Assembly (NCBI GenBank): GCA_051313645.2
Contig: JBNRSN020000028.1
Coordinates: 14,756,001-14,820,000 of the forward strand
DNA length: 64,000 bases
Origin: Centroscyllium fabricii
Taxonomy: Eukaryota
Direction: 5' to 3'
Part shown: piece after piece, positions 1 through 64,000 of the stretch
Numbering within the stretch: position 1 is the first letter of the stretch
Layout: the number at the start of each line of letters is the position of its first letter
The notes under the pieces: generated by a model
The model's database searches: none
What the model saw: the letters and a program-made list of their open reading frames with translations, nothing else
Told to the model about the DNA's origin: nothing
Program-made: the position numbers and the translations under genes

Positions 1-2600
1 AGGAGGAGATTGAGTGTGTTGTCAGTGTGTCTTGTATTAGCAGGAGTCCGTGGTGAGGAGGGGATTGAGTGTGTTGTCAGTGTGTCTTGTATTAGCAGGA
101 GTCCGTGGTGGGGAGGGGATTGAGTGTGTTGTCAGTGTGTCTTGTATCAGCAGGAGTCCGTGGTGAGGAGGGGATTGAGTGTGTTGTCAGTGTGTCTTGT
201 ATTAGCAGGAGTCCGTGGTGAGATGAGGATTGAGTGTGTTGCCAGTGGGTCTTGTATTAGCAGGGTACGTGGTGATGAGGGGATTGAGTGTGTTGTCAGT
301 GTGTCTTGCATCAGCAGGAGTCCGTGGTGAGGAGGGGATTGAGCGTGTTGTCAGTGTGTCTTGTATTAGCAGGAGTCCGTGGTGAGGAGGCGATTGAGCG
401 TGTTGTCAGTGTGTCTTGTATTAGCAGGAGTCCGTGGTGAGGAGGGGATTGAGTGTGTTGTCAGTGTGTCTTGTATCAGCAGGAGTCCGTGGTGAGGAGG
501 GGATTGAGTGTGTTGTCAGTGTGTCTTGTATCAGCAGGAGTCCGTGGTGAGGAGGGGATTGAGTGTGTTGTCAGTGTGTCTTGTATTAGCAGGAGTCCGT
601 GGTGAGATGAGGATTGAGTGTGTTGCCAGTGGGTCTTGTATTAGCAGGGTACGTGGTGAGGAGGGGATTGAGTGTGTTGTCAGTGTGTCTTGTGTCAGCA
701 GGAGTCCGTGGTGAGGAGGGGATTGAGCGTGTTGTCAGTGTGTCTTGTATTAGCAGGAGTCCGTGGTGAGGAGGCGATTGAGCGTGTTGTCAGTGTGTCT
801 TGTATTAGCAGGAGTCCGTGGCGAGGAGGGGATAAAGTGTGTTGTCAGTGTGTCTTGTATTAGCAGGAGTCCGTGGTTATGAGGGGATTGAGTGTGTTGT
901 CAGTGTGTCTTGTATTAGCAGGGGTCCGTGGTGAGGAGGGGATTGAGTGTGTTGCCAGTGGGTCTTGTATTAGCAGGGGTCCGTGGTGAGGAGGGGATTG
1001 AGCGTGTTGTCAGTGTGTCTTGTATTAGCAGGAGTCCGTGGTGAGGAGGGGATTGAGTGTGTTGTCAGTGTGTCTTGTATTAGCAGGGGTCCGTGGTGAG
1101 GAGAGGGTTGAGTGTGTTGTCAGAGTGTCTTGTATTAGCAGGAGTCCGTGGTGAGCAGGGGATTGAGTGTGTTGTCAGTGTGTCTTGTATCAGCAGGGTC
1201 CGTGGTGAGGAGGGGATTGAGTGTGTTGTCAGTGTGTCTTGTATTAGCAGGGTCCGTGGTGAGGAGGCGATTGAGTGTGTTGTCAGTGTGTCTTGTATTA
1301 GTAGGAGTCCGTGGTGAGGAGGTGATTGAGTGTGTTGTCAGTGTGTCTTGTATTAGCAGGGTCCGTGGTGAGATGGGGATTGAGTGTGTTGTCAGTGTGT
1401 CTTCTATTAGCAGGAGTCCATGGTGAGGAGGGGATTGAGTGTGTTGCCAGTGGGTCTTGTATTAGCAGGGTCCGTGGTGAGGAGGTGATTGAGTGTGTTG
1501 CCAGTGGGTCTTGTATCAGCAGGGGTCCGTTGTGAGGAGCGGATTGAGTGTGTTGTAAGTGTGTCTTGTATTAGCAGGAGTCCGTGGTGAGGAGGGGATT
1601 GAGTGTGTTGTCAGTGTGTCTTGTATTAGCAGGGGTCCGTGGTGAGGAGGGGATTGAGGGTGTTGTCAGTGTGTCTTGTATTAGCAGGAGTCCGTGGCGA
1701 GGAGGGGATTAAGTGTGTTGTCAGTGTGTCTTGTATTAGCAGGAGTCCGTGGTTAGGAGGGGATTGAGTGTGTTGTCAGTGTGTCTTGTATTAGCAGTGG
1801 TCCGTGGTGAGGAGGGGATTGAGTGTGTTGTCAGTGTGTCTTGTATCAGCAGGGTCCGTGGTGAGGAGGGGATTGAGTGTGTTGTCAGTGTGTCTTCTAT
1901 TAGCAGGAGTCCGTGGTGAGGAGGAGATTGAGTGTGTTGTCAGTGTGTCTTGTATTAGCAGGGGTCCGGGTTGAGGAGGGGACTGAGTTTGTTGTCAGTG
2001 TGTCTTGTATTAGCAGGAGTCCGTGTTGAGGAGGGGATTGAGTGTGTTGTCAGTGTGTCTTGTATTAGAGGAGTCCGTGGTGAGATGGGGATTGAGTGTG
2101 TTGTCACTGTGTCTTGTATTAGCAGGAGTCCGTGTTAAGGAGGGGATTGAGTGTGTTGCCAGTGGGTCTTGTATTAGCAGGGTCCGTGGTGAGGAGGCGA
2201 TTGAGTGTGTTGGCAGTGTGTCTTGTATCAGCAGGTGTCCGTGGTGAGGAAGGGATTGAGTTTGTTGCCAGTGTGTCTTGTATCAGCAGGAGTCCGTGGT
2301 GAGGAGGGGATTGAATGTGTTGTCAGTGTGTCTTGTATTAGCAGGAGTCCGTGGTGAGATGAGGATTGAGTGTGTTGCCAGTGGGTCTTGTATTAGCAGG
2401 GTACGTGGTGAGGAGGGGATTGAGTGTGTTGTCAGTGTGCCTTGTATCAGCAGGAGTCCGTGGTGAGGAGGGGATTGAGCGTGTTGTCAGTGTGTCTTGT
2501 ATTAGCAGGAGTCCGTGTTGAGGAGGGGATTGAGTTTGTTGCCAGTGTGTCTTGTATCAGCAGGAGTCCGTGGTGAGGAGGGGATTGAGTGTGTTGTCAG
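1..2600. repeat. 54/55-bp tandem satellite, left block (continues beyond window start)
   Basis: Unit aggagtccgtggtgaggaggggattgagtgtgttgtcagtgtgtcttgtattagc repeated head-to-tail, with 54-bp variants (agggtcc). Confidence 0.98.
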
Positions 2601-3051
2601 TCGCCTCGAGGGTACAATTAAAATCTCCCCCGAGGATGATGCACTCGCCGCCGTCGACAGAGCTCAGAAGAGCGGACACTTCTTCAAAGAAGCGCACTTG
2701 CTGCGCACCGATCTGAGGGGCATACACGTTCACAAGATGGAGCGGCACGCCCCCGTGATGAACAGTGACCTGGAGCAAGCGGCCCGGCACGTGCTCCTTG
2801 ACCCTCAATATCTCCGGCTGAAAATGTGGGGACAGCAAGATAGCCACCCCGCTGGACATGTTGGAGAGGTGACTCATGCTGACCCCTCCTTGCCACTCCA
2901 GGAGCCACGTGGCCTCGTCTCCCGGAACGGTGTGGGTTTCTTGCAGGAAGCACACCGCATACTTCCCGTCCCGACGGACCGAGAATTTGTTATATCTACT
3001 GTATGCCTCCCTGCTGCCGTTGATGTTAAGGCTAGCTATGGTTATCTTCAT
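2601..3051 (-). pseudogene. Tx1-like ORF2 N-terminus (AP endonuclease); RT domain missing
   Basis: SLNING, CFLQETH, GVAILLS, VNVYAP and GGDFN motifs, after which the frame runs into satellite. Confidence 0.9.
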
Positions 3052-3076
3052 ATCAGCAGTCTAATACTAATTTTTC

Positions 3077-5210
3077 CTATCGGGGAGAAGGAGCGCAATC
3101 CTTGGATATACGCTCCTTCTTCCGCAGCCCATTGAGGAACTTCTTGAGCCGGCGCAGCTCGAGGTCATTATCGCCCCTGTCCGTGGCCAAGGTTTTAATG
3201 GCGACGCGGACAGATAAAATGAGCGGCGCCAGCTCCGACCACCTTTCGATGGCCTGACGGACCAGTTTTTGGTGACCCAGGCGCACGGCCACAAATTTCC
3301 GGAGCGCCGCCACGGGGATGAGGGGAGACTCGGCGGGGGGCTCGGGGCCGTCCACCACCTCATCGGTGATGAACTCCAGATCATCGTCCGCGCCCGGCTC
3401 CGAGTCCTCGTCCTCCTCCGGAAGGCCACCACCGGCGTCCGATCCATCAGCCGCGCATAACGCGACTAACGGCTCGGCCGCACCGTCTGACCCTACCTCT
3501 GTCTCGATCCCACCCCCAGGATCGGTAGCAGAGGAGTCCTCCCTGGGCTCCACCAGGGGTGCCGGGCCAGAGGGGGGCAGCAGTTCGGGGCTCCCCTCCT
3601 CCTCAAGCGCCGGAGAGCACGGAGAGACGGGGATGTATTCATATATTATCTTCTCCTGTGCGTCCGACGCCGATGTTGAGGGAGGGGTGAAGGAGCCGTC
3701 ACCTTCCCCGCCACCAACCACTGACCCAGCTTGTAGGGTATCCTGGCTTAGACTCTCGACCATATCGAGCAGCTCCTGGACAATACCGTTTTTGTTTTGG
3801 GCGAGGTCTATCCCTTCGACCTAGTCCACCCCTGTCTCCAGGACGCCCGACCCGTCGAGGTAAATTTGTTCCCCTTGAGGGTTTTGGTATTGCAGAGGTT
3901 GTTCCGCGTCCCCCCCCCTCGGGCAGGGCCATATCCCCATCCCCGGGAGACACAGGCGGGGCAATCTCATCCGCCCCACTCTCCCGCAAGACAGGCGACC
4001 CCCGCCCGTCTTTTACAACTATAGTGATTTTGGGAGGGGGCGCGGAGCACGACGATTCCGCTCCCTCGGGGGGACCGTCCTCATGATCACGGCCCCCCTG
4101 CTGACCCTGGGAGTCGAAGTCCTGCTTCCTTTTTATCCCGAAGGGCCACTGAGCGGGGGTGACCTCCATTTCTTCTAAGGCCACCCCCTCCTCTGTTCCC
4201 CCCGGCTGAATAGTTGTTTCGGGCCCCTTTTATCCGAGCCCTGCCGCAGTTGTTAGGTTTTCTGCCATGGCAGTGGCGGCCGCAGGCTCAGACTCGGGGC
4301 CCTCCTTGCTCCCATATTGATCCACCAGACCCTTGATGTAATCGGGAGTCATGGCTGGCAGGTCCTGCTGTTGGGCATCCCCTTCTAGGGGACCCTCCCT
4401 CCTTTGTTTTCTTTTGTTCCGCGCCTTCTTTCTGGCCGGACATGTTTCCTCCCCCCCGCCGGAGGCCGTGATGACATTGGCCTCCGACGACTCCCGCGCA
4501 CCCGACTTCCAAGACACGCGGCCTGACTCTGGGGGATGAGCGGCGCCGGTGCCATTTTTGGCCGCACTATTATTGGCGGCCTTGGAGGCGGGGCAGTTCC
4601 TCCTGATATGCCACACCTCCTTACATGCATGGCACCGCACGTTGTCCGTCGTCCAGAAGACGCAGTAGGCGGTCCCCTGGTACAGCACGGGGAACGCGCC
4701 ATCAGTGTCCTCCTCCCGCGCCAGCTGCATAAATAGCTGACGCCGGAAGGAGAAGACGTGGCGAAGGCTGGCCTCCCGGAACCCGAGCGGGATGGGCGTT
4801 ATCCCCGATCTCACCTCCCCAAGTTTGCGTAGGTGGGGGAGGAGGAGCTCACCGGGAATATAGGGCAGGATGTTTGAGAGGACCACCCTCTGCCCGGCGG
4901 CCTCAAGAGGGTCCACCGACAGGAAGGTGCCGCCCACGGTGAGCCCTTGTTCGATGGCCAGGGCCGCCGCCCGCTCAGATTTCAGGAAGAACACAGCCTT
5001 CCCATACATTTTAGAGGCCGCGACGATGGCTGAGGGGCCGACCACCCCAGCCATGGCCTTGAAGCATGCCTCTATTGTCATTGATGGGTGAGCGTAGCTC
5101 CGCACCCCCAGTTTCATTGTTAGTAGCCGGAAAGGTGACGGGGCATCAGGGGCAGCCGTGGTCTTGGCAGTGGATGCCACGGTTGCGTATGTTCCCGATG
5201 TCCCCGCCAC
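3077..5210 (-). pseudogene. Tx1-like ORF1 (zinc-knuckle nucleic-acid-binding protein), broken into three frames
   Basis: ORFs 4230-5210, 3699-4184 and 3077-3763 are collinear; CX2CX4HX4C motif; long low-complexity acidic/proline-rich linker. Confidence 0.8.
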
Positions 5211-6569
5211 CAGCGAAGATGTTGTCGCTATGCTACCAGGTGGGGAGGGGGTTTGGAGCCATGCTCACCCCAAGTCACAGGCCTTAGAGTTTAAAATGGC
5301 CTCAGATTGTTTTATTTGATTTTCCTCTTGAGCAGAGGGGGGGGGGTGATTAGATAAAGACACACCCCTCCCCTTGATGACAGAAGGGGGCTTAGGGGCC
5401 TTCTCCCCTCTACTCAATTGGCAATAGAAAAAATGAAAGGAAAGTAAATAATTGAGGCGCCTCTAGGGAAAGAGGCAGAGAGAGAGAGAGAGAGAGAGAG
5501 AGGGGTGGTGGGAAGGAGGGAGACCACAAGGGTTGGGTCCCCACTCAGGATGGATGGGTGGGTGGGTGTTGACTAAAGCAGGGTGCACTCTGCGATGGAA
5601 AAAGAAACCCCGGATGATGGTCTTCTGGTGGGGGGAGAAGATGTCTTCACCTGGGATAGCTGGAGATGCCCAGGCTCAGTCCACACCAGGTCTTTAAATA
5701 TGTTCGATTAATCAAAGACTTCACCTAGGCAGCTCCAGCTGTCCCAGGCCAGGCAATAGAAGGGGTGTTTTTAGTGGTGTGCGTGGCCTAGTTTGAATAG
5801 AAACCACACACAGACACACACACCCCTTGATGGTCCGGCCTTCTGGTCTTCTTTTCACCCCCTCCCACAAATAAACACAGTCTTTGAGAGAGTGCACCTA
5901 ATGAAACAACACCCACCTTCAGATGGTTATTCTCCCTCCTTCCGAGCAGTTGGTGATGATGATATCTTCCTCACCCCTCTCTCCCTCTCCCGAAATGGAG
6001 GCCAATCTGGAAGGCAATGATGGGTAGGCCTCAATGTTGTTGTTTTTGCCGGATTCTTGGCCTCCCTTTCCTCTCCTCCGTTTTCTCTCCCGAGGCACCT
6101 CTGCTTTACAAAGTATTCGAAGGGATGAATCCCAGCACTGAGTTCAGCAGTAAATTTAACTCTTCTGTAACTGAGCTTCAGGTGGCAGAACGCAATGTCC
6201 AGAATGTAGGCAACCGTAGTTCTCCGAAGTCCGCTCCACAGCTAAGACTCACTCTACCCGAGTTTCCAGAAGAGAATACATCATCTACAAGGCAGGGGAA
6301 CGCCCAAACCCATTGCCTCTCCAGGAGCTCAGACAGCAACCACTCCTTCGTAGTAATGAGCAGTAAGTAGAATGATCCGGCCACTGCCTGGTCTCAGCAC
6401 CCAGCTTATAAGCCGACTAGATAGATTAGTGCTAACCAATAAGAATGCAGGTATAGAGAACGAGGAACCCACAGGTATGTGCACAGGTAATTGAGGTATA
6501 ATGAACCAAAACAGAGAACAAAACATAGAATTCCAAAACGGATTCCTTAAAGGGGAATGCCATCTGTGA

Positions 6570-9500
6570 CAGGAGTCCGTGGTGAGATGGGGATTGAGTG
6601 TGTTGTCACTGTGACTTGTATTAGCAGGAGTCCGTGTTGAGGAGGGGATTGAGTGTGTTGCCAGTGGGTCTTGTATTAGCATGGACCGTGGTGAGGAGGG
6701 GATTGAGTGTGTTGTCAGTGTGTCTTGTATCAGCAGGTGTCCGTGGTGAGGAAGGGATTGAGTGTGTTGTCAGTGTGTCTTGTAGTAGCAGGAGTCCGTG
6801 TTGAGGAGGGGATTGAGCGCGTTGTCAGTGTGTCTTGTATTAGCAGGAGTCCGTGTTGAGGAGGTGATTGAGTGTGTTGCCAGTGTGTCTTTTATCAGCA
6901 GGAGTCCGTGGTGAGGTGGGGATTGAGTGTGTTGTCAGTGTGTCTTGAATTAGCAGGAGTCCGTGGTGAGATTGAGATTGAGTGTGTTGCCAATGGGTCT
7001 TGTATTAGCAGGAGTCCGTGTTGAGGAGGGGATTCAGTGTGTTGCCAGTGGGTCTTGTATTAGCAGGGTCCGTGGTGAGGAGGGGATTCAGTGTGTTGTC
7101 AGTGTGTCTTGTATCAGCAGGAGTCCGTGGTGAGGAGGGGATTGAGCGTGTTGTCAGTGTGTCTTGTATTAGCAGGAGTCCGTGGTGAGGAGGGGATTGA
7201 GTGTGTTGTCAGTGTGTCTTGTATTAGCAGGAGTCCGTGGTAAGGAGGGGATTGAGTGTGCTGTCAGTGTGTCTTGTATTAGCAGGGGTCCGTGGTGAGG
7301 AGGGGATTGAGGGTGTTGTCAGTGTGTCTTGTATTAGCAGGAGTCCGTGGTGAGATGGGGATTGAGTGTTTTGTCAGTGTGTCTTGTATTAGCAGGGTCC
7401 GTGTTGAGGAGGGGATTGAGTGTGTTGTCAGTGTGTCTTGTATTAGCAGGAGTCCGTGTGGAGTAGGGGATTGTGGGTGTTGTCAGTGTGTTTTGTATAG
7501 CAGGGGTCCCTGGTGAGGAGGGGATTGAGTGTGTTGTCAGTGTGTCTTGTATTAGCAGGTTCCGTGTTGAGGAGGGGATTGAGTGTGTTGTCAGTGTGTC
7601 TTGTATTAGCAGGGGTCCGTGGTGAGGAGGAGATTCAGTGTGTTGTCAGTGTGTCTTGAATTAGCGGGGTCCATGGTAAGGAGCGGATTGAGTGTGTTGT
7701 CAGTGTTTCATGTATTTGCAGGGTCCGTGGTGAGGAGGGGATTGAGTGTGTTGTCAGTGTGTCTTTTAATAGCAGGGTCCGTGGTGAGGATGGGATTGAG
7801 TGTGTTGTCAGTGTGTCTTGAATTAGCAGGAGTCCGTGGTGAGGAGGGGATTGAGTGTGTTGTCAGTGTGTCTTGTATTAGCAGGAGTCCCTGGTGAGGA
7901 GGGGATTGAATGTGTTGTCAGTGTGTCTTGTATTAGCAGGAGTCCGTGGTGAGGAGGGGATTGAGTGTGTTGTCAGTGTGTCTTGCATTAGCAGGGGTCC
8001 GTGGTGAGGAGGGGATTGAGCGTGTTGTCAGTGTGTCTTGTATTGGCAGGAGTCCGTGGTGAGGAGGGGATTGAGTGTGTTGTCAGTGTGTCTTGTATTA
8101 GCAGTGCTCCGTGGTGAGGAGAGGATTGAGTGTGTTGTCAGTGTGTCTTGTATTAGCAGGAGTCCGTGGTGAGCAGAGGTTTGAGTGTGTTGTCAGTGTG
8201 TCTTGTATCAGCAGGGTCCGTGGTGAGGATGGGACTGAGTGTGTTGTCAGTGTGTCTTGTATTAGCAGGGTCCGTGGTGAGGAGGCGATTGAGTGTGTTG
8301 TCAGTGTGTCTTGTATTGGCAGGGTTCCGTGGTGAGGAGGTGATTGAGTGTGTTGTCAGTGTGTCTTGTATTAGCAGGGTCCGTGGTGAGATGGGGATTG
8401 AGTGTGTTGTCAGTGTGTCTTGTATTAGCAGGGTCCGTGGTGAGATGGGGATTGAGTGTGTTGTCAGTGTGTCTTCTATTAGCAGGAGTCCATGGTGAGG
8501 AGGGGATTGAGTGTGTTGCCTGTGGGTCTTGTATTAGCAGGGTCCGTGGTGAGGAGATGATTGAGTGTGCTGCCAGTGGGTCTTGTATTAGCAGGGGTCC
8601 GTGGTGAGGAGCGGATTGAGTGTGTTGTAAGTGTGCCTTGTATTAGCAGGAGTCCGTGGTGAGGAGGAGATTGAGTGTGTTGTCAGTATGTTTTGTATTA
8701 GCAGGAGTCCGTGGTTAGGAGGGGATTGAGTGTGTTGTCAGTGTGTCTTTTATTAGCAGGGGTCCGTGGTGAGGAGGGGATTGAGTGTGTTGTCTGTGTG
8801 TCTTCTATCAGCAGGGTCCGTGGTGAGGAGGAGATTGAGTGTGTTGTCAGTGTGTCTTGTATTAGCAGGAGTCCGTGGTGAGGAGGAGATTGAGTGTGTT
8901 GTCAGTGTGTCTTGTATTAGCAGGGGTCCGTGTTGAGGAGGGGATTGAGTTTCTTGTCAGTGTGTCTTGTATTAGCAGGAGTCCGTGTTGAGGAGGGGAT
9001 TGAGTGTGTTGTCAGTGTGTCTTGTATTAGAGGAGTCCGAGGTGAGATGGGGATTCAGTGTGTTGTCAGTGTGTCTTGTATTAGCAGGAGTCCGTGTTAA
9101 GGAGGGGATTGAGTGTGTTGCCACTGGGTCTTGTATTAGCAGGGTCCGTGGTGAGGAGGGGATTGAGTGTGTTGTCAGTGTGTCTTGTATCAGCAGGTGT
9201 CCGTGGTGAGGAAGGGATTGAGTGTGTTGTCAGTGTGTCTTGTAGTAGCAGGAGTCCGTGTTGAGGAGGGGATTGAGTGTGTTGCCAGTGTGTCTTGTAT
9301 CAGCAGGAGTCCGTGGTGAGATGAGGATTGAGTGTGTTGTTGTGGGTCTTGTATTAGCAGGGTCCGTGGTGAGGAGGGGATTGAGTGTGTTGTCAGTGTG
9401 TCTTGTATCAGCAGGAGTCCGTGGTGAGGAGGGAATTGAGCGTGTTGTCAGTGTGTCTTGTATTAGCAGGAGTCCGTGGTGAGATGAGGATTGAGTGTGT

Positions 9501-12500
9501 TGTTGTGGGTCTTGTATTTGCAGGGTCCGTGGTGAGGAGGGGATTGAGAGTGTTGTCAGTGTGTCTTCTATCAGCAGGAGTCCGTGGTGAGGAGGGAATT
9601 GAGCGTGTTGTCAGTGTGTCTTGTATTAGCAGGACTCCGTGTTAAGGAGGGGATTGAGTGTGTTGCCAGTGGGTCTTGTATTAGCAGCGTCCGTGGTGAG
9701 GAGGGGATTGAGTGTGTTGTCCGTGGGTCTTGTATTAGCAGGGATCCGTGGTGAGGAGGTGATTGAGGGTGTTGTCAGTGTGTCTTGTATTAGCAGGGAT
9801 CCGTGGTGAGGAGGTGATTGAGTGTGTTGTCAGTGTGTCTTGTATTAGCAGGATCCGTGGTGAGGAGGGGATTGAGTGTGTTGTCAGTGTGTCTTGTATT
9901 AGCAGGGTCCGTGGTGAGGAGGGTATTGAGTGTGTTGTCAGTGTGTCTTGTATTAGCAGGGCCCGTGGTGAGTTGGGGATTGAGTGTGTTGTCAATGTGT
10001 CTTCTATTAGCAGGAGTCCATGGTGAGGAGGGGATTGAGTGTGTTGTCATTAGGTCTTGTATCAGCAGGGTCCGTGGTGAGGAGCGAATTGAGTGTGTTG
10101 TAAATGTGTCTTGTATTAGCAGGAGTCCGTGGTGAGGAGGAGATTGAGTGTTTTGTCAGTGTGCCTTGTATTAGCAGGAGTCCGTGGCGAGGAGGGGATT
10201 AAGTGTGTTGTCAGTGTGTCTTGTATTAGCAGGAGTCCGTTGTTAGGAGGGGATTGAGTGTGTTGTCAGTGTGCCTTGTATTAGCAGGGGTCCGTGGTGA
10301 GGAGGGGATTGAGTGTGTTGTCAGTATGTCTTGAATTAGCGGGGTCCGTGGTGAGGAGGGGATTGAGTGTGTTGTCAGTGTGTCGTGTCTTTGCAGGGTC
10401 CGTGGTGAGGAAGCGATTGAGTGTGTTGTCAGTGTGTCTTGAATTAGCAGGAGTCCGTGGTGAGGAAGGGATTGAGTGTGTTGTCAGTGTGTCTTGCATT
10501 AGCAGGGGTCCGTGGTGAGGAGGGGATTGAGCGTGTTGTCAGTGTGTCTTATATTGGCAGGAGTCCGTGGTGAGGAGGGGATTGAGTGTTTTGTCAGTGT
10601 GTCTTGTATTAGCAGTGGTCCGTGGTGAGGAGAGGATTGAGTGTGTTGTCAGTGTGTCTTGTATTAGCAGGAGTCCGTGGTGAGCAGGGGTTTGAGTGTG
10701 TTGTCAGTGTGTCTTGTATCAGCAGGGTCCGTGGTGAGGAGGGTATTGAGTGTGTTGTCAGTGTGTCTTGTATTAGCAGGGTCCGTGGTGAGGAGGCGAT
10801 TGAGTGTGTTGTCAGTGTGTCTTGTATTAGCAGGGGTCCGTGGTGAGGAGGCGATTGAGTGTGTTGTCAGTGTGTCTTGTATTAGCAGGGGTCCGTGGTG
10901 AGGAGGTGATTGAGTGTGTTGTCAGTGTGTCTTGTATTAGCAGGGTCCGTGGTTAGATGGGGATTGAGTGCGTTGTCAGTGTGTCTTGTATTAGCAGGGT
11001 CCGTGGTGAGGACGGGTTTGATTGTGTTGTCAGTGTGTCTTGTATTAGCAGGGTCCGTGGTGAGGACGGTATTGAGTGTGCTGTCAGTGTGTCTTGTATT
11101 AGCAGTGTCCGTGGTGAGATGGGGATTGAGTGTGTTGTCAGTGTGTCTTCTATTAGCAGGAGTCCATGGTGAGGAGGAGATTGAGTGTGTTGCCAGTGGG
11201 TCTTTTATTAGCAGGGTCCGTGGTGAGGAGATGATTGAGTGTGTTGCCAGTGGGTCTTGTATTAGCAGGGGTCCGTGGTGAGGAGCGGATTGAGTGTGTT
11301 GTAAGTGTGTCTTGTATTAGCAGGAGTCCGTGGTGAGGAGGAGATTGAGTGTGTTGTCAGTGTGTCTTGTATTAGCAGGAGTCCCTGGTGAGGAGGGGAT
11401 TGAATGTGTTGTCAGTGTGTCTTGTATTAGCAGGAGTCCTTGGTGAGGAGGGGATTGAGTGTGTTGTCAGTGTGTCTTGCATTAGCAGGGGTCCGTGGTG
11501 AGGAGGGGATTGAGCGTGTTGTCAGTGTCTCTCATATTGGCAGGAGTCCGTGGTGAGGAGGGGATTGAGTGTGTTGTCAGTGTGTCTTGTATTAGCAGTG
11601 GTCCGTGGTGAGGAGAGGATTGAGTGTGTTGTCAGTGTGTCTTGTATTAGCAGGAGTCCGTGGTGAGCAGGGGTTTGAGTGTGTTGTCAGTGTGTCTTGT
11701 ATCAGCAGGGTCCGTGGTGAGTAGGGGATTGAGTGTGTTGTCAGTGTGTCTTGTATTAGCAGGGTCCGTGGTGAGGAGGCGATTGAGTGTGTTGTCAGTG
11801 TGTCTTGTATTAACAGGGGTCCGTGGTGAGGAGGTGTTTGAGTGTGTTGTCAGTGTGTCTTGTATTAGCAGGGTCCGTGGTTAGATGGGGATTGAGTGCG
11901 TTGTCAGTGTGTCTTGTATTAGCAGGGTCCGTGGTGAGGACGGGTTTGATTGTGTTGTCAGTGTGTCTTGTATTAGCAGGGTCCGTGGTGAGGAGGGTAT
12001 TGAGTGTGCTGTCAGTGTGTCTTGTATTAGCAGTGTCCGTGGTGAGATGGGGATTGAGTGTGTTGTCAGTGTGTCTTCTATTAGCAGGAGTCCATGGTGA
12101 GGAGGAGATTGAGTGTGTTGCCAGTGGGTCTTGTATTAGCAGGGTCCGTGGTGAGGAGATGATTGAGTGTGTTGCCAGTGGGTCTTGTATTAGCAGGGGT
12201 CCGTGGTGAGGAGCGGATTGAGTGTGTTGTAAGTGTGTCTTGTATTAGCAGGAGTCCGTGGTGAGGAGGAGAATGAATGTGTTGTCAGTATGTCTTGTAT
12301 TAGCAGGAGTTCGTGGTTAGGAGGGGATTGATTGTGTTGTCAGGGTGTCTTGTATTAGCAGGGGTCCGTGGTGAGGAGGGGATTGAGTGTGTTGTCAGTG
12401 TGTCTTGTGTCAGCAGGGTCCGTGGTGAGGAGGAGATTGAGTGTGTTGTCAGTGTGTCTTGTATTAGCAGGAGTCCGTGGTGAGGAGGAGATTGAGTGTG

Positions 12501-15500
12501 TTGTCAGTGTGTCTTGTAATAGCAGGGGTCCGTGTTGAGGAGGGGATTGAGTTTGTTGTCAGTGTGTCTTGTATTAGAGGAGTCCGAGGTGAGATGGGGA
12601 TTCAGTGTGTTGTCAGTGTGTCTTGTATTAGCAGGAGTGCGTGTTAAGGAGGGGATTGAGTGTGTTGCCAGTGGGTCTTGTATTAGCAGGGTCCGTGGTG
12701 AGGAGGGGATTGAGTGTGTTGTCAGTGTGTCTTGTATCAGCAGGTGTCCGTGGTGAGGAAGGGATTGAGCGTGTTGTCAGTGTGTCTTGTAGTAGTTGGA
12801 GTCCGTGTTGAGGAGGGGATTGAGTGTGTTGCCAGTGTGTCTTGTATCAGCAGGAGTCCGTGGTGAGGAGGGGATTGAGTGTGTTGTCAGTGTGTCTTGT
12901 ATTAGCAGGAGTCCGGGGTGTGATGAGAATTGAGTGTGTTGTTGTGGGTCTTGTATTAGCAGGGTCCGTGGTGAGGAGGGGATTGAGTGTGTTGTCAGTG
13001 TGTCTTGTATCAGCAGGAGTCCGTGGTGAGGAGGGAATTGAGCGTGTTGTCAGTGTGTCTTGTATTAGCAGGAGTCCGTGTTAAGGAGGGGATTGAGTGT
13101 GTTGCCAGTGGGTCTTCTATTAGCAGGGTCCGTGGTGAGGAGGGGACTGAGTGTGTTGTCAGTGTGTCTTGTATTAGCAGGAATCCGTGGTGAGGAGGTG
13201 ATTGAGTGTGTTGTCAGTGTGTCTTGTATTAGGAGGGTCCGTGGTGAGGAGGGGATTGAGTGTGTTGTCAGTGTGTCTTGTATTAGCAGAGTCCGTGGTG
13301 AGTTGGGGATTGAGTGTGTTGTCAGTGTGTCTTCTATTAGCAGGAGTCCATGGTGAGGAGGGGATTGAGTGTGTTGTCATTGGGTCTTGTATTAGCAGGG
13401 TCCGTGGTGAGGAGCGAATTGAGTGTGTTGTAAGTGTGTCTTGTATTAGCAGGAGTCCGTGGTGAGGAGGAGATTGAGTGTGTTGTCAGTGTGTCTTGTA
13501 TTAGCAGGAGTCCGTGGCGAGGAGGGGATTAAGTGTGTTGTCAGTGTGTCTTGTATTAGCAGGAGTCTGTGGTTAGGAGGGGATTGAGTGTGTTGTCAGT
13601 GTGTCTTGTATTAGCAGGGGTCCGTGGTGAGGAGGGGATTGAGTGTGTTGTCAGTGTGTCTTGTATCAGCAGGGTCCGTGGTGAGGAGGGGATTGAGTGT
13701 GTTGTCAGTGTGTCTTCTATTAGCAGGAGTCCGTGGTGAGGAGGAGATTGAGTGTGTTCTCAGTGTGTCTTGTATTAGCAGGGGTCCGTGTTGAGGAGGG
13801 AATTGAGTTTGTTGTCAGTGTGTCTTGTATTAGCAGGAGTCCGTGTTGAGGAGGGGATTGAGTGTGTTGTCAGTGTGTCTTGTATTAGAGGAGTCCGTGG
13901 TGAGATGGGGATTGAGTGTGTTGTCAGTGTGTCTTGTATTAGCAGGAGTCCGTGTTAAGGAGGGGATTGAGTGTGTTGCCAGTGGGTCTTGTATTAGCAG
14001 GGTCCGTGGTGAGGAGGGGATTGAGTGTGTTGTCAGTGTGTCTTGTATCAGCAGGTGTCCGTGGTGTGGAAGGGATTGAGTGTGTTGTAAGTGTGTCTTG
14101 TAGTAGCAGGAGTCCGTGGTGAGGAGGGGATTGAGCGTGTTGTCAGTGTGTCTTGTATTAGCAGGAGTCCGTGTTGAGGAGGGGATTGAGTGTGTTGCCG
14201 GTGTGTCTTGTATCAGCAGGAGTCCGTGGTGAGGAGGGGATTGAGTGTGTTGTCAGTGTGTCTTGTATTAGCAGGAGTCCGTGGTGAGATGAGGATTGAG
14301 TGTGTTGCCAGTGGGTCTTGTATTTGCAGGGCCCGTGGTGAGGAGGGGATTGAGTGTGTTGTCAGTGTGTCTTGTATCAGCAGGAGTCCGTGGTGAGGAG
14401 GGGATTGAGCGTGTTGTCAGTGTGTCTTGTATTAGCAGGAGTCCGTGGTGAGGAGGAGATTGAGTGTGTTGTCAGTATGTCTTGTATTAGCAGGAGTCCG
14501 TGGTTAGGAGGGGATTGAGTGTGTTGTCAGTGTGTCTTTTATTAGCAGGGGTCCGTGGTGAGGAGGGGATTGAGTGTGTTGTCTGTGTGTCTTCTATCAG
14601 CAGGGCCCGTGGTGAGGAGGAGATTGAGTGTGCTGTCAGTGTGTCTTGTATTAGCAGGAGTCCGTGGTGAGGAGGAGATTGAGTGTGTTGTCAGTGTGTC
14701 TTGTATTAGCAGGGGTCCGTGTTGAGGAGGGGATTGAGTTTCTTGTCAGTGTGTCTTGTATTAGCAGGAGTCTGTGTTGAGGAGGGGATTGAGTGTGTTG
14801 TCAGTGTGTCTTGTATTAGAGGAGTCCGAGGTGAGATGGGGATTCAGTGTGTTGTCAGTGTGTCTTGTATTAGCAGGAGTCCGTGTTAAGGAGGGGATTG
14901 AGTGTGTTGCCACTGGGTCTTGTATTAGCAGGGTCCGTGGTGAGGAGAGGATTGAGTGTGTTGTCAGTGTGTCTTGTATCAGCAGGTGTCCGTGGTGAGG
15001 AAGGGATTGAGTGTGTTGTCAGTGTGTCTTGTAGTAGCAGGAGTCCGTGTTGAGGAGGGGATTGAGTGTGTTGCCAGTGTGTCTTGTATCAGCAGGAGTC
15101 CGTGGTGAGATGAGGATTGAGTGTGTTGTTGTGGGTCTTGTATTAGCAGGGTCCGTGGTGAGGAGGGGATTGAGTGTGTTGTCAGTGTGTCTTGTATCAG
15201 CAGGAGTCCGTGGTGAGGAGGGAATTGAGCGTGTTGTCAGTGTGTCTTGTATTAGCAGGAGTCCGTGGTGAGATGAGGATTGAGTGTGTTGTTGTGGGTC
15301 TTGTATTTGCAGGGTCCGTGGTGAGGAGGGGATTGAGAGTGTTGTCAGTGTGTCTTCTGTCAGCAGGAGTCCGTGGTGAGGAGGGAATTGAGCGTGTTGT
15401 CAGTGTGTCTTGTATTAGCAGGAGTCCGTGTTAAGGAGGGGATTGAGTGTGTTGCCAGTGGGTCTTGTATTAGCAGCGTCCGTGGTGAGGAGGGGATTGA

Positions 15501-18500
15501 GTGTGTTGTCCGTGGGTCTTGTATTAGCAGGGATCCGTGGTGAGGAGGTGATTGAGTGTGTTGTCAGTGTGTCTTGTATTAGCAGGGATCCGTGGTGAGG
15601 AGGTGATTGAGTGTGTTGTCAGTGTGTCTTGTATTAGCAGGATCCGTGGTGAGGAGGGGATTGAGTGTGTTGTCAGTGTGTCTTGTATTAGCAGGGTCCG
15701 TGGTGAGGAGGGTATTGAGTGTGTTGTCAGTGTGTCTTGTATTAGCAGGGCCCGTGGTGAGTTGGGGATTGAGTGTGTTGTCAATGTGTCTTCTATTAGC
15801 AGGAGTCCATGGTGAGGAGGGGATTGAGTGTGTTGTCATTAGGTCTTGTATCAGCAGGGTCCGTGGTGAGGAGCGAATTGAGTGTGTTGTAAATGTGTCT
15901 TGTATTAGCAGGAGTCCGTGGTGAGGAGGAGATTGAGTGTTTTGTCAGTGTGCCTTGTATTAGCAGGAGTCCGTGGCGAGGAGGGGATTAAGTGTGTTGT
16001 CAGTGTGTCTTGTATTAGCAGGAGTCCGTTGTTAGGAGGGGATTGAGTGTGTTGTCAGTGTGCCTTGTATTAGCAGGGGTCCGTGGTGAGGAGGGGATTG
16101 AGTGTGTTGTCAGTATGTCTTGAATTAGCGGGGTCCGTGGTGAGGAGGTGATTGAGTGTGTTGTCAGTGTGTCGTGTATTTGCAGGGTCCGTGGTGAGGA
16201 AGCGATTGAGTGTGTTGTCAGTGTGTCTTGAATTAGCAGGAGTCCGTGGTGAGGAGGGGATTGAGTGTGTTGTCAGTGTGTCTTGCATTAGCAGGGGTCC
16301 GTGGTGAGGAGGGGATTGAGCGTGTTGTCAGTGTGTCTTATATTGGCAGGAGTCCGTGGTGAGGAGGGGATTGAGTGTGTTGTCAGTGTGTCTTGTATTA
16401 GCAGTGGTCCGTGGTGAGGAGAGGATTGAGTGTGTTGTCAGTGTGTCTTGTATTAGCAGGAGTCCGTGGTGAGCAGGGGTTTGAGTGTGTTGTCAGTGTG
16501 TCTTGTATCAGCAGGGTCCGTGGTGAGGAGGGTATTGAGTGTGTTGTCAGTGTGTCTTGTATTAGCAGGGTCCGTGGTGAGGAGGCGATTGAGTGTGTTG
16601 TCAGTGTGTCTTGTATTAGCAGGGGTCCGTGGTGAGGAGGCGATTGAGTGTGTTGTCAGTGTGTCTTGTATTAGCAGGGGTCCGTGGTGAGGAGGTGATT
16701 GAGTGTGTTGTCAGTGTGTCTTGTATTAGCAGGGTCCGTGGTTAGATGGGGATTGAGTGCGTTGTCAGTGTGTCTTGTATTAGCAGGGTCCGTGGTGAGG
16801 ACGGGTTTGATTGTGTTGTCAGTGTGTCTTGTATTAGCAGGGTCCGTGGTGAGGAGGGTATTGAGTGTTCTGTCAGTGTGTCTTGTATTAGCAGTGTCCG
16901 TGGTGAGATGGGGATTGAGTGTGTTGTCAGTGTGTCTTCTATTAGCAGGAGTCCATGGTGAGGAGGAGATTGAGTGTGTTGCCAGTGGGTCTTTTATTAG
17001 CAGGGTCCGTGGTGAGGAGATGATTGAGTGTGTTGCCAGTGGGTCTTGTATTAGCAGGGGTCCGTGGTGAGGAGCGGATTGAGTGTGTTGTAAGTGTGTC
17101 TTGTATTAGCAGGAGTCCGTGGTGAGGAGGAGATTGAGTGTGTTGTCAGTGTGTCTTGTATTAGCAGGAGTCCCTGGTGAGGAGGGGATTGAATGTGTTG
17201 TCAGTGTGTCTTGTATTAGCAGGAGTCCTTGGTGAGGAGGGGATTGAGTGTGTTGTCAGTGTGTCTTGCATTAGCAGGGGTCCGTGGTGAGGAGGGGATT
17301 GAGCGTGTTGTCAGTGTCTCTCATATTGGCAGGAGTCCGTGGTGAGGAGGGGATTGAGTGTGTTGTCAGTGTGTCTTGTATTAGCAGTGGTCCGTGGTGA
17401 GGAGAGGATTGAGTGTGTTGTCAGTGTGTCTTGTATTAGCAGGAGTCCGTGGTGAGCAGGGGTTTGAGTGTGTTGTCAGTGTGTCTTGTATCAGCAGGGT
17501 CCGTGGTGAGTAGGGGATTGAGTGTGTTGTCAGTGTGTCTTGTATTAGCAGGGTCCGTGGTGAGGAGGCGATTGAGTGTGTTGTCAGTGTGTCTTGTATT
17601 AGCAGGGGTCCGTGGTGAGGAGGTGTTTGAGTGTGTTGTCAGTGTGTCTTGTATTAGCAGGGTCCGTGGTTAGATGGGGATTGAGTGCGTTGTCAGTGTG
17701 TCTTGTATTAGCAGGGTCCGTGGTGAGGACGGGTTTGATTGTGTTGTCAGTGTGTCTTGTATTAGCAGGGTCCGTGGTGAGGAGGGTATTGAGTGTGCTG
17801 TCAGTGTGTCTTGTATTAGCAGTGTCCGTGGTGAGATGGGGATTGAGTGTGTTGTCAGTGTGTCTTCTATTAGCAGGAGTCCATGGTGAGGAGGAGATTG
17901 AGTGTGTTGCCAGTGGGTCTTGTATTAGCAGGGTCCGTGGTGAGGAGATGATTGAGTGTGTTGCCAGTGGGTCTTGTATTAGCAGGGGTCCGTGGTGAGG
18001 AGCGGATTGAGTGTGTTGTAAGTGTGTCTTGTATTAGCAGGAGTCCGTGGTGAGGAGGAGATTGAATGTGTTGTCAGTATGTCTTGTATTAGCAGGAGTT
18101 CGTGGTTAGGAGGGGATTGATTGTGTTGTCAGGGTGTCTTGTATTAGCAGGGGTCCGTGGTGAGGAGGGGATTGAGTGTGTTGTCAGTGTGTCTTGTGTC
18201 AGCAGGGTCCGTGGTGAGGAGGAGATTGAGTGTGTTGTCAGTGTGTCTTGTATTAGCAGGAGTCCGTGGTGAGGAGGAGATTGAGTGTGTTGTCAGTGTG
18301 TCTTGTAATAGCAGGGGTCCGTGTTGAGGAGGGGATTGAGTTTGTTGTCAGTGTGTCTTGTATTAGAGGAGTCCAAGGTGAGATGGGGATTCAGTGTGTT
18401 GTCAGTGTGTCTTGTATTAGCAGGAGTGCGTGTTAAGGAGGGGATTGAGTGTGTTGCCAGTGGGTCTTGTATTAGCAGGGTCCGTGGTGAGGAGGGGATT

Positions 18501-21500
18501 GAGTGTGTTGTCAGTGTGTCTTGTATCAGCAGGTGTCCGTGGTGAGGAAGGGATTGAGCGTGTTGTCAGTGTGTCTTGTAGTAGCAGGAGTCCGTGTTGA
18601 GGAGGGGATTGAGTGTGTTGCCAGTGTGTCTTGTATCAGCAGGAGTCCGTGGTGAGGAGGGGATTGAGTGTGTTGTCAGTGTGTCTTGTATTAGCAGGAG
18701 TCCGTGGTGTGATGAGAATTGAGTGTGTTGTTGTGGGTCTTGTATTAGCAGGGTCCGTGGTGAGGAGGGGATTGAGTGTGTTGTCAGTGTGTCTTGTATC
18801 AGCAGGAGTCCGTGGTGAGGAGGGAATTGAGCGTGTTGTCAGTGTGTCTTGTATTAGCAGGAGTCCGTGTTAAGGAGGGGATTGAGTGTGTTGCCAGTGG
18901 GTCTTCTATTAGCAGGGTCCGTGGTGAGGAGGGGACTGAGTGTGTTGTCAGTGTGTCTTGTATTAGCAGGAATCCGTGGTGAGGAGGTGATTGAGTGTGT
19001 TGTCAGTGTGTCTTGTATTAGGAGGGTCCGTGGTGAGGAGGGGATTGAGTGTGTTGTCAGTGTGTCTTGTATTAGCAGAGTCCGTGGTGAGTTGGGGATT
19101 GAGTGTGTTGTCAGTGTGTCTTCTATTAGCAGGAGTCCATGGTGAGGAGGGGATTGAGTGTGTTGTCATTGGGTCTTGTATTAGCAGGGTCCGTGGTGAG
19201 GAGCGAATTGAGTGTGTTGTAAGTGTGTCTTGTATTAGCAGGAGTCCGTGGTGAGGAGGAGATTGAGTGTGTTGTCAGTGTGTCTTGTATTAGCAGGAGT
19301 CCGTGGCGAGGAGGGGATTAAGTGTGTTGTCAGTGTGTCTTGTATTAGCAGGAGTCCGTGGTTAGGAGGGGATTGAGTGTGTTGTCAGTGTGTCTTGTAT
19401 TAGCAGGGGTCCGTGGTGAGGAGGGGATTGAGTGTGTTGTCAGTGTGTCTTGTATCAGCAGGGTCCGTGGTGAGGAGGGGATTGAGTGTGTTGTCAGTGT
19501 GTCTTCTATTAGCAGGAGTCCGTGGTGAGGAGGAGATTGAGTGTGTTCTCAGTGTGTCTTGTATTAGCAGGGGTCCGTGTTGAGGAGGGAATTGAGTTTG
19601 TTGTCAGTGTGTCTTGTATTAGCAGGAGTCCGTGTTGAGGAGGGGATTGAGTGTGTTGTCAGTGTGTCTTGTATTAGAGGAGTCCGTGGTGAGATGGGGA
19701 TTGAGTGTGTTGTCAGTGTGTCTTGTATTAGCAGGAGTCCGTGTTAAGGAGGGGATTGAGTGTGTTGCCAGTGGGTCTTGTATTAGCAGGGTCCGTGGTG
19801 AGGAGGGGATTGAGTGTGTTGTCAGTGTGTCTTGTATCAGCAGGTGTCCGTGGTGTGGAAGGGATTGAGTGTGTTGTAAGTGTGTCTTGTAGTAGCAGGA
19901 GTCCGTGGTGAGGAGGGGATTGAGCGTGTTGTCAGTGTGTCTTGTATTAGCAGGAGTCCGTGTTGAGGAGGGGATTGAGTGTGTTGCCAGTGTGTCTTGT
20001 ATCAGCAGGAGTCCGTGGTGAGGAGGGGATTGAGTGTGTTGTCAGTGTGTCTTGTATTAGCAGGAGTCCGTGGTGAGATGAGGATTGAGTGTGTTGCCAG
20101 TGGGTCTTGTATTTGCAGGGCCCGTGGTGAGGAGGGGATTGAGTGTGTTGTCAGTGTGTCTTGTATCAGCAGGAGTCCGTGGTGAGGAGGGGATTGAGCG
20201 TGTTGTCAGTGTGTCTTGTATTAGCAGGAGTCCGTGGTGAGGAGGGGATTGAGTGTGTTGTCAGTGTGTCTTGTATTAGAAGGAGTCCGTGGTAAGGATG
20301 GGGTTGAGTGTGCTGTCAGTGTGTCTTGTATTAGCAGGGGTCCGTGGTGAGGAGGGGATTGAGGGTGTTGTCAGTGTGTCTTGTATTAGCAGGAGTCCGT
20401 GGTGAGGAGGGGATTGAATGTGTTGTCAGTGTGTCTTGTATTAGCAGGAGTCCGTGGCGAGGAGGGGATTAAGTGTGTTGTCAGTGTGTCTTGTATTAGC
20501 AGGAGTCCGTGGTTAGGAGGGGATTGAGTGTGTTGTCAGTGTGTCTTGTATTAGCAGGGGTCCGTGGTGAGGAGGGGATTGAGTGTGTTGTCAGTGTGTC
20601 TTGTATTAGCAGGAGTCGGTTGTGAGGAGGGGATTGAGTGTGTTGTCAGTGTGTCTTGTATTAGCAGGAGTCCGTGGCGAGGAGGGGATTAAGTGTGTTG
20701 TCAGTGTGTCTTGTATTCGCAGGAGTCCGTGGTGAGGAGGGGATTGAGTGTGTTGTCAGTGTGTCTTGTGTCAGCAGGGTCCGTGGTGAGGAGGAGATTG
20801 AGTGTGTTGTCAGTGTGTCTTGTATTAGCAGGAGTCCGTGGTGAGGAGGGGATTGAGTGTGTTGTCAGTGTGTCTTGTATTAGCAGGGGTCCGTGTTGAG
20901 GAGGGGTTTGGGTGTGTTGTCAGTGTGTCTTGTATTAGCAGGGTCCGTGGTGAGGAGGGGATTGAGTGTGTTGTCAGTGTGTTTTGTATCAGCAGGTGTC
21001 CGTGGTGAGGAAAGGATTGAGTGTGTTGTCAGTGTGTCTTGTATTAGCAGGAGTCCGTGTTGAGGAGGGGATTGAGTGTGTTGCCAGTGGGTTTTGGATT
21101 AGCAGGGTCCTTGGTGAGGAGGGGATTGAGTGTGTTGTCAGTGTGTCTTGTATCAGCAGGAGTCCGTGGTGAGGAGGGGATTGAGCGTGTTGTCAGTGTG
21201 TCTTGTATTAGCAGGAGTCCGTGGTGAGGAGGGGATTGAGTGTGTTGTCAGTGTGTCTTGTATTAGCAGGAGTCCGTGGTAAGGAGGGGATTGAGGGTGT
21301 TGTCAGTGTGTCTTGTATTAGCAGGAGTCCGTGGTGAGGAGGGGATTGAGTGGTGTTTTCAGTGTGTCTTGTATTAGCAGGAGCCGTGGTGAGGAGGCGA
21401 TTGAGTGTGTTCCCAGTGTGTCTTGTATCAGCAGGTGTCCATGGTGAGGACGGGATTGAGGGGGATGTCAGTGTGTCTTGTATTAGCAGGGTCTGTGTTG

Positions 21501-22876
21501 AGGAGGGGATTGAGCGTGTTGTCAGTGTGTCTTGTATTAGCAGGGTCCGTGGTGAGGAGGGGATTGAGTGTGTTGTCAGTGTGTCTTGTATTAGCAGGAG
21601 TCCGTGGTGAGCAGGGGATTGAGTGTGTTGTCAGTGTGTCTTGTATCAGCAGGGTCCGTGGTGAGGAGGGTATTGAGTGTGTTGTCAGTGTGTCTTGTAT
21701 TAGCAGGGTCCGTGGTGAGGAGGGGATTGAGTGTGTTGCTAGTGGGTCTTGTATTAGCAGGTGTCCGTGGTGAGGAGGGGATTGAGTGTTTTGTCAGTGT
21801 GTCTTGTATTAGCAGGAGTCCGTGGTGAGGAGGGGATTGAGTGTGTTGTCAGTGTGTCTTGTATTAGCAGGAGTCCGTGGTGAGGAGGGGATTGAGTGTG
21901 TTGTCAGTGTGTCTTGTATTAGCAGGGTCCGTGGTGAGGAGGAGATTGAGTGTGTTGTCAGTGTGTCTTGTATTAGCAGGAGTCCGTGGTGAGATGGGGA
22001 TTGAGGGTGTTGTCAGTGTGTCTTGTATTAGCAGGAGTCCGTGGTGAGGAGGGGATTGAGTGTGTTGCCAGTGGGTCTTGTATTAGCAGTGTCGGTGGTG
22101 AGGAAGGGATTGAGTGTGTTGCCAGTGTGTCTTGTATTAGCAGGAGTCCGTGGTGAGGAGGGGATTGAGGGTGTTGTCAGTGTGTCTTGTATTAGCAGGA
22201 GTCCGTGTTGAGTAGGGGATTGAGTGTGTTGCCAGTGGGTCTTGTATTAGCAGTGTCGGTGGTGAGGAAGGGATTGAGTGTGTTGCCAGTGTGTCTTGTA
22301 TTAGCAGGAGTCCGTGGTGAGGAGGAGATTGAGTGTGTTGTCAGTGTGTCTTGTATCAGCAGGAGTCCATGTTGTGGAAGGGATTGAGTGTGTTGCCAGT
22401 GTGTCTTGTATTAGCAGGAGTCCGTGGTGAGGAGGGGATTCAGCGTGTTGTCAGTGTGTCTTGTATTAGCAGGAGTCCGTGTTGAGGAGGGGATTGAGTG
22501 TGTTGTCAGTGTGTCTTGTATTAGCAGGGTCCGTGTTGAGGAGGGGATTGAGTGTGTTGTCAGTGTGTCTTGTATTAGCAGGAGTCCGTGGTGAGGAGGG
22601 GATTGAATGTGTTGTCAGTGTGTCTTGTATTAGCAGGGTCCGTGGTGAGGAGTGGATTGAGTGTGTTGTCAGTGTGTCTTGTATCAGCAGGAGTCCGTGT
22701 TGAGGAGGGGATTGAGTGTGTTGCCAGTGTGTCTTGTATTAGCAGGAGTCCGTGGTGAGGAGGGGATTGAGTGTGTTGTCACTGTGTCTTGTATTAGCAG
22801 GAGACCGTGGTGAGGAGGGCATTGAGTGTGTTGTCAGTGTGTCTTGTATTAGCAGTGTCCGTGGTGAGGAGGGGAT
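6570..22876. repeat. 54/55-bp tandem satellite, main block (~295 units) with higher-order structure
   Basis: Same unit as 1-2600; variant patterns recur at a 5789-bp offset (8985/14774, 10622/16411, 14190/19979) and a 928-bp offset (10957/11885). Confidence 0.98.
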
Positions 22877-23178
22877 TTCCCCAAACCGAGCAGGTGACGG
22901 CGGCGGAGGGACAATCGGTTCAAATCCGGTGCGATGCGACCACCAGGAGCAGTGAATGATTTTGTGGTACCGTCAATTACCGGGCCGGGCACCGCAATTC
23001 ACAATCTCCGCCTATCAGTAATACAGCCGACGGGAGCGGGGGGTTCAAGTTATTCGTTGACAGAAGGAGGAGTTATAACAGTTTCGGTGTGCGGGAAACC
23101 GCGGCTCCAGACTCCAGGGGTGTTGCTGTGCGAATACGGACACTGGGGCAAAGGGTGAGAAATCCTGTACAGTAAACC
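22856..23178 (+). pseudogene. TCR V pseudogene (TRAV-like) whose exon start is the last satellite unit
   Basis: With frameshifts reads VRGEEGIS-QTEQVTAAEGQSVQIRC...WYRQLPGRAPQF..SAYQ*..FKLFVDRRRSYNSF..APDS; degenerate RSS cactggg (23141) ... acagtaaacc. Confidence 0.8.
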
Positions 23179-23747
23179 TCGTCTATCTCAGTCATCGAGA
23201 TCCGGGCTTCTAACTTCACCATCTTGAGTCTCCCTTCAGAAAAAAAACATTGAGAATTGCTGTATTGCCATTTAATGTCACCCGACAAAGGACTACAGGG
23301 TTAAAGAAAGGGTTAATGGTGTCGTCACTTTAAATGGACGCACTTAGAGGAATCCCCGAGGTATTGGGTTACCCAGTTACCGGGATTTCACTGGGATACA
23401 TTAACTATCGTGTTATCATATTATTAATTGCTCACTTAGGAAGCTACAAACAGACGTCAAGGCAATTATGGATCGCCAATCAACGCTGGCCTTGCCAGCG
23501 ACGCCAACATCTCGAGAATGAATTTTTTTAAAACTTTATATTGCATTTTATGGCGTTTTCAGTTTAATTATTTTGTGTCGCTTCAAATAAAATAAATGAA
23601 AATGGAAAACTACAATATTTAGCTCAGTGATGGTTTAGTTTCTCCCTGGAGTAAACATACTGTTCACAGTAACATAAATAATAACAAAATACAATTATTT
23701 CAGAGAGTGAATAATTAGTTTGACAAATACGCATTTACCCGAAGCCC

Positions 23748-23761
23748 CCACCAGGTGGCGC
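23748..23761 (+). promoter_or_regulatory. CTCF-binding motif
   Basis: CCACCAGGTGGCGC matches the CTCF core consensus. Confidence 0.7.
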
Positions 23762-24177
23762 GCCTGTCTGTCAGGAGCTTCACATTGAGATAGGGCTTAA
23801 AGGACAATCTAAAATTTCCGTTTCTATTTGTCTTATACAACGAAAGCATTGAGACCCAAGGCCGTACGGACGTCACGGTAACTATAAAGATGATGGATAA
23901 GAGAACGAAATATGAGGTAAATATTAATTTAAAGGAATAAATGTGGAGAAAGATTTAGGGGTTCAGATTGTGAAAGTTTGGAAGAAGCTGATGATTCTCT
24001 AAAATTCTATGATTCTAAGACCACGCTGACTATTTGAGATAGAAATCAGACACAGATCAAATTTTCCTGAACAATTTAATCTGTCGTTACACACAGCGAC
24101 CAGTGGAATTCCTTCCCAGTGACGGTTCAAGGGGTCTCTGGTTTGAGGGACAGCCAATCCCCGAGTGGCACTGTGAA

Positions 24178-24185
24178 TGACGTCA
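24178..24185. promoter_or_regulatory. CRE/ATF palindrome ~180 bp upstream of a V leader
   Basis: TGACGTCA; CRE-like elements are known in TCR V promoters. Confidence 0.45.
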
Positions 24186-24362
24186 GGTGACAACACAGGC
24201 CGATTGGTGAGAATGTCGCCCATCAGTCTCACAGTGCACAGGGTGGAAGTGAAGGTCACCCCTCCCCTCGGCTCTCAACCACTGAAAGTCCGGGAATCGG
24301 CAGCAAGGTCCAGTCTGGAAATCAGACCATGATTGATCCGCCTTTTGTCCATCGTCATCGTC

Positions 24363-24648
24363 ATGAACCGGAACCTCCGCAAAGTCCTGTTCCCAGTTGG
24401 AGCCTTGGTGCTGTTGATGTTATGTGAGTTCATCTATCAGCTCAGACGCCTTGTTTCATTCATCTTTTAATAGCCTGTGGTTGTTGTGTGAGTTTGTTTT
24501 GTTCACAGCCGTTCGATGCGAGGGTCGGACCTCACACGCTGAGCAGGTGGTATCTCGAGAAGGGGAACGGACTGAACTGGACGGCCGGCTCTCCGTTGTT
24601 ACTGGGGATAATGTAGCCTGGTACAGACAAGCTTTGACGGGGTCCTAG
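24363..24648 (+). pseudogene. TCR V pseudogene truncated by CR1
   Basis: Leader 24363-24423 MNRNLRKVLFPVGALVLLML, phase-1 gtgagt..cacag intron, exon from 24509 VRCEGRTSHAEQVVSREGERTELDG(Cys lost)..VAWYRQ, then LINE sequence. Confidence 0.8.
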
Positions 24649-24649
24649 A

Positions 24650-25488
24650 GATTGGAGGTTGGGTGATTGGGCAGAAGCGTGGCAGATGCAGTATAACGTG
24701 GATAAATGCGAGGTCATCCACTTTGCTGTAAAAAACAGAAAGGCAGACTATTATCTGAATGGGAATAGATTGGGAGACGGGGAAGTGCACCAGTCGCTGA
24801 AGGTAAGCATGCAGGTGCAGCAAGCGGTGAAGAAGGCAAATGGCATGTTGGCCTTCATAGCGAGAGGGTTTGAGTACAGGAACAAGGATGTCCCGCTGCA
24901 GTTGTGCAGGGCCTTGGTGAGACCACACCTTGAGTATTGTGTGCAGTTTTGGTCGCCTTATCTAAGGAAGGATGTTCTTGCCATGGAGGAAGTGCAGCGA
25001 AGATTCACCAGACTGATACCTGGGATGGCAGGAATGACGTATGAGGAGAAATTGGGTCGATTGGGTTTATACCTGCTGGAGGTTAGAAGAATGAGAGGGG
25101 ATCTCATTGAAACTTATAAAGTTCTGAGAGGTCTGGACAGACTAAATACAGGAAGAATGTTCCCGATGGTCGGAGATTCCAGAACCAGGGGTCACAGTCT
25201 AAGGATAAGGGGTAGGTCATTTAGGACAGAGATTAGGAGGAATTTCTTCACCCAGAGAGTGGTGAACCTGTGGAATTCTCTACCACAGAATGTAGTTGAG
25301 GCCAAGTCATTAATTATATTCAAGAAGGAGTCAGATATAGTTCTTGGAGCTAAAGGTATCAAGGGATATGGGGAGAAGGCAGGTACGGGATACTGAGTTT
25401 GGATGATCAGCCATGATCTCATTGAATGGAGGAGCAGGCTTGAGGGGCCGAATGGCCGACTCCTGCTCCTATCTTCTATGTTTCTATG
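24650..25488 (+). mobile_element. CR1-type LINE, 5'-truncated
   Basis: ORF2 C-terminus WQMQYNVDKC..LVRPHLEYCVQFWSP..RRMRGDLIE..FFTQRVVNLWNSLP; 3'UTR ending (ttctatgt)n. Confidence 0.95.
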
Positions 25489-25901
25489 ATTAAACTCGGT
25501 CATTTTTTCTGAAGCTGTGTAATCCCTTCATTTCCCTTCATCTCTATTTATTCCCAGTCACTTGCTCAGTGAACCGGAGCAGTTTGGCCACAGACCTCTC
25601 GAGACCCAACCACTGCCCTTTCCACTCCATCAGCTCCGAGTACAGTTGCGTGGCGCCGCACACTCTGGGCCTTTACACAGACTAAAATTCGCTCAGTTTT
25701 GTGTCTGCGGCAGCCCAGCCCACAGTTTCCGTTTGCTGCTCTCGTTCTGACCCGCCTAGCCTGCCCTGTGTTATTGGACAGATTGTTGTCGCTGTCCCCT
25801 GTTCGGCCTTGGTTGGGTCAGCATGGCAGTGGGCGGGCATCTGGAGTTCTGCTCCGACAGAGGGTTTCCCGGACTGCAGAGTTTCAGACTTAGGGAGCAT
25901 C

Positions 25902-27865
25902 ATGTGGAACCATCTCGCACCGCTCCTCGTCATTAGTGGCCCTAGAAATAGTAGATGTATTACTGATTATCTTCCAGCAATCGATGGAATCTGGAAATGT
26001 ACCCATGGATTGGAGGGTGGCTAATGTTACCCCACTATTCAAGAAGGGTGGTAGGGAGAAAGCGGGAATTTACAGACCAGTAAGCCTGACATCGGTAGTG
26101 GGGAAGATGCTGGAGTCCATAATAAAGGATGTAATCACTGAGCACTTGAAAATCAGCGGCAGGATCGGACAAAGTCAACATGGATTTACAAAAGGTAAAT
26201 CATGCTTGACTAATCTACTGGATTTTTTTGAGGATGTAACTGGGAAAATTGATCAGGGAGAACCAGTAAATGTGGTGTACTTGGACTTTCAGAAGGTGTT
26301 CGACAAGGTCCCGCACAAGAGATTGGCATATACATTTAGGGCACATGGGATTGGGGGCAAACTATTGACTTGGATTGAGAAGTGGTTGGCAGACAGAAAG
26401 CAGAGAGTGGGAGTGAATGGGTCTTTTTCCGGGTGGCAGTCAGTGACTAGTGGGGTACCGCAGGGATCGGTCCTGGGACCCCAGCTATTCACAATATACA
26501 TTAATGATTTAGAAAAGGGAACTAAATGTAATGTCTCCAAGTTTGCAGATGACACAAAGCTGGGAGGCTGTGTGTGCTGCGAGAAGGATACCAGGATGCT
26601 CCAGGATGAATTGAACAGGTTGGGCGAGTGGACCGAGACATAGCAGATGCAATATAATGTGGATAAATGCGAGGTTATCCACTTTGCGGGCAAAAACAGA
26701 AATGCCGACTATTATGTGAATGGCAATAGATTGGGAGAAGGGGAACTGCAACGAGACCTGGATGTCCTGGTGCACCAGTCACTGAAGGTAAACATGCAGG
26801 TGCAGCAGGCGGTTAAGAAGGCAAATGGTATGTTGGCCTTCATAGCGAAAGGGTTCGAGTACAGGAACAGGGAGGTCTTGCTGCAGTTGTACAGGCCTTG
26901 GTGAGACCGCACCTTGAGTATTGTGTGCAGTTTTGGTCTCCTTATCTAAGGAAGGACGTTCTTGCCATGGAGGGAGTGCAGAGGAGATTCACCAGGCTGA
27001 TATCTGGGATGGCAGGATTGACGTATGAGGAGAGACTGGGTAGACTGGGTTTGTACTCTCTGGAGTTTAGAAGATTAAGAGGGGATCTCATGGAAACGTA
27101 TAAAATTCTAATTGGTCTGGACAAACTTGATGCAGGAAGAATGTTCCCGATGATCGGAGAGTCCAGAACCAGGGGTCATAGTCTAAGAATAAGGGGTAAC
27201 TCATTTAGGACAGAGATGAGGAGGAATTTCTTCACCCAGAGAGTGGTGAACCTGTGGAATTCTCTGCCACAGAAGGCGGTGGAGGCCAAATCATTAAAGA
27301 TATTCAAGAAGGAGCTGGATGTATTTCTTAAGGCTAGAGGGATCGCGGGATATGGGGAGAAGGCAGGGACAGGGTACTTAGTTTGGATGATCAGCCATGA
27401 TCTCATTGAATGGCGGAGCAGGCTCGAGGGGCTGAATGGCCTACTCCTGCTCCTATCTTCTATGTTTCTATGTTTCTATCAGCAATTAAGACATTACACA
27501 GCCTGAGTGCAGTTGAGTGGCGCCGCACACTCTGGACTTTACACAGAGACTTGAGTTTTCCTTCTCACTAAAAATCCATTCTCCCGGTGACTGCTGCAAC
27601 CCAGATGTTATTATTAGTCAAGTGATGATGGTGATGAGAATCACTATGGCTGTTACTTTATGTTAGAATGGAGCCAGACAGACACAGTGGAACAGCCGGT
27701 TCCTGAACTGACGGTTCGAGAGGAAAGGATGTCACATTAACCTGCACCTTGAAAACAAGCGGTGCTGCACATTATGTGCGCTAGTTCAGTCAGCAGTCCG
27801 GATAACCACCAAGGTCGGCAGGAAATGAGTCTTACGGGGTCACATTTCAGGAGAGACCGCGTTGT
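25902..27865 (+). pseudogene. TCR V pseudogene (possibly delta-like) with its leader split by CR1
   Basis: Leader-like MWNHLAPLLVI at 25902; exon from ~27667 WSQTDTVEQPVPELTVRE..DVTLTCTLKTSGAAHYVR*FSQQSG*PP..ESYGVTFQER; no 3' end or RSS found. Confidence 0.65.
25936..27479 (+). mobile_element. CR1-type LINE, 5'-truncated, RT domain with a stop and a frameshift
   Basis: YRPVSLTS, QHGF, YLDFQKVFDKV, GVPQGSVLGP and KFADD motifs; same 3' tail as 24650-25488. Confidence 0.96.
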
Positions 27866-28254
27866 TCTGAAAGTGTTTCACTCGTCGATCGTTTCTTAAA
27901 TCGTTGCTGAAAGTTTCGACTCCGTTCAGTTCTTTTCATAACGACTGGAGCCAGGTTCGAGTGCGATTCTGACACTGAAAAATAACGTTTTATATTTGTT
28001 TCAATGAGATTGAAAGCTGAGGTGCTCATCACATGAACAGGGAATGGCAGCACCGCCCCATCGAATACCTTATTATCAAATTAACAGCAAGATTATTATG
28101 ATGAATAATAACCTTTCTTTCAGTTCTGTATTGTTAGTTGGACAGCGACCGATTTGCCTGTTTTTACACAGACACTCTCCTGTGAGAACTACTGACAGTC
28201 CCCGTTTCTCCCCACACTGCCCACTATCCAGTTGTCCCTGTCACATTCCGGCGG

Positions 28255-28810
28255 TGTGTTTGTTCGGGGCTCCCTCTGGTTCCTGTCACTGTGTCTCTCA
28301 GTGAGACACCGCGCGGTCAGACAGCCGCAGGCCGCCGATGGTGAAATTCCCCTCACTTTTAGAAGTGTTGAGAGATGCGGAAAATCGAGCCCCCGCGCCC
28401 TCTGCTCGGAAAACATCCCCGCAGGAAGAAATGTAGATCAGGAATCTGGAGCCTTTGTCGCGATCCTGACGGTACAGTTGTAAGGACTGTGAAGGAGCAG
28501 TGGTCGAATAGCTGTAATTGATTGTCACCGAGTCTCCTTCAAACTGCATCGATGCCAGCGACCCCTGTGAGACCGAGTCCGCACAACTAACTCCTGCAGA
28601 AATTTAGAAATACAGAACTTTAGGCTTTTTACATGTTTTTATTTTAATCTTACTGTCATGAAGGTGACGTAATAACCATTGCAAATAGAGAGAAAACGCA
28701 GTTAAATTGATGTCAATGACACCTGCAGGAGAAAGATTGTGTAACTTGTAAACTTTACCAGCAGAGAGAGCTGCAGCTGTGACGAATAAAGAAAAAGTAA
28801 CAGCCAACAT
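28255..28810 (-). pseudogene. TCR V pseudogene with 23-RSS
   Basis: Leader 28810-28759 MLAVTFSLFVTAAALSA; exon from 28593 GVSCADSVSQ..EGDSVTINYSY (Cys>Tyr), LYRQ (Trp>Leu), YYC lost; RSS CACAGTG (28293-28287) + 23 + ACAAACACA. Confidence 0.9.
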
Positions 28811-29019
28811 GTTTGCAGGGAGTTTATGGTGGATTTGAACAGAACGGTTTGAACCTGTAATTGTCTCAGTCAAGGGCTGGGAAGATGTTGAGTAATATCC
28901 GGTCTCTCTGCCGATTGGTTCATTCCTGGTAGAGTCAGCAGGAGCTATCCAATCAGCTCACGGATGCTTTGTTCTCCAATTGAACCAATCAGCTCACAGT
29001 GCCTTTATAAGAAAATAAT

Positions 29020-29257
29020 AAATAAGAGCAGGAATAGGGCATTCGGCCCCTCGAGCCTGCTCCGCCATTCAATAAGATCATGGCTAATCATCGACCTCAA
29101 CTCCACTTTCCCGCCCGATCTCCAAATCCCTTGATTCCCCCAGAGTCCAAAAATCTCTCTACTCAGCCTTGAATATACTCAGAGACTCGGCGTTCACAGC
29201 CCTCTGGGGCAGAGAATTCCAAAGATTCACAACCGTCTGAGTGAACAAATTCCTCAA
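29020..29257 (-). mobile_element. CR1 3'-end fragment
   Basis: Reverse complement of the CR1 3'UTR (attcggcccctcgagcctgctccgccattcaa). Confidence 0.75.
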
Positions 29258-29489
29258 ATGTGTTTTTAAATTCATCCAATCAGCTCACAGATACTTTGTT
29301 CGCCAATTCACGCGGTCAGAGCGAGGAGCGGGAAACGGAGTGAAATTGTTCTCCTCACAACACAGAACTGCACGGGGATTAAACTTCAACAGGGTCAGTC
29401 TGTGAGGTGGCGGCACTGAAGGGCAATAGTTCATGTTGTTCTGGCATCAGTGCCGGATGCTCCCATTAAAATAATTGTTCACTGACCAT

Positions 29490-29750
29490 TAGACGTCCAA
29501 AGATGTGCGGGTTAGGTTGATTGGCCATGAAAAATTGACCCTTAGTGTTAGGGGGATTGAATATGTGGGGTTACGGGGATAGGGTGGGATATGTGTCGGT
29601 GCAGGCTCCATAGGGATCGAGGGATATGGGGAGAGAGCAGAGACAGGGTACTGGGTTTGGATGATCAGCCATGATCTCATTGAATGGCGGAGCAGGCTCG
29701 AAGTGCCGAATGGCCTACTCCTGGTCCTATCTTCTATGTTTCTATGTTTA
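29490..29750 (+). mobile_element. Chimeric SINE: HE1-like body plus CR1 3' tail
   Basis: gtccaaagatgtgcgggttaggttgattggcc body joined to gggatatggggagag...ttctatgtttctatg. Confidence 0.75.
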
Positions 29751-29834
29751 TAGACCTATGTGTAAAGGGTCAGTGTGTGTTCCGTGGATTATATTTAGTC
29801 CGAAATGTCTGATACATTCTCTGTTTTGTTACAG

Positions 29835-30176
29835 GAATGAATGGCGAAGATTCAGTGCTCCAGGATCCGTCTGAATTAAAGGTTCAGGAAATGACAGACC
29901 ATAATACTGAACTGCAGTCACTCGAGAGCTGCTTCAACTCTCTTGTGGTACATCCAGTATCCCGGTGAAGCTCCTAGATATTTACTGAAGAGATATCGCT
30001 CAGAGGACGGAGACAAGTCTCCAAATTTACCAGATAGGTTCTCTGCTGATATGAACGAAATAAATTAAACAGTTCCTTTAGATATCGCCGGGGCACTTGT
30101 CTCCGACCCCGCGGTTTATTTCTGTGCCATGAGCCCCACTCTGCTGCAGCGATACAGCGGATGCCGGCCAAAAACC
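29835..30176 (+). pseudogene. TRAV-like pseudogene with RSS
   Basis: GMNGEDSVLQDPSELKVQE /frameshift/ TIILNCSHS..LLWYIQYPGEAPRYLL..DRFSA..*TVPLDIAGALVSDPAVYFCAMSP; RSS CACTCTG + 24 + CCAAAAACC. Confidence 0.9.
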
Positions 30177-30200
30177 CACACTGAGAGTTCCAGCTAGTGC

Positions 30201-30216
30201 TCACCAGAGGGCGCTG
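30201..30216 (+). promoter_or_regulatory. CTCF motif ~25 bp beyond the RSS nonamer
   Basis: TCACCAGAGGGCGCTG. Confidence 0.7.
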
Positions 30217-30336
30217 TCACATCGATAACCAGAGCGAAAATTCAGCCTCCACAGTGAGGCAGAGGGAGATTCCTAAAAGGGCAACAACAGAGAACACTCA
30301 ACAAGAACATCTGAGGTCCACTTGCAGAATTATATA

Positions 30337-30548
30337 GAAACATAGAAACATAGAAGATAGGAGCAGGAGTAGTCCATTCGGCCCTTCGAGCCTGCTCCGC
30401 CATTCAATGAGATCATGGCTGATCATCGAAACCCAGTACCCTGTCCCTGCTCTCTCCCCATATCCCTCGATCCCTATCGAGCCTGCACCGACACATATCC
30501 CACCCTATCCCCGTAACCCCACATATTCAATCCCCCGAACACAAAGGG
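30337..30548 (-). mobile_element. Chimeric SINE (HE1-like body plus CR1 tail), inverted relative to 29490-29750
   Basis: Near-identical reverse complement of 29550-29750, including the body/tail junction. Confidence 0.75.
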
Positions 30549-30715
30549 TTTACGTTGTCTGCATGTGTGTATATATGTATTGATGTGTGTGTGTATATAT
30601 GTATTGATGTGTGTTGTGTGTGTCTCAGTGTGCAGGCGCGCGCATCAGGGCTGATATTGACGTGGGCGGTTTCCATTGAACTGGAGGCACCTTCTGCGGC
30701 AGTTTTATTTCGCCG

Positions 30716-31446
30716 AGATTGTTTACAGCAACAGATAAGTTTAAAACTCTGTGCTGCTCAGCGGGCAGAAATATACGGCGCTGTCCTGGATTTCCGCTCG
30801 AGTGATCGTTAAATGAAATGTAATTTCTGAACTAATTGGGCCGGCCTCGAATCTTCACTTGGCAAAAACAGTCTTATTTTTGCACTCTTACCCCGCTCCG
30901 AAATAAAACGCAGGACCTAGTTCTCGTACAGCTGTTACCAGTACAGATCGGGGTTACTGAGCCTTGTTGTGCAGCTACCGTCTATTTTCACGCCATCTCC
31001 TTCAGTGACATTTAGCGCGGTCTGAGGTTGTGACTCCGAATCTGCCCGAATCTCCCCCGAATAGAAGTTAACTGCGGGATGAACACAAAACCGGTTCAAA
31101 TCCGGCCTCGGGTACTATCTGTTTACACATTCTCCCCGTGTCTGCGTGGGTTTCCTCCGGGTGCTCCGGTTTCCTCCCACAGTCCAAAGATGTGCGGGTT
31201 AGGTTGATTGGCCAGGATAAATTGACCCTTAGTATTAGGGGGATTGAATATGTGGGGTCACGGGGATAGGGTGGGATATGTGTCGGTGCAGGCTCGATGG
31301 GCCGAAATGGCCTCTATCTGCACTGTAGGGATTCTATGAAAACTGCGATAGAAAGTCTGTTAACATCACATTCGTGCAAACATAAACAAGACATTGCCGC
31401 ACCTACCGAGCACCAGCCACAATATAATGAGGAGAATGTATGACAT
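30716..31446 (-). pseudogene. TCR V pseudogene, same family as the 45.5-kb V
   Basis: Leader 31446-31407 MSYILLIILWLVL; acceptor AG>GG; exon ~31057-30754 EIRADSESQPQT..DLYW*..N*..AEIQDSAVYFC; heptamer CACAGAG at 30753-30747, degenerate nonamer. Confidence 0.9.
31091..31337 (+). mobile_element. HE1-type V-SINE, partial, in the V intron
   Basis: V-domain tctccccgtgtctgcgtgggtttcctccgggtgctccggtttcctcccac. Confidence 0.85.
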
Positions 31447-32498
31447 ACCGCATCTTCACCAACAACCCCTGAGAGCAGCAATTCAATTCCCTTTTGCAAG
31501 GTGTTATACTGAGAAAAGTAAGAAACTGTTGAAAGCAAGGTAGAACAGAAGGCGAGAAAGTATCTCGTGCAATTCTATTCATGGTAAAAGGGAGACTGTA
31601 TTAACTGGGTAACATAATTTTAACTCCGCCCGTTCGCCCATGACCCCTATGCTTTCTGACCCCCGTTGGCCTCCGGTACACCAATGCATTGCTTTTAGAA
31701 GTCGCATCCTTGTCTAGAAATCCCACCATGGTCTTGTCCCTCCCCCTGTTGCTGTAACCTCCCCCAGCCCTACAACCCTCCGAGATCTCTGCACTCCTCC
31801 AATTCAGCTTTAGGAAATGAAAGAAAAGATGAAATATGTTTGCTCCACAATCACCGTTCAGAAATGCTCCCCAAATTAACCAGATGCTGAGTAGCCGCAT
31901 TGTCGCTGTCCGCTCTGTAAAAGGATGGGTTAATATTTGAAGACACCCGTTCTAATCCCCGCCCTCAATAATCTGCTGTCATGTCTCAGGATTCTCTCAC
32001 CTCACTTCATTGGGACACCAGTGGTGCTGACAGACCGGTAGGCGGTGGGCTGGCGGCCAGTGAATGGAAACACCTCGAGCTGGGGTACAGTCAGTGTCCT
32101 TATAGGAGCATTGGTCCCGTTTGTAGGGACCGGTGGTGGGAATGAAACTCATGTCTCGTTATTGGAACCGGGAAACTCGGGATTGTTAATGGTGACAGAA
32201 AACCATTAAAGAGACATTTCTGAAGGGCAACGGAGATCTCTGTGCTCGGGGCTTGTTTCAAAGAGTACAGACACTACCTTGTGAAATCTGAAAATTGTGT
32301 ATAAACTGTCTCTGACCCAGCAACATGCTCTGACCAAATAAATCCTGTGTACAGGCCGCGATCAAAGGGTTCAAGGAACTGACAGGGGAGATGTGGGAAG
32401 GGCTGCACCATATTGCAAGCAGGCACAGGAAGGGCATCAAAGGACAAAAGGGCCTCGTGTTCAGTGAAATCAGCTCAAAGAAGATACTTTGAACACGG

Positions 32499-32514
32499 AC
32501 ACCAGGTGGCGCTG
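32499..32514 (+). promoter_or_regulatory. CTCF motif
   Basis: ACACCAGGTGGCGCTG. Confidence 0.65.
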
Positions 32515-33146
32515 ACAGAGCGCGGATTCCCACCGCCGGTCACTTTATATCAACAAATACTGACCAATACTTCCCCAGTATAAAGTAAGGTGAAATTCCA
32601 CTCTATCTCATATTTCTGCTTATTAATGTTATGTAGTTGAATAATTTCACACCTTATTAAAGTGTTAATGAGCTGTGCTCCTCCAGAGCCTTGGGATCGG
32701 TAGCAGTTTTGTTCCATTTGCCACCGCTAGTTTCAGGCCCTGCTTTTGACCCAATTCACTGATGAAGATTTTGATAACTATTCAAATATAATAATCTGCA
32801 ATTCTTGCTGCGAGCCTGCTTTTCCGGAATTTGTAACGAATGTGAAAGTAACGCAGCCCTGATAGAGAGGCAGAGATTTATAGATTCCGATGGGGATACT
32901 ATTATTGAGTTCAGTTCCTCACAGGTGGATCCTGTTTTTGACAACACCGCCCGCGGCAGCCCCGCCCACAGCTTCCGGTTGCTGCTCTGGCTCTGAGCCG
33001 CCTTGCCCGCCCTGTTATTGGAGAGATCGCTGCCGCCGTTCCCTGATTGGCATTGGTTTGATCAGCGGTGCAGTGGGGCGGGGATCAGTATTCCTGCTCC
33101 GACAGAGGATTTCCCGGACTGCAGAGTTACAGACTCAGGGAGGATC

Positions 33147-33390
33147 ATGTGGAACCGTCTCGAACCGCTCCTCGTCATTACATCACTTCTCAGTCAGAAT
33201 TTCCTCCCCAGTGAAAATCCATTCTCGCCCCGAGTGCTGTAACCCAGATGTTATTATTAGTTTAATGATGATGATGAAGATGTTGATGTGTATGATAATG
33301 TTATGATAGAAAAAAGCCACCAAGACACAGTGGAACCGCCGGTTCCTGAAATGACGGTTGAAGAGAAAAGTTATGTCGCATTAAACATCC
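33147..33390 (+). pseudogene. Truncated V relic, paralogue of 25902-27865
   Basis: Leader-like MWNRLEPLLVITSLL; exon start KSHQDTVEPPVPEMTVEE; upstream 32955-33180 is homologous to 25705-25935 and the intron to 27570-27660. Confidence 0.6.
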
Positions 33391-33870
33391 CAGCATTAAG
33401 GAGAGATTATGAAGGACAATGATCATTGGGGGGACTCTGTGCTTGGGGCCTGTTTCAAAGAGCACAATCACTACCTTGTGAAAGCTGTTCCTTGTGAATA
33501 AACTGTCTCTGACCCGGCAACATACTCTGATCAAAGAAACCCAGGTGTACAGGCAGCGATCAAAGAGTCGGGGTCACTGACAGGGGGGATGTGTGATTGG
33601 CTGCACAGGATCGCAGGGAGGCACGGGAAGGGCGTCAAAGGTCAAAAGACGAGTTCAGGTGCCACAACTCTATTTATGATGTTCATTGTTATTGTAATAC
33701 GCGGTGCAATCACCAACTAATATAATTCCCGAAGTAGACCTCACCTGCTCTTGATGGGTGTAGTTTTTGATTGATAAGGTCCCCATCACTCTCACCGTGG
33801 AGGCTGAATCATTGCTTGTAGTTATCGGTGTGATTATGGAAGACCGGAAAATATTGGCAGCATTTTGGAG

Positions 33871-34300
33871 ATGGCGCGGGTTGAGCTGCTCCTGATGTCC
33901 ATTGTAATAGGTAGATGGTGATATGTGTTCCCTCTGCTGGAGTGAATATTGCTAATTAACAGAGGCATTAACCGATAATTTTATTCATTGTTACAGGTAA
34001 AATCCAGGGGAGTTCGGTAACGCAGCCTCCAGATGAGGTGAAGGTTTACGAAGGGGAAAATCCTCAGTTGAGCTGCAATTACAAGACTAGTTCGGCTGAT
34101 CCGGATCGTTACTGGTACCGGTTGTACCTGAACCAGGCACCACAGTTTATCTTGTACCGTGATAACACCAGGGGAAGGGATGCCGAGTTTGCGAAAGGAA
34201 AATTCGACGCTCGCCATTTCCGTCAATATCAAGTTTTTCCTTTATCAATTTCTGCGGCAGAGACTGAAGACAGCGCCGTCTATTTCTGCGGACTGGGGTT
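33871..34300 (+). CDS. TRAV: Apparently functional TCR alpha/delta-locus V segment (leader 33871-33910, V exon 33997-34300)
   Basis: MARVELLLMSIVI/GKIQGSSVTQPPDEVKVYEGENPQLSCNY..YWYRLYLNQAPQFILYR..EDSAVYFCGLG; GT-AG phase-1 intron; Cys, Trp and YxC intact. Alpha versus delta assignment is by resemblance only. Confidence 0.9.
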
Positions 34301-34339
34301 CACGGTGCTTCAAAACTGCTCGACTTCCGTACAAAAACC
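34301..34339 (+). other. 23-spacer recombination signal sequence
   Basis: CACGGTG + 23 bp + ACAAAAACC. Confidence 0.93.
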
Positions 34340-34449
34340 TCACCAAACCACAGACCAACCCAAGAGCTAAGCAAAGACATCTGCCATCGAGCGACTCACG
34401 AAACAAACATCTGTCAATGAGAGAATGATGAGAAAAACATCTTTCCTGT

Positions 34450-34918
34450 TTTACCAGAATGGTGCCAGTGATGAGATCCTTCCGCTATGTGGAGAGACGA
34501 GAGAACCGGAGATTTTCCACTTAGAGCAGAGAAGGATAAGGGGAGTTTGAATAAAGATGTTTAAAATTATGAATGGTTTTGGTAAATTAGATGGGGAGCA
34601 ACTGTATTCATGTCAGTTGGATCGATAGCCAGAGGACACTGATTTAATATAATTGTCAAATAAAGTTCAGGGGGAAATTAGGAGAATATTTCTATGCAGC
34701 TAATTGTTACAATCTAGAATGCACTGCCTGACAGGGTAGTAGAAGTGGTTTCCGTAATAACTTTAAAAGAGGAATTGGATACATACTTGGAAAAGGAAAA
34801 TTTACGGAGTTCTGGGGAAAGATCAGGAGAGTGGGGCTCATTGATCGCTCATTCAAAGTGCGAGCACCGACAAGATTGGCCGAAAGGCCTCCTTCTGTGC
34901 AAATCCTTCTATCATTGT
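34450..34918 (+). mobile_element. Old degraded CR1 3' fragment
   Basis: Remnants ttaccagaatggt..ttagagcagagaagg..aatgcactgcctga..gaggaattggat, collinear with the CR1 ORF2 C-terminus. Confidence 0.7.
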
Positions 34919-35149
34919 AAAGTCCATTGCCCTCTCTAATTTGACACAACTCGTTGTTCCTTTATTGTCTCTGGGTCAGGATCCTGGAGCCCACCCCTAA
35001 CAGCACCGTAGGAGCACATTCACCGCATGGACTGCAGTGCCTCAAGGAGACGGCTCAGCAACAATAAGGGCAGCTGGAGATGGGCAATAAATGCCGGCGT
35101 TGTCATCGACGCCCATGTCTCGAGAATGGGCACAACAAACTAAGAGAAA

Positions 35150-38100
35150 CAGCAGGTACAGTGTGACAATCACCCCCTGAAATCTTTCTTGATTTCGGTC
35201 ACTCGTTCGTCCTGATTGTTCTACTCTGTCCCTGCCCACTACTCCTGGGATCCTCAATCAGCGGAAACAGTTTCGCTCTACCTACCCTATCAGTTCCCCT
35301 TAAAATCTTGAAAGCTTCGAACATATCCCCCATAACCCTATACATTCCGTAACAAACAACCTAGTTTGTGTCATCTCTCCTCGTAAGTTAACCCTTGAAG
35401 TCCAGTAAATCTACTGTGCACTCCCTCCAAGGCCAATACATCCTTCCTAGGATGTGGTGCCTCGAGCTGCTCACAGTACTCCAGGTCTGGTCTAACCAGG
35501 GTTTGTATAGCGGTACCATAACTACAACCCCCTTGTACTCTAGTCCTCTGCATATAAAGGCCAACATTCCATTAGCCTTTCTGATTATTTTCTGTACCGG
35601 TCCATGACATTTTAATGATCCATGTACCTGGACCCCAAGTCTCTTTGAACCGCCACTGTTTCTAGTTTTTCGCCATTTAGAAAGTGCTCTGTTCTATAAT
35701 TTTTAGTTTCAAAGTGGATAACCTCACACTTGCCTACATTGAATTTCATTTGTCGCTGTTTTGCCCATTCAGTTAATCTATTAATATCTCCTTGTAATTG
35801 TATTCCTCCATCTACACTGCTTCCAATAGCGCCAATCTTTGTGTTGTCGGCAAAGTTGGATATGTGACTTTCTATCCCACCATCTACACCTTTAATAAAT
35901 ACAATGAATATATGAGACCCCAACACAGATCCTTGCGAGATATCAATTGGCGTATCTGTCCTGTCAATTAGAGAACATGCCCATTACCACTACTCTCAGT
36001 ATCCTGCCACTCAGCCCATTAGAGAACCTGCCCATTACCCCTACTCTCTGTCGCCTGCCCCTCAGCCCATTAGAGAACCTGCCCATTACCCCAACTCACT
36101 GTCTCCTGCCCCTCAGCCCATTAGAGAACCTGCCCATTACCACTAATCTCTCACTCATGCCCCTCCGCCCATTAGAGAACCTGCCCATTACCCCTACTCT
36201 CTCTCTCCTACCCCTCAGCCCATTAGAGAACCTGCTCATTACCCCTACTCCCTGTCTCCTGCCCCTCAGCCCATTAGCGAACCTGCCCATTACCCCTACT
36301 CTCTGTCTCCTGCCCCTCAGCCCATTAGAGAACCTGCCCATTACCCCTACTCTCTGTCTCCTGCCCCTCAGCCCGTTAGAGAACCTGCCCATTACCCCTA
36401 CTCTCGGTCTCCTGCCCATCAGCCCATTAGAGAACCTGCCCATTACCCCTACTCTCTCTCTCCTGCCCCTCAACCCATTAGAGAACCTGCCCATTACCCC
36501 TACTCCCTGTCTCCTGTCCCTGAGCATATTAGAGAACCTGCCCATTACCACTACTCCCTGTCTCCTGCCCCTCAGCCCATTAGAGAACCTGCCCATTACC
36601 CCCACTCTCTGTCTCCTGCCCCTCAGCCCATTAGAGAACCTGCCCATTACCCCTACTCTCTGTCTCCTGCCCCTCAGCCCATTAAAGAACCTGCCCATTA
36701 CCCCTACTCCCTGTCTCCTGCCCCTCAGCCCATTAGAGAACCTGCCCATTACACCTACTCTCTCTCTCCTGCCCCTCAGCCCATTAGAGAACCTGCCCAT
36801 TACCCCTACTCTCTCTCTCCTGTCCTTCAGCCCATTAGAGAACCTGCTCATTACCCCAACCACTGTCTCCTGCCGCTCAGCCCATTAGAGAACCTTCCCA
36901 TTACCCCTACTCTCAGTCTCCTGCCCCTCAGCCCATTAGAGAGCCTGCCCATTACCCCTATTCTCTGTCACCTGTCCCTGAGCCCATTAGAGAACCTGCC
37001 CATTGCCCCTGTCTCAGTCTCCTGTCGCTCAGCCCATTAGAGAACCTGCCCATTACCCTTACTCTCTGTATCCTGCCCCACAGCCCATTAGAGAACCTGC
37101 CCATTAACCCTACTCACTCTCTCCTGCCCCTCAGCCCATTAGAGAACCTGCCCATTACCCCTACTCCCGGTCTCCTGCCCCTGAGCCCATTAGAGAACCT
37201 GCCCATTACCCCTACTCTCAGTCTCCTGCCCCTCAGCCCATTGCAGAACCTGCCCATTACCCCTACTCTCTGTCACCTGCCGCTCAGCACAGTAGAGAAC
37301 CTGCCCATTACACCGACACCCTCTCTCCTGCTCCTCAGCCCATTTGAGAACCTGTCCATTACCCCTACTTACTGTCTCCTGCCCCTCAGCCCATTAGAGA
37401 ACCTGCTCATTACCCCTACTCTATGTCTCCAGCCCCTCAGTCCATTAGAGAACCTGCCCATTACCCCTACTCCCTGTCTCCTGTCCCTCAGCCCATTAGA
37501 GAACCTGCCCATTAACCCTACTCACTGTCTCCTGCCCCTCAGCCCATTAGAGAACCTGCCCATTACCCCTACTCCCTGTCTACTGCCCCCAGCCCATTAG
37601 AGAACCTGCCCATTACCCCTACTCTCTCTCTCTCCTGTCCCACAGCCAATTAGAGAACCTGCCCATTAACCCTACTCGCTGTCTCCTGCCCCACAGCCCG
37701 TTAGAGAACCTGCCCATTACCCCTACTCCCTGTCTACTGCCCCCAGCCCATTAGAGAACCTGCCCATTACCCCTACTCTCTCTCGCTCCTGTCCCACAGC
37801 CCATTAGAGAACCTGCCCATTATCCCTACTCTCTGTCTCCTGCCCCTCAGCCCGTTGGAGAACCTGCCCATTACCCATACTCTCTGTCTCCTGTCCCTGA
37901 GCCCATTAGAGAACCTGCCCATTACCCCTACTCTCTGTCTCCTGCCCCTCAGCCCATTAAGGAACATGCCCATTACCCCTACTCCCTGTCTCCTGCCCCT
38001 CAGCCCATTAGAGAACATGCCCATTACCCCTACTCTCTCTCTCCTGCCCCTCAGCCCATTAGAGAACCTGCCCATTACCCCTACTCTCTCTCTCCTGTCC

Positions 38101-41100
38101 TTCAGCCCATTTATGAACCTGCTCATTACCCCAACCACAGTCTCCTGCCACTCAGCCCATTAGAGAACCTTCCCATTACCCCTACTCTCAGTCTCCTGCC
38201 CCTCAGCCCATTAGAGAGCCTGCCCATTACCCCTATTCTCAGTCTCCTGTCCCTGAGCCCATTAGAGAACCTGCCGATTGCCCCTGTCTCAGTCTCCTGT
38301 CGCTCAGCCCATTAGAGAACCTGCCCATTACCCCTACTCTCTGTACCCTGCCCCACAGCCCATTAGAGAACCTGCCCATTACACCTACTCACTCTCTCCT
38401 GCCCCTCAGCCCATTAGAGAACCTGCCCATTACCCCTACTCCCTGTCTCCTGCCCCTGGGCCCATTAGAGAACCTGCCCATTACCACTACTCTCAGTCTC
38501 CTGCCCCTCAGCCCATTGGAGAACCTGCCCATTACCCCTACTCTCTGTCACCTGCCGCTCAGCCCATTAGAGAACCTGCCCATTACCCCTACTCTCTGTC
38601 ACCTGCCGCTCAGCACAGTAGAGAACCTGCCCATTACACCGACACCCTCTCTCCTGCTCCTGAGCCCATTTGAGAACCTGTCCATTACCCCTACTTACTG
38701 TCTCCTGCCCCTCAGCCCATTAGAGACCCTGCTCATTACCCCTACTCTATGTCTCCGGCCCCTCAGTCCATTAGAGAACCTGCCCATTACCTCTACTCCC
38801 TGTCTCCTGCCCCTCAGCCCATTAGAGAACCTGCCCATTACCCCTACACACTGTCTCCTGCCCCTCAGCCCATTAGAGAACCTGCCTATTACCCCTACAC
38901 CCTGTCTCCTGCCCCCAGCCCATTATAGAACCTGCCCATTACCCCTACTCTCTCTCTCTCCTGTCCCACAGCCCATTAGAGAACATGCCCGTTACCCCTA
39001 ATCTCTGTCTCCTGCCCCTCAGCCCATTAGAGAACCTGCCCATTACCCCTACTCGCTGTCTCCTGCCCCACAGCCCATTAGAGAACCTGCCCATTATCCC
39101 TACTCTCTGTCTCCTGCCCCTCATCCCGTTAGAGAACCTGCCCATTACCCCTACTCTCTGTCTCCTGTTGCTCAGCCCATTAGAGAACCTGCCCATTACC
39201 CCTACTCTCTCTCTCCTGCCCCTCAACCCATTAGAGAACCTGCCCATTACCCCTACTCTCTGTCTCCTGTCCCTGAGCCCATTAGAGAACCTGCCCATTA
39301 CCCCTACTCCCTGTCTCCTGCCCCTCAGCCCATTAGAGAACATGCACATTACCCCCACTCTCTGTCTCCTGCCCCTCAGCCCATTAGAGAACCTGCCCAG
39401 TACCCCTACTCTCTGTCTCATGCCCCTCAGCCCATTAAAGAACCTGCCCATTACCCCTACTCCATGTCTCCTGCCCCTCAGCCCATTAGAGAACCTGCCC
39501 ATTACCCCTACTCTCTCTCTCCTGCCCCTCAGCCCATTAGAGAACCTGCCCATTACCCCTACTCTCTCTCTCCTGTCCTTCAGCCCATTAGAGAACCTGC
39601 TCATTACCCCAACCACTGTCTCCTGCCACTCAGCCCATTAGAGAACCTTCCCATTACCCCTACTCTCAGTCTCCTGACCCTCAGCCCATTAGAGAGCCTG
39701 CCCATTACCACTATTCTCAGTCTCCTGTCCCTGAGCACATTAGAGAACCTGCCCATTGCCCCTGTCTCAGTCTCCTGTCGCTCAGCCCATTAGAGAACCT
39801 GCCCATTACCCCTACTCTCTGTATCCTGCCCCACAGCCCATTAGAGAACCTGCCCATTACCCCTACTCACACTCTCCTGCCCCTCAGCCCATTAGAGAAC
39901 CTGCCCATTACCCCTACTCCCTGTCTCCTGCCCCTGAGCCCATTAGAGAACCTGCCCATTACGCCTACTCTCAGTCTCCTGCCCCTCAGCCCATTGGAGA
40001 ACCTGCCCATTACCCCTACTCTCTGTCACCTGCCGCTCAGCCCATTAGAGAACATGCCCATTACACCTACTCTCTGTCACCTGCCGCTCTGCACAGTAGA
40101 GAACCTGCCCATTACACCGACACCCTCTCTCCTGCTCCTCAGCCCATTTGAGAACATGTCCATTACCCCTACTTACTGTCTCCTACCCCTCAGCCCATTA
40201 GAGAACCTGCTCATTACCCCTACTCTATGTCTCCGGCCCCTCAGTCCATTAGAGAACCTGCCCATTACCCCTACTCCCTGTCTCCTGCCCCTGGGCCCAT
40301 TAGAGAACCTGCCCATTACCACTACTCTCAGTCTCCTGCCCCTCAGCCCATTGGAGAACCTGCCCATTACCCCTACTCTCTGTCACCTGCCGCTCAGCCC
40401 ATTAGAGAACCTGCCCATTACCCCTACTCTCTGTCACCTGCCGCTCAGCACAGTAGAGAACCTGCCCATTACACCGACACCCTCTCTCCTGCTCCTGAGC
40501 CCATTTGAGAACCTGTCCATTACCCCTACTTACTGTCTCCTGCCCCTCAGCCCATTAGAGACCCTGCTCATTACCCCTACTCTATGTCTCCGGCCCCTCA
40601 GTCCATTAGAGAACCTGCCCATTACCTCTACTCCCTGTCTCCTGCCCCTCAGCCCATTAGAGAACCTGCCCATTACCCCTACACACTGTCTCCTGCCCCT
40701 CAGCCCATTAGAGAACCTGCCTATTACCCCTACACCCTGTCTCCTGCCCCCAGCCCATTATAGAACCTGCCCATTACCCCTACTCTCTCTCTCTCCTGTC
40801 CCACAGCCCATTAGAGAACATGCCCGTTACCCCTAATCTCTGTCTCCTGCCCCTCAGCCCATTAGAGAACCTGCCCATTACCCCTACTCGCTGTCTCCTG
40901 CCCCACAGCCCATTAGAGAACCTGCCCATTATCCCTACTCTCTGTCTCCTGCCCCTCATCCCGTTAGAGAACCTGCCCATTACCCCTACTCTCTGTCTCC
41001 TGTTGCTCAGCCCATTAGAGAACCTGCCCATTACCCCTACTCTCTCTCTCCTGCCCCTCAACCCATTAGAGAACCTGCCCATTACCCCTACTCTCTGTCT

Positions 41101-44100
41101 CCTGTCCCTGAGCCCATTAGAGAACCTGCCCATTACCCCTACTCCCTGTCTCCTGCCCCTCAGCCCATTAGAGAACATGCACATTACCCCCACTCTCTGT
41201 CTCCTGCCCCTCAGCCCATTAGAGAACCTGCCCAGTACCCCTACTCTCTGTCTCATGCCCCTCAGCCCATTAAAGAACCTGCCCATTACCCCTACTCCAT
41301 GTCTCCTGCCCCTCAGCCCATTAGAGAACCTGCCCATTACCCCTACTCTCTCTCTCCTGCCCCTCAGCCCATTAGAGAACCTGCCCATTACCCCTACTCT
41401 CTCTCTCCTGTCCTTCAGCCCATTAGAGAACCTGCTCATTACCCCAACCACTGTCTCCTGCCACTCAGCCCATTAGAGAACCTTCCCATTACCCCTACTC
41501 TCAGTCTCCTGACCCTCAGCCCATTAGAGAGCCTGCCCATTACCACTATTCTCAGTCTCCTGTCCCTGAGCACATTAGAGAACCTGCCCATTGCCCCTGT
41601 CTCAGTCTCCTGTCGCTCAGCCCATTAGAGAACCTGCCCATTACCCCTACTCTCTGTATCCTGCCCCACAGCCCATTAGAGAACCTGCCCATTACCCCTA
41701 CTCACACTCTCCTGCCCCTCAGCCCATTAGAGAACCTGCCCATTACCCCTACTCCCTGTCTCCTGCCCCTGAGCCCATTAGAGAACCTGCCCATTACGCC
41801 TACTCTCAGTCTCCTGCCCCTCAGCCCATTGGAGAACCTGCCCATTACCCCTACTCTCTGTCACCTGCCGCTCAGCCCATTAGAGAACATGCCCATTACA
41901 CCTACTCTCTGTCACCTGCCGCTCTGCACAGTAGAGAACCTGCCCATTACACCGACACCCTCTCTCCTGCTCCTCAGCCCATTTGAGAACATGTCCATTA
42001 CCCCTACTTACTGTCTCCTGCCCCTCAGCCCATTAGAGAACCTGCTCATTACCCCTACTCTATGTCTCCGGCCCCTCAGTCCATTAGAGAACCTGCCCAT
42101 TACCCCTACTCCCTGTCTCCTGCCCCTCAGCCCATTAGAGAACCTGCCCATTACCCCTACTCACTGTCTCCTGCCCCTCAGCCCATTAGAGAACCTGCCC
42201 ATTACCCCTACTCCCTGTCTCCTGCCCCACAGCCCATTAGAGAACCTGCCCATTACCCCTGCTCTCTCTCTCTCTCCTGTCCCACAGCCCATTAGAGAAC
42301 CTGCCCGTTACCCCTACTTTCTGTCTCCTGCCCCTCAGCCCATTAGAGAACCTGCCCATTACCCCTACTCGCTGTCTCCTGCCCCACAGCCCATTAGAGA
42401 AACTGCCCATTATCCCAACTCTATGTCTCCTGCCCCTCAGCCCATTATAGAACCTGCCCATTACCCCTACTCTCTCTCTCCTGCCCCTCAGCCCATTAGA
42501 GAACCTGCCGTTTACCCCTACTCCCTGTCTACTGCCCCTCAGCCCATTAGAGAACCTGCTCATTACCCCTACTCTCTGTCACCTGCCGCTCAGCCCGTTA
42601 GAGAACCTGCCCATTACCCCTACTCACTGTCTACTGCCCCTCAGCCCATTAGAGCACCTGCCCATTACCGCTACTCTCTGTCTCCTGCCCCTCAGCCCAT
42701 TAGAGAATCTGCTCATTACCCCTACTCTCTCTCTCCTGCCCCTCAGCCCATTAGAGAACCTGCTCATTACCCCAACTCTTTCTCTCCTGTCCCTCAGCCC
42801 ATTAGAGAACCTGCCCATTACCCCTACTCTCAGTCTCCTGCCCCTCAGCCCATTAGAGAACCTGCCCATTACCCCTACTCTCTCTCTCCTGTCCCTCAGC
42901 CCATTATAGAACCTGCCCATTACCACTACTCTCTCGCTCCTGCCACTCAGCCCATTAGTGAACCTGCCCATTACCCCTACTCACTGTCTCCTGCCCCTCA
43001 GCCCATTAGAGAACCTGCCCATTACCCCTACTCACTGTCTCCTGCCCCTCAGCCCATTAGAGAACCTGCCCATTACCCTTACTCTATGTCTCCGGCCCCT
43101 CAGCCCATTAGAGAACCTGCCCATTAACCCTACTCACTGTCTCCTGCCCCTCAGCCAATTAGAGAACCTGCCCATTACCCCTACTCACTGTCTCCTGCCC
43201 CTCAGCCCATTAGAGAACCTGCCCATTACCCCTACTCTCTGTCTCCTGCCCCTCAGCCCATTAGAGAACCTGCCCATTACCCCTACTCTCTGTCACCTGC
43301 CGCTCAGCCCATTAGAGAACCTGCCCATTACCCCTACTCCCTGTCTCCTGGCCCTCAGCCCATTAGGGAACCTACCCATTACCCCTACTCTCTCTCTCCT
43401 GCCCCTCAGCCCATTAGAGAACCTGCCCATTACCCCTACTTTCTCTCTCCTGCCGCTCAGCCCATTAGAGAACCTGCCCATTACCCCTACTCCCTGTCTC
43501 CTGCCCCTCAGCCCATTAGAGAACCTGCCCATTACCCCTACTCTATGTCTCCCGTCCCTGAGCCCATTAGAGAACCTGCCCGTTACCCCTACTCACTGTC
43601 TCTTGCCCCTCAGCCCATTAGAGAACCTGCCCATTACCCCCACTCTCTGTCTCCTGCCCCTCAGCCCATTTCCTCACCAATCAATGATTTCCTTCACTTG
43701 AACGAGCTTCAACTTTAGCTGACATTCTCTTGTAAGAGTCGTTATCAAATGCCTGCCGGAAGTCCGTAAAATAACATCCATAGACAACTCCGTTTCCAGT
43801 ACTTCGTCACCTCTTCAAAATATTCAATCAAATTCGTCAGGCTCTCTCTGACCAACTGAAAACGTTCAAGGTGTTCAGTCACCTACCCTTAATTATAGAC
43901 TCTAGCAATTTCCCCAAAACAGAAGTTTGGTTAACTGGTCTATAATTACGTGGTTTTCCTCTCTCGCCTTTCTGAAATAGCAGTGACATGCGTAATTTTC
44001 CAATCTAGAAAACTGTTCCCGAATCGAGAGAACTTTGGAAGGTTATAGTTAGGACACCTGCAATGTTCTCACTTGCATCCTCTGAAACCCTGGCTTGGAA

Positions 44101-45250
44101 ACCATCCGGTCCTGGGGATTTGTCACTCCTCAGTGCCATTGTTTGCTTCATTATTGTTATTTTTCTTATGTTAATTTTGGTAATTCCCCATCCCTGTGTC
44201 AATATTAGTTTCCTTGGAATGCCTGGATGCGATTCTCTTCCTCCACTGTAAATACTGACGCCAACTAATTATTCGACAAGTCCGCCTTTCCGTATTTTCA
44301 TTGAGAACGTCGGTTTTCAGGGGACCCGCATTGCTCATAACCAACTTCATTTTCCTAATATAATAGTTAAAAAAGTGTTTATTTTTCTCGCCCTTGCAAG
44401 TTACTTTTCATACTCTAATTCTGAAGCTCTTACTATGTTTTTTACTTGTGTTGTTCTTTTTACATCTCCCAGGATCAGGGTTAGTTTTTGTATATTTGTA
44501 AGCTTTATCTTCTAGTTTTATGTTGTCCCTTACCTCTTTAGTTGTGATTGGCTGTTTATTGGCAATTAGTGGCCTTGCCCATTAGGGGTATAATCTGATT
44601 CAGTATCACACTAAATTCCTTTTTGAACATCTCCCACTGATATTCTGTCGTTTCGCCCATGTTTTGTCCAGTTTACTGTGGACTCCCCCTGCCCCATTCC
44701 ATTGAAGTCAGCCTTACCTAATTATATCATCTTAGCAGCTGCTTCGCGTTTTTGCATTGAAACATTAGGATGAACTCGATCATATTATGATTGCTATGTG
44801 ATAAATGTTACGCATAGTTGTGCTGCTAACTAAATCTGGCTCATTACCCATTGCGAAATATAATATGACCTGCCCCCTTTTTGATTCTAGGACATATTAT
44901 TGCAGGAAACTATCCTGAACCAACAAAATCAATTCGCTTCTTACTGACATGAGTTACTCTTCTTATCCCAATCTGCATGATAGTTAAATTCCCCCATTAA
45001 AATCATTCTGCCTTTTCCACACGCTTGTCTAATCTCTGCATTTATACATTCTACCACTTCACAACTGCTACCAGAGGGCCTATAGATAACTCCAACTGCA
45101 GTATTAAACCTTTTCCTATTTTAATTCTACCCACAAAGTCTCCATTGCCTGCTCCCCTCTCGGTATATCCCCTCTTACCATTCAAGTGAATTCATCCCAA
45201 CTCACTAAGGCTGCTCCTCCCCTTCCACCATTTTCCCTAACCTCTACCTT
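35150..45250 (-). mobile_element. Old CR1-type LINE split by a minisatellite derived from itself
   Basis: Left part FADNTKIG, FNVGKCEVIHF, LVRPDLEYC, QGSVLG; right part KSPGPDG, LTNLIEYFEEVT and a DF..AFD remnant; the two halves are collinear. Confidence 0.85.
35958..43670. repeat. 51-bp minisatellite (~150 units) with 1478- and 1835-bp higher-order repeats
   Basis: Unit cccattagagaacctgcccattacccctactctctgtctcctgcccctcag; identical ORFs at 38945/40780 and 39756/41591. Confidence 0.97.
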
Positions 45251-45521
45251 GACTCCTTTAATATACTGAGTGACATTCTGAGTGATGCCGTCAGAGGACG
45301 TAGGAGGAAGTAGAGAATCTACATCTGAAGAGTCGTCACTCCTGTTGAAATGCTGTTACCCAATTAATGCATTCGGTAGCTTTACCAGAACCAGAATTGG
45401 AAGAGTCACTCCCCCACCCTCTGTTATACCTTCCAGTCGAACAGTTTCTTACTTTACTCCGTACAACAGATTGCAACAGGAAATAGAACTGTTCCTCCAA
45501 GAGGTTGTTGGTGCAGATACC

Positions 45522-45964
45522 ATGTCGTACCGTCACCTCGTTATATTGTGGCTGGTTGTCGGTAGGTATAGCGATGCCTTATGTCTGTTTGCACTAATAT
45601 GATGTTAATACACTTTCTATCTCTGTATTGTATTCAATCCTCAGTTAACTTTTATTTCAGGGGAGATTCGGGCAGATTCAGTGTCACAACCTCAGACCAC
45701 GCTCTCGGTCACTGAAGGAGCGGTTGTGAAAATACACTGTAGCTACACAACAGGGTACAGTGACCCCGATCTCTACTGGTTCCAGCAGTACACGAACCAG
45801 GCTCCGCGATTTATTTTATACCGGGATAACAGCAGGAAATATGATGCCGATTTTGCCACGGGACGGTTCGAGGCCGACCAGGCCAACGCAGAAAAGCAGT
45901 TTCCTTTAACCATCACTGGAGCGGAAATCCAGGACACCGCAGTATATTTCTGCGGGTTGAGTAT
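45522..45964 (+). CDS. TRAV: Apparently functional TCR alpha/delta-locus V segment (leader 45522-45561, V exon 45661-45964)
   Basis: MSYRHLVILWLVV/GEIRADSVSQPQTTLSVTEGAVVKIHCSY..LYWFQQYTNQAPRFILYR..QDTAVYFCGLS; canonical splice sites. Confidence 0.92.
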
Positions 45965-46003
45965 CACAGTGTTTTAAATCTCATCTGTCTCTGTACAAAA
46001 ACC
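45965..46003 (+). other. Consensus 23-RSS
   Basis: CACAGTG + 23 bp + ACAAAAACC. Confidence 0.97.
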
Positions 46004-46067
46004 TCAGCAAACTAACAGTGTCGCAGACGGTGCCTGCAGTTCAAGGGACCAAACCCTTGTTAAAAAG

Positions 46068-46425
46068 TGTCAGCCGCGGCTCAGTCGGTCTCCCTGTCGC
46101 ATCTGAGTCAGAAGGCTCTGGTCCAAGTCCCATCCTAGAGACTCTAGGCTGAAAATCCCAGCGCAGTACTTCCGGATGAGGCCTTAGACTGAGGACCCAT
46201 CCGCCCTCTCAGGTGTATGTTCAAGATTCTACGGTAGTATTTTGAAAAATAGCTGTGGGCAGTACCCCGGTATCCCGAGGCCAATATTTATCCCTGAACT
46301 GACATTACTGAAAACAAATTATCACGTTGTTATTTGTGGAAGCTTGCTGTGCGCATATTGGCGACATTACAACAGTTGTCCACATTACAACAGCGACTAC
46401 ACTTAAAAATGACTTCAGTGGCATT
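46068..46425 (+). mobile_element. Deu-domain SINE (SacSINE1/AmnSINE-like), degraded
   Basis: tRNA-like head (ggctcagtcgg..ctgagtcagaagg) and ggccaatatttatccct..gcttgctgtgcgca core; homologous to 60290-60590. Confidence 0.7.
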
Positions 46426-47214
46426 TTAGGAACGTTGCGACAGGATTAATGGACCTTTCCTATCTATCATTGTTCGTATATACAGCACATGATTATCGTA
46501 ACTACTGGGGCGGTCTCACTTCCAGACTCGCACAGAGTTATTTATTGGAGTGGGCATGGGGGATTCTGCATCTTTCCCGGGAGAGGTTTGAAGACTCTTT
46601 GCAAAAATCCCAGCACACGACTTGAGCCCAGACCTTTAAAGGGTCTCTACTGCTGAGCATACAACATAGCGCTGAACCCAAGGCAGCTCGCCTTCTCAGG
46701 TAACTCCCTTTAGCTTCATTACGCTGCTCAATCCCTCACCTCCATCTCCTCTTTACTCACATCCTGCAAAACAAGGCTTCCGATGACCTAGAGTTTTGGG
46801 CGCGAAAAAACGGAAACCGTAGGATGTAATTTGCATCGATAATAAAATCCACGATGAAATGTGTGAGGCCAACAGAGTTACTCTTGCGGTTGTTAACCCT
46901 GAGCAGCGGTTTCTATCTATTGCAAGGGCAATATGGCAGCAAAAACCTCGGTGGTATAAGTTATTATAACTTTTCTGTAACCCTTTTTGTGCTCGGTGTG
47001 TGTGAGAATGGGAGAAGGGGCGTTTTAAAGCGGCGATAAGAGTAGAAAAAGATAGAGTGGATTGCAATCCTGGAAATATTACATTAAATCAGCAAGTGAG
47101 TGAAATATAACACAAGACAGTCAACCTCTGAATGTGAAGGACATGCCAACGCTTTCCTGAGAGATCGTGGCTGCCAAGAGTTAAGAAAAAACTTTGGATC
47201 TATTTTTATTTATT

Positions 47215-49510
47215 CTGGGGATATGGGCGCCGCTGGCATGGCGGCATCTATTGCCCATTCCTAATGGCCCTTGAGAAACTGCTGGTGAGCCGACTTCTGA
47301 ACTGCTGTAGTCCGTATGTTGAAAGTATTCCTACAGTGCTGTGAGAGAGGGAGGTCCAGGACTTTGACCTAACGATGAAAAATTAGCAGAGTTATACTTT
47401 CAGGTCAGGATGGAGTGGGACTTGGAGGCGGTAGTGTTCCCATGGTCCTGCTGCCCTTCACCTTCGAGGTGGCAGAGGTTGTGGGTTTGGGAGGTGCTGC
47501 CGAAGAAGCCTTGGCGAGTTGCTGCAGTGCATCCTGTAGATGGTACACACTGCTGCCACAGTGCGCCGGTGGTGGAGGGAGTGAAGGTTTAAGGTGGTGG
47601 ATCAGGTACCGTTTTGTGATGAATGGTCTCGAGATTGTTGAGTGTTGTTGGAGCTGCACTCATCCAGGCAGGTGGAGTATATTCCATCACACTCCTGACT
47701 TGTGCCTTGTAGATGGTCGAAAGTCTTTGGGGAGTCAGGAGCTGAGTCACCTGCCACAGATTACCCAGCCTCTGATCTGCTCTTGTAGCCACTGTATTTT
47801 TGTGGCTGCTCCAGTTATGTCTCTGGTCAACGCTGACCCCCAGGATCCTGATGGTGGGCGATGCGACGATGGTAATGCCAGTTAATGTGAAGTGAAGGTA
47901 GTTCGACTCACTCTTGTTGGAGATGGTCATTGCCTGGCACTGTGTGTCGCGAAAGTTACTTTCCACTTCTCAGCCCAAGCCTGAATGTTGTCCAGGTCTT
48001 GCTTCCTGCGGGCACAGACTGCTGAGGAGTTGAGATGGCACTGAAAACTGTGCAATCATCAGCGAACATCCCCACTTCAGACCTCATGTTGGAGGGAAGG
48101 TGATTGATGAAGCAGCTGAGGATGGTTGGGCCGAGGACACTGCCCTGAGGAACTCCTGCAGCGACGTCCTGGCGCTGAGGTGTCTGGCCTCCAACAACCA
48201 GAACCATCTTTCTGTGTGTTAGGTACAACTCCAACCAGTGGAGCGTTTTCCCCCTGATTCCCATTGACTGCAATTTTACTCGGGTTCCCTGATGCCACAC
48301 TCGGTGAATTGGTGCCTTCATCTCAATGACAGCCACTCTCACCTCTCCTATGGAATTCAACTCGTTTGTCCATGTTTGAACCAAGGCTGTAATGAGGACT
48401 GTAGCCGAGTAGTCCTGGTGGAACCCAAACTGATCGTCGGTGTGCAGGTTACTGGTGGGTAAGTGCTGCTTGAAATAATGTAGACGACACCTTCCATCAC
48501 TTTGCTGATGATTGAAAGTCGACTGATGGGATTATAATTTGCCGACATGCATTCGTCGTACATTTTCTGGAGAGGACATACCTGGGAATTTCAATTTTTT
48601 CTGGTAGATGCCAGTGTTTTAGTTATACTGGAACAAAGTGTCTAGAAGCTTAGCTAGTTCTGAAGCACAGGTCTTCAGCACGACAGTCGGGATGTTGTCG
48701 GGATCGTAAGCTTTTCTGTATCCAGTATGCTCAGTCATCTCTAGATACCACGTGGAGTGAATCAATTTGCTGCAGAATGACTTCTGTGATGGTGGGAACC
48801 ACAGGAGGAAGCCGATATGGATCATCCACTCAGCACTTCAGTCTGATGATGGTTGCAATCGCTTCAGCCTTGTCTTTTGCACTCATCTGCTGAACTCGGC
48901 CGTCATTGAGGATAGGAATGTTCATGGCGCCACCTCCTCCCGTTATTTGTTCAAATGTCCACCACAGTTCACGACTGAAAGTGGCAGGACTGCAGAGCTT
49001 TGAACTGATGCGTTGGTTATGGGATCGGTTAGCTCTGTCTATTTCATGCTCCTTCCGCTTTTAGCATGCATGTAGTTCTGTGTTGTATCTTCCCCAGGTT
49101 GGCTGCTCCTGAAATGCGCTTCTACTCCCCTCATTGAACCAGGGTTGGTCCCCTGGCTTGATGGCAATGATAAGTGAGGAATATGCCGGGCTATGAGGTT
49201 GCAGATTGTGGTGGAATATAATTTTGCTGCTGCTGCTGGCCCACAGCGCCTCATTGATGCCCAGTTCTGAGTTGCTAGATCTGTTCTGAATCTATCCCAT
49301 TCCGAACAGTGGTATTGCCAAACAACACGATGGAGCGTGTCCTCGGTGTGAAGATGGGGTTTCGTAGCCGCAAGGTCTGTGCGGTGGTCCCTGCTATCAA
49401 TATTGTCATGGACAGATGCATCTGCGACGTGTAGGTTTGTGAGAATGAGGCCAGGTTTTTCCCTCGTGTTGCTTCTCTCACCATGTGGCACAGGGCCATT
49501 GGAGCAGCTA
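47215..49510 (-). mobile_element. Second LINE family (CR1/L2 group), degraded ORF2
   Basis: YNPISRLSIISKVME, GVPQGSVLGP, MFADD, YKAQVRSVMEY. Confidence 0.85.
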
Positions 49511-49512
49511 TG

Positions 49513-49980
49513 TCATAGAATCATATAAAGTTCCAGAAGGGAAGGAGGCCATTCGGCCCATGGTGTCTGCGCCGGTTTCTCCAGCATAATCTCACTTTGC
49601 AGCTCCCGGTACATAGCCTCACAAGTTACTGCACTCCAAGAACATGTCGGAGCACTTCTTAAATGTGATGATTGTATTTGTCTCTACCATCCTTTCAGCC
49701 AGTGGGTTCCAGACCCCCAGAGCACGCAGGGTGAAAAAGATTCGCTCCAACTACCCTCTAATCTTTCTATCAATTAATTTCAATCTATGACTCCTGGTTA
49801 TTGGCCTCTCTGCTGTGGGTAAACCCACCCTATTTAGGCCCTTCACAATTTTATGCCCATCAATTAATTCTCCGCTCAGCCTCTTCCGTTCCAAGGAAAA
49901 GATCCCCTGTCTATTCAATATTTCTTCGTTGCTAAATTACTCCATTCCTGACAGTAACCTCGGAAAGTTCCTCTGCACTC
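49513..49980 (-). mobile_element. Degraded CR1 3' fragment
   Basis: catagaatcat..ggaggccattcggccc tail followed by ORF2-end remnants. Confidence 0.6.
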
Positions 49981-50084
49981 ATGACTCGGCCAGTTTAGTC
50001 AGTAGTGATGCTACCGAGCCCCTCTTTGGGATGGACATTGAAGTACATTCTGTGCTTTTGCTACTCTCAATGCTTCTTCAGAGG

Positions 50085-50950
50085 AAATGGCAGCATAGTG
50101 GTAATGTCAATGGGCTAGTAATCCAAAGGCTTGGATTTATGAGTTCATGAGATATGAGTTCAAATCTCACCACGGCAGCTGGGGAATTCAAATTGCTAAT
50201 TAAATACAAGCTGGAATAAAAATCTAGTATCATTAATGGTAATCATGGAACTATCGGATTGTCGTGAAAGTGAACACTGCAAAGTCCTCATCATTGAATC
50301 TGGACACCATTAAGTCTCATGGCTTAAGGTCAAGCATGGGCAAGGAAACCTGCTGAATACCAGCTGCCGCCCTCCCTCAGCTGATGAATCAGTACAACCT
50401 CCATGTTGAAGACCACTTGGAAGGAGCATTAAGAGGAGCAAGGTCACAGAATGTACTCTGGGGGGGCGGGGGGGGGGGGGACTTCAATGTCCATCGCCAA
50501 GAGTGACGTGGTAGTATCACTACTGGCTGTCCCTGAAGGACATAACTGCCACGAGGGAAAAACCTACTTGCCCTGGACTTCACCCGTGTCAGGTGCAGTA
50601 TTGGTCGCAGTGTCCACTGAACAGATCTAGCAGCTCAAAACTGGGCATCCAAGAGGCGTTTTGGCCCATCAGCAGCACCACAATCTGTACCCTCATGGCC
50701 CTGGCAAATCTCTCACTCTACCATTACCACCATGCTCGGGGACCAAACCTGGTTCAATAAGGAGTGCAGGGTGCCAGGAGCAGCACCAGGCGTACCTACA
50801 AATGAGGTACCGTGGCTGCAGTGGGTACCATTTACAAGATGCACTGCAGCAACTCGCCAAGGGTTCTTCGACAGCGTCTCCCAAACCCGCGCCCTCAACC
50901 ATCTAGAAGGACAAGGGCCGCAGGCGCCGGGAACACCACCACCTCCAAGA
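50085..50950 (+). mobile_element. SINE-like head plus internally deleted fragments of the second LINE family
   Basis: ggggacttcaatgtccatc (GDFNVH), cctggttcaat, atttacaagatgcactgcagcaactc shared with 47.5 and 58.9 kb. Confidence 0.6.
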
Positions 50951-52716
50951 TACACTGTCAAAACTAAGCCACGCTCCAGAAACTTCTTTCAGTCTCTTCC
51001 AGTGAAATTACATTTAAATGTTTTTAAGAAGCCTCTAAAAGCTCATTTAAAAACGTGTATTTGTTTGTGAAGCGATACCATAAGTTAGCAATCCTTTCAG
51101 ACGCACTCAAAGGGATTCCAATGTTGTCCTGCCGGGGCGACTAACACATTCGAACAGATAATAAGCAGGTTTTAAGAGAACACTGGATGAAATGATCTTG
51201 ACGATGTGTATGTGTCACAGCGATGCTCAATGTGAATTAAAGTTCGCGGCTACAACTAAAGTGCAGTGATTTGTCAGCAGGTCTTTGTCACAATCATCCT
51301 CACTGTACAACTTTTGTTCGATTTTAGAAAAAAAACATTCCTAATTTTGCTTTATTTTTTTCATACAAACTCACAATTTATAAGTCCCTAGATATACAAC
51401 TTCCTGTTTTGACACTCAGCAAAGCTCTAACAATGTTTCATAACGCCAACAAGTAATGTTGTTAAACTTCAGAAAGATTCCCAGCCAGTACTGACATTAC
51501 TTTTTAAATCCAGATTTATTTAACTGAAATTGAATATTCTAGCTGCCAGTGTTGGGATCTGAATTCACAGATTATCATAAATCATTAATTTAAGGTTCTG
51601 GGCTATTGGTGTCGTAACATAAATGCTCCACTACCATCCCCGATTAGTTTAATTGGTACCGAATCATCTCACTCGGTAGGTATAGGTATAGGTATAGGTA
51701 ATGCTGAGGAAATAGCCACATTCACAGTTTTAATATCAAAAAGAAATTGTTGCACATTTCAAACTGTATAATGGGCCCTGTTTTCCTGTGCTCCAGAGGA
51801 GCTGCACCCCCACGAAGGGGGGTCAGAAATGCCTCGTGGGTATGCAGCACGGGGGATGCCCACGAACGGGAATTTCCTGTGCTGATGGGCAAGGCCCTTC
51901 AGCTCCCAACGCAGGAAGACCTTGCACTGACAATTTCCTGTCAGAATGGGTGATTTTTAGAGAGTAATTCCGTGTGCAACTGGCTCACAAGCTGCCCACG
52001 AAAAAAACAGGAGTAAGAGGGTGAAGATTTAGTTTTTGAAGCAGGTAAGTTAATTTTTTAACTTTAATTTAAAGTTTTTAAAGTTTTGGGGAGTAGTGTG
52101 GCCAGATCGGTAGCGTTAAATTTTTAAGTTAAAATTAACAAATACGATTTTAAGTTAATTTACCTGTTTCAAATCGCTAATTTTTAAAGTTACATTTCTG
52201 AAATTTTTAACTCTCTAGCTAATTTAAAATTTAAAAAAATCTAAGAGGAAAAAATCGCTGACTTACCTTCCGTTTCTTCCTCTGAGAAGCTGCTGTGCCC
52301 CCGCGCTGCTCCCCGCGAGTCTGTTGTGCAGCTCCGCACTTCCCTGCTCTCACTAAGGTCCGACTCGGGATCTCGTCATTTAAATTAGGGATCTGGGGGG
52401 CGTTTGTTATTTAAATTAGGGATCTGTGGGGGCGTGGCTGGACACGCACCAACAAAAGCCTGACCCGTACGCAGCACCCGAAGACGTTTTTTTAAACAGG
52501 AAATTGACGTTCTGTTTTCTGAAAAAAGTTGTTGCGTGCGATTAGGCATCGCCAGGGTCCTAGCACACGCACAAACCGGTTCACAGCAAAACATGATTTC
52601 GCTGAAAGTTGCGAAGAAAGGAACTTTTCACGTAAACAGCCACGTTGCAACTACCGGAATGTTCTCTCTCTGGTTCATTGACGGGGCAATGGTTTGTGCT
52701 CATTCAACAGGAACAC

Positions 52717-52800
52717 ACCACGATGGCCCAGTAGTTAAGGCGTTGGACTTAAAATGCAAGGGACCAAATGTTCACGTAGGTTCCAGCTCTGCTCCTGATA
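52717..52800 (+). pseudogene. tRNA-Leu(TAA) pseudogene
   Basis: accacgatggcccagtagttaaggcgttggacttaaaatgcaa..ggttccagctctgctcctgata resembles vertebrate tRNA-Leu-TAA (long variable arm) with stem and B-box mismatches. Confidence 0.75.
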
Positions 52801-52999
52801 ATCTGTTTTCCAGTGTTGTTTCTCTGTTATTGTCTAATGACGTCAAGGGATCTGGAGGCAAGGCGGGTAAATGAGGTTGATGGGCAGATCAGCAATGATC
52901 TTATTGATATGCGGGGCAAGCTCAAAGGGCGGAATAGCCTCCTCCCGTTCATATAGAAGAAGAATGTTTATTCAAAGTACAGGAATGGAGAGGGGCAGC

Positions 53000-54075
53000 T
53001 GAAGAAAGAGGCAGAGAGAGAGAGAGAGAGAAAAAGAGAGATAGAGAGAGAGAGAGAGAAACATATAGCGGGAGATCGATTGACAGACCGAGAAAGAATG
53101 ATCCATTTCCTACAGTAAAATTATAGGCTTAGCACAGAAGGCCACAATCGTAGATCGGATTAGGAGTTTGTTAAGGCGGGTAAATTGTGTTAAGTTACAA
53201 ATCAGCGGTGTTCGAATTGAATTCAGGTTCGAGGGCCTACTCATGTTCCGGATGTTTCTAAAGATGAATTTATCTTAAAAATATATAGACAGAGAGAGAC
53301 AGAAGGAAAAAGTGGCCGTGGGAAAGAAACAGAGAGAGACAGACATCGCAGAAAAGAACATTAAAGGAGAAGGCTAGGCAGAGAGTAACAGAGTGAGACA
53401 AAGTGACAGACATGCAGGCGGAGAGGACCAGAGGGGGAGAAAGAAGCAGAGAGAAACAGGCCGAGAGAGAGAGAGAGAGAGAGATAGGCAGAGCGATAAA
53501 AAGAGTGAGAGACAGACAAAGAGGAACAGACAGAGGGATAGGCAGAGAGGAACTCAGAGACAGACAGAGACAGAGAGGAACAGAGGGAGAGAGAGGCAGA
53601 GAGGAACTCAAAGACAGACAGACAGACAGACAGAGAGGAACAGAGGGACAGAGAAAGAGAGAGACAGACAGACAGCAGAGAGGATCAGACAAAGCGATAG
53701 GCAGAGAGGAACTCAGAGAGAGGCAGAAAGACAAGTAGAGAGGAACAGAGCAAGAGAGAGAGCGAGAGACAGATTGGGGAAAAGGTTACAGAGAGAGCAA
53801 GACAGGCAGACAGGCAGAGAAGAACAGAGAGAGGGAAAAAAGGCAGATAGGAACAGGGCGAGAGAGAGAGAGGCAGATTGGCAGAGAGCTACAGAGTTTG
53901 AGAGACAGACAGACAAAGTGGAAAACAAAGAAATAAAGAGAGACAGACAGACGGGTAGAGGGGAACAGAGAGGGAGAGAGCCAGAAAGGCAGGAAGGCAG
54001 AGAGGAATCCAGAATGACAGACCGACGGACAAACAGCGAGAGAGTGAGAGAGACAGAAGGAAAGACAGAGAAATA
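53000..54075. repeat. GA/GACA-rich low-complexity tract
   Basis: (GA)n and (GACA)n mixtures. Confidence 0.9.
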
Positions 54076-54701
54076 ATTCTCAATTTCTTGCCATAAAAGG
54101 GAAGGTTCAGCACAGAAGGCCGCACCCGCAGATCAGTTGAGGAGTTTGAAAGATGCACTGTGTATTGATGTAGTGAAGAGAATTATAATTAAAAAGATTA
54201 AATCCTGCCGTGGTTAACAAGACAATGGTGTAAACTGGGCGGGCAAATGAACTCTTCCTATTTCTGTGTTGCATCTTCCTATCTCCTGATAGTGTCACAG
54301 CAACAACCAGTCAGTGACGGGGATGTGACCCGGAGGGCCCGAGACTGCCCGCTTTCAAGAACCGCACATTTCCCAGCGTCTAACCTCAGTGTCTGAGAGA
54401 CGCGCACCTGTTAACCGTTTTCTCTGTTCAGTTCCCCGTCTCCACACAGAGCAGTTAAACCAGCGGTTTCCGCAATGGGGCCGCTGACAGCTCAATGTCC
54501 GTCGACCCGTCAAACCCTTATTCAGTCACATTGATTTCATACAATAGGACAGGATTTAAAAATAAACCTAGAAATCAGAAATTGATTTCGAGGATTAATA
54601 AATGCCCCCTCTGTCTGTCAGTCTCCATTCTCTGTCTTTCTCCCTCTGTCTATCTCTGTCTTTCTAGCGATCTGTATCTCTCTCCTTCTCTCTCCGTTCC
54701 T

Positions 54702-54933
54702 NNNNNNNNNNNNNNNNNNNNNNNNNNNNNNNNNNNNNNNNNNNNNNNNNNNNNNNNNNNNNNNNNNNNNNNNNNNNNNNNNNNNNNNNNNNNNNNNNNN
54801 NNNNNNNNNNNNNNNNNNNNNNNNNNNNNNNNNNNNNNNNNNNNNNNNNNNNNNNNNNNNNNNNNNNNNNNNNNNNNNNNNNNNNNNNNNNNNNNNNNNN
54901 NNNNNNNNNNNNNNNNNNNNNNNNNNNNNNNNN
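54702..54933. other. Assembly gap
   Basis: Run of N. Confidence 1.
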
Positions 54934-55265
54934 TGTCCCCGTTCTGTCTCTGTCTCTAAGTTTAACGGTATTTTACCCCTTTCTCTCTTTGTCTCTCTAT
55001 CACTCTTTCTATCTATATGTGTGTGCCTTTCTCTCTCTCTCTCTGCCGCGCACTATTCTCACTACTTGAATGTCAAAAGATGCATTTCTTTAGTTCAGAT
55101 TTCGGAATATTCGCAAATGTCATTTTACTTCAATCAACCATTTTTTCCCTGTTGCAAACCCACAGCCGGAAACTGTGGGTATCTGATTCTGGTCCTGTCA
55201 GTGATGAAGTCTCACTGTCCACACATTGAGCTCCCATCCCGCAGGATAGGTCACAATCCAGCCAT

Positions 55266-55611
55266 TGTTTCCTTACGAGGCCTGTATCAGTTTAAAGCTC
55301 TGTGATCTTCAGCACACAGTAATACATCGCACTGTGACCCCGCTGTGAACCCGCCAGGGTTAAACTGAAGAACCGATCCGATACTCGGAGGGTAGAAGAG
55401 AATCGGCCTCCCACACCCTCTGGGGTTTGTTCTCCTCCCTCAGAATTCCCTCTGACTAAAAGCACCGGCGCCTCCCCCGTTCTCTGCCGATACCAGAGCC
55501 GATCATATCGGCGGCTGTCTGTGGAGCATGAACAGGGCAGCACCAGGCGCTCTTTCTCCACGCAGGGCACTGATGCTGTCGGTTTCTTTACTGTATTCGA
55601 ACAACACACTC
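55266..55611 (-). pseudogene. TCR V exon (delta-like), open frame but no leader found and weak RSS
   Basis: GVCCSNTVKKP..LVLPCSCST..LWYRQRTGEAPVLLVR..GRFSS..FFSLTL..HSAMYYCVLK; RSS CACAGAG + 23 + AAGGAAACA. Confidence 0.85.
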
Positions 55612-56202
55612 CTGCATAAATAAAAATAAAACAAATAGAGACTAAGACCCCGGAGACAGGATTATCTGCTCATCCCTCTCTTCATCCTAGAATCCTGGTA
55701 TGACAGAATGAGACAGCCCAGAAGGAGGCTATTCGGCCCATCGTGCTTGTGCCAGATCGTTGGTAGAGCGACACAATTAGTCCAACTCCCCTGTTCTTTA
55801 CACGGAGCCTTGGAAATGTTTGTCTTCGAGTATTTACCTAATTCCTTTCTGAAAGTAACTCCACCACACTTTCAGGCAGTACATTGCAGATCAGGGGAGG
55901 CGGTGGCGTTGTGGTTATGTCCCTAGACTAGTAAAACAGAGGGTCTAGTAAACCAGAGGCTCAGTCAAATGCTCTGAGGATATGGGTTAAAATCCCACCA
56001 CGGCAGCTGTAATGGGCACATCCCTGAACTACTCCGAAGGAGGAATAAATCTCTTCGATTGAAGTTGATTCTTCAAAAGTATTCCCAATTTAACCGTGTT
56101 TTGAACGCATGCTGACGGTTAATGGTGAATCGATTTTAGGGTTTTGTTGTTGAGGAGAAAAGTTCCATTTGTTAGAAATGAAAATCGAAGGTGATGTTGT
56201 CG

Positions 56203-57198
56203 TAGAAACATATAAGATAGGAGCAGGAGTAGGCCATTCGGTCCCTCGAGGCTGCACCGCCATTCAATTAGATCATGGCTGATCTTTGGCTGAGATCATG
56301 GCTGATCTTTCAAGTTCAGTACCCCGTCCCCGCCTTCTCTCCGTAACCCTTAATCCCTTTAGCCTGAAGAAATATATCCAATTCCCTCTTAAATATATTT
56401 AATGAACTGGCCTCCACTGCCCTCTGTGGCAAGGAATTCCACAGGCTCACCACTCTCTGGGTGAAGAAATTCTTCCTCATATCTGTCCTAAATGGTTTAC
56501 CCCTTATCCTTAGACGGTGGCCCCTGGTTCTGGACTCCCCCGCCATTGAAAACATTCTTTCTGAAGCTAACCTGTCTAGGCCTTTCAGAATTTTATATGT
56601 TTCGATGAGATCCCCTCTCAATCTTCTAAACTCCAGCTAGTACAAGCCCAAACTACACAATCTCTCCTCGTTGGTCATTCCTGCCATTCCAGGTATCATC
56701 CTGGTAAATCGCCGCTGCACTCCTTCCATGGCAAGAACATCCTTCCTCAGATGAGGCGACCAAAACTGTACACAATACTCAAGGTGTGGTCTCACCAGTG
56801 CCTTGTAAAGCTGTAGTAAGGTATCCTTATTCCTATACTCGAACCCTCTTGATATGAAGGCCACCATACCATTTGCCTTCTTAACCGCCTGTTGCACCTG
56901 CATGCTCGCCCTCATGCACAAAAACACCAGATCTCTCTGCACTTCCCCATCTCCCAATCTATTGCTATTTAAATAATAATCTGCCCTCCTGTTTTTGCCC
57001 CCAAAGTGGATAACCTCACATTTATCCACATTATAGTGCATTTGCCATGTATCTGCCCATTCCCCCAACTTGTCCAAATCGCACTTGAGCTTCCTGACAT
57101 CCTCTTCAGAGCCCACCCCACCTCCTAGTTTAGTGTCGTCTGCAAATTTGGAGATGTTGCATCCAATTCCCTGGTCCAGATCATTAATATATATTGTC
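56203..57198 (-). mobile_element. CR1-type LINE, 5'-truncated
   Basis: KFADDTKLGG..LVRPHLEYCVQFWSP..GYGEKAG plus 3'UTR. Confidence 0.95.
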
Positions 57199-57592
57199 AT
57201 AATATCACTGCCTCAGAATTTCCCATTAACCAGTGTTTACTCTCGAACGTTTTTGTCTGTGTTTGTCTATGTGTTTATCTATCTGTCTGTCTGTGTTTAT
57301 CTGTGCATCTTTTTCTGTGTGTGGTTATCTGTCTCTGGCCGTGTGTCAATTTATCTGTGCATGTTTGTCTGTGTGCTTATTTGTCTGAGTTTCTGTGTCT
57401 GTGTCACTCTGTGTGTTTATCTGTGTTTGTTCTACCAATGGTTTATGTGAGGCTTGGCGGAACACAGGAGGGCATTGTCTGATCACTTCTTAAATAGCTT
57501 CCGTCTCAAGCAACTCAGCTGAATATACATAAAATTCCTCCACAATATGCCAACCAGTTGTGTGTAAATGGGGTTATGCTGCCTGTGTGTGT

Positions 57593-57723
57593 NNNNNNNN
57601 NNNNNNNNNNNNNNNNNNNNNNNNNNNNNNNNNNNNNNNNNNNNNNNNNNNNNNNNNNNNNNNNNNNNNNNNNNNNNNNNNNNNNNNNNNNNNNNNNNNN
57701 NNNNNNNNNNNNNNNNNNNNNNN
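57593..57723. other. Assembly gap
   Basis: Run of N. Confidence 1.
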
Positions 57724-57842
57724 TTCTAGAATGATGCATCACAGAAGGAGGCCAATCGGCCCATCGTGTCTGTGCTCGCTCTTTAACAGAGCGATCAATT
57801 GGTCCCGCTCCCCAGCTCTTTCCCCATAGTCCTACAAATGGT

Positions 57843-58060
57843 TCACGGAGCCTAGTTCTTGTACAGCTGGTACTAATACCGATCGGGCTTACTGAGTCTT
57901 GTTGTGCAGTTGCAGTCTATTTTCACACCATCTCCTTCAGTGACGCTGAATCTGCCCGAATCTCCCCTGAATTAAAGATAACTGAGAGTTGAATACAACA
58001 CTGAGACACAAGGCATGGTCATACCTACCGAACAAAGCCACAATATAATGAGGTGACGGT
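57843..58060 (-). pseudogene. Partial tandem duplicate of the adjacent V (part of leader, intron, 5' half of exon)
   Basis: Highly similar to 58316-58530. Confidence 0.85.
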
Positions 58061-58121
58061 GTCCCTTGAACGGCGGGTTCCGTTGAACGGAAGGCTTTTT
58101 CTGTTGCAGTTTTATTTCATC

Positions 58122-58539
58122 GAGGTTTCTAACAGCGACAGATGAGTTTTAAACTCTGTGCTGCTCAGCAGACAGAAATACACGGCGGTGTCCTGGATTT
58201 CCGCTCAAGTGACCGTTAAATCAAATGCATTTTCTAGATTGGCTTGGCCGGCCTCGAACCTTCCCTTCGGAAAATGCTCCTTATTTGTGCGCTGATATCC
58301 CAGTACAAAATAAAACACGGAGCCTAGTTCTTGTACAGCTGGTACCAGTACAGATCGGGGTTACTGAGCCTTGTTGTGCAGTTGCAGTCTATTTTCACAC
58401 CATCTCCTTCAGTGACACTGAATCTGCCCGAATCTCCCCTGAATTAAAGATAACTGAGGGTTGAAGAGAATACTGAGACACAAGGCATGGTCATACCTAC
58501 CGAACAGAGCCACAATATAATGAGCTGATGGTACGACAT
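58122..58539 (-). pseudogene. TCR V pseudogene, 45.5-kb family
   Basis: Leader MSYHQLIILWL, 1 nt short; FR1 deletion between gtcac repeats; AAC-TAG stop; AEIQDTAVYFC; heptamer CACAGAG. Confidence 0.9.
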
Positions 58540-58544
58540 GGGCT

Positions 58545-59392
58545 CTTTTTTATCCATTGATGGGATGTGGGCGTCGCTGGCTGGCTAGGCCTGCATTTAG
58601 TGCCCATCCCTAATTGCCCTTGAGAAGATGGTGGTGAGCCGCCTTCTTGAACCGCTGCAGTCCATATGGTGTAGGTACACCCACAATGTTGTTAGGAAGG
58701 GAGTTCCAGGAATTTGGCCCAGCGACAGTGAAGGAGCGGCGATACAGGTCCAAGTCAGGATGGTGTGTGGCTTGGAGGGGAACTTGTAGGTGGAGCTGTT
58801 CCCATGCGTCTGCTGCCCTTGTCCTTCTAAGTGGTAGAGATCGCGGGTTTGGAAGGTGCTGTTGAAGGAGCTTTGGCGAGTTGCTGCAGTGCATCTTGTA
58901 GATGGTACACACTGCAGCCACAGTGCGCCGGTGGTGGAGGGAGTGAATGTTGAAGGTGGTGGATGGAGTGCCAATCAAGCGGCCTGCTTTATCCTGAATG
59001 GTGTCGAGCTTCTTGAGTGTTGTTGGAGCTGCACTCATCCAGGCAAGTGGAGAGTATTCCATCACACTCCTGACTTGTGCCTTGTAGATGGTGGAAAGGC
59101 TTTGGGGAGTCAGGAGGTGAGACACTCGCCGCAGAATTCCCAGCCTCTGACCTGCTCTTGCAGCCATAGTATTTATATGGCTGGTCCAGTTCAGTTTCCG
59201 ATGAATGGTGTTAGTGGGGGATTCAGCGATGATAATGCCATTGAATGTCAAGGGGAGATGGTTAGAGTCTCGCTTGTTGGAGATGGTCATTGCCTGGCAC
59301 TTGTGTGGTGCGAATGTTACTTGCCACTTGTCAGCCGAAGTCTGAATGTTGTCCAGGTCTTGCTGCATATGGACACGGACTGCGTCAGTATC
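58545..59392 (-). mobile_element. Second LINE family, 5'-truncated
   Basis: 252-aa ORF2 C-terminus QQDLDNIQ..KWQVTFAPHKC..YKAQVRSVMEYSPLAW..WNSLP. Confidence 0.9.
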
Positions 59393-60289
59393 TTCAGAAA
59401 GAACCCCTTGGAATTTCTATTTCCCTAGTTGCAATAAGTTACACTGAGCAAAGTAAGAACCTGTTCGAAAGGAAAGTATAACAGAATGTGAGGAAGTATC
59501 TCGTAAAAGGGGCAGAATTCATGAATTGCATTTTAAATCCGCCCCTGCTTCAGCTCGCATTCTGCTGAAAGCATCATCCGTGCCTTTGTTACTTCTAGAG
59601 TTGACTATTCCACTGCTCTCCTGACCGGCTTCCCACCTTGCACTCTCCGTAACCTGGTGCACATTCAAAACTCTGATGCCTGTGTGCGAACTCCCTCCAA
59701 GTGCTGTTCGCCCATCACACATGGGCTCGCTGTCCGACAACGCCGATCTGTAAAAGGAGGGTTGGATATTTGAAGACACCCGTTCTAATCCCCGCCCTCA
59801 ATAATCTGCGGTCGTGTCTCGGGCCGCTCTGACCTCACTTCCTGGTGTCCCCAGTGGTGCTGTGTCACCGATAGGTGGTGAGCTGGCAGCCCGTGAATGG
59901 AAACACCCCGAGCTGGGCCACAGTCAGTGTGTTTACAGGGAATGGTTCCGCTTTTGGATATTGGGAAGGGAATGAAAATCTTGTGTCGTTAATGTAACCG
60001 GAAACTCAGGATTGTAGATGGGGACAGAATATATTTCGGCAGTAAAGAGACAATCTGAATAACAATGGACATTGGGGGAACTCTGTGCGTGTGGTTTGCT
60101 TTGAAGAGCACATTCACTATCTTGTGAAATATGTTCATTGTGTACAAACTGTCTCTGACCCAGCAACAAACTCTGATCAAATAAAGTCTGTCTACAGGCC
60201 GCGATCAAAGGGTCCAGGACACTGCCTGGGGAAATGTGTAAAGGACTGCACAATATTACAGGCAGGCACGGAAAATTCTTTCGGAATAG

Positions 60290-60592
60290 ACGTTAAACCG
60301 AGGCCCCGTCAGCTCTCTCAGGTGGATGTAAAAGATCCCATGGCACTATTCGAAGAGCAGGGGAGTTATCCCCGGTGACCTGGCCAATATTTATCCCTCA
60401 ACCAACATCACTAAAGCAGATTATCTGGTCATTATCTCATTGTTGTTTGTGGGTGCTTGCTGTGTGCAAATTGACTGCCGCTGTTCCTACATTACAACAG
60501 CGACACTTCAAAAAGTACTTCATTGGCTGTAAAGCGCTTTGGGACGTCCGGTGGTCTCTAACGACGCTATACAAATGCAAGTCTTACATTCA
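60290..60592 (+). mobile_element. Deu-domain SINE 3' part with L2-like tail
   Basis: gatgtaaaagatcccatggcactatt..ggccaatatttatccctcaacc..tgtaaagcgctttgggac..cgctatacaaatgcaagt. Confidence 0.8.
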
Positions 60593-60773
60593 TTTTTAAA
60601 GTAGAAAAGGGGATTTAAGGCTCCACAGACATGATTAGCAAAGTTATGTTTTTTATCATAACTGCGAGTTGAATTCGCAAACTAATATAATTCCGCAAGT
60701 GTACCTCACCTGTTCTTGTTAGGTGTTGTGTTTTGTTGCTGTCACTGTGAAGGCTGAATTGTTTAGCGGGGTG

Positions 60774-60854
60774 AGAGCGCCCTCTGGTGACCACTTACTC
60801 GAACTCACAGTGTGGGTTTTTGTCCGGGATCCGCGAAAACTCTGCAGCAGAGTG
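60774..60854 (-). other. Orphan RSS plus CTCF motif (paralogue of 30137-30216); V exon absent
   Basis: Reverse complement CACTCTG + 24 + ACAAAAACC ... TCACCAGAGGGCGCT. Confidence 0.85.
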
Positions 60855-60956
60855 AAACACAGAAGACAGGAGCAGGAGTAGGCCATTCGGCCCGTCGAGC
60901 CTGCTCCGCCATTCAATGAGATAATAGCTAATTATCCAAACCCAGCACCCCCTCCG

Positions 60957-61163
60957 GTGGAGGTGCCGGTGTTGGACTGGGGTGGACAATTGTAAGAAGT
61001 CACACAACACCAGGTTATAGTCCAACAGTTTTATTAGAAATCACAAGCTTTCGGAGCGCTGCTCATTCTTCAGGTGAAGTCGACTGATGAAGGAGCTGCG
61101 CTCCGAAAGCTTGTGATTTCTAATAACGCTGTGGGACTATAGCCTGGTGTGTGACTTCTTACA
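60957..61163. mobile_element. Penelope-like palindromic relic
   Basis: Imperfect inverted repeat 60991-61163 with a hammerhead core in each arm. Confidence 0.7.
61041..61116. ncRNA. Two divergent minimal type I hammerhead ribozyme motifs (61041-61077 minus, 61084-61116 plus)
   Basis: CTGATGA-aggagc-tgc-gctcc-GAAA-GCTT on +; tcac-CTGAAGA-atgagc-agc-gctcc-GAAA-GCTT-gtga on -. Confidence 0.65.
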
Positions 61164-61574
61164 TCTCTCTATCGTGTTCGTGAAGGTGCCGCGTGTAGAA
61201 AACCAACTTGTCTCAATCTCTCGTTTCAACACAACAAAATGCCCAATTAATAGTAGCAGTTATAATAGATAATATATGATAACTGTAGCTCAGAGACATA
61301 TTTGAAATGGCAGCAGTTACTTTAAGCATCAGGCGGGAAACATGGGACAAATCTACGCCCTCTGTATGTAGCGGGGTACCTCAGATTTGGATTCTGTCTG
61401 GTTTCATATTGTTTTGAACGAGCTTCATTCAACAAATGTGTCTTGGATGTTAAGAATAAACAAAGAGAATCTCCGGGATTTACACTGAAGTTGTCATTGG
61501 CGCCGTGTATATGTTTATCTGCATTAATTTCTCTAATAATAATAATAGTAATAACAAGAAAAATGTGACATAAA

Positions 61575-61890
61575 CATGAATCATAGAATCTCTACAGTGC
61601 AGATAGAGGCCATCTCGGCCCATCGAGCCTGCACCGACACGTATCCCACCCTATCCCCGCAACCCCACATATTTAATCCCCCTAACACTGAGGGTCAATT
61701 TATCCTGGCCAATCAACCTAACCCGCACATCTTTGGACTGTGGGAGGAAACCGGAGCACCCGGAGGAAACTCACGCAGACACGGGGAGAATATGCAAACT
61801 CCAGACAGATAGTACCCGAGGCCGGATTTGAACCCGGGTCTCTAGCGGTGTGAGACAACAGTGCTAACCACTATGCCACCGTGCCACCCG
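61575..61890 (-). mobile_element. Full-length HE1-type V-SINE
   Basis: tRNA-derived head (tggcatagtggttagc..gggttcaaatcc), V-domain, and tail ..gagattctatgattc. Confidence 0.88.
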
Positions 61891-62704
61891 TGCAACAACA
61901 TCCATCAGTAATTTGAGAAATAAACAATTTCTCAGGCAGAGGGCCGATTATCTCACATCGACACCAGACGGAGCTCTCTCGTCGTGTTTGCCTGTTAACT
62001 GCAGCAGATTAGTCGCAAGATGACACGGCCCTTGAGGATGGGGAACGCCGTTGAACCCATTTCAATTTATTCTTCCAGAAAACTCCACCCCCATAATTAC
62101 CTTTATTTGCTACTAAACTCATCCCTTGATGTTGGATTCTGACGCTTTGCCTGGAGTCCATTCCAAGTGTCGATCGCTCTCTGTGTGACCAACATTCTCT
62201 TCCTCTCAGTCCGAAAGTTACAATTTACCAGTTTGAACCTGTGCACACTTGTCCTACTGCCCCTGTTTAATTTCAGTCATTTACCGCATTAACCCTTTTC
62301 CATGTCACGTTCTATCTTATATATTTATGTAATTAGTGTTTTACCTTGGGAGTCATAGACATTGCTACTCTCGCGGTTTCTTTCTGTTCCTCTTGTTATC
62401 TCTACACCTGATTCTCTCACTTTCTAAATCTGTTACTCTCACTGCCACTCTCTGTTGCTCGCTCTATCTCTGAATAAGTTTCTCTCACTTTGTCTCTACT
62501 TCTGTTCCTCTCGCTGCCTCTACATCTGTTTCTCTCTCTCTCTTTCCATCTCTTCCTGATTCTTTCACTGGGCTTTAATTTGGTTCTCTGTTTCTCAGTC
62601 TGTAAGTCTCCCTGTTGCTGCATCTGTTTCTCTCTCGCTGCCGTTCCCTCTGTTTCTCTCCCACTTCTTATCTGCCCCTCGGTTGTTCCCCTGTAAATTA
62701 GTTT

Positions 62705-62960
62705 ATTTCCCTCCCTGTCTCTCTCTCATTTGTCTCACTGTCTCTCCATTTCCCACTCTCCATCTCTCCCTTAATTTATCTCCTTGTATCTCCATCTGTT
62801 GCTATCCCTGTCTCTCCTTCATTTTCCCTCCCTGTCTCTCTCTCATTTGTCTCATTGTCTCTCCATTTCCCTCTCTCCCTCTCTCCCTTAATTTATCTCC
62901 TTGTATCTCTATCTGTTTATTTCCCCGTCTCTCCTTCATTTTCTCTCCCTGTCTCTCCCT
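62705..62960. repeat. 117-bp CT-rich tandem duplication (~2.2 copies)
   Basis: 39-codon period visible in ORF 62683-63021. Confidence 0.8.
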
Positions 62961-63364
62961 CAATGACAGATTTGAAAAACAAGTATTTACTCGAACAGGG
63001 GGTGCTTTGATGCGTCGTTAGTTTTCGTTGCAGTGAAAATATACAAGTGTTTCTTTTGGATTCCATTCCCGGGAGACTACACTCGATTAGGTGACAGTTC
63101 GAAGGCGAGAGAATCAATACTGTGCAGCCAGTGGACAGAGCACAAGTCAAGTGTACCCTGGCCCTGGGTCAATCACAAGCCTCAAACAATCCCCCGTAAA
63201 TGACAAGATCTTCCCACCCATAACCAAATGCGGCCTTTACTCGTTTTATGGGCTCTATTTGAATGCATGAGAAATATTAACATTAAACCAAATGATCTGC
63301 TGTGTCCCCATCGAAAGAAATTGATATCCATCCTCTCTGTCCGCACTGGATTTCACAACAAGTC

Positions 63365-63712
63365 CCAGCGGGTGAAAGCTCAGTGCAGATCAGGTGACGC
63401 ACCCAATCCCCCATCAGAGGGAGAGGAGACCTTCAACCCCCTCTGCCTGGGGTGGATTGTCCCCCAGATACCAGAGGGTGAAAGGTCAGTGTACAATCCT
63501 CTGACCCACCTAGTCCCCCATCAGAGGGAGAGGAGACCTTCATCCCCCCATGCCTGGGGTGGATTGTACCCCAGATCCCAGTGGGTGAAAGGTCAGTGTA
63601 AAATCCTCTGACCCACCTTGTCCCCCATCAGAGGGAGAGGAGACCTTCATCCCCCTCTGCCTGGGTTGGATTGGACCCCAGCTCCCAGTGGGTGAAAGGT
63701 CAATGTCTGACT
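63365..63712. repeat. 107-bp tandem repeat (~3.2 copies)
   Basis: cccccatcagagggagaggagacc starts at 63408, 63515 and 63622. Confidence 0.88.
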
Positions 63713-63787
63713 CACTGCCCCGGCAGTACTGCATGAGTAAACAGTAACCTTGGCGGCTTTTACTCCAGAGAATAAATGAGAAACCGG

Positions 63788-63803
63788 GCCACCAGAGGGC
63801 GTT
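63788..63803 (+). promoter_or_regulatory. CTCF motif
   Basis: CACCAGAGGGCG core. Confidence 0.6.
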
Positions 63804-64000
63804 TCAGGGTAAATAAAACGTCAGCGCTGGCATTGTTCCCCGGCCCTCAGTGAGGAGAGAATAGATACTGTCCATCAGACCTGATAGAATAGGATAGCAT
63901 TGATTGCACATCAGAATTAAATCGATTTCCCAGTGATATTCTTTATCCACCGAGCGCAGATTCAGGAAAACGCGATGAATGAAATTGTAACTTTCACATG

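Follow-up and report, generated by a model that had tools for sequence, protein, structure and literature searches.

A giant locus-confined minisatellite probably grown from the leader-intron acceptor of a TCR alpha/delta-type V pseudogene in Centroscyllium fabricii

Minisatellites that duplicate gene boundaries are a known kind of repeat, and the accessible parts of the papers cited here describe several systems comparable to the array reported below. The amphioxus 'mirage' minisatellites, found in Adh3 and in the globin genes BflGb6 and BflGb9, duplicate intron/exon boundaries (PMC3087553). Like our array, they repeat an intron 3' end and an exon start head to tail, keep the splice signals and vary in length; BflGb6 carries 3-6 units of 150-160 bp in working genes that splice normally (PMC3087553). 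In human F7, a 37-bp VNTR in intron 7 likewise has an edge unit spanning the exon/intron boundary and a multiplied splice site, the extra F7 sites being normally silent (PMC1557585). Similarly, a 30-mer with splice-like motifs in intron 3 of human CACNA1C occurs once in relatives and has grown in place to several kilobases in one lineage (10.1101/311795). The Haber-Louis model of minisatellite birth also has features seen here, namely a short direct repeat bounding the unit, slippage and unequal exchange (PMC6947457).

We analysed a window of 64,000 nucleotides of the C. fabricii assembly (G000:C800:14756001-14820000, forward-strand coordinates) that holds the 3' end of one such array. Its tandem unit crosses a genuine intron/exon boundary of the gene that hosts it, the array stands in place with its edge unit continuous with the authentic exon, and its length is unstable among paralogues. 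The array is probably a very large mirage, that is, an intron/exon-boundary minisatellite of known type and not a form of splicing control. Unlike the amphioxus mirages, it has ~1,220-1,290 units and ~80 kb per large array, occurs as four arrays and sits in a dead vertebrate antigen-receptor V. The F7 repeat differs in multiplying a donor instead of an acceptor, in a functional gene and with experimental tests (PMC1557585), and the CACNA1C array in its 3-30+ kb size, its deep intronic position, its reported enhancer activity and its origin outside any real exon boundary (10.1101/311795). Our array is thus far larger than the boundary-spanning repeats in the accessible parts of these papers, and it lies in an antigen-receptor locus. 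A literature search over the accessible parts of non-subscription papers returned no report of an antigen-receptor V-junction satellite or a shark TCR satellite, and neither 'satellite' nor 'tandem repeat' occurs in the main text of PMC12227049. What is new here is the scale and the setting in a dead antigen-receptor V; the kind of repeat is already known. We put the probability at roughly 0.85 that this is a locus-confined minisatellite derived from one 55-bp stretch over the leader-intron acceptor and first codons of a TCR alpha/delta-type V, likely already a pseudogene.

Within the window, TRF detected the 55-bp array at positions 1-2601 (47.5 copies) and 6570-22877 (298.5 copies), and unit parsing yielded 346 units with 18.9 kb of repeat DNA. 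This count bears out the roughly 340-fold amplification proposed by a sequence-only reading of the window; the satellite of more than 19 kb that it described is real, but slightly shorter and split by a 3.97-kb insertion that it had omitted. The first block (1..2601, forward strand) is part of the array designated A1 and continues leftward beyond the window to C800:14700191, while the 3' block (6570..22877, forward strand) comprises ~298 units by TRF and unit parsing. The insertion between them (2602..6569, reverse strand) has an ORF1-like frame at 4230-5264, without a match in a Pfam search, and a truncated endonuclease frame at 2557-3060 that matches Exo_endo_phos (E=1.6e-7). On this content it is read as a probable non-LTR retrotransposon fragment; it was also found in arrays A2 and A3, and part of it is common to another insertion. 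Each 55-bp unit consists of 35 nt of intron end, including the AG, and 20 nt of exon start, with ATT at either edge. The terminal unit, a 54-nt variant, and a closing ATT occupy 22821..22877 on the forward strand, with the acceptor AG (22854-22855) adjoining the V exon, and this final unit passes directly and unbroken into that exon.

A search with the array/V junction identified four paralogues at C800:11.07-11.28 Mb, in which the match starts exactly one unit 5' of the junction. Two of them (L004 and L005) have one ATT-bounded unit each and an intron of 77 nt, compared with 80 nt in the intact sister V. The L005 unit, with ATT at both ends, is identical to the array majority unit at 50/55 bases and the L004 unit at 46/55. 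The other two (L006 and L007) also have one unit each, with a 10-base deletion over the acceptor. Since the array unit matches four other V junctions in the window at only 16-23/55 bases and the sister family at 29/55, chance likeness is excluded. In the intact sister family (e.g. L092), the leader measures 37 nt and the intron 80 nt, and the acceptor falls in the same register, with AG followed by V-R-G-E-E-G-I-S-Q-T-E-Q-V in the array gene and by I-G-G-E-A-V-I-H-Q-P-Q-Q-V in the sister. The sequence-only reading had parsed this junction correctly; its peptides GVRGEEGI, EQVTAAEG and WYRQLPG, however, lie in different frames with frameshifts between them.

The leader exon that the same reading expected to the left of the window was found 55.9 kb away, just before the array, with its ATG at C800:14700110 and a length of 38 nt. 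A1 starts 43 nt into the intron after this exon and ends at the V exon, and an intron of ~77 nt in the single-copy paralogues corresponds to ~79 kb in the A1 gene. The upstream flank of the paralogues retrieved eight copies, of which four run straight into an array. All arrays start at the identical base after the leader flank, and three of four end at the identical base before the V exon. The likeness of paralogous V genes to the unit, set beforehand as a check, is present, as they carry the junction once. By these comparisons, the proposal that the unit represents the leader-intron 3' end plus the first codons of this V, amplified in place, is supported.

An exact search for a 25-mer of the unit in the 7.2-Gb genome gave 987 matches, all on the forward strand and all within 0.49 Mb of contig C800. 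Every one of them (987/987) falls inside four sibling arrays, so the mapping suggested at the outset shows a unit that is not dispersed, with no family of copies at several loci or chromosomes. No reverse-strand match occurs genome-wide in this exact search, which diverged copies may escape. We therefore give almost no credence to a pre-existing dispersed satellite that inserted into or converted the V intron and resembles an acceptor by chance; besides the confinement of the exact matches, from which diverged copies elsewhere may be missing, the single-unit paralogues show the unit colinear with both flanks, and its register agrees with that of the intact sister V. A dispersed satellite with close copies is ruled out by the 987/987 confinement, and nothing was found in its favour.

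The four arrays together contain 3,044 parsed units, a count that skips the first unit of A1, A3 and A4. On C800, A1 extends over 14700191-14778877 (78.7 kb; 1,223 parsed units), A2 over 14874758-14897795 (268 units), A3 over 15000661-15082894 (1,285 units) and A4 over 15172999-15187728 (268 units). In trees built from the flanks, the array genes form one clade with bootstrap values of 99 and 100; they are 0-1.9% apart on the left flank and 1.0-2.8% on the right, and 8-16% from the single-unit genes. As these trees are unrooted, their polarity is taken from parsimony, from the sister family and from fragmentary contigs of another organism. The array genes sit in duplicated V cassettes that are 98-99.9% alike and also contain open-frame V segments. 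A single origin followed by segmental duplication would be the simplest reading of the four arrays.

Their internal structure records later change. Array length ranges from 268 to 1,285 units among paralogues 0-3% apart. Identical unit runs recur, up to 71 units long within A1 and 61 within A3, and both arrays hold a 1-kb insertion twice. Of two larger insertions, one of 5.5 kb is found in A1 and A2 and is missing from A3, and one of 5.7 kb is confined to A3. These recurring runs and doubled or unshared insertions indicate that the arrays both grew and shrank by block exchange. A4 has no V exon, its last unit being joined, at a short shared motif, to sequence that lies ~43 kb downstream in the A1 cassette. 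There are 776 distinct unit types, and only 42 of the 3,044 units are identical to the column-majority unit, a scarcity that we read as founder-variant history and not as selection.

Because the A1 and A3 cassettes are 99.7% alike, they could be two haplotypes set in tandem, and the length or number of arrays might on this ground be thought largely an assembly artefact. We consider this very unlikely, since the 776 unit types follow a non-periodic order, the transposon insertions differ per array, and contigs of public sequencing runs contain the repeat. Two of these runs (X1 and X2) are samples of one study, possibly the source of the assembly, two (X5 and X7) come from a second study, and one (X9) is from another organism. 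Head-to-tail joins were observed in X1 and X2, a join in X5 and loose ends passing from unit into unit in X7. Summed contig depth in X1 and X2 reaches ~15,000-22,000 over the unit versus 30-270 on the flanks, although depth is not copy number. The leader flank of the array clade has a summed depth of 21-24 versus 7-10 for contigs of single-copy paralogues, which is compatible with two or four array genes. In X9, contigs span the junction without any head-to-tail join or peak in depth; the extra C is missing after the unit, and a single 13-letter loose end shows the in-frame FR3 form. The X9 data are too fragmentary to call its V intact, and contigs prove presence, not absence, though thousands of units would be hard to miss; this organism is an apparent unexpanded relative.

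The neighbourhood supports the assignment of the host gene. An intact V at 33999-34301, followed by a canonical 23-RSS, matches Pfam V-set at 5.5e-15, and its best solved relatives include TCR delta V3 and TCR alpha chains, with TRDV3 as the best PDB match (E=2e-18). The paralogue V has a weak V-set match (E=0.005) and the sister V is nearest to TCR V clusters. The short leader exon, phase-1 intron, V-set exon and 23-RSS of a TCR alpha/delta-type V were all found. IgH-like constant exons occur on the same contig, one of them at C800:14.507 Mb, and no clear TCR constant exon appeared nearby among the matches listed in a C1-set search (150 of 390 candidates scored). For elasmobranchs, the accessible part of PMC12227049 describes V exons of TCR alpha/delta type lying among IgH clusters. 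Searches for protein homologues returned no close relative with a name, either for the paralogue V (searched among longer proteins) or for the sister V; the intact neighbour V matched one distant Ig-like protein of a teleost.

The window V itself, at 22856..23138 on the forward strand, is a pseudo-exon with three to four frameshifts, located in a C run near 22880, near 22955, near 23018 and in FR3 near 23117. It is followed by a degenerate 23-RSS (23139..23177, forward strand) with the heptamer GACACTG, a 23-nt spacer and the nonamer ACAGTAAAC. The CAC of the RSS heptamer is required, and compared with the intact RSSs at 34301 and 45965 this heptamer lacks it, a lack common to the array copies. 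A functional TCR V, with an open leader and V frame and a CAC heptamer, is thus not present. The leaders are also damaged, being 38 nt long and out of phase in A1, A3 and A4, with the donor GTGACA in A1 and A3 and CT in A2. Through the FR3 frameshift, the Asp and Tyr codons of FR3 are separated by 8 nt instead of 9 in 7/7 V exons of the family, including all single-unit paralogues, when the sister family is taken as reference. Loss of function in the family therefore likely preceded the amplification in one copy, although the common frameshift could instead have spread by gene conversion. The array genes share an extra C with L004/L005 and not with L006/L007, although the left flank places the latter nearer to them; this calls for some homoplasy or conversion.

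The reverse order, in which the array arose in a functional V and helped to kill it through competing acceptors or a leader intron of tens of kilobases, with the frameshifts following later, has some points in its favour. The AG is kept in 2,971/3,044 units, splicing into an internal unit would run into a stop, the median distance being 21 codons in phase 1 and 3 codons in phase 2 (2,753 units tested), and the array copies have two extra frameshifts absent from the single-unit genes. However, four of four single-unit paralogues are likewise dead and carry the FR3 frameshift, and mirages in functional amphioxus genes are reported, in the accessible part of that paper, not to disturb splicing (PMC3087553). 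We regard this order as improbable.

The sequence-only reading attached its main significance to hundreds of decoy acceptors placed between leader and V exon, and this is not supported. Each acceptor has a GTGAGG donor-like site 9 nt on, and one could suppose that such pairs are maintained as decoys or micro-exons shaping germline V transcripts. AG is indeed present in 330/346 window units, GTGAG at this distance is kept in 2,291/3,044 units overall, and the upstream flank and leader are still recognisable. In contrast, the AG shows no excess conservation, its two columns ranking 10th and 24th among 55 over the 776 unit types, and the donor-like G, at rank 52, is among the most variable; such ranks are a weak test of selection, as block copying makes column variation non-independent. 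The array acceptor is pyrimidine-poor (0.55 versus 0.60-0.75 in five other V acceptors), the leaders of A1 and A3 are out of phase and have GTGACA as donor, the A2 donor is CT, and the unusable RSS makes a TCR chain impossible. Together with a frameshift likely older than the array and the similar amplification of neighbouring non-V sequence, this makes maintained decoys highly improbable. Since neither V nor RSS is usable, regulation would have no product to act on. As the host V is likely already a pseudogene, the thousands of extra acceptors are probably neutral, and with a dead host V no new splicing mechanism is indicated.

The amplified non-V sequence is a 51-bp array at 35967-43670, ~13 kb from the 55-bp array, inside a reverse-strand retrotransposon fossil that we take to be CR1. 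Dispersed copies of the fossil on other contigs (L109, L111 and L112) have one unit at that site. Seeding is thus not V-specific, the 51-bp array having grown likewise from the fossil. With a cut-off of at least 500 bp, TRF found 29 arrays covering 272 of 594 kb in this region, insertions inside merged arrays counted, as against 4 arrays covering 5.9 of 200 kb in 20 control stretches (3 of the 4 on the same contig). The 29 arrays belong to several unrelated families, including those with 27-, 48-, 51- and 55-bp units. In this region large minisatellites grow out of any sequence available, and one seed chanced to span a splice junction.

For the 55-bp minisatellite, we propose that the FR3 frameshift would have arisen in the V family first. 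A dimer may then have formed in one copy, by slippage or by unequal repair between a pair of ATT trinucleotides spaced 55 bp from each other, and would have grown by unequal exchange, with multi-kilobase blocks copied together with inserted transposons. Segmental duplication of 120-185-kb V cassettes would have given four arrays, which later grew or shrank independently to between 268 and 1,285 units, and a deletion from the A4 end presumably took the V exon and ~43 kb. A point against this explanation is the boundary homology of only 3 bp, compared with 5-10 bp in the accessible part of a review of the Haber-Louis model (PMC6947457); the progenitors of the 51-bp array, with a boundary repeat of 4-8 bp, fit that model better.

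Because the progenitor in single copy, the two ends of the array, four replicates of it and a relative apparently without expansion are all available, growth and shrinkage can be traced in an unusually complete record of satellite birth. In practical terms, such arrays hide leader exons at a distance of 80 kb from the V exons they belong to, and they will break the assembly of this locus from short reads as well as its annotation. A tentative and rather doubtful extension is that giant minisatellites, seeded in dead V segments and retrotransposon fossils, actively reshape this germline repertoire of TCR V segments: they would serve as sites of crossover and deletion at which whole cassettes of intact V are copied and deleted, with 80-kb inserts changing the spacing or accessibility of neighbouring intact V. 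Examples would be the 43-kb deletion at the end of A4 and the switches of cassette identity at 27-bp arrays.

Each V cassette, the segmentally duplicated block that carries the 55-bp arrays (A1-A4) and open-frame V segments, contains one large 27-bp array (contig positions 14660431-14667128, 14840241-14851663, 14967855-14977471, 15142759-15149186 and 15195128-15206378). In pairwise comparison, cassette-versus-cassette identity apparently shifts across these 27-bp arrays, so that crossovers within them may have produced the duplicated cassettes. At the end of A4 (contig position 15187728), about 43 kb have been deleted, and the two joined sequences have a short motif in common there. The deletion removed the V pseudo-exon of A4 and adjacent V segments, among them homologues of the two window Vs that have open frames (33999 and 45663).

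Insertions interrupt the 55-bp arrays. A fragment of a non-LTR retrotransposon, presumably Tx1-like, with a zinc-knuckle-like ORF1 frame and a truncated endonuclease, occupies window positions 2602-6569 in A1. Another, a 5.7-kb insertion with TG...CA ends (contig positions 15027400-15033089), is exclusive to A3 despite the 99.7% likeness of the A1 and A3 flanks; it is young and of use in dating.

The window also holds a 51-bp array of 151 copies (35967-43670), which is an in-place expansion of a single copy in a reverse-strand retrotransposon fossil. Its siblings occur in at least six further cassettes between 14.10 and 15.10 Mb of the contig, and ATT at the borders and ATTTCC at the end are common to the 51-bp and 55-bp arrays.

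Two window V segments have open frames and canonical 23-RSSs (33999-34339 and 45660-46003). The majority of the further V segments or fragments, found on both strands (24365-24650, 27650-27900, 29836-30180, 30756-31054, 55310-55597 and 57846-58416), are broken or retrotransposon-interrupted. Along the contig, TCR-type V segments are interspersed with IgH-like constant exons (14506848 and 11194344). Among the eight copies of the sister V family, the first conserved Cys is replaced by Ser in seven (L094-L100, 13.97-15.12 Mb) and retained solely in L092; reading frames are open in all eight, Ser-bearing copies included.

Follow-up and report, generated by a model that had tools for sequence, protein, structure and literature searches.

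The locus described here raises the question of whether a RAG break made in the germ line can be healed by a retrotransposon. On the minus strand of a 64,000-nt stretch of the Centroscyllium fabricii genome (hereafter the window), the 3′ tail of a CR1-type LINE runs straight into the heptamer of a V-type recombination signal whose V exon is gone, and a preliminary description of the stretch took this for a possible germline RAG break healed by retrotransposition. The geometry of that proposal and the published premises on which it draws both stand, but nothing at the locus tells RAG apart from chance. We consider that the locus is best explained by an ordinary CR1 insertion, with the V exon deleted at insertion or later and no need of RAG (probability about 0.55).

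Besides two large satellites, the window contains Ig-superfamily V exons that are clustered on both strands and carry 23-type signals (eight matches against 0.5 expected by chance; for 12-type signals the figures are two and 0.5). Eight V exons were found by tblastn, one of them weakly; three have open frames and conserved motifs (33999, 45663 and 55633) and five are broken. They are V-set domains whose best single-domain PDB matches include T-cell receptor (TCR) delta and alpha chains, and no J or C was identified, nor any D or J signal shown, within the 64 kb. From these features the cluster appears to be a decaying TCR alpha/delta-type array. Attempts to name the V family by protein search gave no match for a 57-aa piece and one unnamed match for P0002. 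Within the array, the V pseudogene segment 58316-58532 has been partly duplicated in tandem, the copy at 57844-58060 being 94% alike. One satellite fills most of 1-22860 and extends to a decayed V at 22860; inside it, at 2506-5264, lies a different LINE with an endonuclease domain and a long ORF1, which we take to be L1/Tx1-like.

The junction itself is confirmed as real and exact. On the minus strand the 5′-truncated CR1 tail covers 97 nt from 60950 to 60854, reaching further than the end at 60925 first given for it, and runs into the first C of the signal; the letters at the join are ...CTCCTGTCTTCTGTGTTT, then CACTCTG at 60854-60848. Tail and heptamer overlap by one nucleotide, the first C of the heptamer: five other CR1 copies in the window continue as CTATGTTT-C-TA..., and because these copies also continue with C, the shared letter is a single C. 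The heptamer border is fixed by a paralogous signal at 30137 on the plus strand, since the first C is the very first base at which it resembles the 60854 locus. These two comparisons bear out the claims of a direct fusion with a 1-nt overlap and of a join precisely at the coding/signal border. The heptamer is whole, no coding letter is left, and the position of the junction is the exact position of a RAG cut. The tail ends after one terminal repeat unit plus C, within the normal terminal repeat of the element, and therefore resembles a true retrotransposition end.

The strands also agree with the proposal. A RAG cut leaves the signal-end 3′-OH on the strand ending GTG at the heptamer, and target-primed reverse transcription (TPRT) starts from the strand complementary to whatever follows the 3′ end of the element. 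At 60854 the would-be primer strand is the one bearing the signal-end 3′-OH, which is the orientation that priming from a signal end predicts and which had been asserted for this site.

The signal is a V-type 23-RSS by its structure: a CAC heptamer (60848-60854, minus strand), a spacer within 23 ± 1 nt (here 24 nt, 60824-60847) and a consensus nonamer, ACAAAAACC (60815-60823), of the kind that lies 3′ of a V exon, which is still present in the paralogue. It departs from consensus at two heptamer positions and in its 24-nt spacer, a length that weakens an RSS as a RAG substrate. CACTCTG nevertheless retains CAC and the T6-G7 step favoured by RAG in high-throughput assays (PMC10536018), so the signal at 60854 may be a possible RAG substrate. 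The paralogous unit (29837-30335, plus strand) comprises a V pseudogene that still precedes its signal, the same heptamer with a spacer that is also 24 nt long, a CTCF-like motif and a downstream flank, and is 72% alike to the orphan signal over 60685-60854. The orphan signal likewise has a CTCF-like motif (60777-60790, minus strand), 64 nt from the start of the heptamer as in the paralogue, and a conserved V-unit downstream flank (60598-60776, minus strand) with paralogues at 30230-30335 and 33637-33833 and a second heptamer-like word, CACAGTG, at 60749. We regard the motif at 60777-60790 as a putative CTCF site; the region is covered by many contigs in four sequencing runs (X1, X5, X17 and X19).

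Some further features of these flanks may be recorded. The CACTCTG heptamer and 24-nt spacer have been retained in this V family (30137, 60854) though the copies are only 72% alike. The second heptamer-like word stands 105 nt downstream of the signal together with a weak nonamer, and is kept in three paralogues (60749 minus, 30250 plus, 33799 minus). Putative CTCF-like motifs occur at 30201, 23748, 32499 and 63789 on the plus strand and 60790 on the minus strand, two of them 64 nt from the starts of CACTCTG heptamers; to us they resemble the RSS-associated CTCF sites of mouse VH genes.

The tail can be traced to a reverse transcriptase-encoding element. It is 89% alike to the tail of a 1.5-kb LINE at 25936-27478, whose ORF is recognised as RVT_1 (E 4e-27), so that tail is continuous with the ORF of a non-LTR retrotransposon. 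The protein of this LINE is 50-57% alike to bird and turtle reverse transcriptases and 73% alike to a ray protein; among the matches listed its relatives come from bird, turtle, caecilian and ray, and none is named CR1. Together with the repeat families, these likenesses point to a cartilaginous fish. Bird LINEs are CR1. Six CR1 copies in the window end in a tandem repeat of an 8-nt unit, in 1-2.5 copies and with no poly(A). The copy at 60854-60950 differs from the majority of the five others at 9 of 97 letters, where those copies themselves differ at 2-9.

How this family inserts can be seen at two copies whose empty site is readable from a paralogue, and both are untidy. At the first, a CR1 tail joined to a SINE piece (30336-30549, minus strand) that serves as our control, the 3′ end coincides with a break in paralogous likeness; the overlap is about 3 nt and the flank next to it has been lost, although no RSS lies there. 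The second, the LINE at 25936-27478, carries 78 nt of filler and has lost about 19 nt of its target. Where insertions of other families can be compared with a paralogous empty site, which is so for three of them, both flanks are retained, as judged by eye. The 3′ flank of the 1.5-kb CR1 (25936-27556) contains a copy of 25622-25681, about 300 nt upstream, which looks like templated filler, a mark of break repair.

The V exon is indeed missing in full, as had been reported, up to the end of the window at 64000. Searches of 60950-64000 by tblastn with four V proteins of the window and by blastn with nine V-unit segments returned no V exon, leader or intron, and local alignment of 17 segments against shuffled sequence found no likeness to any of these in 61165-61580. 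What lies upstream of the CR1 tail is a high-copy repeat with inverted arms that are 85% alike (60957-61163, minus strand), presumably Penelope-like. It is distinct from CR1 and was inserted into the 5′ side of the junction region; its end at 60957, where contigs have loose ends, does not reach the end of the family and directly adjoins the 5′ end of the CR1 piece. Beyond it is a low-copy flank (61164-61580). Because this repeat re-altered the 5′ side and overwrote the original 5′ junction, the loss of the V exon cannot be tied to the CR1 event. Nor is the missing V exon diagnostic, in view of the signal-free control at 30336, the five of eight V exons that are broken and the truncation of the 5′ side by a second element. 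The traits of endonuclease-independent insertion are all seen at 60854 (no target duplication, loss of host sequence and a short-overlap join), at a site whose 5′ junction is not original; the control at 30336 also shows host loss without target duplication, and has no signal at all. Further upstream, 63230-63800 (plus strand) contains a leader-like ATG frame, a 107-nt tandem repeat, a nonamer-like word and a CTCF-like motif. We do not claim a second V-less signal with leader there, as alignments were no better than with shuffled sequence.

How often would such a junction arise by chance? Masking of satellites and simple repeats left 34,783 bases, which hold the 3′ ends of seven other members of the same CR1 family and of 17 other non-LTR elements in all; the SINE, L2-like and Penelope-like labels of the repeats counted are our own assumption. 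The chance of a correctly oriented end is then 1.0e-4 (same family, exact position) to 7.3e-4 (any family, ±1) per signal, and 0.1-0.7% for ten signals on the local scale. Across a genome, 0.03-0.73 cases are expected if there are 300-1000 signals, a number that we assume; this figure may be too high because selection acts on many signals, at which an insertion would be lost again. One in nine heptamer borders in the window (three placed by eye) has such a junction, and at the other eight the nearest retroelement end is 199-1238 nt away. The junction is striking locally and unsurprising across a scan of many such loci. Elements of the CR1 group are reported to make up 22-34% of elasmobranch genomes (bioRxiv 10.64898/2026.01.13.699120).

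Part of the stretch is present in at least 20 sequencing runs, with no RNA run among those listed, and the contigs of four (X1, X5, X17 and X19) were compared. Among the matches listed for these four, no contig spans the 60854 junction. Loose ends with the same tail consensus stop at 60854 in at least 841, 159 and 386 contigs of X1, X5 and X17, respectively, and at least three homologous contigs from two other organisms cease to align there (X5 record 26; X17 records 10 and 11). In one organism (A) both flanks are about 99% alike to the window; in another (B) the upstream flank is 98% alike, with 7 of 423 letters different. The signal flank belongs to a multi-copy family in all four runs (at least 7-21 contigs at 60791-60800). 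Its nearest relative among the matches listed, X5 record 26, differs at 6 of 90 letters and then continues with 75 letters unlike CR1; it is probably a paralogue, because the upstream flank of organism B is so much less different (Fisher p 0.015). Whether the CR1 copy and the flank differ in age depends on how changes are counted: p is 0.04 if the six differences are shared out between two lineages with all nine CR1 changes counted, 0.2-0.3 with clustered changes merged, and 0.6 (Fisher) if all flank changes occurred in the window copy, to which four of five checked positions are private. Patterns from the signal flank and from the CR1 tail each had 0 matches in metagenome, viral and prokaryote collections.

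On the reading that we prefer, the bottom strand would have been nicked beside the first base pair of the heptamer, by the CR1 endonuclease or by an incidental break. Reverse transcription would then have started from the 3′-OH of the nick, base-paired to a single letter of the terminal repeat, giving the tail-then-CAC order seen at the junction by the established route of TPRT. The cDNA may have been attached by its 5′ end to a point far upstream, or the rest may have been removed when 60951-61163 underwent an insertion and deletion later on; either course would leave the V exon gone, as it is within the window, and the orphan signal would decay afterwards. In favour of an ordinary insertion are the high local density of CR1, the eight of nine borders that are clear, the untidiness of both readable copies, the five broken V exons among eight, a tail that ends in its normal terminal repeat as TPRT gives, and the re-alteration of the 5′ side by a second element. 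Insertion of LINEs with loss of target sequence has been reported (PMC4245944; PMC13526784), and at Cas9 breaks about 2,500 L1 inserts were found among more than 320,000 captured, the others being vector and genomic DNA, with L1 junctions spread over kilobases (PMC9237045). Against it stands the exact and correctly oriented match to the RAG cut, at 0.1-0.7% per ten signals. The overlap is 1 nt here versus about 3 nt at the control; direct or short joins are described for break-primed insertions (PMC9237045). A CR1-like element of zebrafish is reported to have truncated its targets only rarely in cultured cells (PMC4245944).

Involvement of RAG in some way retains an appreciable minority chance in our estimate. 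The form closest to the original proposal, in which a germ cell suffers a RAG cut at the 23(24)-signal, the 3′-OH of the blunt signal end primes CR1 reverse transcription, the coding end is lost and the cDNA is joined upstream, we regard as unlikely. It accounts well for the exact border, the lack of any V letter, the correct strand and the 1-nt overlap. There is published support for its components: RAG-like joining in the shark germ line over the past 7 Myr or so (PMC2193156; PMC2193153), breaks at single signals (PMC6509286) and the use by L1 of programmed breaks without its own endonuclease (PMC9237045). That the signal flank (6 of 90 letters, compared with X5 record 26) and the CR1 copy (9 of 97; the Fisher p of 0.6 above) have decayed to a similar degree is in keeping with it but fits an ordinary insertion equally. 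It is a single case, for which the chance expectation at genome scale is not small, and it needs three rare steps: germline cleavage in a V array, loss of more than 300 nt on the coding side and capture of a cDNA. With its 24-nt spacer and two changes in the heptamer the signal is a weaker substrate, P or N nucleotides and any trace of a hairpin are unreadable because the 5′ junction has been overwritten, and the germline events described in the published work considered here are joins of Ig clusters, not of TCR-type V arrays. In the literature searched, with most subscription papers outside its scope, we found no description of a heptamer joined to the tail of a retroelement. We also think it very unlikely that RAG broke the signal in the germ line and that the end was ligated or transposed into a pre-existing CR1 tail, with no reverse transcription at the site. 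Target-joined signal ends do keep the heptamer intact (PMC2193153). A 12-spacer-like signal at 23665 (plus strand) faces the one at 60854, an arrangement expected of the two ends of a block moved by RAG. RAG transposition leaves a target duplication of 4-5 bp at both signal ends, yet there is none between the 23665 and 60854 ends; two 12-type matches compare with 0.5 by chance, and to hit the last 15 nt of a CR1 would be an extra coincidence. A RAG-moved 37-kb block at 23665-60854 was accordingly rejected, its flanks not being direct repeats and the 12-type count lying within chance. The signal-like word at 23665 itself has a CTCF-like motif 83 nt on.

The remaining explanations dispense with RAG in the germ line. 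An older CR1 may have stood upstream of the V exon until a deletion, made without RAG, brought its tail up against the heptamer; a resemblance of the tail to the Tyr-Phe-Cys codons at the V end may have helped. The paralogue at 30137 does have an intronic CR1 tail in the same orientation, 389 nt upstream of its heptamer, and the junction tail matches the V end of the paralogue at 9 of 11 columns, the G at 60860 being the V letter. Yet the CR1 of the paralogue is a separate and younger insertion (4 of 97 letters from the majority, versus flanks 72-78% alike), and an ancestral intronic copy common to both loci was rejected because the copies are too young for the duplication. A join by microhomology would moreover leave about ten V letters before CAC; no such letters are present, the TTTC there agreeing with the CR1 tail, and two coincidences are needed, at the tail end and at the heptamer border. 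Taken by itself such a deletion is distinctly improbable; with this variant included, an ordinary CR1 insertion becomes fairly probable. That the junction is an assembly error, or a somatic lymphocyte event caught in the assembly, is in our estimate highly unlikely. No contig among the matches listed spans the junction and no X1 contig among those compared has the letter of the window at 60791 or 60800, but the missing span holds only among those matches and hence proves nothing, both flanks are about 99% alike in run X1, and the CR1 copy and signal flank each bear old changes of their own.

The proposal nonetheless describes something possible at each step. RAG signal ends are blunt (PMC8355894), germline RAG-like joining of shark Ig genes is published (PMC2193156; PMC8355894), and endonuclease-independent L1 insertion occurs at programmed breaks (PMC9237045), so that both of its premises, germline RAG activity in cartilaginous fish and LINE insertion at existing breaks, have support in print. 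An HE1/HER1 pair is also described in sharks and rays (PMC3747384). The locus resembles several known systems in part. LINE insertions with target loss (L1 retrotransposition-mediated deletion, CR1/L2 target-site truncation) share its intact 3′ terminus, 5′ truncation and absent adjoining host sequence, whereas here the 3′ junction is at the RAG cut position and the overwritten 5′ junction hides the size of the first loss. Endonuclease-independent L1 insertions at Cas9 sites likewise have the 3′ end of the element joined to the nuclease cut directly or by 1-6 nt of overlap (PMC9237045); those were made in somatic cultured human cells by over-expressed L1 and spread over kilobases, unlike a germline CR1 at a blunt RAG-type end of a putative break. 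The germline-joined Ig genes and hybrid joints of cartilaginous fish (PMC2193156; PMC2193153) are fixed genomic changes that also end exactly at an RSS border, but involve paired 12/23 signals within Ig clusters, whereas here an unpaired signal end meets a retroelement within a TCR-type V array. Finally, RAG transposition and single-RSS cut-and-run breaks join a whole heptamer to foreign DNA (PMC2193153; PMC6509286); they are known from lymphocytes and in vitro, whereas at 60854 neither target duplication nor partner end was found.

We think it improbable as a general process that germline RAG in cartilaginous fish cuts TCR-type V signals and that CR1 reverse transcriptase primes on the signal end, deleting V genes and leaving tail-capped orphan signals. 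If it were true, such signals could be counted as fossils of RAG breaks that took place in the germ line beyond the Ig clusters. That RAG acts in the shark germ line is concluded from joined Ig genes, perhaps kept by selection; retroelement tails on heptamers would be a neutral marker of such breaks, would extend them to TCR arrays and would link two genome-editing systems in the turnover of V genes. The single case alone is a CR1 insertion in a V graveyard, and its value is as a pointer to a simple genome survey.

The CR1 copies of the window have some other peculiarities. An inverted pair of SINE and CR1-tail chimeras, 96% alike (29538-29752, plus strand; 30335-30549, minus strand), flanks the V pseudogene at 29837-30136 and suggests an inversion with duplication. 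In the junction copy, four of the nine differences create a near-perfect palindrome at 60918-60934, as template switching would. Four of its 18 A residues are changed, one of these changes being common to other copies (p 0.002-0.02, post hoc). Three A-to-G changes on the sense strand lie in a T-A context (60860, 60867 and 60946), one of them opposite a C in the tail hairpin; our guess is that they might reflect ADAR-like editing before reverse transcription.
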